Assembly: GCA_044892525.1 (NCBI GenBank)
Contig: CM097887.1
Location: 111,206,397-111,270,396 of the forward strand
Origin: Schmidtea polychroa
Lineage: Eukaryota
DNA: 64,000 nt
Direction: 5' to 3'
In this document: piece after piece, positions 1-64,000 of the stretch
How positions within the stretch are numbered: position 1 is the stretch's first letter
Layout: the number at the start of each line of letters is the position of its first letter
Notes under the pieces: generated by a model
Database searches by the model: none
Seen by the model: only the letters and a program-made list of their open reading frames with translations
Told to the model about the DNA's origin: nothing
Made by a program: the position numbers and the translations under genes

Positions 1-2523
1 AATTGGCGACTGACTATTTGTCACTAGGTTTTTGAATCCAGATTCGTATTTGATACATTTTTCAAATTTCTAAATCTTTTTTCAATATTCAACACTGATT
101 GGTTTGCTAAAATCAATCAGTGTAATTATCAGCTCATGAAGTGTGGTATTGTTAGTTTATGTTGACCCGTTGGACGCCTTATCTCTTACGAAAAGTTATT
201 TTCAATTTCGACTCTATTATATATGTACAACATGCACTATAATAAATTTTTTAAATCTTTTTTATTTTACACAAGGTTTCATGACTCATCATAGACTTTT
301 CTAGGCGGTAACGGCACTCAAGCGAAAATTTTCGTTTAAATACAGAAAATAGTAATTATTTGTGTGGAATTCATATATTAGTTATAAACGTTTCAACAGG
401 TTAAACATTTTATAACTAGAAATTGTTTATTTCGACTGTAGTGTCTCTGACTTTCAAATTAATAAATATATTAAAATTAAAATACATTGTTTTAATATTC
501 TTATATATCCACTTTCTTTCAAACATCTACATCTTTTAATCAATAATAAATGTGATCAAGAAATGCTTCAACAATATACTGAATGGGCATTACGAATTAT
601 CAATCTCGTAAACCTGTTGCTGGTACTCCTTTTCGTCGCCAGATCACAGTCAATGGAAACGTTAAGCTCAAATAATCAATTACACTCGGATCATGTAGAC
701 TGCACCATCGCAATTGAATATTCGACCTCCACGAAATCAGGATAGTCGTATCTAATAAAATGCAATGTCATTCCGAAATTCGCAAATACCAGATATACTT
801 TGTACAAAGATGTGGAATTCAATAAATATATTGTACCAATTAGTTTTATGTAACCACATCGACTATAACGGTTCAAAACGGAATTCCGGTTTTTCTTTAG
901 CACCTATATTTTTAATTTTAAATCAAATTCTCTTTTAATAAAGGCTTTGTTAAAATATCAATAAAGAATAAAACATAGGATGTTTTGCATTTTCAAAAAA
1001 ATCAATATTGCATTATTAAAATTTGTATTGATTTTCGTTAAATGATAATTCGAATTATTATTTTATCAATTAAATATAATTATAAGAACTTTTTCTAATT
1101 TTACGACTGTTTTTTTTTCTATTGTATTTATTAAAATTGTAAGCAAAAATATTAATTTTTTACATAAAATAAATATTTCTTAATTGCTATTTGAAAATTT
1201 TGTTAGAAGTTATCCATGTGGTTGAATGATGAATAATTTTCCGGGATTTATTGTCAAAGTCCGTAGAAATGTGAGTGATGATTTTTAGCTATGAATTTAA
1301 TTGTTATACCAACACCTTTATATTTATTAATGAGAATTCTGTTGCTGTTTGTAAAACTTGTTTGTCTTTCACTTCTTTTGATTCTGAGTAATATTGAGTA
1401 AAATATTGAATGAGTGTATGTTTAATTAGGCAAGAATCTTTCATTTCAAATAAGATAGAACATATCCTTTCTAGAGTCGAGAGGATATCTGAAGAAAACG
1501 ATTGGGGTCATAAAATATAAGTACTATAGGATATTTTACTTGCATGGCCGCAAACTCGTCCACTAATTAACCTTGAGGTAAACCACCCAATTAAACTTTT
1601 ATTTTTACTTTAAAAATATTAGTATAGAATAAGACAGAATATTTTTGCGTTCCCAAGAAGGCTAATATGTCATTCTAATGAAATTGTATTGATTTAAGTT
1701 AAATGATTATTTTATCCATTAAATATAAATTATTAAAATTGTAATAATTAATAATTATTTTTAATAAATATATTATATTATTAATCAATATTTATAATTA
1801 ATAATAATTAAAATAAATATTTCATTATTATTTTAAAGTTTATTTGTTTTTATTAATTTTTTAAAATTATTTGCAATTATGATTATAAGTAATCTAAATA
1901 TCTGAAAGAAGAACAAATTTTCATAGTCCGTACCAATGCGAAATATGAATTTAATTGTTATACCAACACGTTCATTGTTTATCAATGGAAATTCTTTCAA
2001 ATTTGCTGTTTGTCTTCCCAAAACATGTCTGTAGTTGATCAGTCAAAGCAAACACAATAAAGTAAAATATTCAATAAAAAAAATTAAAAATGATAAAAAT
2101 ACGAAATAATTGCTGGTTTAATTTTGAATGGTTATTATTGTTATCGTTCAGATCGTGTACTACCAGTCGACCAGTTAAGTTGTTAATATTTATGAAATAT
2201 TTGATCGCGCAGTTGTTGACCAATCATTATTTATGTTTACGTAAGTAATTCATAAATAAAATTTAAAATTTTTCACTGGAAAATTTCTCGGCTAAATCTT
2301 ACAGTTGATTTGATGCAGACTGAAACTGATTTAAAACATGGAAGATTCAACAAAATCACAATATTTTGGACCTATAGTTCTAATATATTGTTGATGTGGC
2401 TAGGAGGAGTGCTTGGAGTGCAAAGTGTTAAATTTATTTAAATTTCGACTCATATCAGTTTAGGTGTTGAACTTAATTTTTTCCATGTGGCCTAATAACT
2501 GCAATTGACTTATAATGTGTATG

Positions 2524-2762
2524 TCGTAGGCAAATGGTAATTTTAGGAAAATAACATTTGGCTAGGCAAAATGCCAGCTTTAGCTATTATTTCATTTCCA
2601 TAATTTGTCCCCCTAGGGGTACAGGTCACAAGGGTACACGTACATTCAACACCACACACAATGTAGCAATGGAAATGAAATAATAGCTAAAGCTATTTGA
2701 CCAGGCAAATGGCATTTGCCTAGCCAAATGTTATTTTCCTAAAATTACCATTTGCCTACGAT
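2524..2762. mobile_element. Foldback/MITE-like element with long inverted arms
   Basis: gtcgtaggcaaatggtaattttaggaaaataacatttggctaggcaaa... at 2524 is the reverse complement of ...tttgcctagccaaatgttattttcctaaaattaccatttgcctacga ending ~2761; no coding capacity. Confidence 0.7.
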
Positions 2763-4915
2763 ATGTATATTCTTCTAATTGCGTGCGTTTATACCGCAAT
2801 GTGTTTGTGACGTTTAGAGTCTAAATTCTTTTCAATTATTAAAATATCTTTGTTGCTCGGTCAGTTCTTGTTTTATACTAAATTGATATTCATTTATTTT
2901 TATACTAGATCAATATTTTGTGTAATAGTCTGAAAAATAAATGAAAATAACGGAAATTGAAATAGATTATGCAAATTTACTGCATTTCTTATCAAATAAT
3001 TCTGATCGAATATAATTGTAACATATCTGTTTTTTTTATTTTTTAACTTCCAAAGAAATGTTATTGATTTATTTATTAAGTATTTATTTTACTTTCGTCA
3101 TTTATAATGGGTTACAGTGCTAATATTTCCCCTTATAACGCTTTTAAGCAACCCAAACATAAATGTATCTCATTGTGGTGGAAATTCAACAAACTGGATA
3201 TGTTTTTAATTTTGTAATTCTGCGCCTATCAATAATTATTTGTCAATGTAGATAAATCATCAATAGATATGTGCACTAGCACGTAACGGTACAATTAATG
3301 ATTTACCTATTCATTAGGTTGTGTTCATTTTCAATAATAATTAGGTATATTTCATTTGGTGGTGATGTTGTAGGTGGTCTATTTAAGTTTTAAATTAGTT
3401 CCGTGTTTGCGGAATTGATTTAGATAGATATGAATCAATTATCATGGCAGGACACTTTGATTATCGGCAATTTTCACTTTTCTTTCATTGGCATTATTGA
3501 TTACTTGGTTTAAAAATGGTGCGTGTCATAAGCTATTTCATACGTTATTTCAGGTATAATATTTGCATTATTTTCAATTAATACAAAAGTGCTACATGAT
3601 CTTACTTTATTCTATATATTATTTAAATTTTAAAATATGCTACTACTGAGAACTGTCATTTTATTTTCTAGTAGAATTTCTTCGGTCAAGCAAAATTTCT
3701 GAACTTTGAAGTATGTAGTCAGTGTAAGGATACTCAAAATTTAATTTTCAAAAGTTTTTCTATTGTAAACTCTGATTTTTTGATAGAGAAAGAAGAATTA
3801 ATTTAAGTGATTTCATTTTTAAACGATGGATTCCTAAGTAGAAAAATCAATTCACAAAATAGTAATTAAATTATTTAAAAAAAGAAAAATGAAAATATTT
3901 GACTATATAAATAGTCTTGTTCAAAATTTGTTCAAAATTCCTAAGAAAATAGTTTGAATGTGAATGTGAAAATTTTGATCTTTTTAATTTGAAGGATCTT
4001 GATTTGATTTCAAAATTAAAGCTTCGAATTAAATTGTTAAGTAATTTTCTATTATTTTTGCAAATTTTCCCTGGGGTTTTTAAGATGTTTGTTAAAATTT
4101 CTACAATCATTGTGAAACAGATTATTTAATTTAATAAAATTTCTAAACATAGAACCACAATCCAAAGTCAATTATTTCGCCAAAATTCTCAATTCTCAAT
4201 AAAAATAACTTCAAATTTCAAGAGTCTCACAAAATTGACCTTCAGACTATGGATTTATGGTTTGATTGTTTATACTCTGCTTGTTCTGATAAAACATTTC
4301 GTTTCAATATTGCCAACCGAAAATCAAATCAGGGATTTTACTTGCCTTTTCTTTTAATCAATTTAAATTAAAAGAAAGGTTATACAGGCTTAGAATAATT
4401 TTTAGTTTATCTCATTAATGTAGTAAACTAATATTACATTTCGTAAATTAAATTTTTGTAGGTATAGTCAGATTTAATGCCATTTTTTCATTTATCTCTT
4501 CTCTTCCAATTAACAATATTTTGTGTATTTTTACAATCTTTCGATAAGGCCAATAAGTTTATCAAATCATGATAAAAATTTCCATGATTGTCTAACTGAA
4601 TACTGATTTTTAATGTTTTTCAAAACTAACGGTTGATCGAGGAATTTTATTTTTGTCTAACTATGGTTTTTTGTTGATAGTTATCGTATTTTATCAATTT
4701 TTCAACAATGTCTTGAAAATTGAATCCGATTGGTGGCAAAGAAGTATTTTTTGTTTCAGTTATATCTCTTGGAAATAGTTATGGATAAGATTTGTAACCT
4801 TAACCATCTTGATCTTGAAGGCATTCATTTTCAAACTTAAACTTCTTGAATAAAGGTTTAATTATTCTTATAAGAACTTTTTTTTTCTTCTAATTTCACC
4901 ACTGATTATTTTTTC

Positions 4916-5130
4916 CATTGAATTTATTAAAAAGAGAGTTTGAAGACTATAAATCAGTAATATATCGATGTTTGTTGATACTCACGAATTTTCGGCACTG
5001 CCTTTTTCAATTGAATTCGAAAACTAAATTCACTTGAAAAAGGCAATGCCGAAAATTCGTGAGTATCAACAAACATCGATATATTACTGATTAATAGCCT
5101 TCAAACTCTCTTTTTAATAAATTCAATGAA
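4916..5130. repeat. ~215-bp near-perfect palindrome (MITE-like); one arm recurs at ~14084-14215
   Basis: Arms of ~95 bp (cattgaatttattaaaagagagtttgaag...ggcactgcctttttcaa / ttgaaaaaggcaatgcc...aataaattcaatg) around a short spacer; a second copy of the arm lies after the hAT relic. Confidence 0.75.
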
Positions 5131-5492
5131 TTATTCTTACAATTATGAAATTTTGTCCATAAACAAAAATTTGTGGTCGCTCTTTCACATTATAATCAAT
5201 AGCATTAGATGTAGGAAACGAGCTTTCCTTTCATCCACAATAAAAATTTTCTCTTATAAATCGTAGGATTTTGAATTGTTAGTAGAACATGAATGGATCC
5301 AAAGCTCTGTACAGGAAGCCAGTCTAGGGTTTTAAGTTCCGGTATTTCAATTCAGTTTAATTTATATATGTATAAAGAATCATCTTTTTGAATATTTTTC
5401 TTGACAGAAAATGGCAAAAAACTTCCCTGTTACATTTTTAAGAACATTAATGTATTTATTATTTGTTATTTCCGTAATTTAAATAATTTTAG

Positions 5493-8468
5493 CCGAAATG
5501 GAGCCGCCGTATTTCCGCAGGCTTAATCCCATGGCTGCTATGTATCAGATTGCCAGTAATGATTCTCCGAAACTTACAGACCCTCAAAACTGGAGTGTAC
5601 ATTTTAATTCCTTTCTCACCTCATTGCTTCAAAAGTCACCTGATCAAAGGCCATCGGCGTTTGATGCTTTGCAAATGCCGTTCAGTAGAAACAACAGCAG
5701 TCGGGATGTTTTGCATCAAATGATTGCCAGAACTAAGAACGCGGTAGCTGCTCAGGAAACCCAGATGAGTCACAAATTACGAAAAATGCTTTACCATTGT
5801 GGAAATGGGACCCATCATTGTAGTAGTCACCAAGAAGCTAACTCCAGCTCAACACGTACAAGCGCTACAGCTGAAGATTCATCAGATATCAGTAGTTATT
5901 GCGCTACAGATGATACAGCGTCTCTTAGTGATACGTGTGAACGAAGAGGAAGTTGTAATAGTTGTGCGAGTCACAGTTCTTCTCTTAGTGATGGAATTTC
6001 TCATGAGATTCTTCCGATTCTTCATGCATCAGCAATGATAAGTAGTAGTAGTGAAACTGGATTTCCTGGCCGGCATTTTGCGAATGCTCCTTCGAGTAGC
6101 GGGCAAAGTAGTGTTTCTAGTACCAGCAATGGAGCTCTTCATAGAACCAGTAGTGATAACTATGCTGGTAGTCCGAGTTCTCATCTGAACAATTCTCATC
6201 CTTCTAGCCAGTTTGCAGCCGGTGATATGAATGCGACAAACAAATCAATTTTAGTGAGAACTAATCGCAGTCAGAACAAATCCACCGGTGATGTCAGCGA
6301 ATCAAAAACCTCAATGATTAGTCCAACGCGCATTATGCCGGGTCAAATATCTCAGCAGCCGTTAATTGAGAATATGGTCAGTCATATCGATATCTCTGAT
6401 CCTTCTATTCTCTATCCTCCCCCTGGGGCTGGTACTTCCAATTTTGCTACTCTTAAAACCAGTAGAATGATGAAAGGTTCTCATGCTTTCTCCGCGGCGT
6501 TTCAAGAACGTTTGGGACCACAAAAACAAGCTGATTGGCGTGAACAAATGAATGGATTGAAAAGATTAAGATCTCAGCATAAGAAACAACTGAAACAACT
6601 AGAAGAAAGAAATACCGTTGAAGAAGAGAATTTAAAACAAGCACTTAATAGAGATTTCGATAACACTCGTCAGAATCATAACAAAGAGCTAGAGAAACTC
6701 GAAGCAGTTCACCAAGTTGATCTGGAAAAACGAAAGAAAGAATTAACGAATTTAGAAACACAAACTTTACGAAAATGGGAAGCCGACACAAAAGGTGAAA
6801 TTAAATCCGCCAAGAAGAATGCGAAATCGGAAAGCGGGTCGAATAATATTCAAGAGTTAATCGACCGTCGACAGACAACAACAAGTGTTGAATTGAGAAA
6901 GTTGAAACGAGAATCTCTATTGAGAATTCAGAATTTAGAGGTGAATTTCGATATTTGGAAATATATTTTCATAATTCGTGTTCTTTTCTCCAGAAACAAC
7001 AAACGGAAGAGAGAATCAAATTGCAGGAGAAACAATTAGAGCGTGAGAATGCGCTTATGCTTAGTCAACATGAAAAACTACAGGCGCTCGAATATAAACA
7101 GAAAGAGAATCTTCATCGATTGAAGATGGATCAAATCAAGAAACAGCATGATCTCGAAATGGAGAATCAGTTACAATATGCCGCTCAGGAAGAAGCTCAA
7201 ATCAAAAAGCGACACTCGCATGAAGTGAAAAATTTACCAAAATATTTAAAGGTTATTATGTATTTTATGTTGTATTGTTTGTTTTCCTTTAGGTTCCTTT
7301 TCTTTTAGACAATGGGTAAATGAATCTGTTTTCGACACAAACTTCTGGATGGGTAAATGTGAGTCACATACGAAAATTATATGGACACTGGTTACCATGA
7401 AACCTTTTACATAAACCACTAGTTGTTATGGATATTGCTTAATGTGTTACCACGACAACCCCATATTAGAGCATTATTAGATTTTCAATTATTTTACTTT
7501 TTTAAATTTTAATACCGTTCACTTCATATCAAAAATCATCTAACATTTAATTATATTTTCAATCCCTTTCGCCTAGAATCCTAGAGTTTAATAGTCTTTG
7601 TAAATAGAGTGTTCACGAATAATGAATTTTCCCCCATAGTCAATGCATTAATTTTGATCTATTTCAGTTAAAAGAACAGGAGATTCGAAAACAATATCGA
7701 GATGCGGCAAGCATTCAAAAGAAACAGTTCAAAATATTACGTGAGGAACGATTGAGAGCAATGCGTAATTCTGCCGACATCAATATCAACAATCATGCAA
7801 TAAACGAGAAACAGTTATTGGAGAATCTACGAGAAGAAGAGCGACGTAAACAAGCCGATTTGGAGAGCCAGTATGAGAACAGTATTGATGCATTAAAACG
7901 TCAACAAAATGTTTATTGATTTTAATTGCTTTCTGATTTATTCATGATTGAATAGGATAAAATTGATTCAACGCAATTTCAGGAGCTAACGAAATGTCAT
8001 GATGACTTGGAAAAGGAAAAGAATATGCTCAGTGAATTCCAGAGACTACAACAAGAACACATGCAACAGTCCCATACTGAGGACTACAATGCTTTAAAGG
8101 ATAGAATTGCAAAGCGGAAGGCGTTGTTGGAAACCACTGTAAACTTTCTATTTCTCCCAGATTTTTCAGTCGATTAACAATTAATTTTATGATTGTAGAT
8201 TCAACAGAAAAACGAAGAGTTCCAGAACCGTCGACGTATCAATCTTACGACTTTATTCGATCGCCAAGCTTCAGAACTGAAAAGCTTTGACAATCATACG
8301 CAACGGTTGGGCATTGACAATTACAAAGTGGTTTCAGCTACCAGTAGACAGGCTTCTTCCAGTGTGAGATCTCAAATGCCTGGTGCTGGTGGGGGTCATG
8401 GCAACGGTGCCGGAGGTAGAGCAATGCCTGACTGGAGACACAGTAGAGCTGATTTCATGCCGTCATAA
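5493..8468 (+). CDS. TAOK: TAO kinase (STE20 family), 3' part: end of kinase domain, Ser-rich linker and C-terminal coiled coils. Exons 5493-6940, 6994-7251, 7668-7910, 7956-8138, 8199-8468
   Basis: AEMEPPYFRRLNPMAAMYQIASNDSPKL resembles TAOK [25 protein letters not shown]. Also NFATLKT, QMNGLKRLRSQHKKQL, LPKYLK|LKEQEIRKQY, RIAKRKALLE and LFDRQASELKSFD align to TAOK coiled coils. Four GT-AG introns (53, 416, 45, 60 nt) are all phase 0 and frame-preserving. The 5' kinase exons were not found in the window. Confidence 0.9.
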
Positions 8469-8471
8469 TGA

Positions 8472-8473
<2 letters not shown>

Positions 8474-8524
<51 letters not shown>
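8474..8524. repeat. (TA)n microsatellite in the TAOK 3' UTR
   Basis: About 25 TA units directly after the stop codon. Confidence 0.95.
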
Positions 8525-8529
<5 letters not shown>

Positions 8530-11500
8530 TATTATTATTAATAATGTTTTCATAGCGATTAATGTCGTTTGACGTAGCACTTTCTCCTTTTTCTGGTCGT
8601 GATCCATTGTGATTATCGATTGCTCTTTATCAATCTAACTAACTCTCTCGTCAACGCGTTCGCACCAAATTGATGTCGTGACGTGAATTAGACATGTATG
8701 CTATCATCGAGAGCTTGCAACTCGTCACTGTGTCTCTGTACGTCTGGTACCCAGTGCACTCCACTCCCTCACAACAGTGTCTAGTTATCTTGTAGTTATG
8801 TATACATAGTTTTTATTATTATCATTTAATATTATTATTATTATTATTACTATTATTTATGCTCGTGTGATGATTAAAATAAGTCGATGTGAATAGCGAA
8901 TGGCTGGTTGTTTCGTCATCATCCTCGTATTTTAGGGTTGCGATGATAATTTATCAAGGTTCGGTAGTAACATATGTTGGCACGGAAAGAAGTTATGAGC
9001 CTTTCCAACGTTGGAGTCATTATTTTTCATAAAATTGTCGATGCCTATTGTCAAAGTTTTCAGTCGAGCGTTAATCAGTAAATCAATATTCGTTCTCTAT
9101 ATTTTAATAAATGGCGGTTAATTTGCCATTAAACGTTTTTTTGGAACCGCCTTGTTTTGTAAATGTGTAAAAAATATCGACAAATAGAAGTTTTCGCAAC
9201 TATTTTGTTTTTTAATTTGTTTTTAATAGCTGCTGCAATGCGTTTGTTTTAATAGTGTGATATTTTTACATGTGGTAAAAATATTTCGTGTGGGGCGAGT
9301 AAGAACAGAATCATTTTACACCGGCTTCGGTAAGAATTTGCACTATAATTCTGTTTGAAATGGTAATTAGTTACCAAATCAGATTATTTAGAAATAGGCC
9401 AATGAATTCAATGCTTAATTATATTCGCAATAATTTATTTTTAAAATATTTAAATTTAATTGTCACGTGTTAATATATTATCCTGTTCTGACATTCTCGA
9501 GGGTTTTTTTCGGTTTCTTTATCGCATGTACTGCCATTGGTTTGTTCATGTGTCACTACTCATTTGTATTCAGTATTAATTATCATTTATTAGAATTATT
9601 TTCTCTTCTTTCAGTGTACATCGACACTTGTATATTTATTAAAATCAAAAGAATCATTATTATAAACTGACAAAAAATCAAATTATCAGCGGTTAGAAAA
9701 GCGGTAATTGTATTCATCTGAAAATTATAAAATACCCATGATTCGATATATTTGCATTACAATGAATAATGAGGGTTCAGGATTTTCAGTCAACATATAT
9801 ATTAGCTTTTGGAACTTATAAAACTCAAATCTAGAACAGGATATATTATTTTTAATTGATTAGTATATTGTTTGGTTCATTTGTTTTTGTGCTAAATGGA
9901 ATTTAACTTTTTCTTTAATCAAAAATGATGGGGAAACTTTTTCTCTTTTGAAAACTTATTTGCCCATCTTTTTCATTCTATTAACGTCTCTCTAGCAACC
10001 ACGCATAATTATTCTATTTGACCGCTAAACGACTTTGGTACTGCGTTTTAGCGGGTGGCTGTTTGCAAAAGGTGAGACCTATCACAAGGACTGCTAATGC
10101 CCTGACAAGCCTATTGATTCATTGGCTACTGTAGGTGTCGTGCCCCATTTTCTCTTGTCCTTTCACCAATATCTCAATGATAGCTCAGTTATAATATTTG
10201 GGTATCACTCAGTCTATAAATTTTCATTCCGTCGAAGCCAATTCATCACCACATTTGTCTTAGTAAATTTTATTATCCTATCCCCTTTCCCTATACTCAG
10301 AATAATGACATTTTGAAGTTCTTTTTGATATCCACAAACACAACAAACAAATTCAAAAGAAGTGAAAACACTTATTTGGCATCCCGAGACTATGGTATAT
10401 TGCAGCTGGTTAAATTACACCGCTATTTATTCAGTTAAAAATTTTGGAATTTAATTTTATTAGTTCTATCAGGTACAACTTTCCTAAGATTACACATCCT
10501 CATTGGTATTCACCGAAAGATAGGTACATTATTTTATTTGACTTTATCTTGGTTAATTATTGATTTTAATATGATCTCTTAGTGAAACGGATCTTCCAAA
10601 TTTAATTAATTAATTAATTATTTAATTATTTTTTAATTATTTATTTGTATTATTTTCCTCTCGTATTTTATTATATTATTTTATTTATTTCTAGTATTTG
10701 CTTGCTCTTTTTCTTTTACAAATTCAATTTTCGCCTTTACTTAGCTGTTATTTTATGATTTAAATAAACAATTTATTTGTTTTTCTTAGTGTTTGCCAAC
10801 AAAAAGAATAGCCAGTAGAAAAGTAAGTTAACGGTATATTTCTGTCATTCTATACAAATCGTCAAGATTGAAGAGAACATCATCGTTCATATCGATGGCG
10901 AAATAAATTTCGCCTAAGTCGAACCCTGGCTTAATGGAACTTCGATGGCCTGCAGCTGGCTGATGGCAGCTAAGAAAAGGCGAAAATTGAAATTGTAAAA
11001 GAAAAAGAGCAAGCAAATACTAGAAATAAATAAAATAATATAATAAAATACGAGAGGAAAATAATACAAATATAAATTAAATTTATAAAAAAAATGCAAA
11101 TAAAACGAAAATTAAAGCTTAAAACAGGAAAACTAAAAGAAAGCAAATACCAATTAAAATAAAACAAAAATCATTAAGAAAAATTGAAAATACAAAATCT
11201 CAAATATAAAAGAGTCAAAAGAAACAAATAAAAGTTGAAAAAATGAAATTGAAAAGAAGTCAAAGAGCCCAACATTTCAAAGGAAAAACCCGAAAAAATA
11301 GGAAAAATAAAAATTCGAAAGATGACGGGAAATGTTGTATAATTTATTAAATAAATTGTATGGAATTATTTAGTGATTTACAAACATATATTAATGTTCT
11401 AACGGATGGGAATCCTAATAATAATAATAATAATAATAATTTGACAAGGACTATCTTATAGTCGAAAAATTTTTTCATTAAATACATTATTTGCAGCAAA

Positions 11501-11705
11501 TGGCTTAAATTATCATTTTATTGTTTTAAATAATAAATGCTGCTACCAAGAAATCATCATTTTAATAATAATAATAATAATGTCAATTCGTTGTGATGAC
11601 AAAAATGATTGCTATTGATAAATGAATTCATCAGTTATTTGCCATAACCACTGTTCGGGTAGAACTAAGCCTATTGGCCATATTGAATAGATCGCAAAGG
11701 ATGTA

Positions 11706-11894
11706 CAGTAAAATCTTTTTTATACGGTCTTCTTTTACACGATTTCATGTAAAATCATGTAAATAATTAAAAAAAAAATTTGGAATTCGTGTGAAATCAA
11801 AAATAACGTGTAAAAAAATTTAAAATTTCTTCTTGACGAACCTTGTTATTTCAAAATCGTGTAAAAATAGACCGAGTAAAAACTGATTTCACTG
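11706..11894. mobile_element. Tc1/pogo-type MITE
   Basis: TA|CAGTAAAATC...GATTTCACTG|TA imperfect TIRs with TA target duplication; 189 bp, non-coding. Confidence 0.65.
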
Positions 11895-11959
11895 TAATGC
11901 AAAAGTTATAATTGGTGAATGTTCAGAATGCCAATCTATCGATCTGGTGCCTGTATAAT

Positions 11960-12600
11960 GGGAGCATGAAGAGTTAAGCGTTAAGGAGACGTTCAAGAGA
12001 CTGGCTACGGATGTTACTCACTATTTAAGTAAGTTTTATTTGACTATGATTGACTGTGGACCGGGTTGCTTCGCTCTGTGGAGAGATATAAGATGTGAAG
12101 ATGCGGATACCATTACACGGAATCTTGAACAGATCTTCAGAGAACGAGATTCCCCTGATAAGCTGGTGTTTGATAATGCGACGTCATTTCGGTCGACACA
12201 AATGAAAGTACTGTGACGCAAATGGGGTGTGAAATTCGTGTTTCGATGTGCTTATAGACCATTGGGAAACGGTATAATAAAACGGAAACACCGTACCATT
12301 AAATGGTATATTGGTACAACCTAGCACCTAATGACAAACGCGGAACGCCATCATCCTCATTCGTGTTTTGATGTTGATGGAAAGGAGTTGGCAATCGTAA
12401 TACAGAAGTGAAAACACAGTACACTTCGCTCCAATTTGGCGATACAGTGTACGTTAAACCACCAAATGCGAAATGCACATCGGCATGGTGTGAGGGGATT
12501 GTAATGAAGGTAAATTCATCGACCAACTTCGACATCAACGGAATTCCGCGCCATCATTCCGACATATGACCGGCTGTCAACGAAGTGTCAGTGGAGAACA
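11960..12600 (+). pseudogene. Degenerate Gypsy integrase fragment
   Basis: Joining frames gives YLTMIDCGPGCFALWR...KLVFDNATSFRS...WGVKFVFRCAYRPLGNGIIKRKHRTIK...FGDTVYVKPPNAKCTSAW; contains stops and frameshifts. Confidence 0.75.
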
Positions 12601-13045
12601 ACGATGATCAAGGATTAACAGACGTAGACAATCCTACAATCCTCTTTATTTAATATTTAATATTAAACTGATTTCAACAAATCTTTAAAACTGATTTTAT
12701 AAAAATAAATAAAATCAAATACATACAAACATGTTTAAAAAAATTTCAGAAATATTTTAATTTAAAAGTATTTGCTTTGAATTTTAACTAGAAAAAGATT
12801 TTTCTTGTAAAAATTTTTTTGTTAAACTTAAAGTTAAAATTTTTCAAAGTAAGGTAAATTGTTCAAAGTATGACAATTTCCCTTTCATGTAGTACGTAGG
12901 ACAAATATCCAAATTGTAGGACGTGTGGCAACTCTAGGTATAACGCTTAGAGGTTATCAAACTTATACCAAAAATATTGTCATACAAGAGTTATTGAATT
13001 AAAATAAATATGAATTAAACCATATTATGTAAGGTAGATTTAGAC

Positions 13046-14070
13046 AGAGGCGTAGTGAAAGGGCAGGGGATCAACCACTCCATGCTACACTAGGCCGAAA
13101 GGCGGCATTTACGGTTTTAAAAAATAAAACCGTCAACTGTGACTAATACTACCGAATATTACTATACTGTAACTGAACCGACTCCTTGCGTACCTAGTCT
13201 AAGAAGTCTAATACTCTTACATTATAAACTTCGTTCACTTTTTATTTACCGAGAAACCGGAAACAATATAATATCTTATTCTTTTTTTTTCATATTTGCA
13301 TTTCTGGAGCCACTTGCTAAAAGAAATAAATGAAACTCAAAAAAATCTTCAAACAAAGGGTCTTGGTTTAGATAAATGTGCAACCGACATTGCATTTCTT
13401 CTTAAATTTTTTGTTGAAGAAAGGGAAAATTTAGTTAAAAATGCCCAAGCTAATGCAACAGATAATGCGCTTTACAACTGAAAGACGTATACGGAGAAAG
13501 AAAAGAATGACGGAAGAGGAAGCACATGATGCTGGTCTTTCTTTGCAAGAAGAAATAAACCGAGAACAAAAACAAATCTTTGGTCGATTGTATGCCGAAA
13601 TTGAACAAAGATTTCGACAAATTAAGGGAATGAATACTAAATTTTGATTTCTAACACAAGTGGAATATCTTAGAAATACAGCAAATGACTCGGGTGTTGA
13701 TGAAGCAATTGATACACTGTGTGAGGTATATGATGAAATTATTTCACAAGATCTTAAAAATGAGGTTCAATGTCTTTGTAGAAGTCTGGGCATTTATGAA
13801 GAGATAACATCAAAGGAAGTGAACAACTGGGGAGCTATCAAACTTCTTCATTGGATTGTCAAATGGGGAAAAAAATTTTTAACAATATGCATAAGCATTG
13901 CTAGCTGTGAAAGAAGTTTTTCTAAACGTAAACTAATCAAAACCTATCTAAGATCTAAAATGAGTGAATCACGACTTTCCAATTTAGCAATTTTTTCAAT
14001 TGAACGGCAGTTGTCCAAAAAGATGAACTTCGACATAGCTATTACAGATTTTGCAGCTTACATTAAATAA
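13046..14070 (+). pseudogene. hAT transposase relic (C-terminal dimerisation domain)
   Basis: CISIASCERSFSKRKLIKTYLRSKMSESRLSNLAIFSIER is the hAT dimerisation motif; upstream pieces (13296-13647) are frameshifted; CAGAGGCGTAG-like end at 13046. Confidence 0.8.
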
Positions 14071-15509
14071 TGATCAAATTCATTTGAAAAAGGCAGTGCC
14101 GAAAATTCGTGATTATCAACAAACATCGATATATTACTGATTTATAGTCTTCAAACTCTCTCTTCAATTCAATGGATAAAATAATCAGTGGTGAAATTGG
14201 AAGAAATAAAAGTTCTTATAATATATATATATAGTGGTGGGCCGCTTTTTGATTTGGAAATCGGAATTGACTGGATTCCTATTTTTGCCGATTAATCGGC
14301 ATCCGGCACGGACAGGCCTACCGATTTAAATAGTGTTAACACTTGTCAATATAATAAATCATAAAATTATAAATAAGTGTTGAGCGTTAAATACGTTTAT
14401 AATACCTTCTCTCATGTATCCAGTTACATTATCATGTCAAATAAAAATATTAAACAACAAATAAAATTGATCAAAACAAACACTTCTTTATTATTATATT
14501 ATGGTTTCAATTACATAAAAATTTCCATAAATAAAATCTCGCTCTCGTGAGATCTCCGACTATGACAATAAACAGTCTGTTTGTTATTTGAATCCGAACA
14601 GCACTAACCGAGGCTTGTAATAAATATGATTCCAGAGCAACATGTCTGGCTGTACATGAAGCAGAGATCGAATTACTAAGAGCTTTTAACAAAAAAATGC
14701 TTTTAAGGTAGATTAATCAAGATTAAAATATAAATCCACCAGTGAGCTAGCGCCAACAATAATTTTATTAAACTTAATTTTACTGTCTTCACTGATTAAT
14801 CTAGAATCTAGATAAAAATATAAATCTATCAATCAATATATATTTGTGTGTGTTACGGATAAATAATTTGTAGTACCCAGCAGAGTCACCTCTAGAAGTT
14901 TTGTCGGGATAGCTGGAGTGATTGTATATGGTACAATAAATAATAACAAACAATAATAATGATTAATACAACTTTTATTTAATTAATAAAAAAACTTTTG
15001 ACATACCAATTTTCTTAAATTCATAATTTTCTTTCGTATTTCGTAATACACAATTTTTTTTCATTTTTCATAGTTTTCAACTTTATTTTGTTTATTGATT
15101 TCTATATTTTTAAATTCTCTGTGGTAATAATTTATTATAGAGAATTAAACTATATAGTCTTTTTTCTTTCACAATAATAACAAAAATGACAATAACAATA
15201 AAACCAATAACAAGCCACATTATTAACAAAAATAAGAATGTACTACAAACTTTATATTGAATCTTTTTTTGAACATACAAATCTATGGATAATTATGTAT
15301 TTAGATTGATAACATGATTCCATGATTTTTGACAGGTTAAAGCTAGTAAATACTAATTTTTTTTTCTTCGATGCGCTTTCATTTATCTTTATTCATTATC
15401 TTTCTGGTCATATATTGCGCATTGGTGACGAATGGGTTAAAATAACATTTTAAGAATAGAAAAGATTTGATATGTGAATCTTCAATGTTTTATTTATTCC
15501 TTCCTTTGT

Positions 15510-18011
15510 TAAGATACTCCATTTCCTGTTGATAAAAATATAAACGAAGATCTGTTAAAACTTCGACCTACTTCTCAACATTTGACTTAAGTTGGGGATT
15601 TCAAATTGTCAAACACCATTAAAGTCCACAATGGTGCTATGACCTGGTATTTTATTGAATTCTATCATTGTTATTAATCAAATTCAAACAGTATCAGAAC
15701 ACATAAAAACAGAAAGGTTTTCTGTACGACAAGTGATGATAATTCATGGAAACTATAGTCTATCGAGTCCTTGCAGGTGTTGAGGTTCCAAGAATCTCAA
15801 CTTGATGATCTTATTAAATAAATAAGTCAAACACTGGTGCTTTCAAGACTTTTATTTGATAACAATAATGATATATTACAAAATAAAATATTCACCTTTT
15901 CACACAGTCAATTATGTAATTTTATATAGGGTTCTCTTTTTGTCTTGTTTTCTTTGCTAATAGTCTCTAAATGCTATTACCTGAGCTCGGTTATGTAAAT
16001 CCGTATGCTCAAATGTATATTGCAATATCAATTACTGAATTTGCAATTCTTCTTCGCAAATGATTTTTTGGGGTGCTTTGACTGAAATATCAGTCTGTAT
16101 ATATACCAATTTTCTGTTGACACCCCACTTGGAGTGTCAACATACCTTGTTTACTCAATTCAACCTATTCCATTTTCCCTGGCACTGTGCCCTTTATTTG
16201 CCTTATTCGCATTGCGGTATTTTGTTTATTTTATTTTTAACTTCCCCAAATACGTATTGAGAATGACACGAACAACCTACGCATAAAAAAAATTATTGAA
16301 CCACAAATAATATATCGCAGTAATTATAAAATTTCTAGACTTCAGAAAAATTGACAACCACGTGCCTATCATAGTATAATATAATAGAAATATATTTTCA
16401 ATTAAATTTTAATGAATTGTGTAGTTATTCTTAAATTTGCTGTGTCTTGTTGTGATTGTGACTGCCACTTGATTCTCTGTACGGTTTTATTTTCTATACC
16501 ACTGTTTATGCAGATCAAAAAAAACAACTTTTTCAATAGATATTGTGCATATCGCAAAGTTTTTATTGATTAATATTTTAAAATAGATCCATTTTCACCA
16601 GTTAATCTATTTGGAGGTTTGTCAATATCTGTTAAAAAAATACACCGCTTGTTTGCATATAACAGGTAGAAAATTCAAATGTGAATTGCCAATTTTAAAA
16701 TCACTGTAAATTATTTATTTGTTTTACTTGATTTGAAATGACTTGCATTGTCAACAGCTTGGGCTAGCTATTTCCCGTGGATTTTATTTCATTTTTGATT
16801 TCATTTTCAAAACTAACTTGGTAAGATTTTTTTGAATTAATTATTTATCATTTTATTATTATTATATATTTTGATAATTTATTTATTAGATTTAAATTTT
16901 ATCAACCTCAACACTATGCTACAGTTGTTTATTTGTTTATTAAATCTAACTTTTATTAATTTTCAAATGCAGCATCCCTGACAAAAAGATCAAAGGTGAA
17001 AAATACATTGTCAATCTATAACTACCCTTATTAAGGGGCTATGCAAATAAAAATTCACATCACCATAAAAATAAAAACAATCGATCATAATCAAAATAAA
17101 ATAATCTAATCAATATAGTCATAATTGTCGATAGATCACCAAATTGTCATCATCATAGTTATCTTGTATTCAAATCAATTTTCATTAACTTATTTCTGAA
17201 TATGTATATTTATTCTATATCTATCTGCCCCTATTGTATAATATTTTAATTTTAAAATTTTTAGGATTCTCCCATCTTCTAACACAGGTATAAGGACATA
17301 CAAATTGGCTTTTATTTGCAACATTTGATAATGATGGAGAAATATTGGCTACTACAAGTGGTGATAATACTTTGATTTTAAATCTCAATTTTATTATGAT
17401 ATCCTCTCTATTTTTATCCTTTAGATTTGGAGCTTATCTGCCGCAGGCTTTGAAGGTCACTCCCAATCGATATGGTCATTTTATTGGTATACTTTAGCTC
17501 CGCATTTAGCTACAGAAATTTATTTATTTATTATTTATTTTATTATTTATTTATTTATTATATTAGGAAGGAGTTATTTGCTATTGTTTCCGGAGCACAT
17601 GTGGGCAATCTATTCTAAGTCATCAATACACCGTTAATTCCGTCAACATCAATCAGATGGGCACAAATATTGCTTCCTGTGATATGTTTGGATTTCTGAA
17701 GTTCTGGGATTTTCGCCATTTGGCTACACCGATAAGCACCACAGATTTGGGATTTCATCCGTCCAATGACGTCAGATATGACACGAGTGGAGCTTATATG
17801 GCAATGTCGAATCGTAAATCTGTGATAAAAATAGTGGAAATGACCAGTTTCAATGTAAATCAATAGTTTTGGTTTCACTAATTAATCAATACTTTTCCAG
17901 ATGACGTCATTTGTTGGCCATAAAGATTTCGTGCAATCTGGGATGTTTGATCACGATGGAGAATTTCTGATTTCCGCCTATGTAGATTTCACTGTTCAAG
18001 TTTGGTCGTAA
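15510..18011 (+). pseudogene. SPAG16: SPAG16/PF20-like WD40 axonemal protein, decayed or partial copy
   Basis: DTPFPVDKNINEDL..FKLSNTIKVH (~15514, with an in-frame TAA), GHTNWLLFATFDNDGEILATTSGDNT (~17298), FEGHSQSIWS, GTNIASCDMFGFLKFWDFRH and GHKDFVQSGMFDHDGEFLISAYVDFTVQVWS* (stop 18009-18011) follow SPAG16 order. Middle WD repeats were not found. Confidence 0.75.
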
Positions 18012-18314
18012 ATTTATTCTGGGTTCCAATAAATGAATTTTAGATTAGTCTTTCTCTTAGGATGTTGATATTTATTCTCTTATTGATCTTTGTGGCCAAG
18101 GTTTGTGTGCGTGTGATCTTGCTGTTCAGCCTAATCGAGTCTCCAATAAAGTCTGTGTTTGGACTGTTTGATGTGTATGTTGCATGCATGTGTCTGTGTG
18201 TATGACTGAATATACTTGTGTATAACAAAGTGTATATAACTTTTAGTCACCTTGTATATAAATCATAATTGTCGTTTATACATAAAATGCTATTAATTAA
18301 TACTATAATATATT

Positions 18315-20247
18315 TGTTGGTTAAGTAGGGGTGTGTCATTTTTACATTTTAAATATGTTAGGGGTAATTTAGATATTCACTCGACTCTTTCCTAAGCACA
18401 TCCATGACTATTGCACTTTAAACCATTTGTGTACCCATGGCGACGACCATGTTGGTATTGTACACAACGGTGAAAAAACAATGAGCAGTTAAGCTCTATT
18501 GCTAAAACTACTCCCCATTGTATTTTCTCTTCGGGTTCTAGACGCCCGATAGAAGGTCTTGCGTCATTAGTCATTTTCAATTTCTACTTTCCACTTTTCT
18601 ATTTTAATCAACTATGGTCCTCATTTCTGGATGTTTTCTATTGTTCCTTTTCAAAATTTTGTGCAGGGAAGCGCCCTTATTTTTCTGTCATAAATCATTA
18701 TGTGTTTTCTATAATTTTTGTTGATAAATGTCGTTCTCTATTTTCAGCGGTTCTTGTGAAAAATATAACTTAATTTTTCAAAAATTTGAGTAGGGGTCTG
18801 CCCTTATTCCCAAGTTAATAAACATGTTTCCACACTTCTCATAAAAATTTGAGCAGGGATCTGCCTGTATTTCTAATCCTAAACTATCGGATATCTTAAC
18901 CATTTGTGGTTTCTATAAGATTGCCTAAACCTACTTTATCTACCGACAACTGGTCCTAACTATCATATTATTAATCCTAACTCAGTGATATCAACGAAAT
19001 AAAGGTAACTGGGTCGTCTTATACTATCTAAATCTAAACAAGGCCCTAAACTATCTTAAAATGACATTGCACTCTCCAATCGTTCCTATCCCTATCTATA
19101 TCCTCTAACACGATGGACCCAACTGGCGAAACATCTGTCGACCAACAGCACGTGGTGCCGTCCGTCTACAAACCTTCCCCCAGTCCAGAGCATCGATACA
19201 TAAATTCATTATAAATCCAATTCAACTACAATTATCATTAAAATTATAACCGAGTCAAAATAAATAAAATACTAATATTAATGAAAAATAATTTCAATTT
19301 AAAATTTTATTAATTCATAAAATTACCTAACATTAGACTTAACAAACAACAAAAAATATAAATAAATAAAATACCAATATTAATGAAAAACAACTTCAAT
19401 TTAACAATTTTATTATTCCAAAAAATTAGATTCCATGAAGCTTAACAAAAATTACATTTAACATACAAAATAAAAAAAATCAAATTTACCTTACCGCGAT
19501 GGCATACGCCGACAATTGAGAGCGCCTGACAACGTCTGGTGAAAGTGTAAATTTTTGATTGACCAAGTTGTTAAAACTGAAATTTCACTCAGAATTTATA
19601 CTGATTGAATTGCACGCCTACGCATTCTCTGCTACTATATCCAATTAGAATGCGAAACAATTCTGATTAATTTTTGCATGCATGCATGAGTGTGTGAAAT
19701 TATTTATTTTTAAATTTAATTAATCAAAATTCTAATTTTTATTAATTTTTAAGATTTATTTTTATAAATTCTATAATTTAAATAGTTTTTGCTAATTTTA
19801 ATTTAGTTTTACAAGTTATTATTTAAATAAGTTTAGTTCATTGATTTAAACAATTTGGTTTTATAAATCTTATAATTTATCTAATTTTACTACTTATATT
19901 CTACTTTTTATCATTTTATGAGTTTACTAGATATTTTGTCTTAAATTTCAAATTTATTTATTTAAAAATTTTCCATATTATTAATTTATTTATTACCCAT
20001 TATTTTATTCATTATTATTTTATTTTTTAGTTGTTAGATATTCCGAAGGCGATATTTCTCCTAATTGTGTTAGTGATCGCGACCTTTTTGCGTTCCTTTA
20101 TTTTATTACCCGGGTCTTATTTATCATCAATGTGTTAAGCACTTTTATTTGTATTGATTGGTGTTTTAATTTAACTTGGTGCGATTTTTATGTTATATAT
20201 TTTTGATTCATTAAAACAAGCTCTCAGTTCTCGGTTCTAGCCCAACA
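18315..20247 (-). mobile_element. Solo LTR (1933 bp) related to the giant-retroelement LTRs
   Basis: Minus strand reads TGTTGGGCTAGAACCG...CCAACA, flanked by a 4-bp TSD TATT (18311-18314, 20248-20251). It has an A-rich 5' part, then ATTGG, TATAAA and a GTAAG donor, as in the other two LTRs. Confidence 0.8.
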
Positions 20248-20945
20248 TATTGTAAGTATCGTGAACAGGATACACATATGCATACATTCAACAACATCGA
20301 AACTTTGACATTCAGGCGTACATTGCATAATATGCAGTCATACGAATTCAACTTGCGTGAAAATTATATAATTTCAAACAAGTATTATTTACAGTCATTC
20401 AACATCCCGCTCGTTTTAATTCGTTTGATATATTCAACATTTCTAATATTCCATTTTCCATTCTGAAATTCGATCATGATACTTCTGTCATATAACATCT
20501 TTTTTATTTTATCTGGATCCTCAAATCAATCTTCATTTTTATTTGCAACATTTTTTTACAAAAACACGGAATAAAATGTTTTCTATAGAAATTTAGAAAG
20601 TGGCAACAACTAATTTCCACACACAAACACAGTAAAATGCGTGTCAACTTTGGATATGTAGAAATATTGCATGGAATAATAGCAATTTGAATTTTTATTT
20701 TTTGAAGAAACAATGAAATTTCCTACCGGAAACTTTATTGATTTGAATCTTAATATTCTTAAGTTTTTGAGAAAATTTAGAGACAAAGTAGTAAATGATG
20801 AAGACAAATTTCAAGTAGTGAGAAGTGAGGAGTATAAACCGAATATTCATTAAATAATGTTTTTAGGTTTAAACATGGATATTTTCCTGTTTTTCGCTTT
20901 CTCATTTAACCAGTATGAATTCATATTGAAATTTTAAAATGAAAT

Positions 20946-21809
20946 AGTAGTGAGAAGTGAGGAGTATAAACCAAGCCAAATATACAGTATTACGTAATAT
21001 ATGTATGGGTACCCTAGGGGGTGGTATGGTGTTACGTAATTTTGTAAAATTACGTAATTCCATAAAAAGTGACTTGATTATATTTTGATTACGTAATGAT
21101 CGATTTTTCCCGCCATACTTGCCCCCTTTATGTAATAATTGACCTTTGACCTCTTATATCATAATTATACTTCATTAGAGTAGTGAGGAGTATAAACCAA
21201 GCCAAATATCCCTGGAAAAAATTCAATACATTTTGATAGAGTAGTGAGAAGTGAGGAGTATAAACCAAGCCAAATATACAGTATTACGTAATATATGTAT
21301 GGGTACCCTAGGGGCTGGTGGTATGGTGTTACGTAATTTTGTAAAATTACGTAATCACATATAAATGACGTAATTATATTTTGATTGTGTAATGATCGAT
21401 TTTTTAAATTTTACGTCATAATTGACCCCTTATATAATAATTGACCTTTGACCTCTTATATCATAATTAACCTTTGACCCCTTACATATTAATTGACCTT
21501 TGACCTCTTATGTAATAATTATACTTCATTAGATTAGTGAAGAGTATAAACCAAGCCAAATATCCCTGGAAAAAATTCAATACATTTTGATAGAGTAGTG
21601 AGAAGTGATGAGTATAAACCAAGCCAAATATACAGTATTACGTAATATTTGTATGGGTACCCTGGGGGTGGTATGGTATTACATAATTCTGTATAATTTT
21701 ATTATAGATATATATTTATTGAATTATAAACATATTTAAGAAAAAGTCATGCATACATTTTTGAACCCGAGTACTATAATGATGACAATGAATGTGATAA
21801 ACACTCGGA
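20946..21809 (+). repeat. Left terminal inverted repeat of the Maverick, with internal tandem subrepeats
   Basis: Reverse complement of 38020-38822; the agtagtgagaagtgaggagtataaaccaagccaaata unit recurs; bounded internally by an N gap (21810-21962). Confidence 0.9.
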
Positions 21810-21962
21810 NNNNNNNNNNNNNNNNNNNNNNNNNNNNNNNNNNNNNNNNNNNNNNNNNNNNNNNNNNNNNNNNNNNNNNNNNNNNNNNNNNNNNNNNNNN
21901 NNNNNNNNNNNNNNNNNNNNNNNNNNNNNNNNNNNNNNNNNNNNNNNNNNNNNNNNNNNNNN
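21810..21962. other. Assembly gap (153 N)
   Basis: Run of N inside the left TIR. Confidence 1.
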
Positions 21963-22044
21963 AAATATCAACGTAAAATGTAAATGATACAAATAAGAAC
22001 TAAAACAATAATTATGTTAAATAAATTTTATTTCAATACAAAAT

Positions 22045-23361
22045 TTATTCAAGAACATATTGATGTTCCCTTTCATATGGAAAGTGTGGGTGACCATAAT
22101 CATCATTTGGGAAATATGGTTGAACGTATTGATCATTTTCTTCGTCCAGATCACTAACTTCAGCATTGTTACTATGACCCATAACCGTGTTAACTATTTT
22201 ATAATGACCATATGCTACACTTTCATTTTTTTTACCCAATGCCTCTTATCATCATTATTAGTTAGGGCTAATTTTATATTTTTAATTGTAAATAACTGAT
22301 GATTTTTACTTACTATTCGAGATTGTGGTACTGAAATCATCGAATTATTATGATAACATTCAAGATACGATTGATGTTTTAAGTCGGTACCCTTCAATGT
22401 TATTCCCTTAGCCTTGTTGCTCTCTTTATCACCCAAAAGGCTATAGCATTTAGGCCTTAAAAACACCCATTCCTTATATCTACCCTGTTTATTTTCATCT
22501 TTGAATTTACCAATGACGGAATCAAGAGCTCTTGAATATAATTCATGAGATGAATCATAATTCGATGTATCCAGCATGTTATCTCTTACCATAGCTGGTA
22601 AAAGCACATCTAATTTGCATCCTTTAACCTCTAAAAAGAAGGAATCAGTGTCACCTGCAATAATATTGATTTCACAGCTAAAATCATCTCGATATTTTTG
22701 TAAATCAATATATTGCAACTGATACATACGTAATTTGGATAGATCCAGTACAGATTGACCAATGTAACTAGGTCTATCCAAACACACTGAATCCTTATTT
22801 AATAGAACGGCTATTAAGTCATGATCTATTTTATAAGTCTTTTTAAATGTGGGTTTAGAGGAATAAGTAATCAGTTTAGAAGCTGAGTTACACAATCTCA
22901 AGTTCAATCGTTTCTTCAAATTTTCGACTGTCTTTCCATATAAACTATTGTTAAGAAGCTTAAAATAGTTTTTATCAAGAGTATTTGTTGACACAGCTCG
23001 AAGTTGGGTGTTTGTGTCAATGTAATGTTTGAATATAGTAGACTGATGAAATTTGATAGCCCTGTGAATTTGAGTAACTTTTACTCCAAGAGAAAGATAA
23101 AGTTGTAGAAGTTTCCAATGAAGAACATAGTTCTTCTTGGGTAAATGTGTAAGCATCAACTTCTCCACTTTAGATCCTGGAGCACACATTTTTTCAACTG
23201 CAACCGGAAAATCATTAAGTTTATCGTGAATAGATGTTGGAATATCTAGATCCACTTCCATAGTATACCCATATGAAAGTGAATCTAGATCAATAGATTC
23301 ACAGTCTTTTAATAAATTAATTAATTCAGGCTCATCCGTCACCCAAGAAAATTCACCCCTA
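22045..23361 (-). pseudogene. polB: Protein-primed family B DNA polymerase, C-terminal part
   Basis: Motif B KLLNNSLYGK, motif C AGDTDS, FLRPKCY, KAKG; a frameshift in the A-run near 22230 links DDKRHWV to NESVAYGHY. Continues RGEFSWVTDEP from the upstream half once the LTR is removed. Confidence 0.92.
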
Positions 23362-23689
23362 TGTTGGGCTGAGCCGAAGGGTAGCTGAGAAATCAGGTTA
23401 AACTTAACTAAAGTAAAATAAAAAATAAAATAAATAGATTGATGAATAAAATAGAATAGAATATAAGAAAAAGCAATAATTAGAAAATAAGAATTAAAAC
23501 AAAAAAATATAAAAATAAGAACAATTAAAATAGGACAATAGAATGACGAAAAATAACGAAAAATGTAGTAGTTAATAAGGAATTAAGGAAAATAAATAAA
23601 AAACACAATAAAAATAAAGAAAATAGTAAGAAATAACTCAAAAACAAGAAAAACTAAATTAAATTAATAAAATAAGGCGGTACTCAATT

Positions 23690-23831
23690 CTGATTGGTCC
23701 GCATAAACGAAAAATACCTATATAAGTAAACAGCAAACTCACTATAGTCAATGTTAAAACCAAACCAATTACAGGTAAGAAATAGTATTAAGTAATGTTA
23801 AATGTTAAAACCAAACCAATTACAGTTACAG
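23690..23831 (+). promoter_or_regulatory. Putative LTR promoter: inverted CCAAT box, TATA box, duplicated leader and splice donor
   Basis: CTGATTGG 23690-23697, TATATAA 23719-23725, 25-nt direct repeat 23750-23774/23801-23825 with GTAAG at 23775. Confidence 0.55.
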
Positions 23832-25824
23832 GTACTCGACAATCCAGAAAACCGACCAACACTCAGACGACTATTAGGAACAGTTCTATTGACAATTCAT
23901 TCATATAACCGATTTGATTAGTGTATATTTCGGCTCAGCCTTTGGAATCACAGAATTTTTCAAACAATAAGTAAGGATGTATTGCTATTGTAAAATTTGT
24001 TTTCTCAAGGATTAAATATTTTATTATATTAACGTAACGTTTGAATAAAAACTTCTCCATTCGATTTCGATTTTTTAATGATAATATAGTTCGTAAATTA
24101 ATTTAAAGGTTAATGATATATGAATGTTTATGATATGTTTTGTCGTCGAACGTATTGATTGTGATAAAATTATTTTTGAGAAACGTGGAGTTGAGGAGAC
24201 CCACGCCATGGTGTGAGGAGCCTTCGGGAGCTCAGCCGGCGAGTGTGGATCTCTTCAATCACGCAGCTGACGTGGGCCGGAATGTGGGGGTTTCCTCACG
24301 GGTCCGTCGCTGAAGGAAGTAAAATGCTGCAAGCACGAGTTTAAAGTATAGAGGAATGCATTCAAATATTGAAAAGTAGAGCAATCTTAATTGAAAATGA
24401 CTGAGGTGGCTACAAATTCTTATTAGACATCACACTCTGAAATTTCATCTGACATCAGAAATCGTATTCTTGCATCAACCGACACTCTATCTTCTAGTGG
24501 CAAAATACTCTTCTATCAAAACTCACGTCAATAGAGAAACCGAGTACTAATATGTTCATTAAATGTAAAATCATAATATAGGAAGCATAAACGAAGATTT
24601 ATTCAACAAAAATTTTAGTACGAATATATTTTTCAACAAACCCTTTAATTGTTTCATTTCTCCTGAAAATCCACAATAGCGGCAACATGAAGTTCTTTCT
24701 GTAAACGACACTTTCGACCAATATAGGTGGAACTCTTTTGAATGAGTTGCTGTAAATATTCCACGAAATCATAACATCCAAATTGAAAAACGGAGGAAAC
24801 TGCACATCATGAGAATAAATTCCAACGTTCATGCTCGATGAGAACTAATCATAAGTAGCACATTGAATAGCTGAAATAAATCCAACTCGCGGTGTGAGAC
24901 GATCAGCTGCAACCCGTTAACGTAGATAATGAGAAAGCAGACGAGACAAGTCACACGCATTGCTACACATAAATACACACTAACATATGCCGCATGCATT
25001 CTTTTCCCAGTCAGCTAATGACGATGAGAACACAAATTGGAGTACACGCACATGACATAATTATCTCCGATAGATATCTAACTTTCAGATTCATGTTGTT
25101 AATGATTTCTACGAGTGAGCTATGCATTACCGGATGACTGTTATCAATTAGCTAGATTTCACAGATTAATTGCACAAGTAAATTCCATAACAAGAATGAA
25201 TGGATCGATTTTCAGGATAGGAATAAAAATCTAATCATACTCGAATCCTTAAAAATCTAATGGTAGCACAGTGATTGAATATGTTTTTTCGATTTTCATA
25301 TACCAATATGAGTTACGATTTGAGGTAATTAATTTAAGGAGCATTCCCGCGGCACTAGAGAACTTTGTTTTTACGTTTTTAAAGATAAATATCTGTATTC
25401 GAAAAGTTATATGTAAAAATGAACATTAATTATTTAATTATGCAAACATTCTAATGGTTCCTAAACAATTTCTACGAAACCGATAACTCTAACGTTCACT
25501 GGGTCAATACATTTGCGAGTCATCTTTCACCTAAATAGTTGAGAATCTCAGATAATAATAGGTAATAGATATTCTAAGCATAATCATAAAATTTTGGCAA
25601 AGTATTAATCAGATGTTAATTTCTCTTGCAACCCCAAATAGACATCCAAGAATTCACTGAATACAATTATAAAACACTATTTCTAACGGAACCATATCAT
25701 TGACCTTTTATCCATTTTACTTAATTTTTCGAAATTAATCAATGATCATGTCCCATGCTGGTTTAGTAGAAATCGCTGATCTTAATTCTTATTCTGATTG
25801 TTTTTCTTTGTTACAGTTATCAAA

Positions 25825-26567
25825 ATGTTGCCAAGCTCGAAGCCGTCGCTCAAACCCTGTTTCTCCTGTGCCGACAAAAACACCGTAATCCGAGAATTAC
25901 AGGCCCAGATCGGTCGATATAAAAGAAGATCGACGATCTGGAAGGTACATGGTTTAGCCCAGTACAAATGAAGGAGGTACAAAAGAAATTGTACCGCAGC
26001 GAGCATTGTCGCGATGCTTTGATAAGCGAAAGTAGAGCTCAGCGTAGCCTAATCAAAGAGCAGTCCGAAGCTCTACACAAAGTTTACGTTCAAGCCGCGA
26101 CAACCCGAAAGATCGTTAGTATCCCGATTAAAGAAGCGGACAATATCTTCCCCGTCCACCATGAACCTTCATTTAGTTCACCACCCTTATCAAAAAGATC
26201 TTGTCGTGAATGCGTGGAGGCCGACCTCTCCCCTAGGCCAACGGACGTACCTACTCCCGGCACCGGCAAGGTATTGCCTTCAACCACGACGTCCTCAGCA
26301 ATCTTGTCTGCCAACCCTTCGAAACCTAAACGCCGCCAATTATCCAGAGCGGAGCGTAAGAAGCGTCAACGTGAACGAGCGATCGTCAAACAACGGGAAC
26401 TATCTTCCAACCCCCCAAGTACTTCGAATGATCCCCCCGTAACGATCGATCTAACTGTAGGGATCCCAGGGCGAATCATATCTGCCGCTGGTGTGACTTG
26501 GGAGGAGAATGCCTCCGAGTTTTTTGATCTGGATGAGCTATTGGCGGATGCGGAATGGGAGAAGTGA
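25825..26567 (+). pseudogene. LTR-encoded ORF (CxxC, coiled coil, basic patch, acidic tail) with a 1-nt frameshift near 25925
   Basis: MLPSSKPSLKPCFSCADKNTVIRELQAQIGRYKR/IDDLEGTWFSPVQMKE..EHCRDALISESRAQR..EQSEALHKVY aligns with 46284-47045; preceded by a ttacag acceptor. Confidence 0.75.
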
Positions 26568-27151
26568 GAATCGCAACACAATACAACCGTGCAGAGTGTT
26601 AATGGACAAATAAACTATCATGACTCCTTTTCCTCTTAATCTATTTTCCACTAAGTATACTCGTTATATAGTGCCATAATTATCTAGTGTATTATGATAA
26701 TAGAATAAAGAAATTTGTGGGTTATTTCTCGTTGTTGTTTTGATTTAAATAGTTGCGGTAAAGGTTCAAAGTAATGTTCACAAAGTGATTCATAAAGCGA
26801 GAGTAAATTTTGAGTTCGAGAGGCAATAGTCAATTTTGTGTCGAATTGTGGGACAGGGTAGAGAGAGAATCTGATGAGGTAAACAGACGTAAGTCCTTCC
26901 ATCGGCAGTCAGAAAGGGAAGTCGAGGCCTCAGTAAGGAGTAGTCCTAAGGTAGGGGCTCACCTGCTTACTGGAGTTTCGCCGGCATAGCACATTTCCAA
27001 CGTGAAGCAATTCGCGGGTGCTATGTTGGAGGGTAAGTTGTGCGGGGTCCTGCTCCGGGTTGACACGGGCGTATGTAGCGTGACGATATGGGCACGCATC
27101 CCCTAGACAAAGACGTAGATTGAGCAGAGTCAACCGAGCGCTACCCCAGCA

Positions 27152-28560
27152 CCTAGGTAGTTTTTGGCTAAGAGCCCAGCCGTACAAATTATTAATATCG
27201 ATATATAGAAGTTCAGTATTTTCATTTGTATTAACATAATGTTTGTTTACAAATGTCAACCCCCCTCTTATACTACCCTCAAAGAAATTAAACATCTCCA
27301 TGTCTTGAATCAACTCGATGGGTTCGTCTAAAGTCATCAGAGCTGAATTCCAAGACATACCGGGAATGCCCAAGAAGTTTAAAGGTTCAAGACGATTATG
27401 AGCTAAAGATTTATTTCGAAACTGCTGGAAAAAGTCAGCTAAAAGAAAGACATCTAGTTTTAGATAGACCATCATATAATCACAAAGGTTATTACAGTTG
27501 GTTTCCCTCCATATAATTTCAGCCATAGAATATTCGTCTTCAGTAACACCATCCCAAATTGGCGGTAATTGGGGAGTTGACCGAAGCACTTCAAGACTAG
27601 TGGCAAAATTATATGGGAAAATTCCTTTATTATTAACAATGGTTCCCTTAAATTCTGATCGTGTTATCGGTAAATTAGTAAGAGTTTTAACAGCGTCATT
27701 TAACGAACTATTAATAAATTGGCAGGAATCGATAAATTTAATATTTAAACCACCTATTCTCCCAGATAATGTTAAGAACTTTTCAGTTGTCGTTGGAATG
27801 CATGAAATATTCCAAGATTTAAAGCTACTCAATCCGTGTTTGAGGATATGATGAAGATCATACCCTCGCAAGTTATGGAAAACAATTGGAAATTCATATC
27901 TTATTTGACGAGAATTATTACAAGTTGAACAAGCTGCTCCCAAATATTTACCAGTAAAGTGATCATGATCTTTAGTCGGGTTTACTAAAGTTTTCTTGCA
28001 AAGATAACACATAACTGCGGAAGAAAAAGAAATAAGGTCAGCATCTGTAAAAATAATTTTCTTTTTCGAATTTTTATAAAAATAAGGTAAAACTGTTTTC
28101 ATACCAATTTTTTCAATCTCTTTAAGGAAACTAACAATACAATCTAACCCTAAAAAACTTTTATATAATTTAGTCCCTGTGAAATTATTTATTAGCAAAA
28201 GACCTGCAGAAATCGGCAAGTGCCTTTGAAAGTATTTATTATCAGTAGGTAAGATAGCCTCAAAGTCAGCGTAAACCACAAAAGGGGGAGTAACTGTTTT
28301 AGACCAATCATTAAAATATAAATTCTTATTTAATGGTAAAGTATATAAAGTTGTTCCTAATTGATTTCTCTCACATAAACCTTTATGTTTATCTAAAGAT
28401 TCAAGTGTACAGAAGCCATTTAAACAGCGATTACACCACAGACTTTGAATTCGAGTACTAGTAACAGTAGAATTACGACAATTTAAAAGTCTATCAAGAT
28501 TAGTGACTCCTATATAATGAAAAGAATCACTGCTTTCCAACAAAATTAAATTAATCGGTC
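27152..28560 (-). pseudogene. polB: Protein-primed PolB: exonuclease, endonuclease VII-like insert and motif A
   Basis: ExoI VYADFEA, CxxC..DHDHFTGKYLGAACxxCN, ExoII FHNLRGYD, ExoIII YLKLDV, motif A YIDINNLYG; the ORF-track tail after SQKLPR is LTR read-through. Confidence 0.92.
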
Positions 28561-29776
28561 TTCCGCTACAACTTTCGATCTATGTATGATGTCAACATAA
28601 GGATGTTTTAATACTTCAGAATTATTTAAAATATCCACTAAAGCATCCTCATCGTATGCAAGAACATTAATCGAAAGCCCTGGATTTTTATCTTCAAATT
28701 TAGGTATATTACAGAGACGCATCGGTAAGTCAGAAGGATCAAAGACTAGATCAGACAGATTATAATTATTAATTCGATTTCTATGATTGCCATCAACGTC
28801 ATCGTATTTCAAAATAGCCAAAATGCTATAGATGAAACACAAATCATCCGTATTGTTGATATTTATTACGCAATGTTTATTTAATAATGATTTAGGAGTT
28901 GGAAGAGAACCCCTCCCGCTCAATCTACTTATTTGAGAAAATTTTGTAATAACAAAATGTATTTCTTTAATTTTATTAATATTCCACTTACTTCCCTTTT
29001 CATTAATTAAAGTAATTTTCTCATTGAGAATAGCAATACCTTCATCTAAAAAGGTATCACTCATGGGTCTTGCAGAATTTGAAATGACGAAAGATTGAAA
29101 TTCTCCATCTTTTTCAAATTCCACTTCGATACAAAATTGAATCTTTACAGAACCCATTTCTCTGGTAACATTATTAAATTTATTAATTAAGGGCGTGGGT
29201 ACGGTTAAAGAATTTAAATTTAAATTTTCAACCATCATTTTAACTATGGCATGTGATTTACGTAAATCATAATTTACAACCGGTTCTAATGATCCACCAT
29301 ATTGTATCGTACTATCATTAATTATTTCGGCATCAGAGTCAGAAAGAGTTATTATATCAACTCCATTTTGAGAGTCAGATAGAAAATCTATATCCACATC
29401 ATTTTCAAAATCAGGAAGAGTTACCATATTATTTAAAACTACCTCATCGTCTTCAGAATCCGAGAGAATAATAATTTGATCATTATTATTTAAATTTTTA
29501 ATTTTAGATGGACGAGGGTTACTTATAGGCAAATCAGATTTCCTTTTATTAATTGAAAAATTAATTGGTAATTTAAAAATTTGTTTTTTCTTTTAAAGAT
29601 TAAATCGATTTAAATGATCTTTATGTTGATCATAAAAGTTAGAATAATTTAATTTTTCAGTGGAATTACAAATGGGGCAAACAAAATAAATAACACGGTT
29701 ATGGGGTTGGCCATAGTATTTTTCCATAGTTTTATGACAATCTTTGTCATGAAAGGAAGAATTACAAAACTTTGGA
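28546..29776 (-). pseudogene. N-terminal (terminal-protein) region of pPolB, separated from the polymerase by a frameshift
   Basis: GSKWNINKI, LLNKHCVININNTDDLCFIYSILA, FEDKNPGLSINV and INLILLE..FHYI (the last in the polB frame) are typical Polinton pPolB N-terminal motifs. The frame extends upstream of 29532 through one TAA to a CPIC..H..H segment. Confidence 0.75.
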
Positions 29777-30029
29777 TATAAGATACCTAAGTTTCAAAAG
29801 AAATTATCAAAGGATTGCATTATAAATAAAAATGAATATATGAAAATGAATATATGAACATCACAAATTGATTATTAGAAATAAATATTTAAAAAATCAA
29901 AAATACTATACACACATAAAATCTTTCATCCAATAAAATTAAAATGATTTGTTAAAAGGAATCTAATTGGTCAACTCGATTTTTAAAATTAATATATATA
30001 CTGAGTGCATGAAATTATTATATTTAATA

Positions 30030-30586
30030 ATGCAACAATATAAAAGTAATTTTATTATCATTATCTAGTATTGCTTAATCATTATTCTAGAAAGTTCAGT
30101 GAAAAAGATGGAGAAACAAGTAAATTCAGATATAATAAAGTTAATTCTACAGGAAAATTCAACATCGGCAGTTAATCTTATTAGAAAATCTCCTGTTCAG
30201 TTCCTACAATATTCTATGGAATATTTAAAATACCCAATAACTTATTCATTTAAAGTAAATATATTTATATCATTTAATCAAATATTAATTAAATTTTTTA
30301 TTAGGAACCTGTAACTTTGAAACAGAGTTTATATAATATACAAATAGGTAAAATTGGAGATATCGATAGAAAAAATATTTTAGAATTATTGTTGGCTATC
30401 AATAAAAATATTCAATTCAATGAAAACTTTACATTTATGAATTGTGATAAAGATTATGCTTTAGAAAATATTAAAAAAGAAAATGAAAATTCACATTTTA
30501 TGATAAAAATTCAAATTCAGGGTTTTAAAGAAGGAAAAGAAACAATCAGCCCTATATGGAAAATAATTGATACTAATATATTATAA
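30030..30586 (+). CDS. Maverick orphan protein, 153 aa, two introns (exons 30030-30045, 30091-30254, 30305-30586)
   Basis: Splicing GT-AG introns of 45 and 50 nt fuses ORFs 30099 and 30317 into one frame (462 nt). Confidence 0.6.
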
Positions 30587-30813
30587 GTCTTTATTTGTTT
30601 CTTATGTTATGGTATACATTATAATTTAATTAAAAATATTTCATTTAAAATTTTTTTTTATTGATAAATTTAAATTGATTAAATAAAATAATTAAATTTA
30701 AATAAAATCATAAATTATTATTATCTAATAAATTCAAAATTGTTTTAATTTTTACTTTGAGTAAATTAAATTAAATTCAAATTTGAAAAATAAATTAAAA
30801 TGAAATATAATAT

Positions 30814-31149
30814 TTAAATTAATATTAATTTAATTAAAATGAAAATATCTTTAAATACTAAAAAATATATATAATACTTACATTTTATCATGTTTGCATT
30901 AATTTCCTTGGAATTATTTCGAACCATTTTATCATTGTTGGTGTTTAAGTTTTTGTTGTTCATGTTATTTGAGTGGTTGCAAATCTTGCTATTGACGTTG
31001 TTCATGTTATTTGAGTTGTTTTAATTGTTGTTGTTGTTGCAATTCATTACCTAGAAAACATTATAAGAGAATTATTAATTAATTAATTACATAAAACTTA
31101 CAAAAGTTTGGGTATTGATAAAAGTGACTTTTAAATGAATTGTTTTCAT
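30814..31149 (-). pseudogene. Asn-rich low-complexity Maverick ORF with a 51-nt intron candidate (31051-31101)
   Basis: MKTIHLKVTFINTQTF|VMNCNNNNN*NNSNNMNN...; GTAAGT donor and TTTCTAG acceptor; one internal stop. Confidence 0.4.
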
Positions 31150-31314
31150 TTATATACTAGATATTACACAACAATGATTCAATAAAATAGTAACCAATAA
31201 AATTCAAGAAACCAAACACGTAATCACATACCATTAAATTATATTTACTAGTAGGATGACATAAAAAATTACAAACTAACAAGATAATATTTATTTGATT
31301 AAATTTTCTTATAT

Positions 31315-31700
31315 TCAAAGATCTTTCATTGACTTCAACCACGCTTAACAATGTTGCCCACATGTTTTTTTCAATGGACTTTGATAGCGAATTTTATTAT
31401 ATTCAATTGGCATTAACAATTATTGAAGTTTTGATATTAATAGAGGAGGATAATAAAACCCCATGGGATCAAATGCATATATTTTTTCCGGTTTCACATA
31501 AACTGCGAGCCAATGCTCTCCCTTGAGATTACAAGATTGAGTATTTACAATTAAAGCCTTGTTTACATCAATATATGGTATTTTATCTAATGGAAAAACT
31601 CCAAGAAATTCAGCTCCGAACAATCTTCGACCTATGTATTCAATCTGAATAGAACTATTATCAATAAATTAAAGTAATAAAAATGAAATTCTTACTTCAT
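31315..31700 (-). pseudogene. Adenain-like cysteine protease, one 41-nt intron (31655-31695), two in-frame stops
   Basis: MN|SIQIEYIGRRLFGAEFLGVFPLD..IVNTQ..GEHWLAV..FDPMG..YQSPLKKTCGQHC shows the catalytic H, D, Q and C of the adenovirus protease family. Confidence 0.85.
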
Positions 31701-31762
31701 TTTTAATAATTATTGTTTCCTAATTTGCTTTATAGTTCAAGCCAATCATTTTCAAACTTTGT

Positions 31763-32992
31763 TTACACTAGTACTGTACGATTGGATGTAATTTGAATCT
31801 CTTTTTCAAAGACGCCATAGACTATTACAGAAATTGATTCTGTTAGAGGTGTTCCAAATTTAATATCAAGTCTTAAATTTCCTTGCTGTGGCAATTGACT
31901 TTGATTAAGATCAAAGTCTGGAGCCAATACAAATGTAAAGAATGGATACTTTTCTTTAAAGTCAGACATACTAATTCCACAATTAATATTCTTATTAAGG
32001 TAACCCATGTTTCTAATTATTGACTGCATATAATTATAATTACTATAATTATCATTTTCAAAATCTTGACTATATTTTTCACGATAGTCGCTTCCTTTCA
32101 ATAAAGTTATTGATTTTACATTATTGTGGTCGTACATTGAATAAGAATTTGTTAGTGATCCATTATTTCTTTTATTTCTTTGAAATGTTACAAGGATAAA
32201 ATTTGGTAATCGCCGATCACCAAAGATTTGTTCTTTATAAAAAGAAGAAGATCCAGTAGGTAACGAAAATTCGACAACTTCCTTGCTTCTCAAAGGATAA
32301 ATTGCATTTCTTGAAGCAAGTCCAATTTGATGACCAGCTAAAACGGATGGTTCAACTCGAACTCTTCTTACCATTAATTTTGCATCTAATAATTCAATTT
32401 TAGGTTCTACTTTTGTACATGTTAAACTATGTGATGGACTTGATCTCGTCAATTTAATTTGGACACTAACACCAGGTAATAAATATTTTGGTTGATCCAT
32501 AAAATCAAATTGTATTGGTGAACATAATGAAAATGGTTTAGATTTTGCAATCCACGCTTTTCTTATATTATCATCTTCACTGTACCCCATACCTTCTAAA
32601 CATGTACGTTTTGTATCATGATTGTAATTTAATATGGTTTCGATAAATGCTTTATGAGCAAATGTATCATTTCCTCCTTCAACTTTAATAGAATTAAAAA
32701 TTAATTCAGATTCTTTAAAAAGAGTTTGGAAAAAGAAATTGTTTGCAGTTACAACAGAATCATCAGAAATATTTTCACCTACATTATTTACAACTTTCAA
32801 CTGAAGATAAAGTAAAGTATCATTCAAATCTAAATATTCGGTTTGAGATCCGTTAATGTAAAATTGAATTGAAGAGGTACCAGTATCCGTAATTGAATTC
32901 GTTGGATAAATATCTTCAAATGAACCATGCTCAATTACTGCTTGAGGTGATGGTCTATCAAAAATACATAATTCAGATTTTGCACTAATCAT
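31763..32992 (-). CDS. Major capsid protein (double jelly-roll, Polinton PY/hexon)
   Basis: KSELCIFDRP..QAVIE..IYP..IQFYING..YLDLNDTLLYLQLKV N-terminal signature; intact 409 aa. Confidence 0.88.
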   Translation of the reverse strand: MISAKSELCIFDRPSPQAVIEHGSFEDIYPTNSITDTGTSSIQFYINGSQTEYLDLNDTLLYLQLKVVNNVGENISDDSVVTANNFFFQTLFKESELIFNSIKVEGGNDTFAHKAFIETILNYNHDTKRTCLEGMGYSEDDNIRKAWIAKSKPFSLCSPIQFDFMDQPKYLLPGVSVQIKLTRSSPSHSLTCTKVEPKIELLDAKLMVRRVRVEPSVLAGHQIGLASRNAIYPLRSKEVVEFSLPTGSSSFYKEQIFGDRRLPNFILVTFQRNKRNNGSLTNSYSMYDHNNVKSITLLKGSDYREKYSQDFENDNYSNYNYMQSIIRNMGYLNKNINCGISMSDFKEKYPFFTFVLAPDFDLNQSQLPQQGNLRLDIKFGTPLTESISVIVYGVFEKEIQITSNRTVLV

Positions 32993-33390
32993 TTTTCGAA
33001 TATAGTTCCAAAACCTTTCATTCTTTTGTTTATATGCTTCTTTAATGTTTTTCTGCGTTTAATCATTCCACCTTTTTGTTCATTCTCTTGTTTATTAAAA
33101 ACATCAGATACTTTATTAATTACAGTAGGCAAATGTTGAATTACATCAGGTAGTGAATGTTTAATTTCAGATAAAACATTTGATTTTAAAGCAAGTAGAA
33201 TTTTTGAATTGTTATTTATTACATCATGTGCAGTTTTCATACCAAAATTACCTATGCGTCTAAGAATTGGTAAAGCAAATCGACCTATTGTTTTTAACCA
33301 ACCTGTTCCATATTGTTTACCAACAAAATATGGTAAATCTCCACCAGATTGACTATTACTATAAAAGTTTACAATATCAGGATTATTCAT
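32989..33390 (-). CDS. Core/membrane-active virion protein (adenovirus pVI/pX-like conserved Polinton ORF)
   Basis: FY..QSGG..YFVG.QYGTGW..IGRFALPIL amphipathic motif and basic C-terminus; position between minor and major capsid genes. Confidence 0.65.
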   Translation of the reverse strand: MNNPDIVNFYSNSQSGGDLPYFVGKQYGTGWLKTIGRFALPILRRIGNFGMKTAHDVINNNSKILLALKSNVLSEIKHSLPDVIQHLPTVINKVSDVFNKQENEQKGGMIKRRKTLKKHINKRMKGFGTIFEK

Positions 33391-34414
33391 TTATTTTACG
33401 AAAATGTAGTGTTAAATGTGTTTTGGTGTCTTTTGAAAATTTAACTAAATTTCCACTATCGTTGCGAATATTAATTTCAATGTTGTTTATAGATGAAGAT
33501 GAAATTGGAAGGTACATTGGGTTCTTTATTTCTAACTGTACTACCTCTCCCTGTTCATATCTTTTAATCCATATCGATTTTAATAGAGGAACTCTTACAT
33601 CACCAACATTTATTGGTTCAATGATATTAGAATAAATAAACATTTGTTGATGAATTTTAAATATTTTTGGAATTTTCACACCAACAAAGTCTTTTTCATT
33701 ATAAGTTTGATTCTTTAATCCTAAAGCTTTTGTTAATTTTTGATCAAATGTGATATTTGAAATATCATCTACAAGTGTTATTTTTACCAATTCTTGATTT
33801 TGAAGATTTATTTCTTTAAATGGAGATGGATTAATTGTCAATAAATACCCTCGCAACTCTGATAAAGTAGTTAAGAATAATTTATCTTCAAAATAATGTT
33901 CGAATTTTGTCTTGATATCGTAATTTATAGTTATCCCAATTTGTTCAATGATATTATTTTCAGTAAATTTAGGTAATTTAATTCGACAATGGTCAGTTTT
34001 GCTAATGATTGATATGGTTTTTAATTCAAACTTAGATGCATGTTTTGTGTCAAGAAATGATATTTTAAATGGAACATGTGGACAAACTATCACTAAGTTG
34101 TCATATCTTTCCAAGAACACATCAACATCTGGATTATATGTAGAATTTAAAATTTCTATGATTTTGTTTTGATTATTAATTTTCAAGTATTTAGTTTCTT
34201 CGCATGATTTTTTAAATTCGTATTGTACCCAGGAATTACTGTAATACGGAAAATGATTATACACAAATGTAAAATCAATCAAAGCTACTTCCCACTTCCC
34301 AATCAAATAAATTGGGTTTTGAAATTCAACTTTAAAATTACTAGCATTATTATCAGGATAAATAAGAGGACAACTATTACTAGGTAAAATCATATAAAAC
34401 TGGTTTTCCTTCAT
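33383..34414 (-). CDS. Minor capsid protein (penton)
   Basis: FYMILPSNS..YPDNNASNFKV..PIYLIGKWEVAL N-terminus and YLPISSSSINNIEINIRNDSG..LTLHFR C-terminus typical of Polinton pentons. Confidence 0.82.
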   Translation of the reverse strand: MKENQFYMILPSNSCPLIYPDNNASNFKVEFQNPIYLIGKWEVALIDFTFVYNHFPYYSNSWVQYEFKKSCEETKYLKINNQNKIIEILNSTYNPDVDVFLERYDNLVIVCPHVPFKISFLDTKHASKFELKTISIISKTDHCRIKLPKFTENNIIEQIGITINYDIKTKFEHYFEDKLFLTTLSELRGYLLTINPSPFKEINLQNQELVKITLVDDISNITFDQKLTKALGLKNQTYNEKDFVGVKIPKIFKIHQQMFIYSNIIEPINVGDVRVPLLKSIWIKRYEQGEVVQLEIKNPMYLPISSSSINNIEINIRNDSGNLVKFSKDTKTHLTLHFRKINE

Positions 34415-34419
34415 AATAT

Positions 34420-35542
34420 TTATTTAATCAATTGGTTTTCAGATATCCAGCTAGGATGTTTATAACCATGCCATTTCACATAGTATTGTTTATATTTCCC
34501 GTCCGATTTAGTTTTTAAAATCTCTTGAATTCTGAAGATTGTGGGTGATGGAATGACTTGTAGTTCTGGTTCGTAGAATTTGCCACTGACTTGATCGTTT
34601 TCATTATCTGTAATAAAGTACATGACCGGATTTTGATTAGTATCTATTTTCGATATTTTAAAAACTTCATCACTCCAATTGTTATCAAAATTCTTGATGA
34701 ATGGAGAAGCACTGATTTTACTTATTCTAACATGGTCTCCTACTTTATATTTCGGCTTTTTTGTTTTTGATTTATCTTGTTGTGATATCCAAGTATCAAT
34801 ATTATTTGTTGAATAAATATCGATTGGTCTCATTCCATTTATTCCTCTATGAGGTGAAAAATTGTAACTGTAAATTATTTTTGACAATACATTTATCCAC
34901 GTTTTATTGCCTTGATATACAAAATATTTTTTCAAACGATCTCTTAAAGTACGATTGAATCTTTCCACGTGCGCTGCTTTATATTGTGAAAATACTGAGT
35001 AATGATTTATTCCTTTGATAATTTCTTTAACTTTGCTATTATAAAAATCTTTACCTAAATTTAAAATTAATTAAAATTATTTAATTTATAATTTTACCCA
35101 AATCTGTTTGTAAATTACGAGGCTGTCCGTCAGCAAATAATGTTTTGAATGCATCAGCCATTTCATTAGCTGATTTAGATTTTGTTGGGATAGCACGAGC
35201 GTATCTACTAAATACATCAATACATGTCAAAATATATTTGTATCCTTTATTAATTTTTGAAAATGGAATCATTTCCATTAAATCCATTTGCCATAAATCA
35301 TTAACACCAAATGTTTTATAAGATCTCGTGGGGAATCTTTTTAACATTGGTTTATTTAGACTGTAGACTAATTGATTAGATAACCATTTTTGAGTTTCTT
35401 TCTTTGATTTATTTACTCTTTTTGCAAGTTTTTCTACACCACCAAAACCATCTGGATCTTTCGGGTTTGTCCAAATCGTTTTGAGTTTTTTCTCTAATAT
35501 TTTCTTCTTTGATTTGACCTTTTTGGAAAATGTTTCCTTCAT
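34420..35542 (-). CDS. Retroviral-like (RVE) integrase, 359 aa after removing a 43-nt intron (35055-35097)
   Basis: WQMDL (D), LQTDLG|KDFYN (D), HVERFNRTL (E), C-terminal chromo-like YYVKWHGY; the splice joins ORFs 35081 and 34420 in frame. Confidence 0.9.
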
Positions 35543-35626
35543 TATTACAACATGATGTTAATATATTTAAATCTAAATTATGTTTATCCGGTAATGAATT
35601 CTTAGCACCCATTATGATATTATATT

Positions 35627-35959
35627 TTAAGAATTTAATGACGAAATTGTGCTTATAGCCGATAATACAATTGGAATTAATGTACCTAAAAATCCGCCTT
35701 GTTGTTTATACATTATTTTTCTCATTAGATTTCGATTTTTTGTGTTAACTAATGATAAAAGAGATTTCTTATGTCTTTTTAATACAAACCTTTTAGCTTT
35801 ACTAATATTTACATTACCACGAACTATGTTAACAATAGCTTCGAGTAAATCATCAATAACAAATGATGGAAAAGCTTGTAATATACTCGTCCTTTTATTA
35901 TTTGGAGCCTTTAGCAAGGCGTTAAAATATGGTAAGCTACGTTGTAATTTCATTGTCAA
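35627..35959 (-). CDS. Small conserved Polinton ORF ending in QQGG-FLGTLIPIV (putative membrane-active peptide precursor)
   Basis: 110 aa, basic, C-terminal amphipathic GGFLGTLIPIVLSAI. Confidence 0.6.
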   Translation of the reverse strand: MTMKLQRSLPYFNALLKAPNNKRTSILQAFPSFVIDDLLEAIVNIVRGNVNISKAKRFVLKRHKKSLLSLVNTKNRNLMRKIMYKQQGGFLGTLIPIVLSAISTISSLNS

Positions 35960-35997
35960 TGATGCATTTTATTAATTAATTTGTTTATAATTTAATC

Positions 35998-36120
35998 CAA
36001 CTCTTCTTTTTCAATGATTTTTTAGTCTTATTTATAGTTTTTTCTTTCCGTTTAGTATTTCTTTTGTTTTCTTTCTGCTTTGTAACTTTTTCACGTTGAA
36101 CTATAACTTTTTTAAATGAC
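35998..36120 (-). CDS. Small Lys-rich basic ORF (possible DNA-condensing core peptide)
   Basis: MSFKKVIVQREKVTKQKENKRNTKRKEKTINKTKKSLKKKSWIKL between the ATPase and the next gene; start position approximate. Confidence 0.35.
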
Positions 36121-36144
36121 ATTTTTAAATAATAATAATCTATT

Positions 36145-36783
36145 TCATTTTTGTTTATAAATCGTAACACCTTTTTCATTGAAAATATCTGTTCTAACAC
36201 GTAAATCATCTGGACATTGTTGAGTAAAATCGAAAAATAAATACCCATGTGCTATCTTTGTTGCATCTTGGAAGGATTCAATTAAATATCTTCTATCATT
36301 AGGATAAGCCTGTCTTGCGAGAAAATCAATTATAGTTGCGTCTCGAGGATTTTTGAAAATAACTAAATATTGTACATTCAAATTACGCGTTCGATGACTT
36401 CCGCCTTGATGAAATAAATTTTGTGTTATAAAAATAACCGTTACTCCGATATGTCTACTGGTTTTTGTAAATAAATTATTAAAATCTTTCTCTTTATTTG
36501 TTTCCTGATATAAATCATCAATAATTATAACATCACCTTGATGTAATCTAGATGACCAATTTTTATCAAATCCCTTCATTATATTCATTTTTAATTTACA
36601 AAACTGATCTTGTGTCATACCATGCTCGTCATCAGCTCCCTTATGCCAGTATATTTTATTAAATTTTGATTTGAACATATTCGATTGTAATAATTTACAA
36701 ACAAATAAAGTTTTTCCACTACCACTGGGACCTACAATTTGATAAACGGCATCATTTCTTAATTCCATCTTAATTAATCTCAT
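36145..36783 (-). CDS. FtsK/A32-like DNA packaging ATPase
   Basis: Walker A GPSGSGKT, Walker B VIIIDD, FITQNLF..RTRNLNVQYLVIFKNPRD, HGYLFFD. Confidence 0.92.
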   Translation of the reverse strand: MRLIKMELRNDAVYQIVGPSGSGKTLFVCKLLQSNMFKSKFNKIYWHKGADDEHGMTQDQFCKLKMNIMKGFDKNWSSRLHQGDVIIIDDLYQETNKEKDFNNLFTKTSRHIGVTVIFITQNLFHQGGSHRTRNLNVQYLVIFKNPRDATIIDFLARQAYPNDRRYLIESFQDATKIAHGYLFFDFTQQCPDDLRVRTDIFNEKGVTIYKQK

Positions 36784-36857
36784 TTCATTAATATTATTGT
36801 TTATATTTGTTTAAATTTATTATTATAAGTATATAAAAATTATTTAAATTTTATTAC

Positions 36858-37304
36858 ATGACTTCATTATTATTGAGCAACATTAATTATAAAGGTAAGT
36901 GTTTAGTCAAAAACATGAAATTCCCATTAGGTAAACCCCAACAAGTTGTGGATAGAAGTGGGAACTATCCAATTATATTTTACAAGTCGGGTAGATGTCG
37001 GATAATGGCATGCAAGCAACCTCTTAAATTAGTTGATTTGAAATATAAGATACAAGATTTACAAATTCAGTCCATTACAGTAACTGCTGATATCGGTAAA
37101 TTTATAAATTTATACGAATTACAACATAAAGCTAAATGTATGTTTGAACCGGAAATATTTCCGGCCTTACGTCTTCAAAAGTATAATCCAGTTTGTGTTA
37201 ATGTATTTTCAAGCGGGAAGGTTGTATTACTTGGAATAAAAACTCTAGACTATAATCTCTATGTAGAGAACATTATTTCAGAAATTAAAATGTTAATTAA
37301 TTAA
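36858..37304 (+). CDS. TATA-binding-protein-like protein, 148 aa
   Basis: FEPEIFPALRL..PVCVNVFSSGKVVLLGIK matches TBP repeat 2 (YEPELFPGLIY..LIFVSGKVVLTGAK); IIFYKSGRCRIMACK matches repeat 1. Confidence 0.8.
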   Translation: MTSLLLSNINYKGKCLVKNMKFPLGKPQQVVDRSGNYPIIFYKSGRCRIMACKQPLKLVDLKYKIQDLQIQSITVTADIGKFINLYELQHKAKCMFEPEIFPALRLQKYNPVCVNVFSSGKVVLLGIKTLDYNLYVENIISEIKMLIN

Positions 37305-37343
37305 TTTTGTTTGTATTGATTTTGTTTTTAGTAGTTAGAAAAA

Positions 37344-37730
37344 ATGTCAAAAGGTAAAGAATATATTTTTATTTATAATTAATAATCTTTATATCTAGTT
37401 TACTTATTTGAAGTAATTTTAAAGAAGTTTCAAGAATTATACCCAGGAATAAGAAATACCATAGATTATTGTGCACCAGAGTTACTTATAAATAAAATAT
37501 TTCGTTTAACAGGTATTAATATAGAACAACTTTTAGAGTTGCACTACGATATGGTTCTAAGGTTTGACACTAGATGCATTGAAAATTGCATTGTTTGCAA
37601 AGATTCTATGAGATTGTCATGTCCCAATGGGTGTCCATGCTGTCACGACTTTAAAAGGGATCAATCAGTCCATATCTTATTAGCTGAAATGCGTAAAGCA
37701 TACTACACAGATGAATTTAACTTGAAATAA
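37344..37730 (+). CDS. Cys-rich Maverick orphan, 113 aa, one 45-nt intron (37354-37398)
   Basis: MSK|VYLFE... spliced in frame with ORF 37539; C-x3-C-x2-C..C-x3-C-x-CCH cluster. Confidence 0.6.
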
Positions 37731-37790
37731 AATGTTTTATATCATTTGCCTTTTACGTTGTTATTGTGAAATAGTCAAAGTTTTTATTGT

Positions 37791-38019
37791 NNNNNNNNNN
37801 NNNNNNNNNNNNNNNNNNNNNNNNNNNNNNNNNNNNNNNNNNNNNNNNNNNNNNNNNNNNNNNNNNNNNNNNNNNNNNNNNNNNNNNNNNNNNNNNNNNN
37901 NNNNNNNNNNNNNNNNNNNNNNNNNNNNNNNNNNNNNNNNNNNNNNNNNNNNNNNNNNNNNNNNNNNNNNNNNNNNNNNNNNNNNNNNNNNNNNNNNNNN
38001 NNNNNNNNNNNNNNNNNNN
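37791..38019. other. Assembly gap (229 N)
   Basis: Run of N at the inner edge of the right TIR. Confidence 1.
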
Positions 38020-38822
38020 ACCGAGTGTTTATCACATTCATTGTCATCATTATAGTACTCGGGTTCAAAAATGTATGCATGACTTTTTCTTATATATGTT
38101 TATAATTCAATAAATATATATCTATAATAAAATGATACAGAATTATGTAATACCATACCACCCCCCCCCCTTAGGGTACCCATACATATATTACGTAATA
38201 CTGCATATTTGGCTTGGTTTATACTCCTCACTACTCTAATGAAGTATAATTATTATATAAGAGGTCAAAGGTCAATTATTATGTAAGGGGTTAAAGGTTA
38301 ATTATGATAGAATAGGTCAAAGGTCAATTATTACATAAGGGGGTTAATTATGGCGGAAAATCGAGTATTACGTAATCAAAATATAATTACGTCATTTTAT
38401 ATGTGATTGTGTAATTTTACAAAATTACGTAATACCATACCATCAGCCCCTAGGGTACCCATGCATATATTACGTAATACTGTATATTTGACTTGGTTTA
38501 TACTCCTCACTTCTCACTACTCTGTCAAAATGTATTGAATTTTTTCCAGGGATATTTGACTTAGTTTATACTCCTCACTACTCTAATGAAGTATAATTAT
38601 TACATAAGAGGTCAAAGGTCAATTATTACATAAGGGGGGTCAATTGTGACTGAAAATAAAAAAATCGATTATTACGTAATCAAAATATAATTACCTCATT
38701 TTATATGCGATTACGTAATTTTACAAAACTACGTAACACCATCCCACTCCCTATGGTACCCATACATATATTACGTAAAACTGTATATTTGGCTTGGTTT
38801 ATATTCCTCACTTCTCACTACT
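38020..38822 (-). repeat. Right terminal inverted repeat of the Maverick
   Basis: Reverse complement of 20946-21809 with scattered mismatches; ends CTCACTACT. Confidence 0.9.
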
Positions 38823-38968
38823 ATTTCATTTTAAAATTTCAATATGAATTCATACTGGTTAAATGAGAAAGCGAAAAACTGGAAAATATCAATGTTTAAA
38901 CCTAAAAACATTATTTAATGAATATTCGCAATCCACCCAAATGCATATTTAAAGACTTTGAAGATATA

Positions 38969-40290
38969 CAGTGGAGGATAAAGGTTTAGCAGCACTACGT
39001 AATTTTGTTGAAAAAAAATAATTTATAAAATACTCTTAGTAGATATTTATCAAATATTTGTGATACAATATAATCTAAATATAGAATCTGGAACAACCAA
39101 TTGCAGCCATGTTTAATCTTGATTCCTCTTGGTTGTCCAAATTATTTATATTTTGCTGTTGCTGGTCATGGGTCAAAAACAAGAACTTTCAAACTTTAAG
39201 GTTTCAAATAATGATTTTGCAGAAGGAAAACTATTTTAAGAGGCAAATAGCATCAAGATTAGGATTACATCCATCAACTGCTCATCATACAGTTTCCAGA
39301 TTTAAATATCTGGGAGCTATTCATTAAAACATCGCTGTGGAAGACCTTCTGTTACTCCCGAACGTGATGATGCTATTATTCGAATGGGTGTTATCAAGAA
39401 TCCATTGATATCAGCTCGTCATATCTAGTACAGGAATACCTCGAACAGTACGGTTAATCGGTTCTGGAATTTAGCCGTACTATTTGAAACCGGATTATTC
39501 GAGGCATTCTGGCGCTAATAAATTTACGGCTTAGTAGCCCTATTAAGAAATTTAAAAATCGTGATTATAATCTAATAAACAAAAAATATTTTGTTATGTA
39601 TTTTTATTTTTATGATATTCAAGAGCAAAACAAGCATATTTAACACAGTTGTACATTTATATATATATATTTATTGAAATTTATAAGCCGGCAATACCAA
39701 TTCATTTCAACTAAATCAAAAAAAGGAATTTATTTCATTTTAAAAATATTAAAAATAGATGATGAAAAACAAGTTAATTAAATTAAATAAACACAACAAT
39801 TTAATTTAGAAAAGATCAACAAAAGCAATTCACTTAAATTCTAATGTTTAGATTCATTTTTTATTGTTTAAAAATTTCAATAACGATGTCTGAAATTTTT
39901 TTGGTCGTTTCAAACAAATTATTAAACACGTGCCGTATGATTTTATAATAACGAATAAATTCTAAAAAATTAATTTAAAAAACTTTTTTAAATTTCGAAA
40001 ATTTAAACATTTTATTTAATCATTTTAAAAACAATCATATTTTGAAAATTTCATAACCGTACTATAGAGAAACCGTACTATGCGAGGTATTCCTGTAATT
40101 GCAATCCTAGCATTCGTACTAATCAAAGACGACTTCAGCAGCAAAATCATGTGTCTCTAGAAAGAGCATTGCAGATTGATTGGCTTTCCGTCATCACTAC
40201 AAAGACTGGACGTCTGTTGACTGGCCTAAAGTCATGTTTGTTGATGAAGCCAATGTACAGCAGTTCCACATCAATCACCCAGTAGCGATT
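38969..40290 (+). pseudogene. Tc1-like transposase relic interrupted by a MITE
   Basis: TA|CAGTGG end; QIASRLGLHPSTAHHTVSRFK..RCGRPSVT HTH; WPKVMFVDE (first catalytic D) at ~40225. Confidence 0.75.
39431..40095. mobile_element. pogo/Tc1-type MITE nested in the Tc1 relic
   Basis: TA|CAGGAATACCTCG...CGAGGTATTCCTG|TA perfect 13-bp TIR with TA TSD. Confidence 0.8.
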
Positions 40291-40536
40291 CGAGATTAAA
40301 GGGCGAGTCGTATTTTAAATATATTTATTATTATTATATTACATAGTATTTGTGTGTTTATATTATTGACATCTGATTTTTTGTTTAAATTTTGACACAA
40401 ACTCACGCCTCCCAAATTCTTTACCCGTCGTTTTTCTTCACCTTAACGATTCTTTCCCCGGCACCTTAGTAATGTCCCCAACCAGTATCTTAACGCGTTT
40501 TGATTTGCAATTTTTTTAATTATCTTTCTCAGTTAC

Positions 40537-41030
40537 TAGATCTATTTTCACAGATTTTTCAACGGAATCTAATTAAATAAGCTGTGGAAAATTTTAATTC
40601 AAAATTCAATCGAAAACCCAGTTAAAATTTCAAAAATAAATTTAAATTTTTCAAAAGATTTTTCTCAACAACTAGACATATTTTCAGAAATTTTTCAATG
40701 GAATCTAAGTAAATAAGCAATGGAATATCTCAATGCAAGATTTCCATTCAAAATTTTATCAGAAACCCATTTAAAATTTTAGAAATAAATTTATATAAAT
40801 TATTTTTCAAAAGATTTTTCTCTGCATTTAGATACATTTTCATAAATATTTCAACGGAATCTAAGTACATAAACGACAGTCCATCTCTCTTCAAAATTCA
40901 ATCGGGAACCCATTTAAAATTTTAAAAATAAATTTAAATTCAAAATTTTAAACTATCCTTCATAGCTACCAGATCTATTTTTACAGGTTTTTCAGCATAA
41001 TCTAATTAAAAAAGTGACGGTTTATCATAA
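40537..41030. repeat. Degenerate tandem repeat (~130-150-bp units)
   Basis: Recurring tagatctattttcacagatttttcaacggaatctaa...aaaattcaatcgaaaaccca..aaaataaattt. Confidence 0.55.
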
Positions 41031-41986
41031 AATGTTTTGGAAATCCCTTTGAATTTATAATCAACAGAATCTATAATGTTTCGGTAAAATTTTTCTATTT
41101 TTCTATATTTTATATAATTATATTTTATATAAATTATTAATCTACTATTAAAAATAGAATAATAATATAATTTTGATTTTAATATTTCTTAAAATTTTTT
41201 TTTATCATAAGATTCATTTTTCACATGTATAATTTTAAATTTCAAAATTTTTCTTTCTAATTTTCAAATTTTGTTTTATGTTATTTTTATGCTTTACCTA
41301 ATGTATTTTCTTTATTTTTTATGCTTCTTGGTACTATTCAATGGTGATGAATTAATTTTGAAACAAACTAAAGTATTATTATCGTCTTAGTGATAATCAA
41401 TGAATACCCACTATTGGTCAAACAACTAGTTAACAAAAGTCAGTTAAATGAAACAATGAAAATGTTTTTTTAATACCTTTGCAAGAGTATAAGACCTGAT
41501 AAATTGGTGTCATTTGCGAAAAAAATCACTATATCATGTTAATCATAAAAAATCACTTTTTACCATATTAAATTTATTCAATTTAAAAATTAAAAATACA
41601 TTTTTTTATTTATAGGTGATGCAAATTTTTTAGCCACAGACTATAAATAAAGGATTTGAAATTGACATTTTGAGCTTGTTTATTACTCGTGTTTAAAAGT
41701 GAAGAGATTAATATTTTTAGTAGTATCATAAAAAAAAATTTACTCGATGTGAAAATCATTGGAGGATCACCCAAACTCACTTCCATAACGTCAGCTGATT
41801 TTAATAATTTTTAAAAAAGTTGAATATATTAAATACTTTATTTTGCTATTTTACAGCTAATTAATTTGAATGTGAAATTTAATTTAAAACAAATTGTAAA
41901 TAACAAATCATTAAAAGTAATTTTTAAAGTAATCATTTAAAATTAAATGATTGTTTTAATAATATATAAAACATATTATATAAATT

Positions 41987-42473
41987 ATGCCTAGGCCGCG
42001 AAATAATTTAAGTGTTTATAAAAAACGTAAATTTGTTTTACAAGAAGTGGAAAATGCGCGACCACTTCCCAATGAACAGTTACATATATTGAAAGTAATA
42101 TTAAACTTTACATTTTGAATTATTTATTAATTAGTTAGGTAAATCTGTTGGTTCTAATGTTTATCAAGCTTTTTTCCCAGATAATCAAGAAACATTGCTC
42201 AGTATGCCCACAAAATTTAGAGACACTATTTATGTAAATAGTGGAATGTTCGTAATAGCAGAAAAAATTATTGAAAATGAAAAGGTTTGGGGAGAGATTC
42301 AGTTTGTTTTATTAGAAAATCAAATTGATCATATCAAATATAATAAATTGTGGCCAGTTGAGTTTACAGAGAAAAAAGAAAAGAACGTCTTAGACAGTTA
42401 CATTGATAAAGATTTAATGCCACCGTCAGAATCAGAAAATGATTCGGAAGATGAATCATCTAGCGAAGAATAA
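41987..42473 (+). CDS. EIF1AD: Probable RNA-binding protein EIF1AD, 148 aa (exons 41987-42094, 42135-42473)
   Basis: KKRKFVLQEV..LK|LGKSVGSNVY..LLSMPTKFRDTIYV..EKVWGEIQFVL..LWPVEF and acidic ESSSEE tail match EIF1AD; 40-nt GT-AG intron keeps the frame. Confidence 0.85.
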
Positions 42474-43937
42474 TTTTATTAATATATTTTAGATTGTTTA
42501 GAGTTTAAGTCATATTTATTGATATGTATATTTAAAATTCTCTAACTTCATTGTTTGTTGATTTAAAAGAATATGCATGAATCGTTCTTGTACATGTAGG
42601 TCTCGCTTTCGTTTTGGTTACAATTTTTTCAACTTTTATTTATTTACTGAACTTATTTTTTGTTACCTAAACTAGTTTATTTACATTTTCGTTTTTTTAT
42701 TTTTAGCAAATTTAACAACTATTTAAATTTAAAACTATTAAAAAGCATAAAAACACCTCTTAAGCTGGATATGCTAGAAAGAAGAAAAACCTGTTAAGAT
42801 AGCAAAAGTTCTGGTTTGGTTCAGTTATTAGAGATCAAGATGTTGATAAAATAAGAAAGGCAGGAAAATATGTAAATTTTAAGATTTGAACCAGTAATGC
42901 TTTATCTTCGCTTTCAAATTGGAATGAAACTCAATGTAGAAAACCATCAATCTAACTCAGTTAACAAATTTTTGCATTCAGGCTAAACAATAAAAATGAA
43001 ACATGACTGTATTTTTTTTGTTATTTATTATTTAATTGAATTTTGAGTTCGTCCAATCAAATTCGTTTTAGTCGTATCGGTATATCTCGGATTTTGACGT
43101 ATGTCGTAGTCCTTATTTTTACTTTACAATTCATATAAATTTTACAACTTAAGTCATATTTTATCTTCTTGGCATTGTTACAATGAACAATCGAATTACA
43201 AGATGGATATAAAAGCCACAGGCAAATAAACAGAATTGCCAATGGGTTGAAAAACGTAAAAGAATAATGTAGCGAGAGTAAAAAAAGGAAAATTGAACTT
43301 AGTGATAACTGAATATATTCGAATCGAGCGTACCAGAAAGGAACATCTCCGTTGAAAGAATAATCCCTTCGCAAGGTTATATTGATATTGAAAGGTGTAG
43401 AGCAAAAGAGTTGTTTAAAGTTGTGGTTGTTTCATTAAATAGTGTTGGGCCAAGCTCCGAAGGTGTTGGAAAAACGAACCTAGGAAGGGATAGAGTAAAA
43501 TAAAATAAAAACATATAAAAATACGAGAAACATAGGAGGAAACAAATTAAATATCCAGAAAGAAATTAGAATAAAATTAGAATAACTAAATAAAATAACA
43601 AAACCCCTAAAGGAAAAATAAGACAAGAGGGAAGGCACCTAATAAACGACAGTAAAAGAAAAAAAAATAAAATAGCAGAAAATTTAAGAAAAATGAACAA
43701 AAGTAAAAGAAGAAAAACAAAATAAAAATAAAAAAATCATCCATAAGGCTAATTAAAACAAAAAAGGAAGTTACAATAAAATAGCAACAAAACCACAAGA
43801 AAAACAGATAAAATAATAAAAAATAGGAAAATAAATAAAATAATAATAAAAATAGGAAAAAGTCATTAAAATATACCTGATTACATTAAAAAACATAAAA
43901 ATCATAATAAACAATAATATTACATGCAAGTCGCGTC

Positions 43938-44058
43938 CTGATTGGACGAAAAGTAATATATAAAGAGCGACAAAAATCTGTAGAGTATCATTCTAACCCG
44001 AAACTCTACAGGTAAAATTTTATCCTTTATAATATCATTCTAACCCGAAACTCTACAG
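43938..44058 (+). promoter_or_regulatory. Putative LTR promoter: inverted CCAAT, TATA, Inr-like TCATT, duplicated leader and mini-intron
   Basis: CTGATTGG 43938-43945, TATATAAA 43957-43964, 26-nt direct repeat 43986-44011/44033-44058, GT at 44012. Confidence 0.55.
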
Positions 44059-46283
44059 AAAAGCTAGGAACCACTCACAAGCACAGATTATTGAACCATA
44101 TTCATTTATCGGATAACATATACATTGAACGGAGATCGAATTCAGCTCAGTCGAACGAGTCTATCTAAAGAAAACTTATATTACTTTGATCTAACACCTT
44201 CGGAGATTTTTGGTAAATTATGTTTTAGATTTTAGTATGATGATCTAAATATTTATTATGAATTTAACAAGTCGTTTATAATCCAATAAATTTCATATTT
44301 TAAACGAAGGTGTTGCTTTCTCTCTATGAGGCTGGCGACGGCGTCCTCTGGAATCCGGGTATGATGCAGTTGGGTTTTTCGAACGTCCTACGGAGAGGAA
44401 ATTTACGAATATGAACTCGGGAAATTGAAGTGATAGAACTAGCCCAGGATCCATATGAATTTAGAAACTAAAGTGATTACTTAATGAATACGAGATTTAT
44501 GCTAACCAGAGTCATCATGCCCGGATTTCAAATGTCGTGGTCGCCAGGTGAACATTTATTTAATTGATTTTCTCATAATTCCATTATTTCTATATTGATT
44601 CACTGAATAATTAAATTGTATTGTTGCACATTTATTGAGAATGGAGTTGCGATGAGACGGGTCGAGTCGTCCTTCACACCGGTCCAAGAGCAGTGGGCAG
44701 AGATGCGTACTGCCTTGGGTGGGTTGTGAGGAGCGAGGAAACCATGTGAGATTTAACAAATCAAGTAAATGATTCTTTCATCGAGTGTAATCCACCCATC
44801 TTAGTCGTCGAAAACCATCCAATGCAGAAACTTCTGAGTGACATAGTTTGAGTCAACGATACCTTGGGAACTCCCGGAGGCATACCATTAGAACTATCAT
44901 CAGCCTTGTATCCAATCACGTCATTAATAATCTTTGATTTGGAGCCTTATTCGTCTTGCATTGAGAGAAGCGACTGCTAGAACGTCTGCCGGAAGGAGTT
45001 ATTAATTTCGAGTTTTTACGAGAGATTCTCTGTACTAAGCCCATTTCGTATCTTACAATCTGAAGGTGCTTTGGAAGCTACACCGCCGGGAGGTTAGCGA
45101 ATAGATCCATCGTCTTGCTTATCGTCGACTCCGGGGGGACTTAATCATCAACCGACATCTAGCCGCTGTCATCGATAATAGCCGTTTTAGAGATGAATGT
45201 AAACATCTCTAGATAGTAGATTTAAACACTGGCTATGAGTCCGAAGGAAACGGTCGCCAGCGACATCGGGTGGGCGTAGTAGACTGCCGGGAAATCGGTT
45301 GATAAGATATCTGAAGCCTCAGTCACGAGCGAACGAGTTGACAGTTTTTATCTCAAAACCAATTAGTGGAGCAAAATCTAAATATGGAATCGATCTTATC
45401 TAGTAGATTCGCAATTTAGCCCACACAATTAGATTCACGAGTTTTCTATGACACCCTCTTAGATTTCCACCTATCTAGAAAGTCAGCCAGCGATGTCATG
45501 TCTAGTGTGCAGATAGTGGATAAATTTATCTCACGATTGTGTAACGGTAGACCAGGAGATGGTAGACTACATGTCCAATCCGACAGTGAGATTACGTCAT
45601 ACTGAATAGTAGAATGTTCTACCTAGTCCACGACCACAGGCTGAAGATAAATCATACAATGCATGCATACGAACAGACCTGACAACATCTGCTAGCCTAC
45701 CTCCAGGGTAAAACTAATACACCACTACTCACAAACAAGCGTCGTTATGACGACATTTATGGCGCAAGATTTAAGATGATCAAATAGCAAATTATGATAA
45801 GACTTAAATTGAATTTTGCGGTTCTTTTATGAAGCCGATCACGGCGGTTTAAAACCCCAATAGTCACCCGTCATACCGAACTATGTTTTTGTGACTTCAC
45901 GAGTGCGAAATTTTACGAGTATAGTAGGACGGGGAGTGGGAATGCTATTACTAGGGAAGGATAATTATAACAAACTCGACTGTGGTAAATTAATAAAAGC
46001 ACATTAAATAAAAATGGCCAATTTCGGACAACAAACATAAATTCAAAGTTAGGATAAATGTATTATTTTGAGGAAGCCCGTTTTCTTTTTTTTTTTTTTT
46101 TCTCTATCAGTGTGGATGCTTGCAGACAAATGAGTGTAAATGTTGACCAGTGATATGGGTAAGTGGGTCATTGTCGAGTAGGATGATTGGAAATAGGGTA
46201 AAAATTGTAGTCAAAATTTGGAAACGACACTCCAACGATTTTTTTTTTAAACTCTACAATTAACAAAACGTCTTGATCTTTAG

Positions 46284-47045
46284 ATGCCTGCTTCAACCGC
46301 TACGAACAAGGATCTCCGTCCCTGCTTCTCCTGCGCAGATAAAAACGCAGACATAGCACAACTCCACTCATACATTGGGGCACTGAAAAAGAGAATTGAT
46401 CTCTATGAAGGCACGTGGTTCTCCCCGCCACAGATGAAGGAGGAGCGCAGTAAAATTCTTCGGTTGGAACATTGCCGGGACAGCCTCCTAGAGGAGAGTC
46501 GCTGTCAAAGACTGACGATCAAGGCGCAATCGGAAGCCCTCCACAAGGTCTACACGGAGGCAGAATTGGCCAAACGGGTACGAGAATTTCCCGTCTTGGA
46601 GGCCAGCAATGTTTTTCCCACTCACCACCAAAGTACTTCCACCGCTACAACCAGTTGTCTGGGGCACGGCTCCTATCTGCCGCCTGTTCCAGCACCGGCC
46701 TTATATAGTTGTCAGCCGCCGGTAGGTGGTCCATCCGACCCTATCTTGGCTCCAGTTTTAGTGACATCAGTTACAGCACCCGATGCGGACAACCATCAAC
46801 CACAGCGTAAAAGAAAACGGCCGACCCGAGCCGCCAAAAATCAAAGACGTCGAGATGCAATCGCGGCTCTCGAGGCGTCGTTATCTGTGGCCAAGTCTTC
46901 TCTGGAGAAGTTATCGTCAATACCCTCTACCCCCACAAAGGAGATATTCCGGGTGATCTCGCCCGAAGGGGTCCAGCTCGTGCGAGACCGTCGGTTACCG
47001 GTCGACATCGACGAGATGATCGCCGAAGGGGAAGTTTTCCCATAA
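46284..47045 (+). CDS. LTR-encoded protein of unknown function, 253 aa (CxxC, coiled coil, basic NLS-like patch, acidic C-terminus)
   Basis: Intact ORF directly after a ctttag acceptor; homologous to 25825-26567. Confidence 0.75.
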   Translation: MPASTATNKDLRPCFSCADKNADIAQLHSYIGALKKRIDLYEGTWFSPPQMKEERSKILRLEHCRDSLLEESRCQRLTIKAQSEALHKVYTEAELAKRVREFPVLEASNVFPTHHQSTSTATTSCLGHGSYLPPVPAPALYSCQPPVGGPSDPILAPVLVTSVTAPDADNHQPQRKRKRPTRAAKNQRRRDAIAALEASLSVAKSSLEKLSSIPSTPTKEIFRVISPEGVQLVRDRRLPVDIDEMIAEGEVFP

Positions 47046-47586
47046 TTGGACGTGTCGTTGACCCATCTCTCATTCCACGCGATCAAGCTCAACAATCTTT
47101 ATAAACGACTTAGATGATGCGTGTTGTGTACTCTCCTACGTGTTGTGATCGGAAATTTGTGTTCATATGTATCCTCAATTTCATTAATATAATCATAGTA
47201 TTCGTTGTGTTGTCCCGTAAAAGTTATAGAGTGATGAGTTATGACTGGACGAATGGATTGGAATGATCATTGGAGAATGTGGGTCGTCCCCTTGGACCAG
47301 GGTCGTACCGAGAATACATGACGAGTAGGGGTAAGACCTTCTTAGGCACCGAGGAACCTGAACTGAGAGGGGGTCCGTAGTAGTCCTAAGGCAGGGGCTC
47401 ACCTGCGGACCAACTCCGACCCGTGTGAGCAGTACCAACGTGGGTAGATCATCACGGGCTCACATGAGGGAATATTTGTAAATCATGCGGGTTATGTGGG
47501 GGAAGGGCCCCGAGCTAAAGGAACATGATGCCAGCTGCACTACGAATGTCCGTTTGACTCCTCCCATATACGCCCAACATGATTTT

Positions 47587-47604
47587 TGGGGGCTCAGCCG
47601 GGAT
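47587..47604 (+). promoter_or_regulatory. Primer-binding site complementary to tRNA-Pro
   Basis: TGGGGGCTCAGCCGGGAT, 7 nt after the LTR end; compare the MLV tRNA-Pro PBS TGGGGGCTCGTCCGGGAT. Confidence 0.85.
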
Positions 47605-48088
47605 TCTACACTATCAATGCGATTTGTCGATCACCCATTATTGTGTTATGATGTGTTAGATTTAACAATTTAATTAAGGATGATTAAAAACGGAATCGGG
47701 ACTGAAACAAATCGATATTATAGTATAATAGAATGATGATACGAACTGTTTGTGTTTGAAGAGAGCATGTATGAATAAAAACGAACCTAAATGAGTTTGA
47801 ATGAAAATAAGGTTGAATGAATGTGAAAGAGTGCGGTGAGAAAAGAAAACGGGAATCACTTATTTTGTTTAGTTTAATTTATTAAATTAAAAAGAGGGAT
47901 GAAAGGAAGTAATGATAATAAAAGTAAATGATTAAAGTGGAAAATATGACGAGGGAATTCCAAGGATGGAATAAAATACAAAAGTTAGAAACATTAACAA
48001 TAAAAGTCAAACGAAAATTAAATACCAACCTGATAATATCATTAATAATACCCGCAAAACAAATAATAACAACACATTTTTTTTAGAT

Positions 48089-48568
48089 ATGTCGGAAGCT
48101 AGAAAACATCTACAACAGCTAAGCAGATTCATCGACATAGAAAACGATTCTCTAAAGACGTTAAGAGAAAAACTGCAACAAATAGAGACCCTAGAACAAC
48201 AACGCCACGATGCACCTCTGATATCAAAACAAAATTATTTAACCAATAAACTGGGAGCAACAAACACCGATACCGACTTGTCTACCCATTACCAATGGAT
48301 GCAGCAACGACTCGACGACCCCGCTCTGAACATCGAATATGTGAGAATACGCGAACAAGTAAAAACTCTGTCTCAGAGAATACGAACATCGATAGTAGAG
48401 AAAGCAGCGGTCTTAAGAACTTGTAACATTTGTAAGACGCGACCTGCCAAAATTCTAATTCTACCGTGTGGACACCTTAGCCATTGTGACGAATGCGCCG
48501 TCAGTTTAACGCATTGTTCTTTATGTGTATGTGTGATAAAGGAGAAGCACACGATTTACTTCAGTTAG
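48089..48568 (+). CDS. Coiled-coil plus C-terminal C3HC4 RING protein (IAP/MDM2-type RING, no BIR), 159 aa
   Basis: CNICKTRPAKILILPCGHLSHCDECAVSLTHCSLCVCVIKEKHTIYFS*; polypyrimidine-AG acceptor just before the ATG. Confidence 0.85.
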   Translation: MSEARKHLQQLSRFIDIENDSLKTLREKLQQIETLEQQRHDAPLISKQNYLTNKLGATNTDTDLSTHYQWMQQRLDDPALNIEYVRIREQVKTLSQRIRTSIVEKAAVLRTCNICKTRPAKILILPCGHLSHCDECAVSLTHCSLCVCVIKEKHTIYFS

Positions 48569-49157
48569 CACGCGATCAGCACTCGGTGAAAGAATTGATC
48601 TGATTGACGATTTGACTAAATCCTTTATGTTTAATTGATGGGTCAATAATTTTTTAGTAAATGTGTATATTGCATGTGGCTTAAGCCAAATAATGAATAG
48701 AATGTTTTGTGTGTTCATTTTATTGTGAATTCAGTAACTTTATGATAATTTTCACCATAGAGAGAGAGCATCAATAAACTTAATTTAAACAAATAATATA
48801 AAGTGGAACTAGTCCCAACATAGGGTTAAAGGGGGAATAAACCGAGCCACCTTCGGGAGGTACGTTATACAAATGCCGTTTGGGAAGGGACAACCGATCA
48901 CCCCGAGTAAGAGATGTAAGGCGAGGTACCATCGCGAATATTGAAAAGTTTCTGCGGTATGGCTGATCACCATACCAATGTAGAAATGGATCAATGCGAT
49001 CGTTTTGCGTTTTGAGCAAGGGGGGAAAGGGGAAACCTTCCAAAGCGGTACAGATTAAGTCGACAAATAAAAGTAAAAATAGGAAGATGACAGTATAGAA
49101 TAAAGACAGAAAAGGAACGGAAGCATGCAGAGTTTAGAGACATTAAGGCCGAGCTGT

Positions 49158-49475
49158 TGAAAAGTCCAGCCAGTAGGGGATAATAAGATCGAGTTGTTGA
49201 ATAGTCCAACCGGTCAGAAGAAGAAGATTGAGCTGTTGAATAGTGCCAGCCAGTCGTAAGATCGAGTTGTTGAATAGTCCAACCGGTCAGAAGAAGAAGA
49301 TTGAGCTGTGAATAGTGCCAGCCAGTCGTAAGATCGAGTTGTTGAATAGTCCAACCGGTCAGAAGAAGAAGATTGAGCTGTGAATAGTGCCAGCCAGTCG
49401 TAAGATCGAGTTGTTGAATAGTCCAACCGGTCAGGAGAAGAAGATTGAGCTGTTGAAAAGTGCCAGCCAGTCGTA
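49158..49475. repeat. Tandem repeat, ~4 copies of a 72-73-bp unit made of two related halves
   Basis: aagatcgagttgttgaatagtccaaccggtcagaagaagaagattgagctg(t)tgaatagtgccagccagtcgt starting at 49185, 49258, 49330 and 49402. Confidence 0.9.
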
Positions 49476-50857
49476 AAGGCCTAAAGTAATAGTGAGATAG
49501 CATTTAAGCTACAAGTTGATAACATTTAAATTACTAGTGAGATAGAATATTAAAGATAGCTAGAAGCAAATTGAGTTTGAAATATGGAATTTGAATTTAG
49601 AAAGGATCAAACGAGCTCGTAAAAGATGATAGTAAAATTCTTTTAGTAAAGAAGGAGAAACGGAAAAGGAAAATGAATTAGGAATAATAGAAACAAAGAA
49701 TAAGTATGAATAGATGATGAATCAAAGAGGAAATAATTAATTAATTAAAGGGGATCCCAGGTAAGTAGACAAAAGTTCTACAGAATTTTTTTGGTTTAAA
49801 CCGGTTAAACGAATTTTGTTTTGGTTCCAGAGCAGAACCGAGTAAAAGGAAATAGAGATGAAAGATTAAATGAATAAGCGGAACCGCGTAAAAGGATTAA
49901 GGAAAATATGGGGGGTAATAAGCAGTAACTGACAACGACCTATCGATATTATAAATGCTAACTATAGATAATTTATACGACTATATAGATAATTGTTACT
50001 ACCCCCAAATAGATAATTAAAAATCGACGAAAACTATGGGTTGATGGGTAATTATATTCCGCGGAGAAGTGTATGAGGGGAAATGAAGAGAAGCATAACA
50101 GAGGCCCAAAAATGGTGTCTGTGCTTGAATGTGGTAAAAAGGAATGATTGATTCGTGTAAGCAAATGCAACACGATATCATTTTTTCATTGTAGATACCC
50201 ATCCAACCAAGTCAATTCAGAACCAGCTCAAAAGGAAGCCAGAGAATATACAAACAACCCAGGAAAAGCAATTCAGAACCCGCATAAAGAAAAACAAGCC
50301 AATCTGAACACGGAGGACGACAACGACATCTTTACCTACGACGGAATTATCGAAATACCTAGCATCGACGTAATAGCAGCAGTCAATCAAGGACTCAGAT
50401 ATCTCCTCCGGAAATCAGCCGAGAAATTACGCGGAATATTCCTCGAAGGAAACACTATCAGAACCAAACTTGACCAATTCAGCAGCCGCTAACCGTAGAA
50501 AAATCCACGTGAAAAGACAGAAAAGAGTAAGAAAGAATCACGGATAAACCCAACCTTAGATCTTCAAGTAAGCCAGGAGACGTATTATTTTCAGGAGACG
50601 AATTAGATCAACTCAAAAGAGGACGATCATTTAGGCAGCAGAGAGGAATATCACAAGGAGCAAAAAGACCCCACAAAACACCGATATACGATCAAGAAAA
50701 CCCCACAGCCGGACATACGCCCAGTCGATCTAGAAGTAGAGAAAGCCTATCCGATATAACAAACAACCTAACCGGGTCAACAGAAGAATTATCCGTCCAT
50801 AGTTTAGCTACATCGCTGGAAAATTTAAAAGGAATAATAGAGTTTCAAGAACCAATC

Positions 50858-53800
50858 ATGACGAATGTGGTAAAAACCGACGAATATAAAGAAAAATTTA
50901 GAGGCGAACCATTCAACGGGAATGCGAACAAGTTGGCAACGTTCATAACAAATTTTGAAGTCTATATCGATGTGTGTGGATGGACATCAGAAGCAATTAG
51001 CAAACGGATGCCGTTGTTTTTATGTGATAGCGCATTAGAAGTGTATCTAGAAGCAAAAGAAAGAAATACGAAGTTAGACAATTGGGAAAGCATCAAAACA
51101 TTTTTGAGAAAAACATTCGGAGCCAGCAAACCAATAAATCAAGCCCTAGGAGAATTAGCAAGTAGAAAATAAAGAGCAAATGAATCCATAACGTTGTATG
51201 CGAGTGAATTGCGAAGATTGGCAAAGAAGGCCATGAACGGAAACTTGCCGGAGGAAAATTTAATTGGCTATTTCATAGAAGGACTGCACCGAGAAGAGGT
51301 AAGGGCCTCGGTGGGATGTCAAATGTGTAAAACACTAGAGGAAGCCATAGATTGGGCCACGAGATGCGAACTCCACCTCCCGGCACAAATGAATGTCATG
51401 CAAGAGGAAGGAAGAATCGCAACAGCAACGGTAAAAACTGAAAATGGAGAGAACAGCAATCATGAACCAAAAATGAATCAGTTTATACCCGGTGCGCATC
51501 AAATTTTCAAACCACCGCAAGGACGATCAAATGGGAATAACAGTGAACGCAACAACCCGAATAATGGGAATAATTTTAATAATCGACGAAACACGAACGA
51601 TAACAAACAATGCCGAACATGCGGTAAACCAGGACATTGGGATAGAGATTGTTACCGAAACGCAAATTGCAATAGGTGTGGACGACGGGGACACACGGAA
51701 AATATATGCCAATTGAGAGGATGTTTTAATTGCGGTCAACCAGGTCATATCTCAAGAGACTGTCGAGAAAGGAGCCAACAACAACGACCACCCCAGCGAA
51801 ATAATAACTATGCACCAAATCCGCAACGAAAAAGTAATCCTAGTGAGGGAAAGCAAATGAATGTGATGCAAGAAATTTCACAAATGAAGCAGATGATGCA
51901 ACAAATGATGAGACCGAGACAAGAGCAAGTACCACAACAAACCCAGAATATACGCATGATGAGGAGCACCGAGAATCTTAACAATTATGAAGTGCAACAA
52001 CATGCACAAGAATGGCAAAGACTACAAGCTGAAGAAGAGAGGATAAAAAGAGAGCGAATTCAGCAGCGACAAGAACAACCATTACGAATAAATATGATGA
52101 GAATGGTAAGGGAGATAAAAGAGCAATATTGTTACAATTACGGTAAAAATCCAAGAGTTGTACCTATGAGCGAACCAGAGAAACCGAAAGAAACAATTCC
52201 AGCAGCAAAAAAGGAAAATTCAACAACATCGCTAAAAGGAAATCAGAGAATTCAGAAAATATTTTGGAAAAAGATAAAAGATAAAATCGAAAGAGAAAAT
52301 GAGAAAACAAAAACAGAAGCAGAAGCGGAAAATAACGAAAATGAAAAACAGATTAATCATCTAAATCATGATATGATACGAGGATTAGACTCAGAGGAGC
52401 TAACGATACTCGAGAACAAAAAATTAAAGAAAGTACCAAGAATGAGAAATTTACGAATTAATATGATGAGGACAACAAAGAAGGTGTTGTCAACAGATGA
52501 CGATGAGGATTATGTGAGTAGCCTTGGTGGAGAAATGTTACAGTTAAATGAAAATATCGACCAACTAAGAGAAAAGATCGGAGCAGATGAGGATGAAAGT
52601 GAAAGCGACGTGACAAGCGAAAGCGAAGACGAGAATATCGAAATGAAATTGAGAAAAGAAAGAGAAGAAGCGATAAAACAAGTAAAGGAAATACTTCCAG
52701 TGGTGGTAAGAAACCAGGAATTCATTGACATCATACCATACAGACGCTTCACACAAAGGATAATGAAACTAGAAAGAAACGAAAAAGATCTAATACCAAA
52801 CGAGGAGAAAGCGATAATAAAGAAGTATATGGAAAAAATGAAACAAGCGGAGACAACACGCTATGTAATAAAAATCGGAACGAGCAAAGGACTCGAGAGA
52901 ATATGGATAAAAAGTGCAGTTACAGACGATCTCTTCGATTGGATAAGAGAACATTTGGGCAGCTCGAGAAAGAAAGAATACCTGTATCAATATCAAGGAG
53001 AACAAATCAAACCAGACATGCACCTAATAGATGCATTGATCTGGCCAGGAGAAACTCAAATATTGAAACTGCATAAAGAGAAGCAACCAGCAAATATTCA
53101 CGAATGGGCTAAAGACGCCAAGGCCGAGTATGACTTTAACATCAAGCTGAAGCTGGAACAAATAAAACAATGCACCTTGCGACGAAATCTAGATAAATTA
53201 ATCAAACAAATCCAAGAACAAGTTGAAGATAACTGGGATTTGCTCATAACAAGACGAACTGCAGACATGCATGAACTAATGGGCCGACTGCGAGATACAG
53301 AACTGCTCCGAATGAGTGATTGGAGAACCATAAATTTGATCCACAAATATGGAAGGTTGAAAGAAACGCAACCGCAGAAATTGGAAATAACCATATGGTT
53401 ACCAAACGAGGAGAAACGACGAATAAAGATGAGTAATCAGAGTACGGTGGATGACTTAGTAACCAAGATAAACCAAGAGATAACGGAAAAAGTACGAAGC
53501 GAGAGCAGCGATGGTATGATAGATGACGTAGTCATGATGTACGATAAAATAATACTACGGGCTGAAGACGATACCTCGTTAAGTGAAATGGGAATGTGGG
53601 ATAATCATCAAATCATCAGAATATTGCCCATGGACGAATTCCGAACAAGAGATGTAACATACCAGAAAGAAATACGAGACAGGATGAAAACGCTATATCA
53701 AAAATCAGTAGAGATAATTGAAATTCATCAACAGTGGCTAAAAGAAAAAGAGCTTCAAGGAAAAATAAAGAAACTAAGTGTTAGATCCTGCAGACGAACC

Positions 53801-55615
53801 CCATGGGAAAGGATTTGGAATGCGGAAAACAAAGAATGGGAAATCAGGAAAGGGATTTTCGTGGAAACAGACATTGGTGAGATAGAAAGCGAATCAGAAG
53901 AAGAGGAAGATGAACCTCCAAAATACGAAGAGGACGAAATAAAATCGACATCGGACGACGAAAGCGAAACGGATGTTACATCAGAAAGTGAAACGGAAAC
54001 CAGATATATTCATGCGATGAGAAAGAAAGAACGCGAATATGCCGATATGGACAGCGAAGAAGCGATGGAAGCTCGAGAACGAGAAGAGAAGGAAAGATAT
54101 AAACAATTAGGTGATATCTTAGCAACGGGAGCAAAAAATCAAAAACGTCAAGTAATAGCATTGGCTAACATCATCCTAAAGACATCAGAGAATATCCACA
54201 ATCTAAGAGAAATGGCGAAAGCGATTGAGGAATACCGACAATATAACGAATGGTACCCAGAACAGCTAGAACAAATTATTAGGAAATGGAGAAACCAAGA
54301 ATGGGCACAAGATACCCAGGAAAGGTATCGTATCCGAGTCAAGTATCCCGACAAAAGCATTGAGGATACAGAAGTACATCCAACAACAAAGATCAGAGAG
54401 TTAAAAAAGAAATTAGCATACGAAACTCCATTTCACCTACAACTATTCGGAAAATCGTTGGATGATAATGCAGATGTCGGAATAACACCCATGAGATTGG
54501 GGGAGATCAATGTATTGACAATGGCAGAAACATTGGGAAAACCGATTAAAAGGAAGAGCAAATCCAGTAAACCTACGAAAGGTAGCTTGAGTACACCAAG
54601 CCCTAACAAAGTGGCGAGTAAATCGAATGAAACCGAGGAAATCGAGGAAATTATATTGGAAGACAGCGATGAAGGAGCTGGAGAAAGATCACCAATTCTG
54701 GTAAGATGGCCGACAGGAGCCGAAATATGGACAACAAGCCAACCATCAACTAGCTATCAGCAGCCAAATAAGCTAAGTATCGAGGAGATTATCGATAATA
54801 CAACAGAAACCGAAACCGACGAACAATTCCAACGACAGAAAGGACCAACGAAAGCAACACCAGAAGGTCAAACGGACAAAATAATAGACGAATGGAACGA
54901 ATGGCTGAGAAACAACGATAGCTCATTGCCAAGAACGGATAACGAGAGAAACCCGAATTATGAAAATACAAGGGAAGCCGGAACAATGATGGAGAAACGG
55001 GCAAAAGGGAGACCCAAGAAGCAAGGAGAAAAACCGGAATTTAAAACCAGAGAACAGTTGAAACAAGAACAAGGACAAGTCAGACTAGAAAAACTGGATA
55101 AAATAGTGTGGGACTTAAAAGAAGCTCAACCAACAATCGAAAGAGGCGAAAAATGGATACGGGAGCTAGTAAAAGATATGCTAATAATAACGAACCCACA
55201 ATTGAGACGGTTATGGCAACGAAAAGTAGCAAGCGTAGATGCCAGGCAGCTATGGAATACAATATCCGGAATAATTCCGAAATTAATCAAAGAGAAGACA
55301 AAAACCACTAAAACCGATTGGGAAGAGACAAGAAGAGTAATTGAACAATTAACTTTAAACGCAAACGACGACGAACATTATTTAGTAGTATTAACGTATC
55401 TAATGTACAATTTGATGGGATTAGCAGCAAGGAAAATACCTAACAAACAATTCGCAAATCATGTAGAAATGACCGTTACAATCATTGAAAATACAATCGA
55501 ACCACATATTATCCGCGCCGGTGGGTGGAAAAGACTCATACAAGCGCCACGAAAAAACGAGCAAGAGAGATCAATGCAAATTCGGTTGAAGAAATTGCTA
55601 AACGAGCTGGAATGA
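50858..55615 (+). CDS. gag: Extended Gag: capsid, 3 CCHC knuckles, 3 ubiquitin-like domains, C-terminal Bcl-2-like domain; one internal TAA (51170-51172)
   Basis: EPFNG..F..NFE..W, RK*RANESITLYASELRRLA (typical RKQ..ES motif), CRTCGKPGHWDRDC, CNRCGRRGHTENIC, CFNCGQPGHISRDC; ORFs 50858 and 51194 share one frame. Confidence 0.88.
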
Positions 55616-55666
55616 GAATTGCCATTGAAAGACCCAGCCAGCAGAAAAGCGTCGATTAATTCACTA

Positions 55667-57560
55667 ATGATGACCATGATGATATGGATGCTCTGCACCA
55701 GTGGAGCCGCGGGATTTACCATTTACGACTGTGACAATTCGATAATAGGAGAAAGATACTCCCTGAGAGATATAGAGGAATGTAGACAGGCATCTCCGAA
55801 TAAATTAGATATAGTAAAAAAGAAAGTCTCCTATCACGTATACCAAGAATCAGATTTCATTAGAACGCAAGCTAGAGAATGCGTAGTATCGAAGAAAGTG
55901 TTGGCATACTACTGTGGACAATACTCATATTCAACCCTTATATTACCGGGATTAGATAAAGAAATAGTACCTATACAACGGGAAGACTGTAAAGAACTTT
56001 TTAGAACCGGAGCGATGAGAATCAGGGATGGAGTAACCATACACGGACAAAGCGGAATGATCAAGACGGAAAGTATCTATGTAGCCGGACGAGTAAAATC
56101 AACTGATGGATCATGTAACGGAGGCACATATACGATCAGAGGAGAAGTGATCTCGGGAGTAGTAGTAATTGAGTCCTACACAGTGGAGTTGAAGGAATAC
56201 GAAGCACAATTCGACGCAAACAACTATCAAATGAAAACCAACCCAGCATGCAGAGCTACGGAAAACGTGTGTAGAACGGGAATTTCGACTATAATATATG
56301 AAGCTAACACCCAAAAATGCCGACTCCAATTGTTAAAAAGTGCTCTATTCAATGAAGTAAAAGGAGAAATTTACGAAAACGAGGATGACGATGAAGAGAA
56401 TGGAAACGTAAGGATGCGAAATGGGAAACCAGTCCCGCCATCCCCCAAAGAAAAGAGACTCACAACCCAAAAAACACCAACGGCATTAATTACAGATGAT
56501 CCGGACATCGGCATGAGATTCATTAGAGAAAAAGAGACCACCAAATGTGACAGCATAGTATATCGGACGAACTACGCAGGTATCTACATGTCAAGGCAAG
56601 TAATAGACCGAGCAGTGGGAAAGGTAGCAACAGAGGACGTAAAATTGTACCTGTACGCTAATAACAAAATGGACTTTTTATTTCATCGAGGACAAACGAC
56701 AATGCAAAAAGTGTATTACGATCTTATACAAAATGACTGTTCATTGAATAAAGAGATACTAAAAACAAAATTAGCTATCGCAATAACACACCCAGATAAC
56801 ACAATGCCATCACTCCCGTTACCGGATGGACATTTTGGTAGAATGGTGGGAGAGGTAATGTATACATATGCATGTACCAAGACATTTGCGCGACTGCCAA
56901 GAAAGCCCACAATTCCACCAGGGAAATGTGCAAACGAATTAGAAATTAGCTACAAAGGGCGGAACAGATTCGTTCAACCAGTCACTCGAATTATGAACCC
57001 AATTGGATTTTATCCGAACACCTTTAACTGTTCAAATGCATACGGACCGTTATATGAAAAACCCGATGGGAAATGGATAATGTTACCGGTAAAAACCGAA
57101 GTACAAGAACCTAAAAAGTTTGGATTAATAGAACTCGCAACAGAGCAAGACTTCAAACCAATTGATGTGTCAAAAGCGGGTATGTACTCACCAGAGGATT
57201 TAGAAACAGCACGACTAAACGTACTATTCCCAGCAAGGCGAGAATCCATTCTATCGAATATGGTTACCATAACTGGGGGAACGAATTTCCAGTCAGGCCC
57301 CAATTACGAACTATTATTGTCACCCGATCATTTTCAACAAGCCACGTCAAACATGATGAAAGCAATGTGGGGAAGATTTCTAGTGTTCGGTCAAATGATG
57401 GCAGGAATATTGGGAATCATCTTAATTATTCAGATTGTCAGGGTGATATTGACTCAAATGTTAGCGTGTTTTGATATCTATAAGAGAGAAAAGAAAGTAA
57501 ATTGGAAGTTGATAGTAGGTTTTCTACCATTTTTGGCAAAAACAATGGTGTTACACGGTC
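55667..57560 (+). CDS. env: Envelope-like class III fusion glycoprotein (chuvirus G / herpes gB-like), N-terminal part of ORF 55619-60301
   Basis: Signal-like MMTMMIWMLCTSGAAG, then IYDC..YSLRDIEEC..Q..C.V..YCG.YS..C..AGR..GSCNGG..VVV Cys pattern; TM FLVFGQMMAGILGIILIIQIVRVIL. Confidence 0.75.
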
Positions 57561-58009
57561 ATTCTAAAGATATACACAGAATAAAACGATTAATCAAAAT
57601 ACTGACAAAAATAAAAGGGACCGACGAAGAAGTTGGCAGACGATTTCGGAAAACAATGTATGATGAGGCAACGAGAGCGCAACTAAAAAGGAACAAACCA
57701 AAATTCCTGGACAGATTTAGAAATCGGTCAAACAGCAGCGATAGCGATGATGGCGACAACGGGAATGACAAATACCCATATCCAAGTAGAAACCCGAATG
57801 AAAAGCCAATAGAAACAGCGCCATATTGGGAGAAAGAAAAAACAAATACCTGGATAGCCAACGGAAGTTATATACCACCAGATATCGTTGGACAACAAAC
57901 AGCTTTGACCATGACACAAAATATGTATCCACAGTTACCAAGTCAACCAGGGATGAACTATATGCCAACCCGAAGAACGAAAAGCGTAGACCAAGCGGAT
58001 GACGTAAGA

Positions 58010-61000
58010 ACGATAGCAGTGATGAGTTCACCAGGAGGCGCGGCAGTAACAGTCATGATCCAAATCAACGGGAAAGAGACAAGCGCAATGATAGATACCG
58101 GAGCAAATGTATCAGCAATAGCAATCAACCAAATACCCAGTAAATGTTGGAAAGACATCGAACAAACAACTATCCATATCATCGCATGCAGTAAAGAAAC
58201 CGTAGACGTAGTAGGAAGATGGTGGACTACGTTAAGATATCAAGATAACGAAATTGAAACGTATCTAGCGGTGATACCCAAACTGAGTGAACCATGTATA
58301 ATCGGAACGGATTTAATGCCAGAATTGTTCAAGGAAGTAGTAATCGATTTAACAACAATGTGTCTAAAGGACAAAACGGGTAGAATATGCAAGATGAACG
58401 CAATAATTAGATGTCCGGAGAAAATAATTGTACCAGCAAAATCACAGATGATATGTCAAATAAAAGTGGATGCAGGAATGGAAGGAGAAGTCATTTTTGA
58501 GCCAAGCAGATCATTCGAAAAACGACGAGAATTACCATTAGCAAGAGAAATAATAACAATAAATGAAGACGGGGAAATACCAATCAACATCACAAATTTC
58601 GAGGAAGAAGATAAAATCATATATGAAAATGAAAGATTGGGTAGATTGACACCCATGATAGACATCGAATTACCAAAAATCACCAACGAAACAACGAAAG
58701 TCGGCGAATTATGGATAATTGACAGCACCTTGCTAACGGAAAAAGAAAAGGAAAGACTTCAACAATTATTGATAGAATATAAAGATATATTCGCAATTTC
58801 GGATTTAGATTTGGGAGCATGCGATGTTACATTACACGCAATACCATTAATAGACGAAACTCCAATCGCACTACGTCCATACAAACTAGCAGAGAAGCAA
58901 AAAGAGATAGCCGAAGCAGAAGTACAAAAAATGCTAGATGCACAAGTGATCGAACCAAGTTGTTCGCCATGGCAATTTCCAGTAGTCATGGTGAAGAAAA
59001 AAGATGGTACTCAGAGATTCTGTATCGATTATCGGAAATTAAATGCAGTAACAAAAAGAGACACATACCCGTTACCAGACATCAATGAGATGTTACTTAT
59101 GTTACAGGGGGCCGCATATTTTACATCTTTGGATCTGAAAAGCGGATATTGGCAGATCAAAGTCAAGGAGGAAGACAAAGAGAAAACAGCATTCACATTG
59201 GGCCGAGATCTATACCAATTCAGGAAAATGCCATTCGGACTGACCAATGCCCCAGCATCATTCCAGAGATGTATGAATTTTGTCACACATGGGATCAAGC
59301 AGTGTATGGTATATATTGATGATTTATTAATATATTCAGCAACGTTCGAACAACATTTGGAAGACATTAGAAACGTGTTCATCCGATTACGACAATGGAA
59401 ATTGAAACTCAAACCATCCAAATGTGATTGGGCAAAAGAAAAAGTTACGTTCTTAGGACACATAGTGTCAGCAAAAGGCAAAGAACCAGATCCAAGAAAC
59501 ATAGAAAAAATAAAAACATGTCCAGCACCAAAAACTGTCACCCAAGTTCAAGAATTTCTCGGATTATGCGGATATTATCGAAAATTCATCAAAAACTATG
59601 CAGGTATTGCGAAACCAATACAGGAATTAGTGAGAAAGGATATTTCATTTATTTGGGGTGCAGAACAACAAAAAGCGTTTGAGACATTGCGAGATAAATT
59701 GATTGAAGCCCCAATACTGGTACATCCTGATTTCAAGAAACCGTTCTTATTAGCAACAGATGCAAGTGGATATGCAGCCGGAGCAATATTAGGACAACTA
59801 GATGAAGAAGGAAAAGAAAGAGTGATTGGATACTACAGCAGAACGTTTAAAAAGCATGAGAAAAACTATTCCGTAACCGAGAGAGAAGCGTTAGCAATTA
59901 TACAAGCGATTAAACATTTTCGATATTTGTTGTGGGGACACGAAATATGTATCACAACAGATCATCAACCACTAGTATGGCTTGGCCAACACAAAGAAGC
60001 TTCAAGTAGATTGATGCGATGGGCAATGCAGTTACAAGAATATTCACCGTTCATAAAATTCAAAGCGGGAAGAGCGAATGCCAATGCGGATTGTATGTCC
60101 AGATTTATCTTTCCAGATTTAGTAGATCACGAAATGCAACGAATATGTCTGATGGTGGCAGAGGATTTGGATTTTTGCCAATTACGGAAAGACCAACAAG
60201 AGGATACAGAGTTGAAGCAAATCATTGAATATGTGAAAACAGGGAAAGCAGAGGTATATGAGAAAGATCAAAAATTGAAGGAGCATATGGATAAACATTG
60301 ACATCGATATATTATCGAGAAAGACTGGTTGTTGATAATGGATGGAGAAAAAAGACTGATGTGCATCCCCGAGAATAGACGTAAAGAGCTGCTAACACAA
60401 TACCATGACGGAAGACTCGGAGGACATATGTCATCTAAAAAGACGTTGGCACGAATGAAACAAAAGTATTTTTGGCCTACATTGACCGAGGATGTAACGG
60501 AATGGGTGAAAAATTGCATAACTTGCGCAACCAGAAAAAACACGGGAACCAAATGGAAGGCACCATTAAAGCCAATGCCAGTACCAGCAGAACCAATGAC
60601 CATGATATCAATGGACGTGGTCGGTCCACTACCAGAATCAGATAGAGGAAATATATATATATTGGTAATCACAGATTATTTGACAAAATTCCCCGAAGCA
60701 TTCGCAATGGCAGATCAGAAAGCAAGAACAATCGCGAAAATACTAGTAGAGGAGATATGCTGTCGATATGGAACACCAAAACAGATATTAACTGACCAAG
60801 GAACAAATTTCATGAGCGAAATAATGAGCGAAGTCACTAACTACTTCAAGATCGCAAAATTAAGAACATCACCGTACCATCCACAAACTAATGGTATGAC
60901 AGAAAGATTCAATGGAACACTGATTCAAATGTTATCAAATTATGTCGATCGTCATCAACGCGACTGGGACGAGTATATAAAATTATGTTTAATGGCTTAC

Positions 61001-62482
61001 AGAATGTCGATTCACGCGTCCACAAAGATGAGTCCGTTCAAGTTGATGTACGGCAGAGAATGCAATATGCCAATGGATTTGGAGTATCAGCCACCAATAT
61101 CACAGTATATGGAAATAGACGATTATGTAACCAAGTTCAAGGAAAGAATGCAGGAAATCTGGGAAACTGCAGGATTGAATATAAAATTTTATCAAGAAAG
61201 TTACAAAGATCTACATGATAGAAAGAAAAACGTCAAACAGCATACGTTTCAAACAGGCGATTGGGTGATGATCGAAACACCAGAATTAGTTCCAGGAACC
61301 ACCAAAAAATTACAACGAAACGGTAAAGGTCCGTATGAGATCCTATTCATCGGAGAAACCAATGTAAGAGTACGATTGGTAAACAACCCCTTCACGAGGC
61401 CAATATATGTAAATGTGGCACGATGTAAGCCAATACCGAAAACAGCCACCAGCCAGCCGGAAGGGCGAACATTAACAACAAGATCACAAACATATAGAAT
61501 AAATATGTTACAGCAGATAAACGAACCAACAGGTAACCGATTGGGGTTACAACCATCAGAAGCCGAGAAAATCATAAAGGAAGTGAAAGCTAAAATGCCC
61601 GGATGGGCAGAAGACAGATTAGATTTTGAGATATTGGGAGGTCTGCTAACAATGATCGAAAATTATGCAAACCGAGAAAGGACACACCCATTACTCAGGG
61701 TAGTAAAAAGTCAATGGCCTATATTATTTACGATCACAGACCATTATGGAGATACACCGCTGCACAAACTTTTAAAGGTCGGGAATAATGAACAAATACT
61801 GGAAACGATCGAAGCATTTCGCGATTGTAACGTTTCAACAGATCAAGAAAATAACCAAGGTTACACTCCACTAATGATAGCAGCCAATCGGGATAAAGCT
61901 AAAGATATTATCATCGCATTACTTGAAACTGGGTCAAAGATAACCACACAAGACCACAACCAGAAAAATGCACTACATCATGCAATCGAAGGGAAAAGTA
62001 CGGAAGCCTTCATAATCTTAATAGATCTATTATCATATGAGGATAATAGGGAGATAGGAAACATGTATGACGGGTTATTAACTGGAATCAAAGAGAAATT
62101 AATAACAATTACTGGAATACTAATTGCATGGAGGAACCCGATCAAAAACGATTATATGGTAGATATAAACGAAACATTTACCAAAGGAGAAAATACCTTG
62201 ATGAGGGAAGCGATGAGAGGACATCACCTATTCGAAATTCCAAATCAACTACTACAACGTGGCATAAAATTTTCAAATCACAAAGACGAACAACTAATCA
62301 GAAAACGAATTACCAACTTCGAAAAAGCTATATCTCAATTTACCGATAAAGTACAAGTAAAATTTTGGGAAACCGTGAGTGTATTATATATGATGGAGAA
62401 TATGAACAACATTCGAGAAAACTACCTAAGTATTATTCAAGTGCTTACGGCGGAAGAACGCATTAACAGTTCAAACAAGTAA
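58010..62482 (+). CDS. pol: Pol: aspartic protease, RT, RNase H, integrase, then ankyrin repeats; one internal TGA (60299-60301)
   Basis: IDTGA (58094), YIDD (59312), TDAS/EREALA/TDHQPL, H..H..CxxC, MDVVG/TDQG/TERFN (DDE), GPY (61328), GDTPLH/GYTPLM/KNALHHA; ORFs 55619 and 60329 share one frame. Confidence 0.93.
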
Positions 62483-64000
62483 AAGATAAAAATAAAGAAA
62501 GTAAAAACAAGAGAGTCTGAGGAACAAGTCGATCAAATAATAACCGATATAGCAACAACAAGTAAACCAAAGATAATAAACTCAGACCAGGAGATAATAA
62601 TACGCAAAGCCAAAGAGGTGTTCTTTGAAGAAATGCAAGATCTATCCGATGAAGCGATACTAGCAAAAATAACAAAAACAGTACACACCTACGCAAGAGA
62701 CCAGACCACAAATCTAGACATAGAAAAAATAAAAACATTTATACCACTAGCATTCACCTTACCAACAAAAGACTCAAGAACACCATTACAACAAGCCATT
62801 TTAGCAGCAAATGAAAACAGAGCAATAACCATCATAAGAATCCTTGGAGACTTCGGAGAAGAATCTAATGCAAAAAATGAACAAGGAGAAACAGCAATAA
62901 TGTATGCAGCCATAACAAATATACACCCGAAAACATTACATATACTACATCGATCGGGATCAAGACTGGACGAAATATCAAACGAAGGAAATTCTACCAT
63001 GGATTGGGCAACCATACAACCAAACTTGGAAATGATTAGATTCATTTGTAAAAATGCTACAAGAACTGAGGTAGAAAATATCTGTAAAAACACGTCACAG
63101 TTCCAATGGAACACGATACGGATGAACTTAGAAGCCATGAAGTTATTGCTAACATGGAAAATACCGCAAAGCAATAAATATGCAATAAATATAAATGAGT
63201 TCTACGAAAACGGAGAAAATGCTATGGTTAAAAATACACTAACAAAAGGAGGAACTCCGAAAATCATAATGATCGTATTGAACAGAGAAGACCTCAAATT
63301 CACGCAAAATCTAAACGAACAAAAGCGGATTGGAAAACATCGCCGTATACAATTGAGAGAACTGGTAAAAGAATGGAATAGAAAGAGACATGTAGCAACA
63401 GGCAGAAAAGAGTTTGAATTCGAGGCAAAATTAGCAAGGAATAGAGTGTTAACGGCATATCGCAGATTATTGAACGACATAAATGTCGAGGACGACATTT
63501 CAAACGATAGCGGGGGAGATAAAGACGATAAAGACGACGATGATAATGAACAAGGTCGAAACGGGAATGGAGAGAAAGAGAAATCAGAGGAAAATAATCA
63601 AGGGAATAACGACTCAGGTATAAAAAAGGAGGAAAATAAACCGGGAAGCCGAACAAAGGAAGAGGAAAAGACGAATAATGGGAAACAGAGGGTATGCCCA
63701 CTTTTTACCAACAAGGAAATGGAAACAAATATGATGGTAATGATACTCATACTAACAATGATAGAAATGATAACAGCCCACGGTGGAATGAGAACGATAA
63801 AAGAAGCCAAGGAAACGGAAAACAAAGACAACAAGGAGAAGGAACTAAAGCAAGAAAAGAAGAAGCAAGTACGAGAGCAACAATGGGATTTAAAAGAAGA
63901 ATGGGATCTAAAAGAAAGATGCATACTAGGAAGATGTATGTCGAGAGCATATCGGAGACTAGTATTAATAAATGAAGATACAGAACCAATAACGGAAGTA
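62483..64000 (+). CDS. Continuation of the same frame: further ankyrin repeats, acidic/low-complexity region and a hydrophobic segment; open to the window end
   Basis: 506 stop-free codons after TAA 62480-62482: SRTPLQQAI, NEQGETAIMYAA, NEGNSTMDWA, MMVMILILTMIEMI. Absent from the ORF track because it has no stop in the window. Confidence 0.8.

Follow-up and report, generated by a model that had tools for sequence, protein, structure and literature searches.

Background

Vertebrate Mavericks are described by Barreat and Katzourakis (2021, PMC8097293) as having no introns in intact elements, which is said there to agree with Kapitonov and Jurka (2006). The core genes of nematode Mavericks with wasp/krma cargo are likewise called intronless by Widen et al. 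(bioRxiv 10.1101/2022.07.12.499685). Maverick surveys take intronless ORFs as the mark of intact elements, so that intron-bearing lineages like the present one would be scored as dead or truncated. The window analysed here, a 64-kb stretch of Schmidtea polychroa DNA, holds a Maverick/Polinton in which the genes for protease, polymerase, integrase and two accessory proteins are cut by short GT-AG segments. Our preferred reading, to which we assign a probability of roughly 0.7, is that these are removed by the host spliceosome as ordinary obligatory introns. On this reading those in the protease, the polymerase leader and g3 are conserved from family to family, and the one in the integrase probably arose twice, at the same place.

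Element structure and gene content

The element (Table 1) is flanked by an identical 6-bp repeat (20808–20813 and 38823–38828), a target duplication also present in the one copy, out of ten others, with both ends captured. It has long terminal inverted repeats (arms 20840–21962 versus 37867–38928, 87–99 %) and at least 92 copies. Together with a protein-primed family B polymerase (pPolB; PF03175, E 1e-17), a retroviral-like integrase (PF00665, E 9e-9; 190 homologues), an A32-type ATPase and an adenain-type protease (the last two matching PF04665 and PF00770 above cut-off), these repeats and the 6-bp duplication identify a Maverick/Polinton of the eupolintovirus, adintovirus type. The putative double jelly-roll major capsid protein gene (Pfam match below cut-off) and the ORF at the penton position, a candidate single jelly-roll minor capsid gene, keep their gene order in relatives. 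No Pfam matches were obtained for g1, g3 or the penton-position ORF, and the 3,790-bp insertion had no DNA matches elsewhere in the 64-kb window. The capsid, penton-position, ATPase and TBP-like genes had been called intronless; each is a single ORF here, and relatives mostly gave one tblastn block per gene.

Table 1. Features of the element, with positions counted from the first nucleotide of the window.
Feature	Position	Strand	Remarks
Maverick/Polinton element	20814..38822	.	AGTAGT...ACTACT ends; 18,009 bp including the 3,790-bp insertion
pPolB main exon	22215..29786	-	broken here: stop near 29594, frame break near 28550, 3,790-bp insertion
3,790-bp TG...CA insertion inside pPolB	23362..27151	.	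solo-LTR-like; 4-bp target duplication
Likely pPolB intron, 1,095 nt	29787..30881	-	acceptor conserved, donor pairing presumed; overlooked in the initial annotation
g1, 153 codons	30030..30586	+	exons 30030-30045, 30091-30254, 30305-30586; introns 45 and 50 nt
Likely pPolB leader exon 2, 169 nt	30882..31050	-	Asn-rich, phase-1 end; one private stop
pPolB leader intron, 51 nt	31051..31101	-	
Likely pPolB leader exon 1, 48 nt	31102..31149	-	with presumed start codon
Adenain-type protease exon 2	31315..31654	-	PF00770; two in-frame stops private to the window copy
Protease intron, 41 nt	31655..31695	-	phase 2, position conserved
Protease coding exon 1	31696..31700	-	start codon plus 2 nt
Major capsid protein, single ORF	31763..32992	-	PF21738 E 0.0016, below cut-off; syntenic homologues in relatives
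ORF at minor-capsid (penton) position, single ORF	33383..34414	-	label by position only; no Pfam match
Integrase exon 2	34420..35054	-	chromodomain-like end
Integrase intron, 43 nt	35055..35097	-	length not divisible by 3; 11-nt direct repeat (one mismatch) at its borders
Integrase exon 1, 445 nt	35098..35542	-	phase-1 end just past second catalytic Asp; PF00665
A32-type packaging ATPase, single ORF	36145..36783	-	PF04665
TBP-like gene, single ORF	36858..37304	+	PF00352, E 9e-13
g3, Cys-rich, 113 codons	37344..37730	+	exons 37344-37353, 37399-37730; intron 45 nt

GT-AG segments and their conservation

All six GT-AG segments of the initial annotation were recovered with exactly the lengths and coordinates given there (43, 41, 45, 50, 45 and 51 nt; GC 5–20 %). 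In five of them every frame is closed by stops; the 50-nt segment has one open frame. The six look unrelated to one another by eye, and candidate branch-point words resembling TTAAT or TTGAT were seen by eye near acceptors. Removal of the segments fits the homologous proteins and gave the expected exon sums of 1080, 345, 462 and 342 nt; the claim of continuous frames fails for the 345-nt protease frame, which keeps two in-frame stops found in none of the 29 other copies.

A chance scan for AT-rich GT(A/G)A..YAG windows of 39–55 nt was run on the minus strand over 28546–36810 and on plus-strand stretches. The minus strand gave five places, three of them claimed introns and two unclaimed candidates (33399 and 32082) that lie within open frames and were rejected; the plus-strand stretches gave the three claimed introns only. 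The GT-AG pattern alone is no proof; proof comes from relatives.

Comparison of intron positions with other copies and relatives, proposed earlier as a check, supported several of the introns: the protease intron occurs at 42 of 47 related loci, the g3 intron (39–50 nt) at 30 of 40, both g1 introns at 11 of 40, and the pPolB acceptor at 26 of 26 with a match. At these sites position and ends are kept while interior and length drift. The conservation of the g1 and g3 introns spans 23–50 % identity; a search of proteins 51–163 residues long gave no homologue for exon 3 of g1. Within the window family, intron variation is not greater than exon variation, so introns and exons are not separable there. 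For the two integrase exons and for exon 2 of the protease, dN was 0.11–0.27 and dS above 1. The comparison with relatives makes it very likely that the segments are real introns; it supports the view that they behave like spliceosomal introns under selection, several of them being old and common to families at 23–68 % protein identity. The reported agreement in size with host introns holds for the 40-nt value, which was read from the sequence in an eIF1A-domain gene (42095–42134).

Probable protease and polymerase introns

The protease intron follows the ATG and two further nucleotides in 35 of 40 loci of the same genome and in all seven metagenomic loci, where the relatives with the intron at this place have 46–56 % identity. 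Its length ranges from 36 to 47 nt (length modulo 3, 18/18/6) and the interiors are unalignable; two values of 54 nt are artefacts of a duplicated donor motif. The homologue P0122 reads Met, one residue and then the exon-2 motif. As had been predicted for ORF-based annotation, the ORF-called proteins P0121, P0123 and P0124 begin within the intron or downstream of it, and miscalled proteins of the window lineage already stand in public collections.

The 51-nt intron is present as described, but its assignment to a stand-alone gene ("g4") was rejected; it likely belongs to the 5′ leader of pPolB. The region of leader exon 2 is open for 78 codons in all 29 other copies, with one stop in the window copy. 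A long intron likely separates this leader from the main exon, and g1 sits within it on the opposite strand. The main exon starts at AG|G(T or C), in phase 1, at all 26 loci with a match, and metagenomic locus L039 is open there for 1,295 codons. The leader search demanded phase 1, so phase is no test of the leader; no chain was found in two of 11 sister loci.

On the preferred reading, the element's genes would be transcribed in the nucleus and spliced by the host through the U2-type pathway. Neither protease nor pPolB would be made unspliced, since each has its start codon on a mini-exon further upstream. Inherited introns in these two genes would imply long nuclear transcription and reliance on one host spliceosome type, and may limit host jumps.

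Probable integrase intron

Exactly one residue separates the two exon translations, the state without an intron, in 106 of 120 integrase homologues. All 22 metagenomic loci with both integrase halves are uninterrupted, and the insert is also missing from several co-resident families (84 motif matches to insert-free families); no relatives of the window integrase were found in IMG/VR. The proposal of long co-evolution with the host is partly supported: several introns are old and shared across families, but this one is not and was seemingly gained twice.

A sister family (1,323 motif matches) carries at the same base an insert of the form GT(ATT)nTTAG. In 81 of 90 copies it measures 45–177 nt, with a median of 87. 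None of the 81 position-ordered inserts is shorter than 45 nt, although inserts of 24–39 nt exist (8 of 28, from a search that favoured short inserts). The length is a multiple of three in 78 of the 81 copies and pure inserts are stop-free, so splicing is not required to keep the frame. The insert would be too long for translation beside a catalytic residue, which is an argument for splicing, and five copies have a branch-point-like word and a T tract ahead of the AG.

A single clade of both intron-bearing integrase groups was rejected (p-AU 0.011) on a quick tree of 17 rows that treats the families as non-recombining and is only moderately supported in its deep branches. The sister of the ATT group is an insert-free copy (support 97/96). 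Rejection of one clade points to parallel gain, and the intron was likely gained twice at this site. One gain in the genome's lineage, followed by ATT replacement in one family and exact loss in at least three others, would accommodate the shared base; the deep branches are only moderately supported, and exchange among co-resident families is plausible. Polintons have no RNA stage, however, and on this account the intron would have had to be lost exactly at least three times. The fewest changes on the tree are two, and all outside relatives lack the intron; we regard a single gain as very improbable.

With two gains, a few bases at an AG/GT-like site would first have been duplicated and the insert would then have grown until spliceable, by AT-rich filler in the window family and by ATT slippage in the sister family. 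A bolder and more doubtful extension, which we put forward tentatively, is that the site is an intron-birth hotspot. Here a few duplicated bases and ATT slippage would make a new spliceosomal intron in about 1,300 copies of 24–177 nt, some of them gaining the signals noted above ahead of the AG. The length of the repeat would serve as a slippage-driven switch, a repeat too short to splice giving a poly-isoleucine-poisoned integrase and a longer one an active enzyme, and the 43-nt window intron would have arisen earlier and independently at this site. The ATT-repeat intron offers about 1,300 natural alleles for tests of intron birth and minimum length, questions for which population-scale material is rare.

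Search for spliced joins

Contigs of four sequencing runs were searched over 31400–35600, which covers the integrase and protease introns; such contigs give neither strand nor level. No exact spliced join was present at either intron in these contigs, so both splicing and gating stand unproven. Run X1 covers the interval evenly, introns included, and is DNA-like. The RNA-like run X2 includes one contig with the integrase intron unspliced; gating, inefficient splicing, antisense RNA and DNA would all account for it equally. X2 also has poly(T)-ended contigs that stop inside integrase exon 1. In X3, three contigs span the interior of the protease intron. The only join seen at the integrase site, also in X3, leaves out 45 letters and has a single differing letter at the junction (net 44 nt), with 23 letters on its short side; it was not taken as splicing, since it could come from an insert-free relative.

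The splicing-gated control suggested in the initial annotation thus found no direct support. Under such a gate the introns would be real and integrase and protease made only in cells or states that splice, or the length of the ATT repeat would set how much integrase is made; the third intron of the P element is a parallel for splicing-restricted expression. Start codons on mini-exons, the integrase intron adjoining the catalytic Asp, both kinds of X2 contig and the missing short alleles among position-ordered ATT inserts would suit it. Against this, families without the integrase intron spread as well, repeat expansion alone explains the long alleles, and the contigs are silent on strand and level. 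We consider a gate unlikely.

If, instead, the integrase inserts stay unspliced and inactivate the gene, their families would be mobilised in trans by the insert-free ones, the protease and polymerase introns still being introns. The co-resident insert-free families, the unspliced X2 contig and the lack of an exact join in the four runs are compatible with this. Both inserts, however, run exactly from GT to AG and sit at one base, the two integrase exons have low dN/dS, five ATT copies have the acceptor-side signals described above, and copies with an insert exceed the counted copies without one by about 17 to 1. This makes trans mobilisation quite improbable, and ordinary obligatory introns remain our preferred reading.

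Comparison with known systems

Vertebrate Mavericks (PMC8097293) share with the window element terminal inverted repeats, a 6-bp target duplication, pPolB, integrase, ATPase, protease and capsid genes, and differ in being intronless, whereas three core genes have introns here. Vertebrate and nematode Mavericks have been described with core ORFs free of introns, which is no taxonomic criterion, and the present element departs from that description. The nematode elements (10.1101/2022.07.12.499685) are also animal Mavericks with intron-bearing accessory genes; their introns arrive with captured host cargo, whereas here core genes carry them. Introners in dinoflagellate eupolintoviral elements (PMC12166617) are spliceosomal-type introns within Polinton-like elements as well. 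They are intron-generating transposon copies, mostly post-integration and about 25 % in coding regions, in contrast to the positions inherited across families here.

A protein-primed polymerase with its start codon on a distant short upstream exon is known from adenovirus E2B pol/pTP (9 nt in HAdV-A31; annotation table, PMC2794291). The window pPolB would have a leader with two to several host-sized mini-introns, and belongs to an integrating element. New introns of Daphnia pulex (PMC4202315) resemble the integrase introns: they are AT-rich, carry direct repeats and include parallel gains at a single site (43 of 90). They lie in host genes at low allele numbers, whereas a mobile element here carries a pure triplet-repeat intron in about 1,300 copies.

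Element and comparison set

The Maverick/Polinton is delimited by inverted repeats with a 6-bp direct repeat on either side. Pfam domains for an rve integrase, an adenain-type protease, pPolB, an A32 ATPase and TBP were recognised in it, together with a double jelly-roll match below the Pfam cut-off. Penton, PX and PZ are provisional or positional names; in some metagenomic relatives (L033, L039 and L053) the penton-position ORF has two matching genes in tandem, and the TBP-like gene is kept in sister families and metagenomic relatives. In the AT-rich genome, which comprises 781 Mb in four large contigs, the element has at least 40 copies with 99% identity, and a motif spanning the integrase donor has 92 exact matches. 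Several genes of the window copy are defunct: it carries stops of its own, a break in frame and, within pPolB, a TG...CA insertion of 3,790 bp. Comparisons were made with 40 ten-kb stretches of other families in the genome and 25 metagenomic loci.

Features of the element and its surroundings (window coordinates)
Feature	Position	Strand	Remark
Element	20814-38822
Inverted copy at left end	20840-20947		~105 nt, just inside terminal motif; copies DNA flanking right end (38824-38928)
Insertion in pPolB	23362-27151		solo-LTR-like
Its 214-codon ORF	25923-26567		similar by eye to ORF at 46284-47045
pPolB N-terminal block	from 29786 downward	minus
Likely long pPolB intron	30881-29787	minus	donor-acceptor pairing inferred; holds g1 on opposite strand
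Likely pPolB leader exons	31149-31102, 31050-30882	minus	window copy
pPolB leader intron	31051-31101	minus	51 nt
Gene g1	30030-30586	plus	introns 30046-30090 and 30255-30304 (45, 50 nt)
Protease intron	31655-31695	minus	41 nt
Integrase intron	35055-35097	minus	43 nt
TBP-like gene	36858-37304
Cys-rich gene g3	37344-37730	plus	intron 37354-37398 (45 nt)
Putative large retroelement (probable)	46000-64000		long, ~39% GC, strong A and G skew, tandem repeats

Intron structure

All six segments proposed as introns by the initial annotation were confirmed in place, with GT and AG ends, 41-51 nt and 5-20% GC, and exon sums of 1080, 345, 462 and 342 nt were reproduced. The continuous frame claimed after their removal is right for the protease in its exon sum, but two stops are left in that frame in the window copy (both absent from 29/29 other copies); the 51-nt segment is an intron, but part of the polymerase leader. 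In DNA this AT-rich the GT-AG pattern alone is weak evidence, because a plain scan gave two further candidates, both inside open frames.

Protease intron

The protease reads ATG, two bases, GTAAG..., AG and then the same frame in 42 of 47 loci (40 genomic and the seven metagenomic that reach the gene); in the other five the gene is absent from the stretch or carries deletions. Across this set the intron measures 36-47 nt, in all three classes modulo 3, and its interiors are unalignable while the proteins are 46-68% identical. The homologous protein P0122 begins with Met, one residue and the exon-2 motif; judged from their sequences, P0121, P0123 and P0124 seem to have had their starts annotated within the intron or beyond it. 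None of the sampled families has an intron-free start, so the lineage can produce protease only if the intron is taken out. Some copies (L137, L138 and L149) carry a tandem duplication of the start codon with the donor motif.

Integrase intron

Exactly one residue separates the two exon translations in 106 of 120 integrase homologs (Gly in the 36 rows printed); 13 of the others matched one exon and one fell short. The gene is uninterrupted in all 22 metagenomic loci with both halves and lacks an insert in 12 of the 40 genomic stretches; the other 28 carry GT(ATT)nTTAG at the same base. This motif has 1,323 exact matches in the genome (control, 0), and 84 matches were counted for two of the several insert-free families. 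Supply of integrase in trans by insert-free families is a real alternative to splicing.

The ATT insert could be measured in 81 of 90 position-ordered copies; in the other nine the downstream motif was out of reach. Its length runs from 45 to 177 nt (median 87) and is divisible by 3 in 78 copies, and 52 inserts consist purely of the repeat. Five inserts have a TTAAT word and a T tract before AG, two of them being 67 nt long. A loose end of AAT repeats at the integrase site in sequencing run X5 shows that the repeat exists outside this assembly.

An insert-free copy branches as sister to the ATT family (support 97/96), and the grouping of this family with the window family was rejected (p-AU 0.011; 17 rows, quick tree). 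The fewest changes for the insert on the tree number two; the intron was likely gained twice. Each of the two inserts is bordered by near-identical bases, over 8 nt in ATT copies with a TTA codon and over 11 nt, one of them mismatched, in the window, as a short duplication would leave. For new Daphnia introns, PMC4202315 describes direct repeats as well as parallel gains. Comparison between families shows purifying selection on both integrase exons (dN 0.11-0.20, dS >1.2 or saturated).

Polymerase leader and accessory genes

The block from 29786 downward is the N-terminus of pPolB, because the homologous blocks in metagenomic L039 form one frame of 1,295 codons. It starts at AG|GT or AG|GC in the same phase in each of the 26 genomic loci (of 40) with a match; the requirement for splicing reasoned for the protease applies equally to this acceptor within this genome. 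Upstream lie short exons parted by mini-introns, then a long intron; the donor GT of the likely long intron in the window is kept in 28/28 copies. A simple search that required the phase found leader chains in 9 of 11 sister loci, two of the nine apparently partly mis-parsed; the last exon base is T in 8/9, giving Cys with the next two bases. In sister families (L116-L135, L139-L155), long AAT/ATT microsatellites also occupy the long pPolB intron and the spacer that follows the protease.

For g1 and g3, compared at 23-50% identity, the g3 intron (39-50 nt) is present in 30 of 40 genomic loci, whereas 11 have the two g1 introns. In about nine further loci a g1-like match runs through an open frame and the acceptor is missing, so the g1 introns are shared less widely. 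The g3 homolog P0135 is uninterrupted and its N-terminus is short; in P0136 translation continues through a 39-nt version free of stops, by which the intron could be retained in one family. Gene g1 lies behind g3 in one sister family (L117), but in the window family its place is within the likely pPolB intron; it has thus moved together with its introns.

Transcript evidence and interpretation

RNA-type data were available as contigs over 31400-35600, in which no exact spliced join was found; the case for splicing is thus evolutionary, not observational. Run X1 resembles DNA. X2 covers 6/30 bins, and one of its contigs carries the integrase intron unspliced; X3 contains a single join, which is inexact, and its contigs extend over the interior of the protease intron. 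Some X2 contigs end in plus-strand poly(T) at 35395-35500, within integrase exon 1 and close to a minus-strand AATAAA; early polyadenylation of the upstream transcript is one possible cause, and priming within A-rich DNA another.

Nuclear transcription of the element, followed by splicing through the major spliceosome of the host, is the most likely course. Regulated gating by splicing is a guess, with the P-element as a parallel. The introns proposed initially are upheld overall as a real feature; the most surprising part is the integrase intron, likely gained twice, with its microsatellite form.

In the parts of the literature consulted, including those of 10.1101/2023.08.22.554363, PMC8502044, PMC11296320, PMC11244446 and 10.1101/2024.03.25.586562, nothing was found on spliceosomal introns inherited by core genes of Mavericks. 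PMC8097293 and PMC8547959 report an absence of introns, and the Widen preprint terms the core genes intronless. PMC12166617 describes introners in dinoflagellate elements, and PMC12220804 group I introns. The pPolB leader is comparable to the distant start exon that an adenovirus annotation table (PMC2794291) gives for pol and pTP.

Follow-up and report, generated by a model that had tools for sequence, protein, structure and literature searches.

A conserved gene inside the long terminal repeats of Burro-like gypsy elements of Schmidtea polychroa, with the build of a nuclear regulator

LTRs are regarded as non-coding sequences, with solo LTRs viewed as scars of enhancer or promoter type. In the 64,000-nucleotide stretch of Schmidtea polychroa DNA analysed here (the window; contig CM097887.1, positions 111,206,397 to 111,270,396), a conserved open reading frame lies within an LTR and 3' of that LTR's own promoter, which raises the questions of whether it is a gene and, if so, what its product does. 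An earlier reading of the DNA letters (the sequence-only reading) had proposed a transcriptional transactivator that even solo LTRs would keep and could express.

The host element and its LTR-resident gene

The frame is carried by the 5' LTR (43443..47579, plus strand; 4,137 bp, TG...CA) of a family-A, Burro-like gypsy element. The 3' twin lies 26,425 bp downstream, beyond the window, and is likewise 4,137 bp long with 0 mismatches to the 5' LTR; the element totals 30,562 bp and has a 4-bp target duplication at its ends. The primer-binding site (47587..47604, plus strand), which we take to be tRNA-Pro-like, has 1,058 exact sites in the own genome of the window. Straight after the 5' LTR lies a RING-finger ORF (47975..48568, plus strand) found in families A, B and C, and four tandem 72-73-nt repeats are located between this ORF and gag (49184-49476). 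A single long frame (50531..64000, plus strand) encodes gag, zinc knuckles, a fusion-glycoprotein env of Monjiviricetes type, PR, RT, RH, IN and ankyrin, and is followed by TRAF/MATH ORFs. This frame contains in-frame stops at 51170, 55613, 60299 and 62480 and no frameshifts; four stops are odd for so young an insertion, given the identical LTRs. Programmed read-through of the pol stops was discarded, the one stop checked being private to the window copy and unique in the genome.

The element has the ~30 kb size, the multi-kb LTRs, the env in frame between gag and PR-RT-RH-IN and the ankyrin and TRAF/MATH cargo of a Burro-like gypsy element. Burro/GYPSM1 has been described as a giant gypsy of ~30 kb with 4-5 kb LTRs, internal domains and accessory ORFs (PMC6431247), and the elements studied here resemble the accessible part of that description in size, LTR length, position of env between gag and pol, ankyrin and TRAF/MATH, as well as in the presence of a BIR in one family. 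They differ from it in carrying a gene inside the LTR, where the accessible text names internal domains and ORFs only. No BIR was found among the scanned ORFs of the window element, the BIR-RING (B-IAP) gene being the mark of Burro1 proper. A BIR-bearing family C, with a 5.4-kb LTR, has a homologue of the LTR gene that was found by a profile of families A and B (E 1e-7), and is probably Burro1. A location of B-IAP inside the LTR was rejected; that gene is internal to the element.

A second LTR in the window is a solo LTR of family B (23362..27151, plus strand) with its own 4-bp target duplication, and the bounds previously read for both LTRs were confirmed. It sits in, and interrupts, the polB of a Maverick/Polinton-like element (20840-38928) with long inverted repeats, polB and an A32-like ATPase. 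Elsewhere in the window, a 518-aa open frame (5483-7039) has no Pfam match. A comparison of one pair of family A and B pol regions (55616-62482 against L116) shows RT-RH to be 98.7% identical at the amino acid level with pS 0.54, closer at synonymous sites than the LTR gene is among A subfamilies (pS 0.65). For this pair, the sequences suggest that LTR and RING modules may have been swapped onto common pol backbones.

The LTR-resident gene (46284..47045, plus strand) encodes 253 aa, is intact in both identical LTRs and has a TAG directly 5' of its ATG. Its product comprises, all on the plus strand, a conserved core (aa 10-116; 46311..46631) made of a CxxC, a helix, a TWFSP kink and a long helix; a basic patch that continues as a helix (aa 175-191; 46806..46856), with a counterpart in every family; and an acidic-hydrophobic tail motif (aa 240-248; 47001..47027), restricted to families A and B. 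The family-B copy in the solo LTR (25825..26567, plus strand) is frameshifted in an A-rich run near 25920-25925: the frame of its ATG at 25825 stops after 48 codons and the remainder of the gene is found in another frame (25923-26567), so that the first common motif and the later ones lie in different frames. The proposal that both LTRs hold an ORF behind a splice acceptor is thus upheld for the open frame at 46284-47045 and for the solo acceptor, which ends at 25816, but not for the solo frame itself; family-B relatives of this copy are intact. Every motif listed as common to the two LTR proteins is present. Furthermore, proteins are indeed more alike than the surrounding DNA, with blastn yielding short matches only, the best of 28 bp in the hairpin near the LTR 3' end, whereas intact A and B proteins are 38% identical (E 3e-48).

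Selection and spread of the gene

The own genome contains at least 150 matches each for families A and B, mostly open frames of ~250 aa. From these, 20 A and 20 B loci spanning the identity range were taken, together with the window copy (A n=21, B n=20), and Nei-Gojobori estimates were made for pairs with pS of at least 0.10 (201/210 A, 183/190 B). At a pS of ~0.65, dN/dS was found to be 0.026 (A) and 0.048 (B) for core aa 12-113, 0.07 (A) and 0.10 (B) for the basic region aa 174-200, and 0.23 (A) and 0.22 (B) for the linker, all approximate values because pairs are non-independent and dS is near saturation. The selection suspected from the protein likeness is hence borne out across copies, and is strongly purifying. 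Since the protein had served to pick the loci, the estimate was checked in two ways: dN/dS was 0.14 (A) and 0.16 (B) for residues beyond the query region, while four A copies picked by primer site gave, with the window copy, 0.065. The family-C homologue has a dN/dS of 0.108. Among 18 diverged A LTRs, three blocks only can be aligned to the window, corresponding to the promoter, the ORF and a 3' block; the 2.3 kb between promoter and ORF are mostly unalignable.

A chance or passenger ORF devoid of protein function would be consistent with the lack of a splice joint in the available contigs, the broken state of 18/30 motif-picked LTRs (see below) and the existence of gene-less derivatives. Such an ORF does not account for dN/dS of 0.03-0.11 at near-saturated synonymous sites in three families, for flanks that cannot be aligned, or for homologues elsewhere. 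The codon-level pattern refutes this explanation, which we consider extremely improbable, and it is virtually certain that the LTR gene is real and selected.

A non-coding hairpin motif near the LTR 3' end provides a means of sampling LTRs by something other than the ORF. It has 1,071 exact sites for families A and B in the genome, and intactness was scored in the first 30 of these 1,071 LTRs: at least part of the ORF is present in 29/30, the ORF being intact in 12/30 and broken in 18/30. Given 1,071 motif sites and an intact ORF in 12/30, the genome probably holds several hundred intact copies. No partner LTR was seen for 22/30, of which 7/22 are intact, with solo status defined by partner absence alone. 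The claim that solo LTRs can keep the gene therefore holds for these seven solo-like LTRs, but not for the broken window solo copy or for most of the sampled solo-like copies, which are decaying. As broken copies prevail in the sample, it is on replicating lineages that selection acts, with inserted copies left to decay. Comparison of the 5' and 3' LTR genes in 17 pairs revealed 5 synonymous and 4 non-synonymous differences, too few for a test of post-insertion selection.

When 30 elements were picked by primer site, 7 A, 3 B and 11 C elements with ORFs were obtained, along with 9 gene-less derivatives. Among shortened derivatives with the same primer site (L209-L218, G000:C1) are family D, whose LTR is 1.6 kb long, and a C-type with an LTR of 5.1 kb. 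In the single LTR measured per type no ATG ORF exceeds 62 aa, and a gag-like ORF only was seen where these derivatives were inspected. Older, decayed A-like lineages (L219-L243) are 31-42% identical to an outside homologue, with core, basic patch and acidic tail still visible.

The family-C homologue has neither CxxC nor linker nor acidic tail, and the CxxC was accordingly dropped as a universal feature. Family-C LTRs carry a second gene, ORF-X (L159:3852-4214 and relatives), of ~121 aa and with a dN/dS of 0.19. ORF-X ends in an AT-hook-like motif, PF02178 being matched weakly by 11/17 members (best E 0.008). No ORF-X homologue was found in A or B LTRs, the word-indexed protein search gave no useful result for it, and the Atlas gave no match.

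A three-family core profile run against 1.84 billion proteins returned 19 at E<=0.001, and the core motif was recognised on reading in 17/19; P0011 and P0015 were dropped as generic coiled coils. The one outside homologue checked reaches no more than 42% identity with any sequence of the own genome, hence the family extends to other genomes. Most of P0002-P0019 carry fusions to host domains of unrelated kinds, among them SNF, L21, actin and PTP, and the outside homologues are probably chimeric gene models that captured an LTR exon. Among metagenome contigs, 102 pattern matches were obtained, of which 0 were confirmed.

Predicted promoter, leader and splicing

The putative promoter of the window LTR (43938..43964, plus strand) consists of an inverted CCAAT box (43938-43945) and a TATA box (43957-43964), a pair that recurs in diverged A and B LTRs. 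It is followed by a predicted 25-nt leader exon (43987..44011, plus strand) with a GT donor at 44012, and a predicted 2,272-nt intron (44012..46283, plus strand) leads from this leader to the ORF acceptor. The solo LTR has corresponding plus-strand signals, with a TATA box at 23719-23726, the leader repeat at 23750-23774 and 23801-23825, and the acceptor at 25816. In A and B LTRs whose fetched stretch reached that far, the 25-nt leader and CAG/GT donor are located ~0.5-0.6 kb in, and the ORF lies 2.0-2.4 kb downstream of the conserved TATA (~2.3 kb in the window, the start site being predicted). A YAG directly 5' of the ATG is present in 21/21 A copies, against a per-position background of 0.03 and with the preceding 37 nt 42% alike; in B, the YAG is found 4-11 nt 5' of the ATG in 19/20 copies, and this variable distance indicates that the B ATG is the start. 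An AATAAA lies 117-143 nt 3' of the stop in 17/20 B copies. The poly(A) signal is less consistent in A and C than in B, that of A not being conserved. Leader, donor and acceptor are thus conserved at the sequence level, and a single LTR probably forms an entire spliced transcription unit.

Family C provides the best sequence evidence for splicing. Its leader bears an ATG and is 31, 34, 37, 40 or 43 nt long (phase 1) in 19/21 leader copies (24 examined), and its downstream ORFs have phase-1 acceptors in 17/17 and 22/23 cases. ORF-X and the gene homologue have this leader in common by way of alternative phase-1 acceptors; since it invariably ends in A before the GT, an ATG would arise at the second junction as well. 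No splice joint was found in contigs of five sequencing runs, whose RNA status was guessed and which, as contigs, cannot show absence; two contigs run through the acceptor without a splice, as expected of genomic RNA or DNA. Searches with two junction patterns yielded no spliced retro-copies.

The leader is repeated ~47-51 nt downstream, with copy 2 ending in CAG. In the window, this creates a predicted 47-nt mini-intron (44012..44058, plus strand) that ends in copy 2 (44034-44058). Copies 1 and 2 are identical in 18/19 pattern-matching LTRs (41 examined), with 10 variants between LTRs, and some LTRs have a single leader copy. We infer that the same donor could remove the mini-intron in genomic RNA, whereupon strand transfer would rewrite copy 2 from copy 1. 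If so, the concerted leader copies would be indirect evidence of donor use. Furthermore, by letting genomic RNA keep the large intron, the mini-intron would lessen the need for a Rev-like factor at the 44012 donor, though not at a second donor at 47331.

The placement of the gene also bears on its proposed analogy with MMTV sag, HIV nef and foamy bel. In these genes the overlap is with U3, 5' of the start site. The present ORF resembles them in lying within or overlapping an LTR, but the analogy fails on position, the ORF being located ~2.3 kb downstream of the LTR TATA and not in U3, with a predicted leader and intron of its own. Being 3' of the LTR's own TATA and leader, the gene is placed in R/U5, and one LTR would suffice to express it. 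Lone LTRs could hence express the gene, because each LTR is its own predicted spliced unit.

The predicted protein, a candidate RNA target and possible roles

AlphaFold2 predicts helices at residues 16-42, 49-101, 182-211 and 242-247, with a kink at TWFSP and a disordered linker (mean pLDDT 62). The core (aa 10-116) is predicted to form a parallel, in-register homodimeric coiled coil, scoring 0.61 against 0.02 for the best control, with pLDDT of at least 84 and an agreement between runs of at least 97% of contacts. The mark used was reached by 21/30 solved homodimers and 0/23 single chains from microbes, and by 17/29 pairs and 0/30 single chains from eukaryotes. Among eukaryotic pairs without a solved relative 1/7 reached it, and coiled coils may score generically.

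Only the core and the basic helix are common to A, B, C and the outside homologues, likeness of the basic patch being judged by eye and charge. A 20-mer after the core has a net charge of +9 to +10 in all families. The Arg share of the basic helix is 0.46-0.61 in A, B and C and reaches 1.0 outside, the 20-mer being all Arg without Lys in 3/9 scored outside proteins; Lys makes up 40-55% of the patch in A, B and C. In A and B, a disordered linker of 60 aa separates the dimer from the basic helix. The acidic tail is present in A 21/21, B 18/20 and C 0/21, the last 20 residues of the protein having a net charge of -4.3 (A) and -6.3 (B), and a SIM-like motif is found in B 20/20, in none of A or C and in 4/9 outside proteins. 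The outside proteins also contain acidic stretches (6/9) and PPxY (3/9). A class-1a/1b export-signal pattern outside the coiled coils is conserved in none of the families A, B and C; the tails of 3/9 outside proteins, which are chimeric models, do contain it.

No name could be attached to this protein by comparison. Pfam gave no match, REV included, for the gene ORFs of either window LTR; a weak REV match below the cut-off (E 0.0013), maybe compositional, was obtained for 1/19 profile matches. The word-indexed protein search yielded nothing useful for the single protein or, at longer lengths, the core alignment. The best Atlas neighbour (0.85) has no name, Foldseek against viral structures gave 0 matches at E<=0.001 for the pLDDT-62 model, and the PDB sequence search returned generic coiled coils only, with no match for two basic patches, that of the window included. 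These four resources (Pfam, Atlas, Foldseek viral, PDB) also revealed no recognisable DNA-binding domain. bZIP proteins have an invariant Asn-x7-Arg spacing in register with the zipper. A bZIP assignment was rejected, as no Asn-x7-Arg basic region was seen on reading, Pfam found no bZIP and the Atlas bZIP neighbour (0.76) is below the usable range. The structure-prediction check proposed earlier thus leaves a predicted coiled-coil dimer core with a basic helix, without a fold match.

The hairpin (47372..47411, plus strand) is the sole long stretch of matching DNA that A and B LTRs have in common and lies ~170-200 nt before the LTR end. It contains a CAC bulge and covaries, and is a candidate response element or packaging signal. 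Its 13 pairs are formed to 97% across 33 copies, and double changes number 38; this level was reached by 0/500 shuffles, in a test that relatedness of copies can inflate, and slid controls are 30-57% paired. Rfam gave no match. A nearly invariant GTAAG lies 5' of the hairpin (47331..47336, plus strand) and constitutes the second donor-like site. On the minus strand, the invariant bulge-side sequence (47395-47406) has the form of a strong splice donor; it resembles the U1 5' end. A version of the hairpin is kept by a gene-less family-D derivative, while family C has a different sequence at this position. That gene-less derivatives keep the hairpin fits an action of the gene product in trans.

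The basic patch and predicted dimer core, found in a selected gene, agree with the nuclear-regulator-like build that had been proposed, and the gene product is likely a nuclear regulator. As all families keep the dimer and the basic helix, and gene-less derivatives keep the cis RNA block, we favour, tentatively, an RNA-docking, trans-acting regulator of full-length RNA akin to Rev and CERV. According to this model, transcription would start ~30 nt 3' of the TATA box and a short leader would be spliced over 2-4 kb of LTR to the ORF, making every LTR, solo or paired, a whole transcription unit. The product would form a parallel homodimer via aa 10-116, as modelled, and the basic helix would serve as an RNA-binding motif of the arginine-rich type, doubling as nuclear signal. 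With its two basic helices, the dimer would attach to RNA of the element itself and increase the yield of full-length RNA in trans. The likeliest target of the basic helix would be the bulged hairpin beside the second donor, where binding could keep genomic RNA unspliced and aid its accumulation or nuclear exit, as for Rev and CERV. The acidic tail and SIM-like motif of A and B would be added host-binding modules, possibly activating. Against this RNA-level role, Gag may recognise the hairpin as a packaging signal, the Lys-rich basic patch may rather suit a nuclear signal, and the REV match may be compositional.

A close rival is an activator of the LTR promoter, Tas/Tax-like or, if RNA-tethered, Tat-like, whose basic helices dock at the LTR while the tail recruits co-activators. 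We regard this as possible, though doubtful. It draws on the tail motif in A 21/21 and B 18/20 with its negative charge, the SIM-like motif of B, the acidic stretches outside and the AT-hook-like end of ORF-X, as well as on the divergence of the gene in step with the promoter (38% identity between A and B, where RT-RH is at 98.7%). However, the tail is absent from 21/21 family-C copies, the bZIP spacing and any recognised DNA-binding domain are missing, and the linker parts dimer from basic helix in A and B. Since family C has no tail, a function common to all families cannot depend on it, and a transactivator deduced from the acidic tail does not stand as stated. An RNA-level role fits the parts common to all families at least as well, and the two readings are not mutually exclusive.

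Two further roles are unlikely. An anti-silencing or host-modulating nuclear decoy, which would bind SUMO- or chromatin-silencing proteins and de-repress the element indirectly, is in line with the SIM-like motif (B 20/20, outside 4/9) and PPxY (3/9), the RING, TRAF/MATH and, in family C, BIR genes of the element, and the fast divergence between families; Burro elements are PIWI-silenced according to the part of the source accessible (PMC8532177). It leaves the conserved basic helix unexplained, the SIM is absent in A and C, and the core is almost frozen within families with no sign of an arms race. Slightly less probable again is a replication cofactor, an RNA/DNA chaperone or particle protein aiding the copying or transfer of the long LTR strand. 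A coiled coil with a basic helix is also the build of nucleic-acid chaperones, ~3.5 kb of LTR lie downstream of the start site, and the leader repeat suggests strand transfer of an unusual kind; but Gag already has zinc knuckles, and nuclear-type motifs and an early spliced position better suit a regulator.

Known systems offer partial counterparts. HIV Rev, HTLV Rex and HERV-K Rec are early spliced products with oligomerising helices, an arginine-rich helix and a structured cis element. The LTR protein may resemble them in its predicted dimer helices, basic helix, candidate hairpin and predicted spliced mRNA, but has no conserved export signal and no REV match in the window protein, and is coded inside the LTR. 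Tas, Tax and Tat genes are internal or near the 3' end. The LTR protein resembles foamy Tas, HTLV Tax and HIV Tat in being small, nuclear-type and family-specific with an acidic-hydrophobic tail (A, B), yet its tail is not universal and no sequence or fold relation to them was found in Pfam, the protein search, Atlas, Foldseek viral or PDB. CERV of C. elegans Cer1 is a gypsy accessory protein that is nuclear, is translated from a spliced mRNA, contains a leucine zipper along with a basic nuclear signal, and is required for the export of genomic RNA, as given in the accessible part of its description (PMC10309623). Likened by that description, both are gypsy accessory proteins with a coiled coil (here predicted) and a basic helix; CERV is large and three-domain with a zipper common with Gag, whereas the LTR protein is small, wholly inside the LTR and without a globular domain.

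The gene is real, sits at an unusual location and belongs to an apparently undescribed protein family; it represents a variant among the accessory regulators already known from complex retroelements. In the literature searched no gene inside Burro LTRs was found, although figures or supplements of the original Burro and 2026 Burro1 reports may mark ORFs. Joining these strands gives a more speculative proposal, that Burro LTRs could be self-contained regulatory mini-genomes, a Tat/Rev-like two-gene circuit outside retroviruses. One promoter and leader would feed alternative acceptors to yield dimeric RNA-binding regulators (in family C, an AT-hook protein too), a cap-proximal mini-intron, rebuilt at each strand transfer, would choose between genomic RNA and regulator mRNA, and whole LTR modules would be swapped onto near-identical pol backbones. 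If true, the regulator could be provided in trans and genome-wide by intact solo LTRs in their hundreds. The gene offers a specific, RNAi-accessible handle on RNA control by 30-kb elements. The Burro family has been tied to stem-cell survival (as cited in the accessible part of PMC13465017). For annotators, the strong acceptor appears to have drawn the LTR exon into unrelated host gene models.

Follow-up and report, generated by a model that had tools for sequence, protein, structure and literature searches.

A complete but broken 30.6-kb Burro-type element of Schmidtea polychroa and the probable single polyprotein of its family

The 64,000-nucleotide stretch of DNA analysed here (the window) contains a reading frame that runs from position 50858 to its last base and is interrupted by four stop codons. 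Is this one gene or several, and what kind of element does it belong to? We consider it highly probable that the locus holds a broken copy, complete over its 30.6 kb, of an env-carrying Ty3/gypsy element of the Burro type, and that Gag, Bcl-2-like, Env, Pol and ankyrin parts form a single frame in its family, likely giving one protein that is predicted to be cleaved into capsid, envelope, enzymes and parts acting on the host.

The element and its long reading frame

The complete LTR element measures 30,562 bp and spans 43443 to 74004 in window coordinates, which are extended here beyond position 64000; all features described lie on the plus strand. The 5' LTR (4,137 bp, TG...CA, 43443..47579) is preceded by a 4-bp target site duplication, ATAG (43439..43442). 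The earlier note had proposed extending the sequence past the window, and this revealed the 3' LTR of 4,137 bp at 69868-74004 and the second ATAG at 74005-74008. The two LTRs are identical, with 0 differences over 4,137 bp. The 4.1-kb LTR, the ATAG duplication and the total length of 25-30 kb expected in that note were all found, the length being at the top of the range. Sister copies with two full LTRs are mostly 30.3-30.8 kb long. The LTR itself harbours a 253-codon ORF (46284..47045) with no Pfam match; in 38 of 40 regions at least 95% of this ORF is open. The primer-binding site (47587..47605) can pair over 19 nt with the 3' terminus of the host tRNA-Pro(TGG) plus CCA. It is followed by a small upstream ORF (47975..48568) with a C-terminal RING finger (zf-C3HC4_3, E 3e-8), which is open in all 39 copies holding it, and by a leader tandem repeat of four units of 72-73 bp each (49184..49476).

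As the earlier note had claimed, 50858..64000 is one frame with four stops, and its five stop-to-stop pieces all lie in that frame; the other two plus-strand frames contain 432 and 230 stops. With its 4,624 codons (13.9 kb) the frame overruns the window by 732 bases and closes at 64732. A methionine stands at the 50858 codon or the next one in 39 of 39 copies, and the final stop is common to all 38 other complete copies. The stops of the window copy, TAA at 51170, TGA at 55613, TGA at 60299 and TAA at 62480, are private. A sense codon is present at each of the four sites in 38/38 other complete copies, and every stop allele occurs a single time in the whole genome. Thirteen of these 38 copies have the frame wholly open, and 66 of the 150 matches scored, out of 992 candidates, lie in open frames of at least 4,700 codons. 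The shared variants in the frame comprise 938 synonymous and 287 missense changes, while neutral change would give a synonymous share of 28%; the frame is thus under purifying selection.

Taken together, the sense codons at the four sites, the singleton stop alleles and the open frames argue that the family encodes a single polyprotein without readthrough. Since many sister copies keep the entire 13.9-kb frame open, the family likely translates it into a single chain of some 4,620 residues. The alternative, raised in the earlier note, gives Gag and Env-Pol a gene each or links the two by programmed readthrough at 55613. The TGA of the window copy does fall where two domains meet, after the Bcl-2-like region and before the Env signal, but the sense codon in 38/38 other copies and the single occurrence of this TGA allele rule out readthrough there and leave this alternative virtually no probability. 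The huge polyprotein that had been ascribed to an active ancestor holds up as a polyprotein, but not as an ancestral feature only, since open-frame copies exist in the genome now. The further argument that each stop reverts by one C>T change does not stand: when each site is compared with the codon that most other copies have there, three stops are transitions and one is a transversion. One-step reversion also carries no weight in itself, because any stop codon is one change away from some sense codon. The window copy cannot make Pol, because its first stop falls inside the capsid.

Domains of the polyprotein and its neighbours

The domain order along the polyprotein is Gag, candidate ubiquitin-like, Bcl-2-like, in-frame Env, Pol and ankyrin. 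In Gag (50858..51766) a capsid region is matched by Retrotrans_gag (E 0.003 and 0.014) and Ty3_capsid (E 0.02), and three CCHC zinc knuckles were read from the sequence (zf-CCHC E 5e-12). Two or three candidate ubiquitin-like domains follow at 52931..54148. Their matches are weak (PI3K_rbd E 0.002, ubiquitin E 0.19), those to ubiquitin being below the curated cut-offs in the window copy, and ubiquitin is matched at E 5e-6 over the equivalent interval of a related family. Directly before Env, a Bcl-2-like domain (55160..55612) is matched weakly but specifically by Pfam Bcl-2, with E 0.038 here and E 1e-5 and 0.002 in two related families, under the curated cut-off in all three. A family-profile search of the PDB with this region gave Bcl-2 proteins for all 60 matches listed, the best at E 0.024. 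Its single-sequence fold reached a pLDDT of 52 and gave no usable structure match.

Env (55655..57451) is formed by a signal-like hydrophobic stretch, a fusion-glycoprotein ectodomain (Monjiviricetes_fusion E 2.6e-72) and a transmembrane helix found by hydropathy at 57395-57451. The signal-like stretch was read from the sequence and lies under the hydropathy threshold used. By-eye comparison shows clear homology to sequences published as HSV/gB-type. Env clusters with 14 other, mostly polyprotein-embedded Envs, apart from 14 stand-alone glycoproteins (support 100/100). A search of the Env sequence against the PDB gave no match, and word-based searching with Env retrieved no protein of similar or greater length.

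Pol begins with an aspartic protease (58052..58327, RVP E 7e-8) whose DTGA lies at 58094. A conserved region of 130 residues without Pfam or PDB match separates it from reverse transcriptase and RNase H (58991..60043, YIDD at 59312; RVT_1 E 2e-36, RT_RNaseH E 2e-39). The integrase (60365..61336) has an H2C2 zinc domain, a catalytic core and a GPY motif (E 6e-21 and 6e-13). This PR-RT-RNase H-IN order, with integrase after RNase H, is that of Ty3/gypsy elements, of which the TG...CA LTRs, the short target site duplication and the tRNA primer-binding site are also typical. The Pfam models matched (RT_RNaseH, Integrase_H2C2 and, weakly, Ty3_capsid) and the GPY motif likewise point to gypsy.

Two blocks of ankyrin repeats lie at 61802-62026 and 62801-63061 (Ank_2 E 8e-14 and 3e-7). 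A predicted second membrane protein starts at 63731..64000 on the basis of hydropathy; its hydrophobic segments at 63731-63787 (1.69) and, beyond the window, 64535-64591 (1.77) enclose about 250 residues. No family or fold match was obtained for this C-terminal region (single-sequence fold pLDDT 39), and no homology to the C-terminus of a smaller family was found. A guess of fibronectin-III from motif shape received no support in the searches. A short motif is repeated about ten times close to the domain borders.

Downstream of the polyprotein a separate, full-length TRAF-like gene with RING, zinc fingers, coiled coil and MATH is located at 65298-66736. It is frameshifted in the window copy and open in 32 of 40 regions, and the unbroken frame of another copy matches TRAF3 at E 2e-28. 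Three more ORFs without known match (351, 254 and 224 codons) occupy 66933-69613.

From this arrangement a route for the chain can be proposed. Gag would be made on the cytosolic side, the signal-like helix would direct the Env ectodomain into the ER lumen, and the helix at 57395 would bring the chain back to the cytosol, so that Pol would hang on the Env tail. The second signal/anchor pair at the C-terminus would yield another membrane protein. The polyprotein is predicted to be cut by the signal peptidase of the host and by the protease that the element encodes. Such a fused design would make as much Env and Pol as Gag, with no need for frameshifting or readthrough. To judge by what its domains are, the cargo (Bcl-2-like, ubiquitin-like, RING, ankyrin and TRAF) may dampen apoptosis and TNF/NF-kB-type signalling in the host cell.

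Alternatively, the element may move only inside cells and use Env for intracellular budding or for tethering Pol, not for cell-to-cell infection. The in-frame fusion, by which the amount of Env would equal that of Gag and Pol, speaks for this reading. However, the full Env ectodomain with its cysteines and anchor is retained in three families at 37-38% identity, and Env is open in young multi-copy elements, and we regard purely intracellular movement as the less likely course. A bolder picture, which we hold to be doubtful, is that of a giant endogenous planarian virus amplifying now. Its polyprotein would yield a class III fusogen and, as a second membrane glycoprotein, an attachment-like protein from the C-terminus, together with anti-apoptotic and ubiquitin-signalling cargo; it would have captured a whole TRAF gene, and its dead 30-kb genomes would be re-copied in trans often enough to mislead LTR dating.

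History of the window copy

The window copy contains 16 private codon changes, of which 3 are synonymous, 9 missense and 4 nonsense. With 0 LTR differences, this load has a probability of P 7e-5 if all changes arose after insertion. Eight private substitutions are present in both of its LTRs. Five other copies with zero-mismatch LTRs have no stop and few private changes, so identical LTRs usually mark young copies here. The changes of the window copy most likely predate its insertion, and it is therefore somewhat probable that the copy was made from an already defective template with the proteins of working copies. Premature stops of this private kind also occur in other copies, and the 26 dated copies hold 13 stops against 4.2 expected. 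This excess over the LTR clock suggests that defective genomes are re-copied by helpers, or that LTRs are homogenised. No direct trace of re-copying from defective templates was seen: no donor with any of the four stops exists in the genome, and no premature stop was found to be shared between independent copies.

The main competitor to a defective template is decay in place: the copy would have gained its stops as it aged at this site, with later gene conversion equalising both LTRs. The eight private changes in both LTRs would also be expected from conversion, the genome holds no donor bearing the stops, and LTR mismatches still track the unselected load across copies (Spearman 0.53). Conversion has a precedent in plants, where PMC7251063 reports it for some 25% of LTR pairs and for a larger share where the LTRs are long. 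On the other hand, conversion would have had to cover all 4,137 bp, and the other five zero-mismatch copies are free of stops and poor in private changes. We regard decay after insertion as the less probable course, though a serious one. That the four stops are assembly or polishing errors over an open locus is improbable. Identical LTRs do point to a very young copy, and nonsense makes up 4/16 private codon changes, where 4.3% would be expected (P 0.004 for this copy taken singly, uncorrected for 36 copies). However, the same copy has 12 further private codon changes, the both-LTR substitutions and the TRAF frameshift, similar private stops occur elsewhere, and errors have no reason to prefer stops. 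Strand-biased hypermutation of the APOBEC/ADAR type was rejected, as private changes over 18 copies are symmetric (per 1000, C>T 54.5 vs G>A 50.6 and A>G 34.7 vs T>C 43.5). If the excess of stops holds, it bears on the dating of LTR elements and on giant defective genomes riding on helper particles.

Comparison with Burro elements and errantiviruses

A giant Gypsy LTR element with kinship to Burro had been suspected at this locus, and the anatomy supports this. The 2019 account of Burro (PMC6431247, section 7) describes ankyrin, BCL2-like, ubiquitin-like and MATH/TRAF parts and an env that is flanked by gag and pol in the same frame. Burro1/GYPSM1 and Burro-2, -3 and -4 of Schmidtea mediterranea (Jurka 2007 and Grohme et al. 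2018, via PMC6431247) are >30 kb long, with LTRs and high copy number. They have one giant ORF, a Gag with three CCHC knuckles, and BCL2-like motifs preceded by a ubiquitin/SUMO-like motif, to which the weak candidate domains of the window element may correspond; the in-frame env matches mononegavirus glycoproteins, and PR-RT-RH-IN, ankyrin and MATH/TRAF cargo are shared as well. The window element agrees with the Burro/GYPSM1 type in length (~30 kb with multi-kb LTRs), in the position of env, in its knuckles (two or three in the type) and in its ankyrin repeats. The BCL2-like part before env is likewise present, weak and under cut-off but specific in three families, and MATH_TRAF_C is supplied by the separate downstream TRAF gene. 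Where the type has a dUTPase-like region, between PR and RT, the window element has its conserved stretch of 130 residues, for which Pfam and PDB gave no match to dUTPase or any other family. Its single giant ORF of 4,624 codons is somewhat shorter than the published ~4,900-5,100 residues and than the Burro figure of 4,873 in PMC6431247.

Burro1/GYPSM1 itself has BIR and MATH inside ORF1. No BIR was detected in the polyprotein pieces or accessory ORFs scanned, and no MATH in the polyprotein pieces scanned, MATH lying instead in the full-length TRAF gene; because the polyprotein matches neither, the element is not filed as Burro1. The predicted C-terminal membrane protein finds no mention in the available part of the Burro description. 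Compared by description only, the element may belong to Burro-2, -3 or -4, or be the counterpart of one of them in a sister species. The Burro-like element of Dugesia (Girardia) tigrina (PMC6431247, same part) is similar in its single giant ORF, in-frame env and a MATH_TRAF in an accessory ORF outside the polyprotein. It differs in having 5,140 residues, two knuckles, a midasin-like region and the MATH ORF upstream, whereas the window element has three knuckles and the TRAF gene downstream.

GAG-ENV-POL elements with gB-type Env have also been catalogued for flatworms by Chary and Hayashi (PMC13524379), whose survey limited LTR spacing to 5-14 kb; the words 'Burro' and 'ankyrin' are absent from its main text. 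Its 'ancient errantiviruses' Smed_errantivirus_1 to 6 share the gene order and, to judge by homology, probably the HSV/gB-type Env class. With 50 of the first 100 positions identical by eye, Smed_errantivirus_5 comes nearest to the window Env; near-identity is not reached by any of the six Env stretches listed. Over these first 100 positions, again by eye, a second family in the genome differs hardly at all from Smed_errantivirus_2. A metagenome scan returned one short locus, and atlas searches gave no usable match. Relatives of 14-18 kb in the same genome share the Gag-Bcl-2-Env-Pol core but not the ankyrin block, a hint at the steps by which the giant size was reached.

The kind of element is thus already known. 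The earlier note had judged the domain inventory very unusual; it is not new, because planarian Burro/GYPSM1 elements have been published with this order from Gag to ankyrin, and GAG-ENV-POL elements with gB-type Env are in the Chary and Hayashi catalogue. Beside the available parts of PMC6431247 and PMC13524379, the full TRAF gene as cargo and the smaller relatives are additions. Also new beside them are the dozens of natural open-frame copies, which prove the single-frame design without reconstruction.

The element and its open frame

The Burro-type element spans 30,562 bp, from 43443 to extended coordinate 74004, past the window end. Its two LTRs (TG...CA, 4,137 bp each) are identical and ATAG is found on both flanks; the 3' LTR and the second ATAG are both present past 64000, where the earlier note had proposed to look for them. 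The primer site, 7 bases past the 5' LTR, is formed by 19 nt complementary to host tRNA-Pro(TGG) with CCA. Genes for this matching isoacceptor form a tandem array of 475-bp period on one contig of the assembly holding the window (G000:C1, from ~130.90 Mb; L080, L081), and G000 has 1,095 occurrences of the tRNA-Pro(TGG) pattern per strand. In the leader, a donor-like site is observed at 49762 and an acceptor-like AG at 50194, the AG being kept in 39/39 copies; the leader sequence suggests splicing.

The long frame runs for 4,624 codons from the ATG at 50858 to extended coordinate 64732, in neighbouring G000 sequence. Up to the window end it holds only four stops (TAA 51170, TGA 55613, TGA 60299, TAA 62480) versus 432 and 230 in the other two frames, and its five pieces lie in one frame, as the earlier note had described. 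The Pfam order is Gag with CCHC knuckles, Monjiviricetes_fusion (Env, E 2.6e-72), protease, RT, RNase H, integrase and two ankyrin blocks. A Bcl-2-like region adjoins Env on its N-terminal side. Its Pfam match is under the cut-off in the window copy (E 0.038) and in two related families (E 1e-5 and 0.002); all 60 PDB matches listed for a five-sequence profile are Bcl-2 proteins. Ubiquitin-like domains are weak in the window copy and clear in a related family. A RING ORF lies upstream of the long frame, and another, separate ORF inside the LTR. Downstream are a full TRAF-like gene (65298-66736), frameshifted in the window copy, and three ORFs without assigned family (66933-69613). With the unbroken TRAF-like gene of another copy as query, TRAF3 is matched at E 2e-28.

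Two other features are observed in the window. Between 20840 and 38928 lies an element of Polinton/Maverick-like type, 18 kb in size and bearing long terminal inverted repeats. It contains both N stretches of the window and broken ORFs that match a protein-primed DNA polymerase B, an A32-type ATPase and, weakly, a double jelly-roll capsid and a chromodomain. The sole match of a 518-codon open frame at 5483-7039 (+) is a weak one, to protein kinase (E 0.005).

Stops and frame across the copies

An RT-region search (40 scored of 985 candidates) listed 39 other copies, of which 38 are complete and one is truncated at the end of its contig. Sense codons occupy all four stop sites in every complete copy, the final stop is common to the 38, and in 13 of them the frame is wholly open. 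Each of the stop alleles has a single occurrence in G000. The four stops are not features of the family. Met is found at 50858 or the next codon in 39/39 copies, and among the variants that copies have in common 938 are synonymous and 287 missense, with a neutral expectation of 28% synonymous. Natural copies therefore demonstrate the single open frame, by the sense codons, the open sister frames, the synonymous excess and the kept Met. Open frames of at least 4,700 codons are also found at 66 of the 150 loci scored, among 992 candidates, with the Bcl-2-like region. Readthrough at 55613, offered earlier as an option, is excluded by the sense codon in 38/38 complete copies and the single TGA allele. 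Nor does one class of change underlie all four stops, as had been supposed: three of them are transitions, the fourth a transversion.

The window copy has no LTR differences, yet 16 codon changes are private to it, of which 4 are nonsense, 9 missense and 3 synonymous; on the assumption that all arose after insertion, P is 7e-5. Both of its LTRs carry 8 private substitutions in common. For dating, 26 of the 39 copies were used; 3 duplicates were dropped, as were 10 copies that did not have both LTRs in full together with a matching TSD. In these copies, chosen by closeness in RT and thus not a random sample, 13 private stops are observed where LTR divergence predicts 4.2 (P 4e-4), or 9 versus 4.2 with the window copy removed (P 0.03). 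The best reading is that the changes of the window copy predate its insertion, a dead template having been copied by helper proteins. Against such copying, no donor with any of the four stops is found in G000, and no premature stop is shared between independent copies in the alignment. Gene conversion between LTRs, described in PMC7251063, may instead account for the identity of the two LTRs. Assembly error is a further, unlikely explanation for the stops of the window copy. The private-change spectrum is strand-symmetric.

Of 28 frameshift events in the copy alignment, two recur: one is present in three copies and the other in two. They may stem from a defective template common to those copies, from a hotspot or from faulty alignment. 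Two tandem copies (L032-L038, G000:C1 72.64-72.70 Mb) have the same breaks and apparently share one LTR. Another copy (L008-L011) reaches 37.9 kb through a ~7.5-kb insertion before the 3' LTR, with two frames of ~1,085 codons. The fetched copies have LTRs of two or more types, which match at only ~79% over part of the LTR, on coding regions 95-99% alike. Which copy is closest to the window copy differs from one part of the long frame to another; recombination between element lineages is thus suggested.

Predicted topology and smaller relatives

Hydropathy places hydrophobic helices at residues 2180, 4292 and 4560 of the polyprotein. A signal-like stretch precedes Env in the window copy and in relatives, though it falls below the hydropathy threshold used. 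In the simplest topology, Gag and the Bcl-2-like domain would lie in the cytosol and Env in the lumen, Pol would be carried on the cytosolic tail of Env, and the C-terminus would form a second small membrane protein. A short motif recurs ~10 times near domain borders. Judged from domain identity, the cargo would act in apoptosis and TNF-type signalling.

Smaller Gag-Env-Pol families in G000 (L112-L131) are 14.5-17.8 kb long where measured, with LTRs of 0.8-1.1 kb; of the five loci fetched, three have a single frame, of 3,334-3,361 codons. Ubiquitin-like and Bcl-2-like domains are present in these families, as is a predicted membrane protein at the C-terminus, and the ankyrin block has no match in the loci fetched. 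They are possibly intermediates toward the giant form. One such family ends in a domain of ~310 residues set between a signal-like stretch and an anchor; this predicted layout is like that of the element, and homology between the two C-termini was sought and not found. At L122:55-1512 (-), downstream of an Env-bearing frame, lies a 486-codon frame with motifs that may be those of a DEDDh 3'-5' exonuclease.

Comparison with other Env proteins and published elements

The Env of the smaller families is 37-38% identical to the window Env. A profile search of 1.84 billion proteins gave 2,055 matches, the top ones being long proteins with Env then protease, often RT and integrase. A 29-row tree was built from the window Env, two G000 families, 12 top matches and 14 stand-alone proteins selected among the 150 matches listed; in it the window Env groups with the G000 families and the top matches (support 100/100).

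The suspected kinship with Burro is borne out: the element is Burro-type. It is not Burro1 itself, because a BIR, present in Burro1, is not detected and MATH lies outside ORF1, whereas in Burro1 it lies inside. Three features were not found in the parts of the literature searched: a full-length TRAF gene downstream of the long frame, the paired membrane segments at the C-terminus, and the surplus of stops relative to LTR divergence; Grohme 2018 or Repbase may describe them. BURRO1 is described as silenced by PIWI and enriched in intestine (PMC8532177). Six Schmidtea GAG-ENV-POL elements with gB-type Env are catalogued in PMC13524379; by eye, number 5 of these is the closest to the window Env, with about half of the positions identical.

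Follow-up and report, generated by a model that had tools for sequence, protein, structure and literature searches.

A Bcl-2-like domain between Gag and Env in the polyprotein of a Burro-type retrotransposon of Schmidtea polychroa

Can a retrotransposon carry a regulator of cell death of the Bcl-2 family inside its own polyprotein, and how would such a domain come to sit on a membrane? The question is raised by a locus in a stretch of 64,000 nucleotides of Schmidtea polychroa (GenBank assembly GCA_044892525.1, contig CM097887.1, positions 111,206,397 to 111,270,396 of the forward strand), hereafter the window, where the original prediction had placed a Bcl-2-like apoptosis modulator at the end of Gag, directly before an internal signal peptide proposed as its membrane anchor. 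The protein strings quoted in that prediction are present where it had put them, in the + frame of ORF 51173-55615, and the surrounding features are collected in Table 1.

The element and the state of its copy

From gag to the ankyrin repeats, one frame runs over 50858-64000 (+), that is more than 4,380 codons, and is still open at the end of the window. Gag, env and pol share this frame, three knuckles follow gag, ubiquitin/SUMO-like (Ubl) domains precede the BCL2-like motif, env stands between this motif and the protease (PR), the order of pol is PR-RT-RH-IN, and ankyrin repeats are present. Matched to published descriptions, the element is a Burro-type giant Ty3/Gypsy retrotransposon of the order gag-Ubl-BCL2-env-PR-RT-RH-IN plus ankyrin. 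In its treatment of Burro elements, PMC6431247 describes one polyprotein some 5,000 residues long, with three knuckles in S. mediterranea (section 7), a Ubi2/SUMO-like domain preceding the BCL2-like motif that Grohme et al. (2018) had noted in Burro-2, -3 and -4, an in-frame env that separates BCL2 from the protease, a dUTPase-like domain detected by HHpred and a variable MATH domain; Burro-1/GYPSM1, Burro-2, -3 and -4 are reported there from Schmidtea mediterranea and a Burro-like element from Dugesia tigrina (citing Jurka, 2007; Grohme et al., 2018). Besides these modules, the window element shares with Burro elements an upstream accessory ORF and an AT-rich host, whereas it differs from them by its four in-frame stops and by having no detected MATH, BIR or dUTPase-like domain. 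MATH was detected neither upstream of gag nor by Pfam in the window, and a dUTPase-like domain neither by Pfam nor by PDB search, the 3' part of the element lying beyond the window; a six-frame scan of 43000-50860 gave no BIR in any frame, the RING being the sole match there. Within the 64-kb window, neither an LTR pair, a second copy of the element nor any tRNA gene was found.

The RING ORF (48089-48568) probably belongs to the element, and its RING is presumably IAP-like in look. Seen by itself, this ORF looks like the RING-bearing half of B-IAP as published. Between the RING ORF and gag, a repeat of 72-73 nt occurs in four tandem copies (49184-49476); tandem repeats are also marked on the Burro maps of PMC6431247.

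A domain-plus-env search returned four full-length polyproteins of 3,761-4,057 residues (P0003 to P0006) among 4,000 candidates, and a second search, with 8,000 scored, one fragment from a sister family (P0007), which ends inside the central helix. Over RT-RNase H, the window is 56-61% identical to the four full-length relatives, and its capsid shares 56% identity with that of P0007, where the region is Pfam-positive. P0006 has a gag-Ubl-X-env layout and reads gag-Bcl2-env-pol without a stop; its ubiquitin-fold matches are clear (ubiquitin E 4.4e-5, PF11976 E 0.0015) where those of the window are weak (E 0.0024-0.07), and its ankyrin repeats lie between env and the main protease, not 3' of the integrase. 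P0003-P0005 are organized as gag-env-pol with neither a Bcl-2-like domain nor ankyrin repeats, and exhibit extra aspartyl-protease matches after the integrase. Taken together, the layouts of P0003-P0006 reveal domain shuffling within this element group.

As for the copy itself, the capsid stop falls at codon 105, upstream of the Bcl-2-like domain, which is itself unbroken (55136-55543). Of the stop positions, 51170 and 55613 were compared with the relatives, whose frames are open at both. Since the stop at 55613 is one of four in the frame and relatives read through, the window copy is probably a dead, decayed insertion, and production of the polyprotein or of an anchored domain from it is very unlikely; by computation, about 0.5% random substitution is enough for four stops, which fits neutral decay. 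The alternative of programmed read-through at 55613 seems unlikely, because three other stops occur elsewhere, relatives are open at both tested positions and this same level of substitution explains all four stops. The location of the domain at the end of Gag is thus literally right for ORF 51173-55615 but misleading, the TGA at 55613 being one of the four stops and P0006 reading through, and is most likely an artefact of decay.

Elsewhere in the window, a Polinton/Maverick-like element (20840-38928) has terminal inverted repeats at 20840-21808 and 38021-38928, 84% identical, with genes for a type B polymerase (26930-28579, -), a double-jelly-roll capsid (31763-33058, -), a chromodomain (34420-35070, -), an integrase (35081-35557, -) and an A32 ATPase (36145-36810, -). 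Inside it, on the strand opposite to these core genes, lies a TATA-binding-protein-like ORF (36837-37304, +; PF00352 E 9e-13), an unusual cargo. A GC-rich ORF of 253 codons without Pfam match (46284-47045, +) may be a nested element or a further accessory ORF. Also seen were a hAT transposase dimerisation fragment (13648-14070, +; E 8.6e-9) and, at 5483-7039 (+), an ORF of 518 codons that weakly matches a kinase (E 0.005).

Table 1. Positions in the window of the element, of its Bcl-2-like domain and of neighbouring features
Feature	Position	Strand	Basis and remarks
Upstream accessory ORF, coiled-coil-like, C3HC4 RING at its end	48089-48568	+	zf-C3HC4_3 E 3.1e-8
ORFs of the element	50531-51172, 51173-55615, 55616-60301, 60302-62482, 62483-64000	+	one reading frame, four stops, zero frameshifts
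Gag capsid region and three CCHC zinc knuckles	50858-51763	+	Retrotrans_gag weak, E 0.024; zf-CCHC E 4.8e-12 (Pfam)
Three CCHC knuckles	51611-51763	+	capsid part upstream interrupted by TAA at 51170
Candidate third ubiquitin/SUMO-like domain	near 52850-53107	+	by eye only
Ubiquitin/SUMO-like domains, at least two	about 53360-53500 and 54332-54436 (span 53360-54436)	+	PI3K_rbd E 0.0024, ubiquitin E 0.072, UBX E 0.042
Additional helix ahead of the domain	55064-55123	+	predicted
Bcl-2-like helical domain, predicted helices a1 to a8 equivalents	55136-55543	+	PF00452 best match, E 0.031-0.07; helix limits from low-confidence AlphaFold model; Foldseek
Extra helix PQLRRLWQR	55196-55222 (QLRRLWQR 55199-55222)	+	three-sequence alignment, model
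BH1-equivalent segment	55340-55399	+	profile alignment to Bcl-xL 118-189
Hydrophobic central helix	within 55370-55429	+	sequence
BH2-like segment IIENTIEPHIIRAGGWKRLI with P-x5-GGW	55481-55540	+	GGW at 55520-55528; same motif in P0006, residue 1167
In-frame stops	TAA 51170; TGA 55613-55615; 60299; 62480	+	in capsid; between Bcl-2-like domain and signal peptide; at integrase boundary; between ankyrin blocks
Internal signal-peptide-like hydrophobic segment of env	55655-55714	+	hydropathy; 13 codons past TGA 55613; putative cleavage after 55714
Env, mononegavirus-type (Monjiviricetes) fusion glycoprotein	55715-57484	+	PF24664 E 2.6e-72; in frame, gag before, pol after
Pol, Ty3/Gypsy order	58052-60883	+	protease 58052-58327, RT 58991-59467, RNase H 59729-60043, integrase 60365-60883 (Pfam)
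Two ankyrin-repeat blocks 3' of integrase	61802-63061	+	Ank_2 E 7.7e-14 and 3.3e-7

Evidence bearing on Bcl-2 ancestry

The domain resembles Bcl-xL, Mcl-1, BAK and BAX in being all-helical over about 135 residues, in its hydrophobic central helix, its BH1-BH2 spacing, its P-x5-GGW motif and the hydrophobic segment downstream. Unlike cellular Bcl-2 proteins, it has DDEH for NWGR, no G-D BH3 core, an extra conserved helix and a position embedded in a polyprotein, while the downstream hydrophobic segment is an env signal peptide common to elements without the domain. In the polyprotein of the window, chance alone would give one GGW 0.14 times and P-x5-GGW 0.006 times, and the motifs taken alone exceed chance only marginally; the sole GGW of P0006 sits at the position equivalent to that of the window. 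That NWGR is absent was correctly seen, DDEH (55367-55378) standing at the equivalent positions in the Bcl-xL alignment with both Gly and Arg replaced; these positions read TRGK in P0006 and are similarly acidic in P0007. The reading of QLRRLWQR as BH3-like did not survive, for it has no G-D pair and belongs to an extra helix, the one preceding the helix at the BH3 position. Compared by eye with the BH3 segment of Bcl-xL, no G-D pair occurs in 55136-55300, and counting back from BH1 the BH3 position more likely falls in the next helix (55235-55300), itself without G-D. Because its L, W and R are invariant in the three aligned elements, the PQLRRLWQR helix appears to be a family feature of some non-BH3 kind.

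No single test of Bcl-2 ancestry is significant. PF00452 is the best Pfam match of the window domain (E 0.031-0.07), at 14.1-15.3 bits, or about half of the gathering cut-off of 31.4 bits; among 13 partly overlapping control segments of the same polyprotein, an unrelated-looking Pfam match at E<=0.07 arose in four and Bcl-2 in none. For the equivalent segment of P0006, Bcl-2 is the sole Pfam match (E 0.008; 17.1 bits, again below the cut-off), and the Bcl-2 case rests on this relative giving the same family at the same position in a comparison with 24,736 families. P0006 had been retrieved with a query consisting largely of env, but its segment was cut after GGW had been seen, so that the test is not fully blind. 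The P0006 segment aligns to BH1-BH2 of Bcl-xL, 53 of the 54 PDB sequences being Bcl-xL variants and thus effectively one protein (best E 0.15); a three-sequence profile run against PDB sequences gave Bcl-xL in 54 of 58 cases (best E 0.19), with BH1 then BH2 in the profile alignment at a spacing near-identical to that of Bcl-xL. The window domain and the P0006 segment are 21% identical in alignment, and pairwise local scores of the former against upstream segments of P0003-P0006 were no better than shuffles (198 of 500 reaching the P0006 score). By phmmer against the PDB, the window domain retrieved malate dehydrogenase only (E 1.5), and homologues of the domain alone were found neither among 475 candidates nor among 1.84 billion representatives. 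NCBIfam gave no match to a Bcl-2 model but one to the bacterial SCO2524 family on residues 39-102 (E 6.7e-5), which scores better than the Pfam Bcl-2 match; this identity was rejected at 21.5 bits versus a cut-off of 300 and with only one of the three members concerned.

As regards the fold, AlphaFold run on the single sequence gave a model of pLDDT 50 that resembled designed repeats and generic bundles. The rows listed for it included no Bcl-2 fold, row 50 being a chain of 114 residues from a Bak-inhibitor complex. Nothing usable came from ESM Atlas, whose leads were all below 0.8 and none of them Bcl-2. The AlphaFold and Foldseek check suggested with the original prediction gave a mixed outcome when run on a model built from three sequences: 39 of the 42 PDB rows listed were BAK, BAX, Mcl-1 or Bcl-xL, but none was significant (all E-values above 0.08, TM 0.24-0.44 for the Bcl-2 rows) and the model is of low confidence (pLDDT 54, pTM 0.47). 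Against BFVD, ranks 1-3 were viral Bcl-2 proteins, and nine of the 50 rows listed were named Bcl-2-like or E1B small T, the latter being a Bcl-2 homologue. The top row, A0A5H3CWZ2, is the Bcl2 of a lancelet adintovirus, a mobile-element-borne Bcl-2 (weak, E 0.29). Because Foldseek scores amino acids too, its signal is not independent of the sequence signal. With VIA-align, Bcl-2 chains reached Z 5.0-5.5 (rmsd 3.7-5.0, 79-135 aligned) and were tied with or below plain helical bundles; the wide VIA search with the three-sequence model had three Bcl-2-family chains among the 50 rows listed (Z 5.0), and VIA re-alignment of the Foldseek matches 20 among the 50 listed. On such models, the Bcl-2 fold of the domain is unproven.

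An unrelated helical domain in which a GGW tripeptide makes for a chance likeness would agree with every score lying under threshold, with the noise matches of control segments at similar E, with the absence of a Bcl-2 lead from the single-sequence model and ESM Atlas, and with the lack of homologues for the domain alone. Such a coincidence is nonetheless most improbable, given that the window domain and the P0006 segment, equally placed and no more than 21% identical, each pick Bcl-2 among all the families compared, that BH1 and BH2 keep their order and nearly their spacing, and that earlier authors annotated other copies likewise. The weak tests combined with the earlier annotation of Burro copies give high confidence that the domain derives from Bcl-2. 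The relationship as originally claimed is supported for helices a4-a8 (BH1 to BH2 region).

Conservation, tethering and possible roles

P0003-P0005 have no GGW and exhibit an acidic linker at the domain position; because three of the four full-length relatives are without it, the domain appears dispensable for the wider element group, and among these relatives P0006 alone conserves GGW. Compared with P0007, the N-terminal half of the domain is identical at 55 of 85 positions (65%) and is the best-conserved part of the N-terminal region, the knuckles reaching 34/56 (61%), the capsid 110/198 (56%), Ubl 48% and the flanks 32-39%. Because this conservation exceeds the capsid level, it argues for selection on the domain and makes it worth a bench test.

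The domain does stand directly ahead of the internal signal peptide, as had been noticed, with a stop intervening in the window copy. Within ORF 51173-55615 there is no membrane anchor, the env signal segment lying 42 codons past GGW on the other side of this stop. A signal-like segment precedes env in all four full-length relatives; because the three without the Bcl-2-like domain have it too, its primary job would be env translocation, and anchoring a by-product. Its use as a membrane anchor is plausible, and would site the domain at the ER, not at mitochondria. Grohme 2018 and Lee 2026 aside, neither the anchor idea nor a functional test of the domain was found in the literature searched.

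The reading preferred here is that of a captured, strongly diverged Bcl-2-fold module within one long gag-Ubl-BCL2-env-pol-ankyrin polyprotein. In intact copies, the hydrophobic segment some 42 codons past GGW would direct env into the ER lumen, and a signal peptidase cut would leave the Gag-Ubl-BCL2 part, or a protease-released piece of it, tethered on the cytosolic face of the ER in the orientation of a tail-anchored Bcl-2 protein. Polyprotein topology and signal-peptidase rules are the general knowledge behind this ER-tether model. So tethered, the domain would most likely be a host-modulating, pro-survival binding module, with a groove that may be non-canonical since the window subfamily has lost both the Gly and the Arg of BH1. 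The mechanism as a whole, i.e. a Burro BCL2 module, an ER tether and a non-canonical pro-survival role, stands at about an even chance. A bolder version, in which the cleaved env signal peptide acts as tail anchor and the groove is rewired (acidic BH1, extra helix) for a new host target, making a Bcl-2 mimic and a second survival arm beside B-IAP, must be deemed unlikely.

Two other roles compete with this non-canonical, host-modulating one. A canonical viral-type Bcl-2, whose a2-a5 groove would bind the BH3 of host Bak, Bax or BH3-only proteins and block mitochondrial apoptosis, could draw on the BH1-like TRGK that P0006 keeps at the NWGR positions, on poxviral proteins that bind BH3 with a divergent BH1 (SPGR, NDNR) or another Arg, as discussed in PMC8310162, and on the Bcl-2/Bak-based cytochrome c release that planarians use according to PMC8998228; yet the DDEH of the window and the similarly acidic P0007 have neither Gly nor Arg, and the same two sources hold respectively that the BH1 Arg contact is the hallmark, even if poxviral proteins can substitute other residues, and that losing the BH1 Gly makes a functional BH3 groove unlikely. 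With an env signal peptide that would moreover imply the ER rather than mitochondria, this canonical role is doubtful. Ranking behind it, and improbable as well, is a Bcl-2 fold serving the element's own cycle as a membrane-binding or matrix-like spacer that joins Gag to the ER membrane bearing env and takes no part in host cell death. Its constant place after Gag/Ubl and before the env signal peptide, shared by the window, P0006 and the published elements, and the strong conservation alongside lost BH1/BH3 signature residues, would suit such a role, but three of the four full-length relatives build the same gag-env-pol polyprotein without the domain, and other modules of the element class (IAP, RING, Ubl, ankyrin) are of kinds typically used to manipulate a host. 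On balance, the non-canonical host-modulating role is favoured over the canonical one, then the structural one and lastly chance likeness.

Known systems and significance

As captured divergent modules in mobile elements, the viral Bcl-2 mimics (herpesvirus vBcl-2/BALF1, adenovirus E1B small T, poxvirus F1L/ORFV125, adintovirus Bcl2) are a close parallel, but they are stand-alone genes of DNA viruses, whereas the window offers a domain of a retroelement polyprotein. Within the same element class, the B-IAP of Burro1 is likewise a captured cell-death regulator, reported to protect planarian stem cells from apoptosis (Lee et al., 2026, as cited in PMC13465017), and the window has its own RING ORF upstream; B-IAP is however a separate module of the IAP family (BIR+RING, anti-caspase), and no BIR was found in the window. 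The Bcl-2-like domain cannot be claimed as new, the BCL2-like motif of Burro being already in print in PMC6431247, and since the window architecture matches the Burro description given there, its finding in the window is a rediscovery. It is unusual for a retrotransposon to carry a Bcl-2 domain, yet for the Burro class this has been on record since 2018-2019; what is added here is the conservation of the domain's N-terminal half above the capsid, together with the three of four relatives that are without the domain yet have the signal peptide. If the domain works, one element would have captured two death regulators, the IAP and the Bcl-2 module, the latter possibly with a new mode of anchoring.
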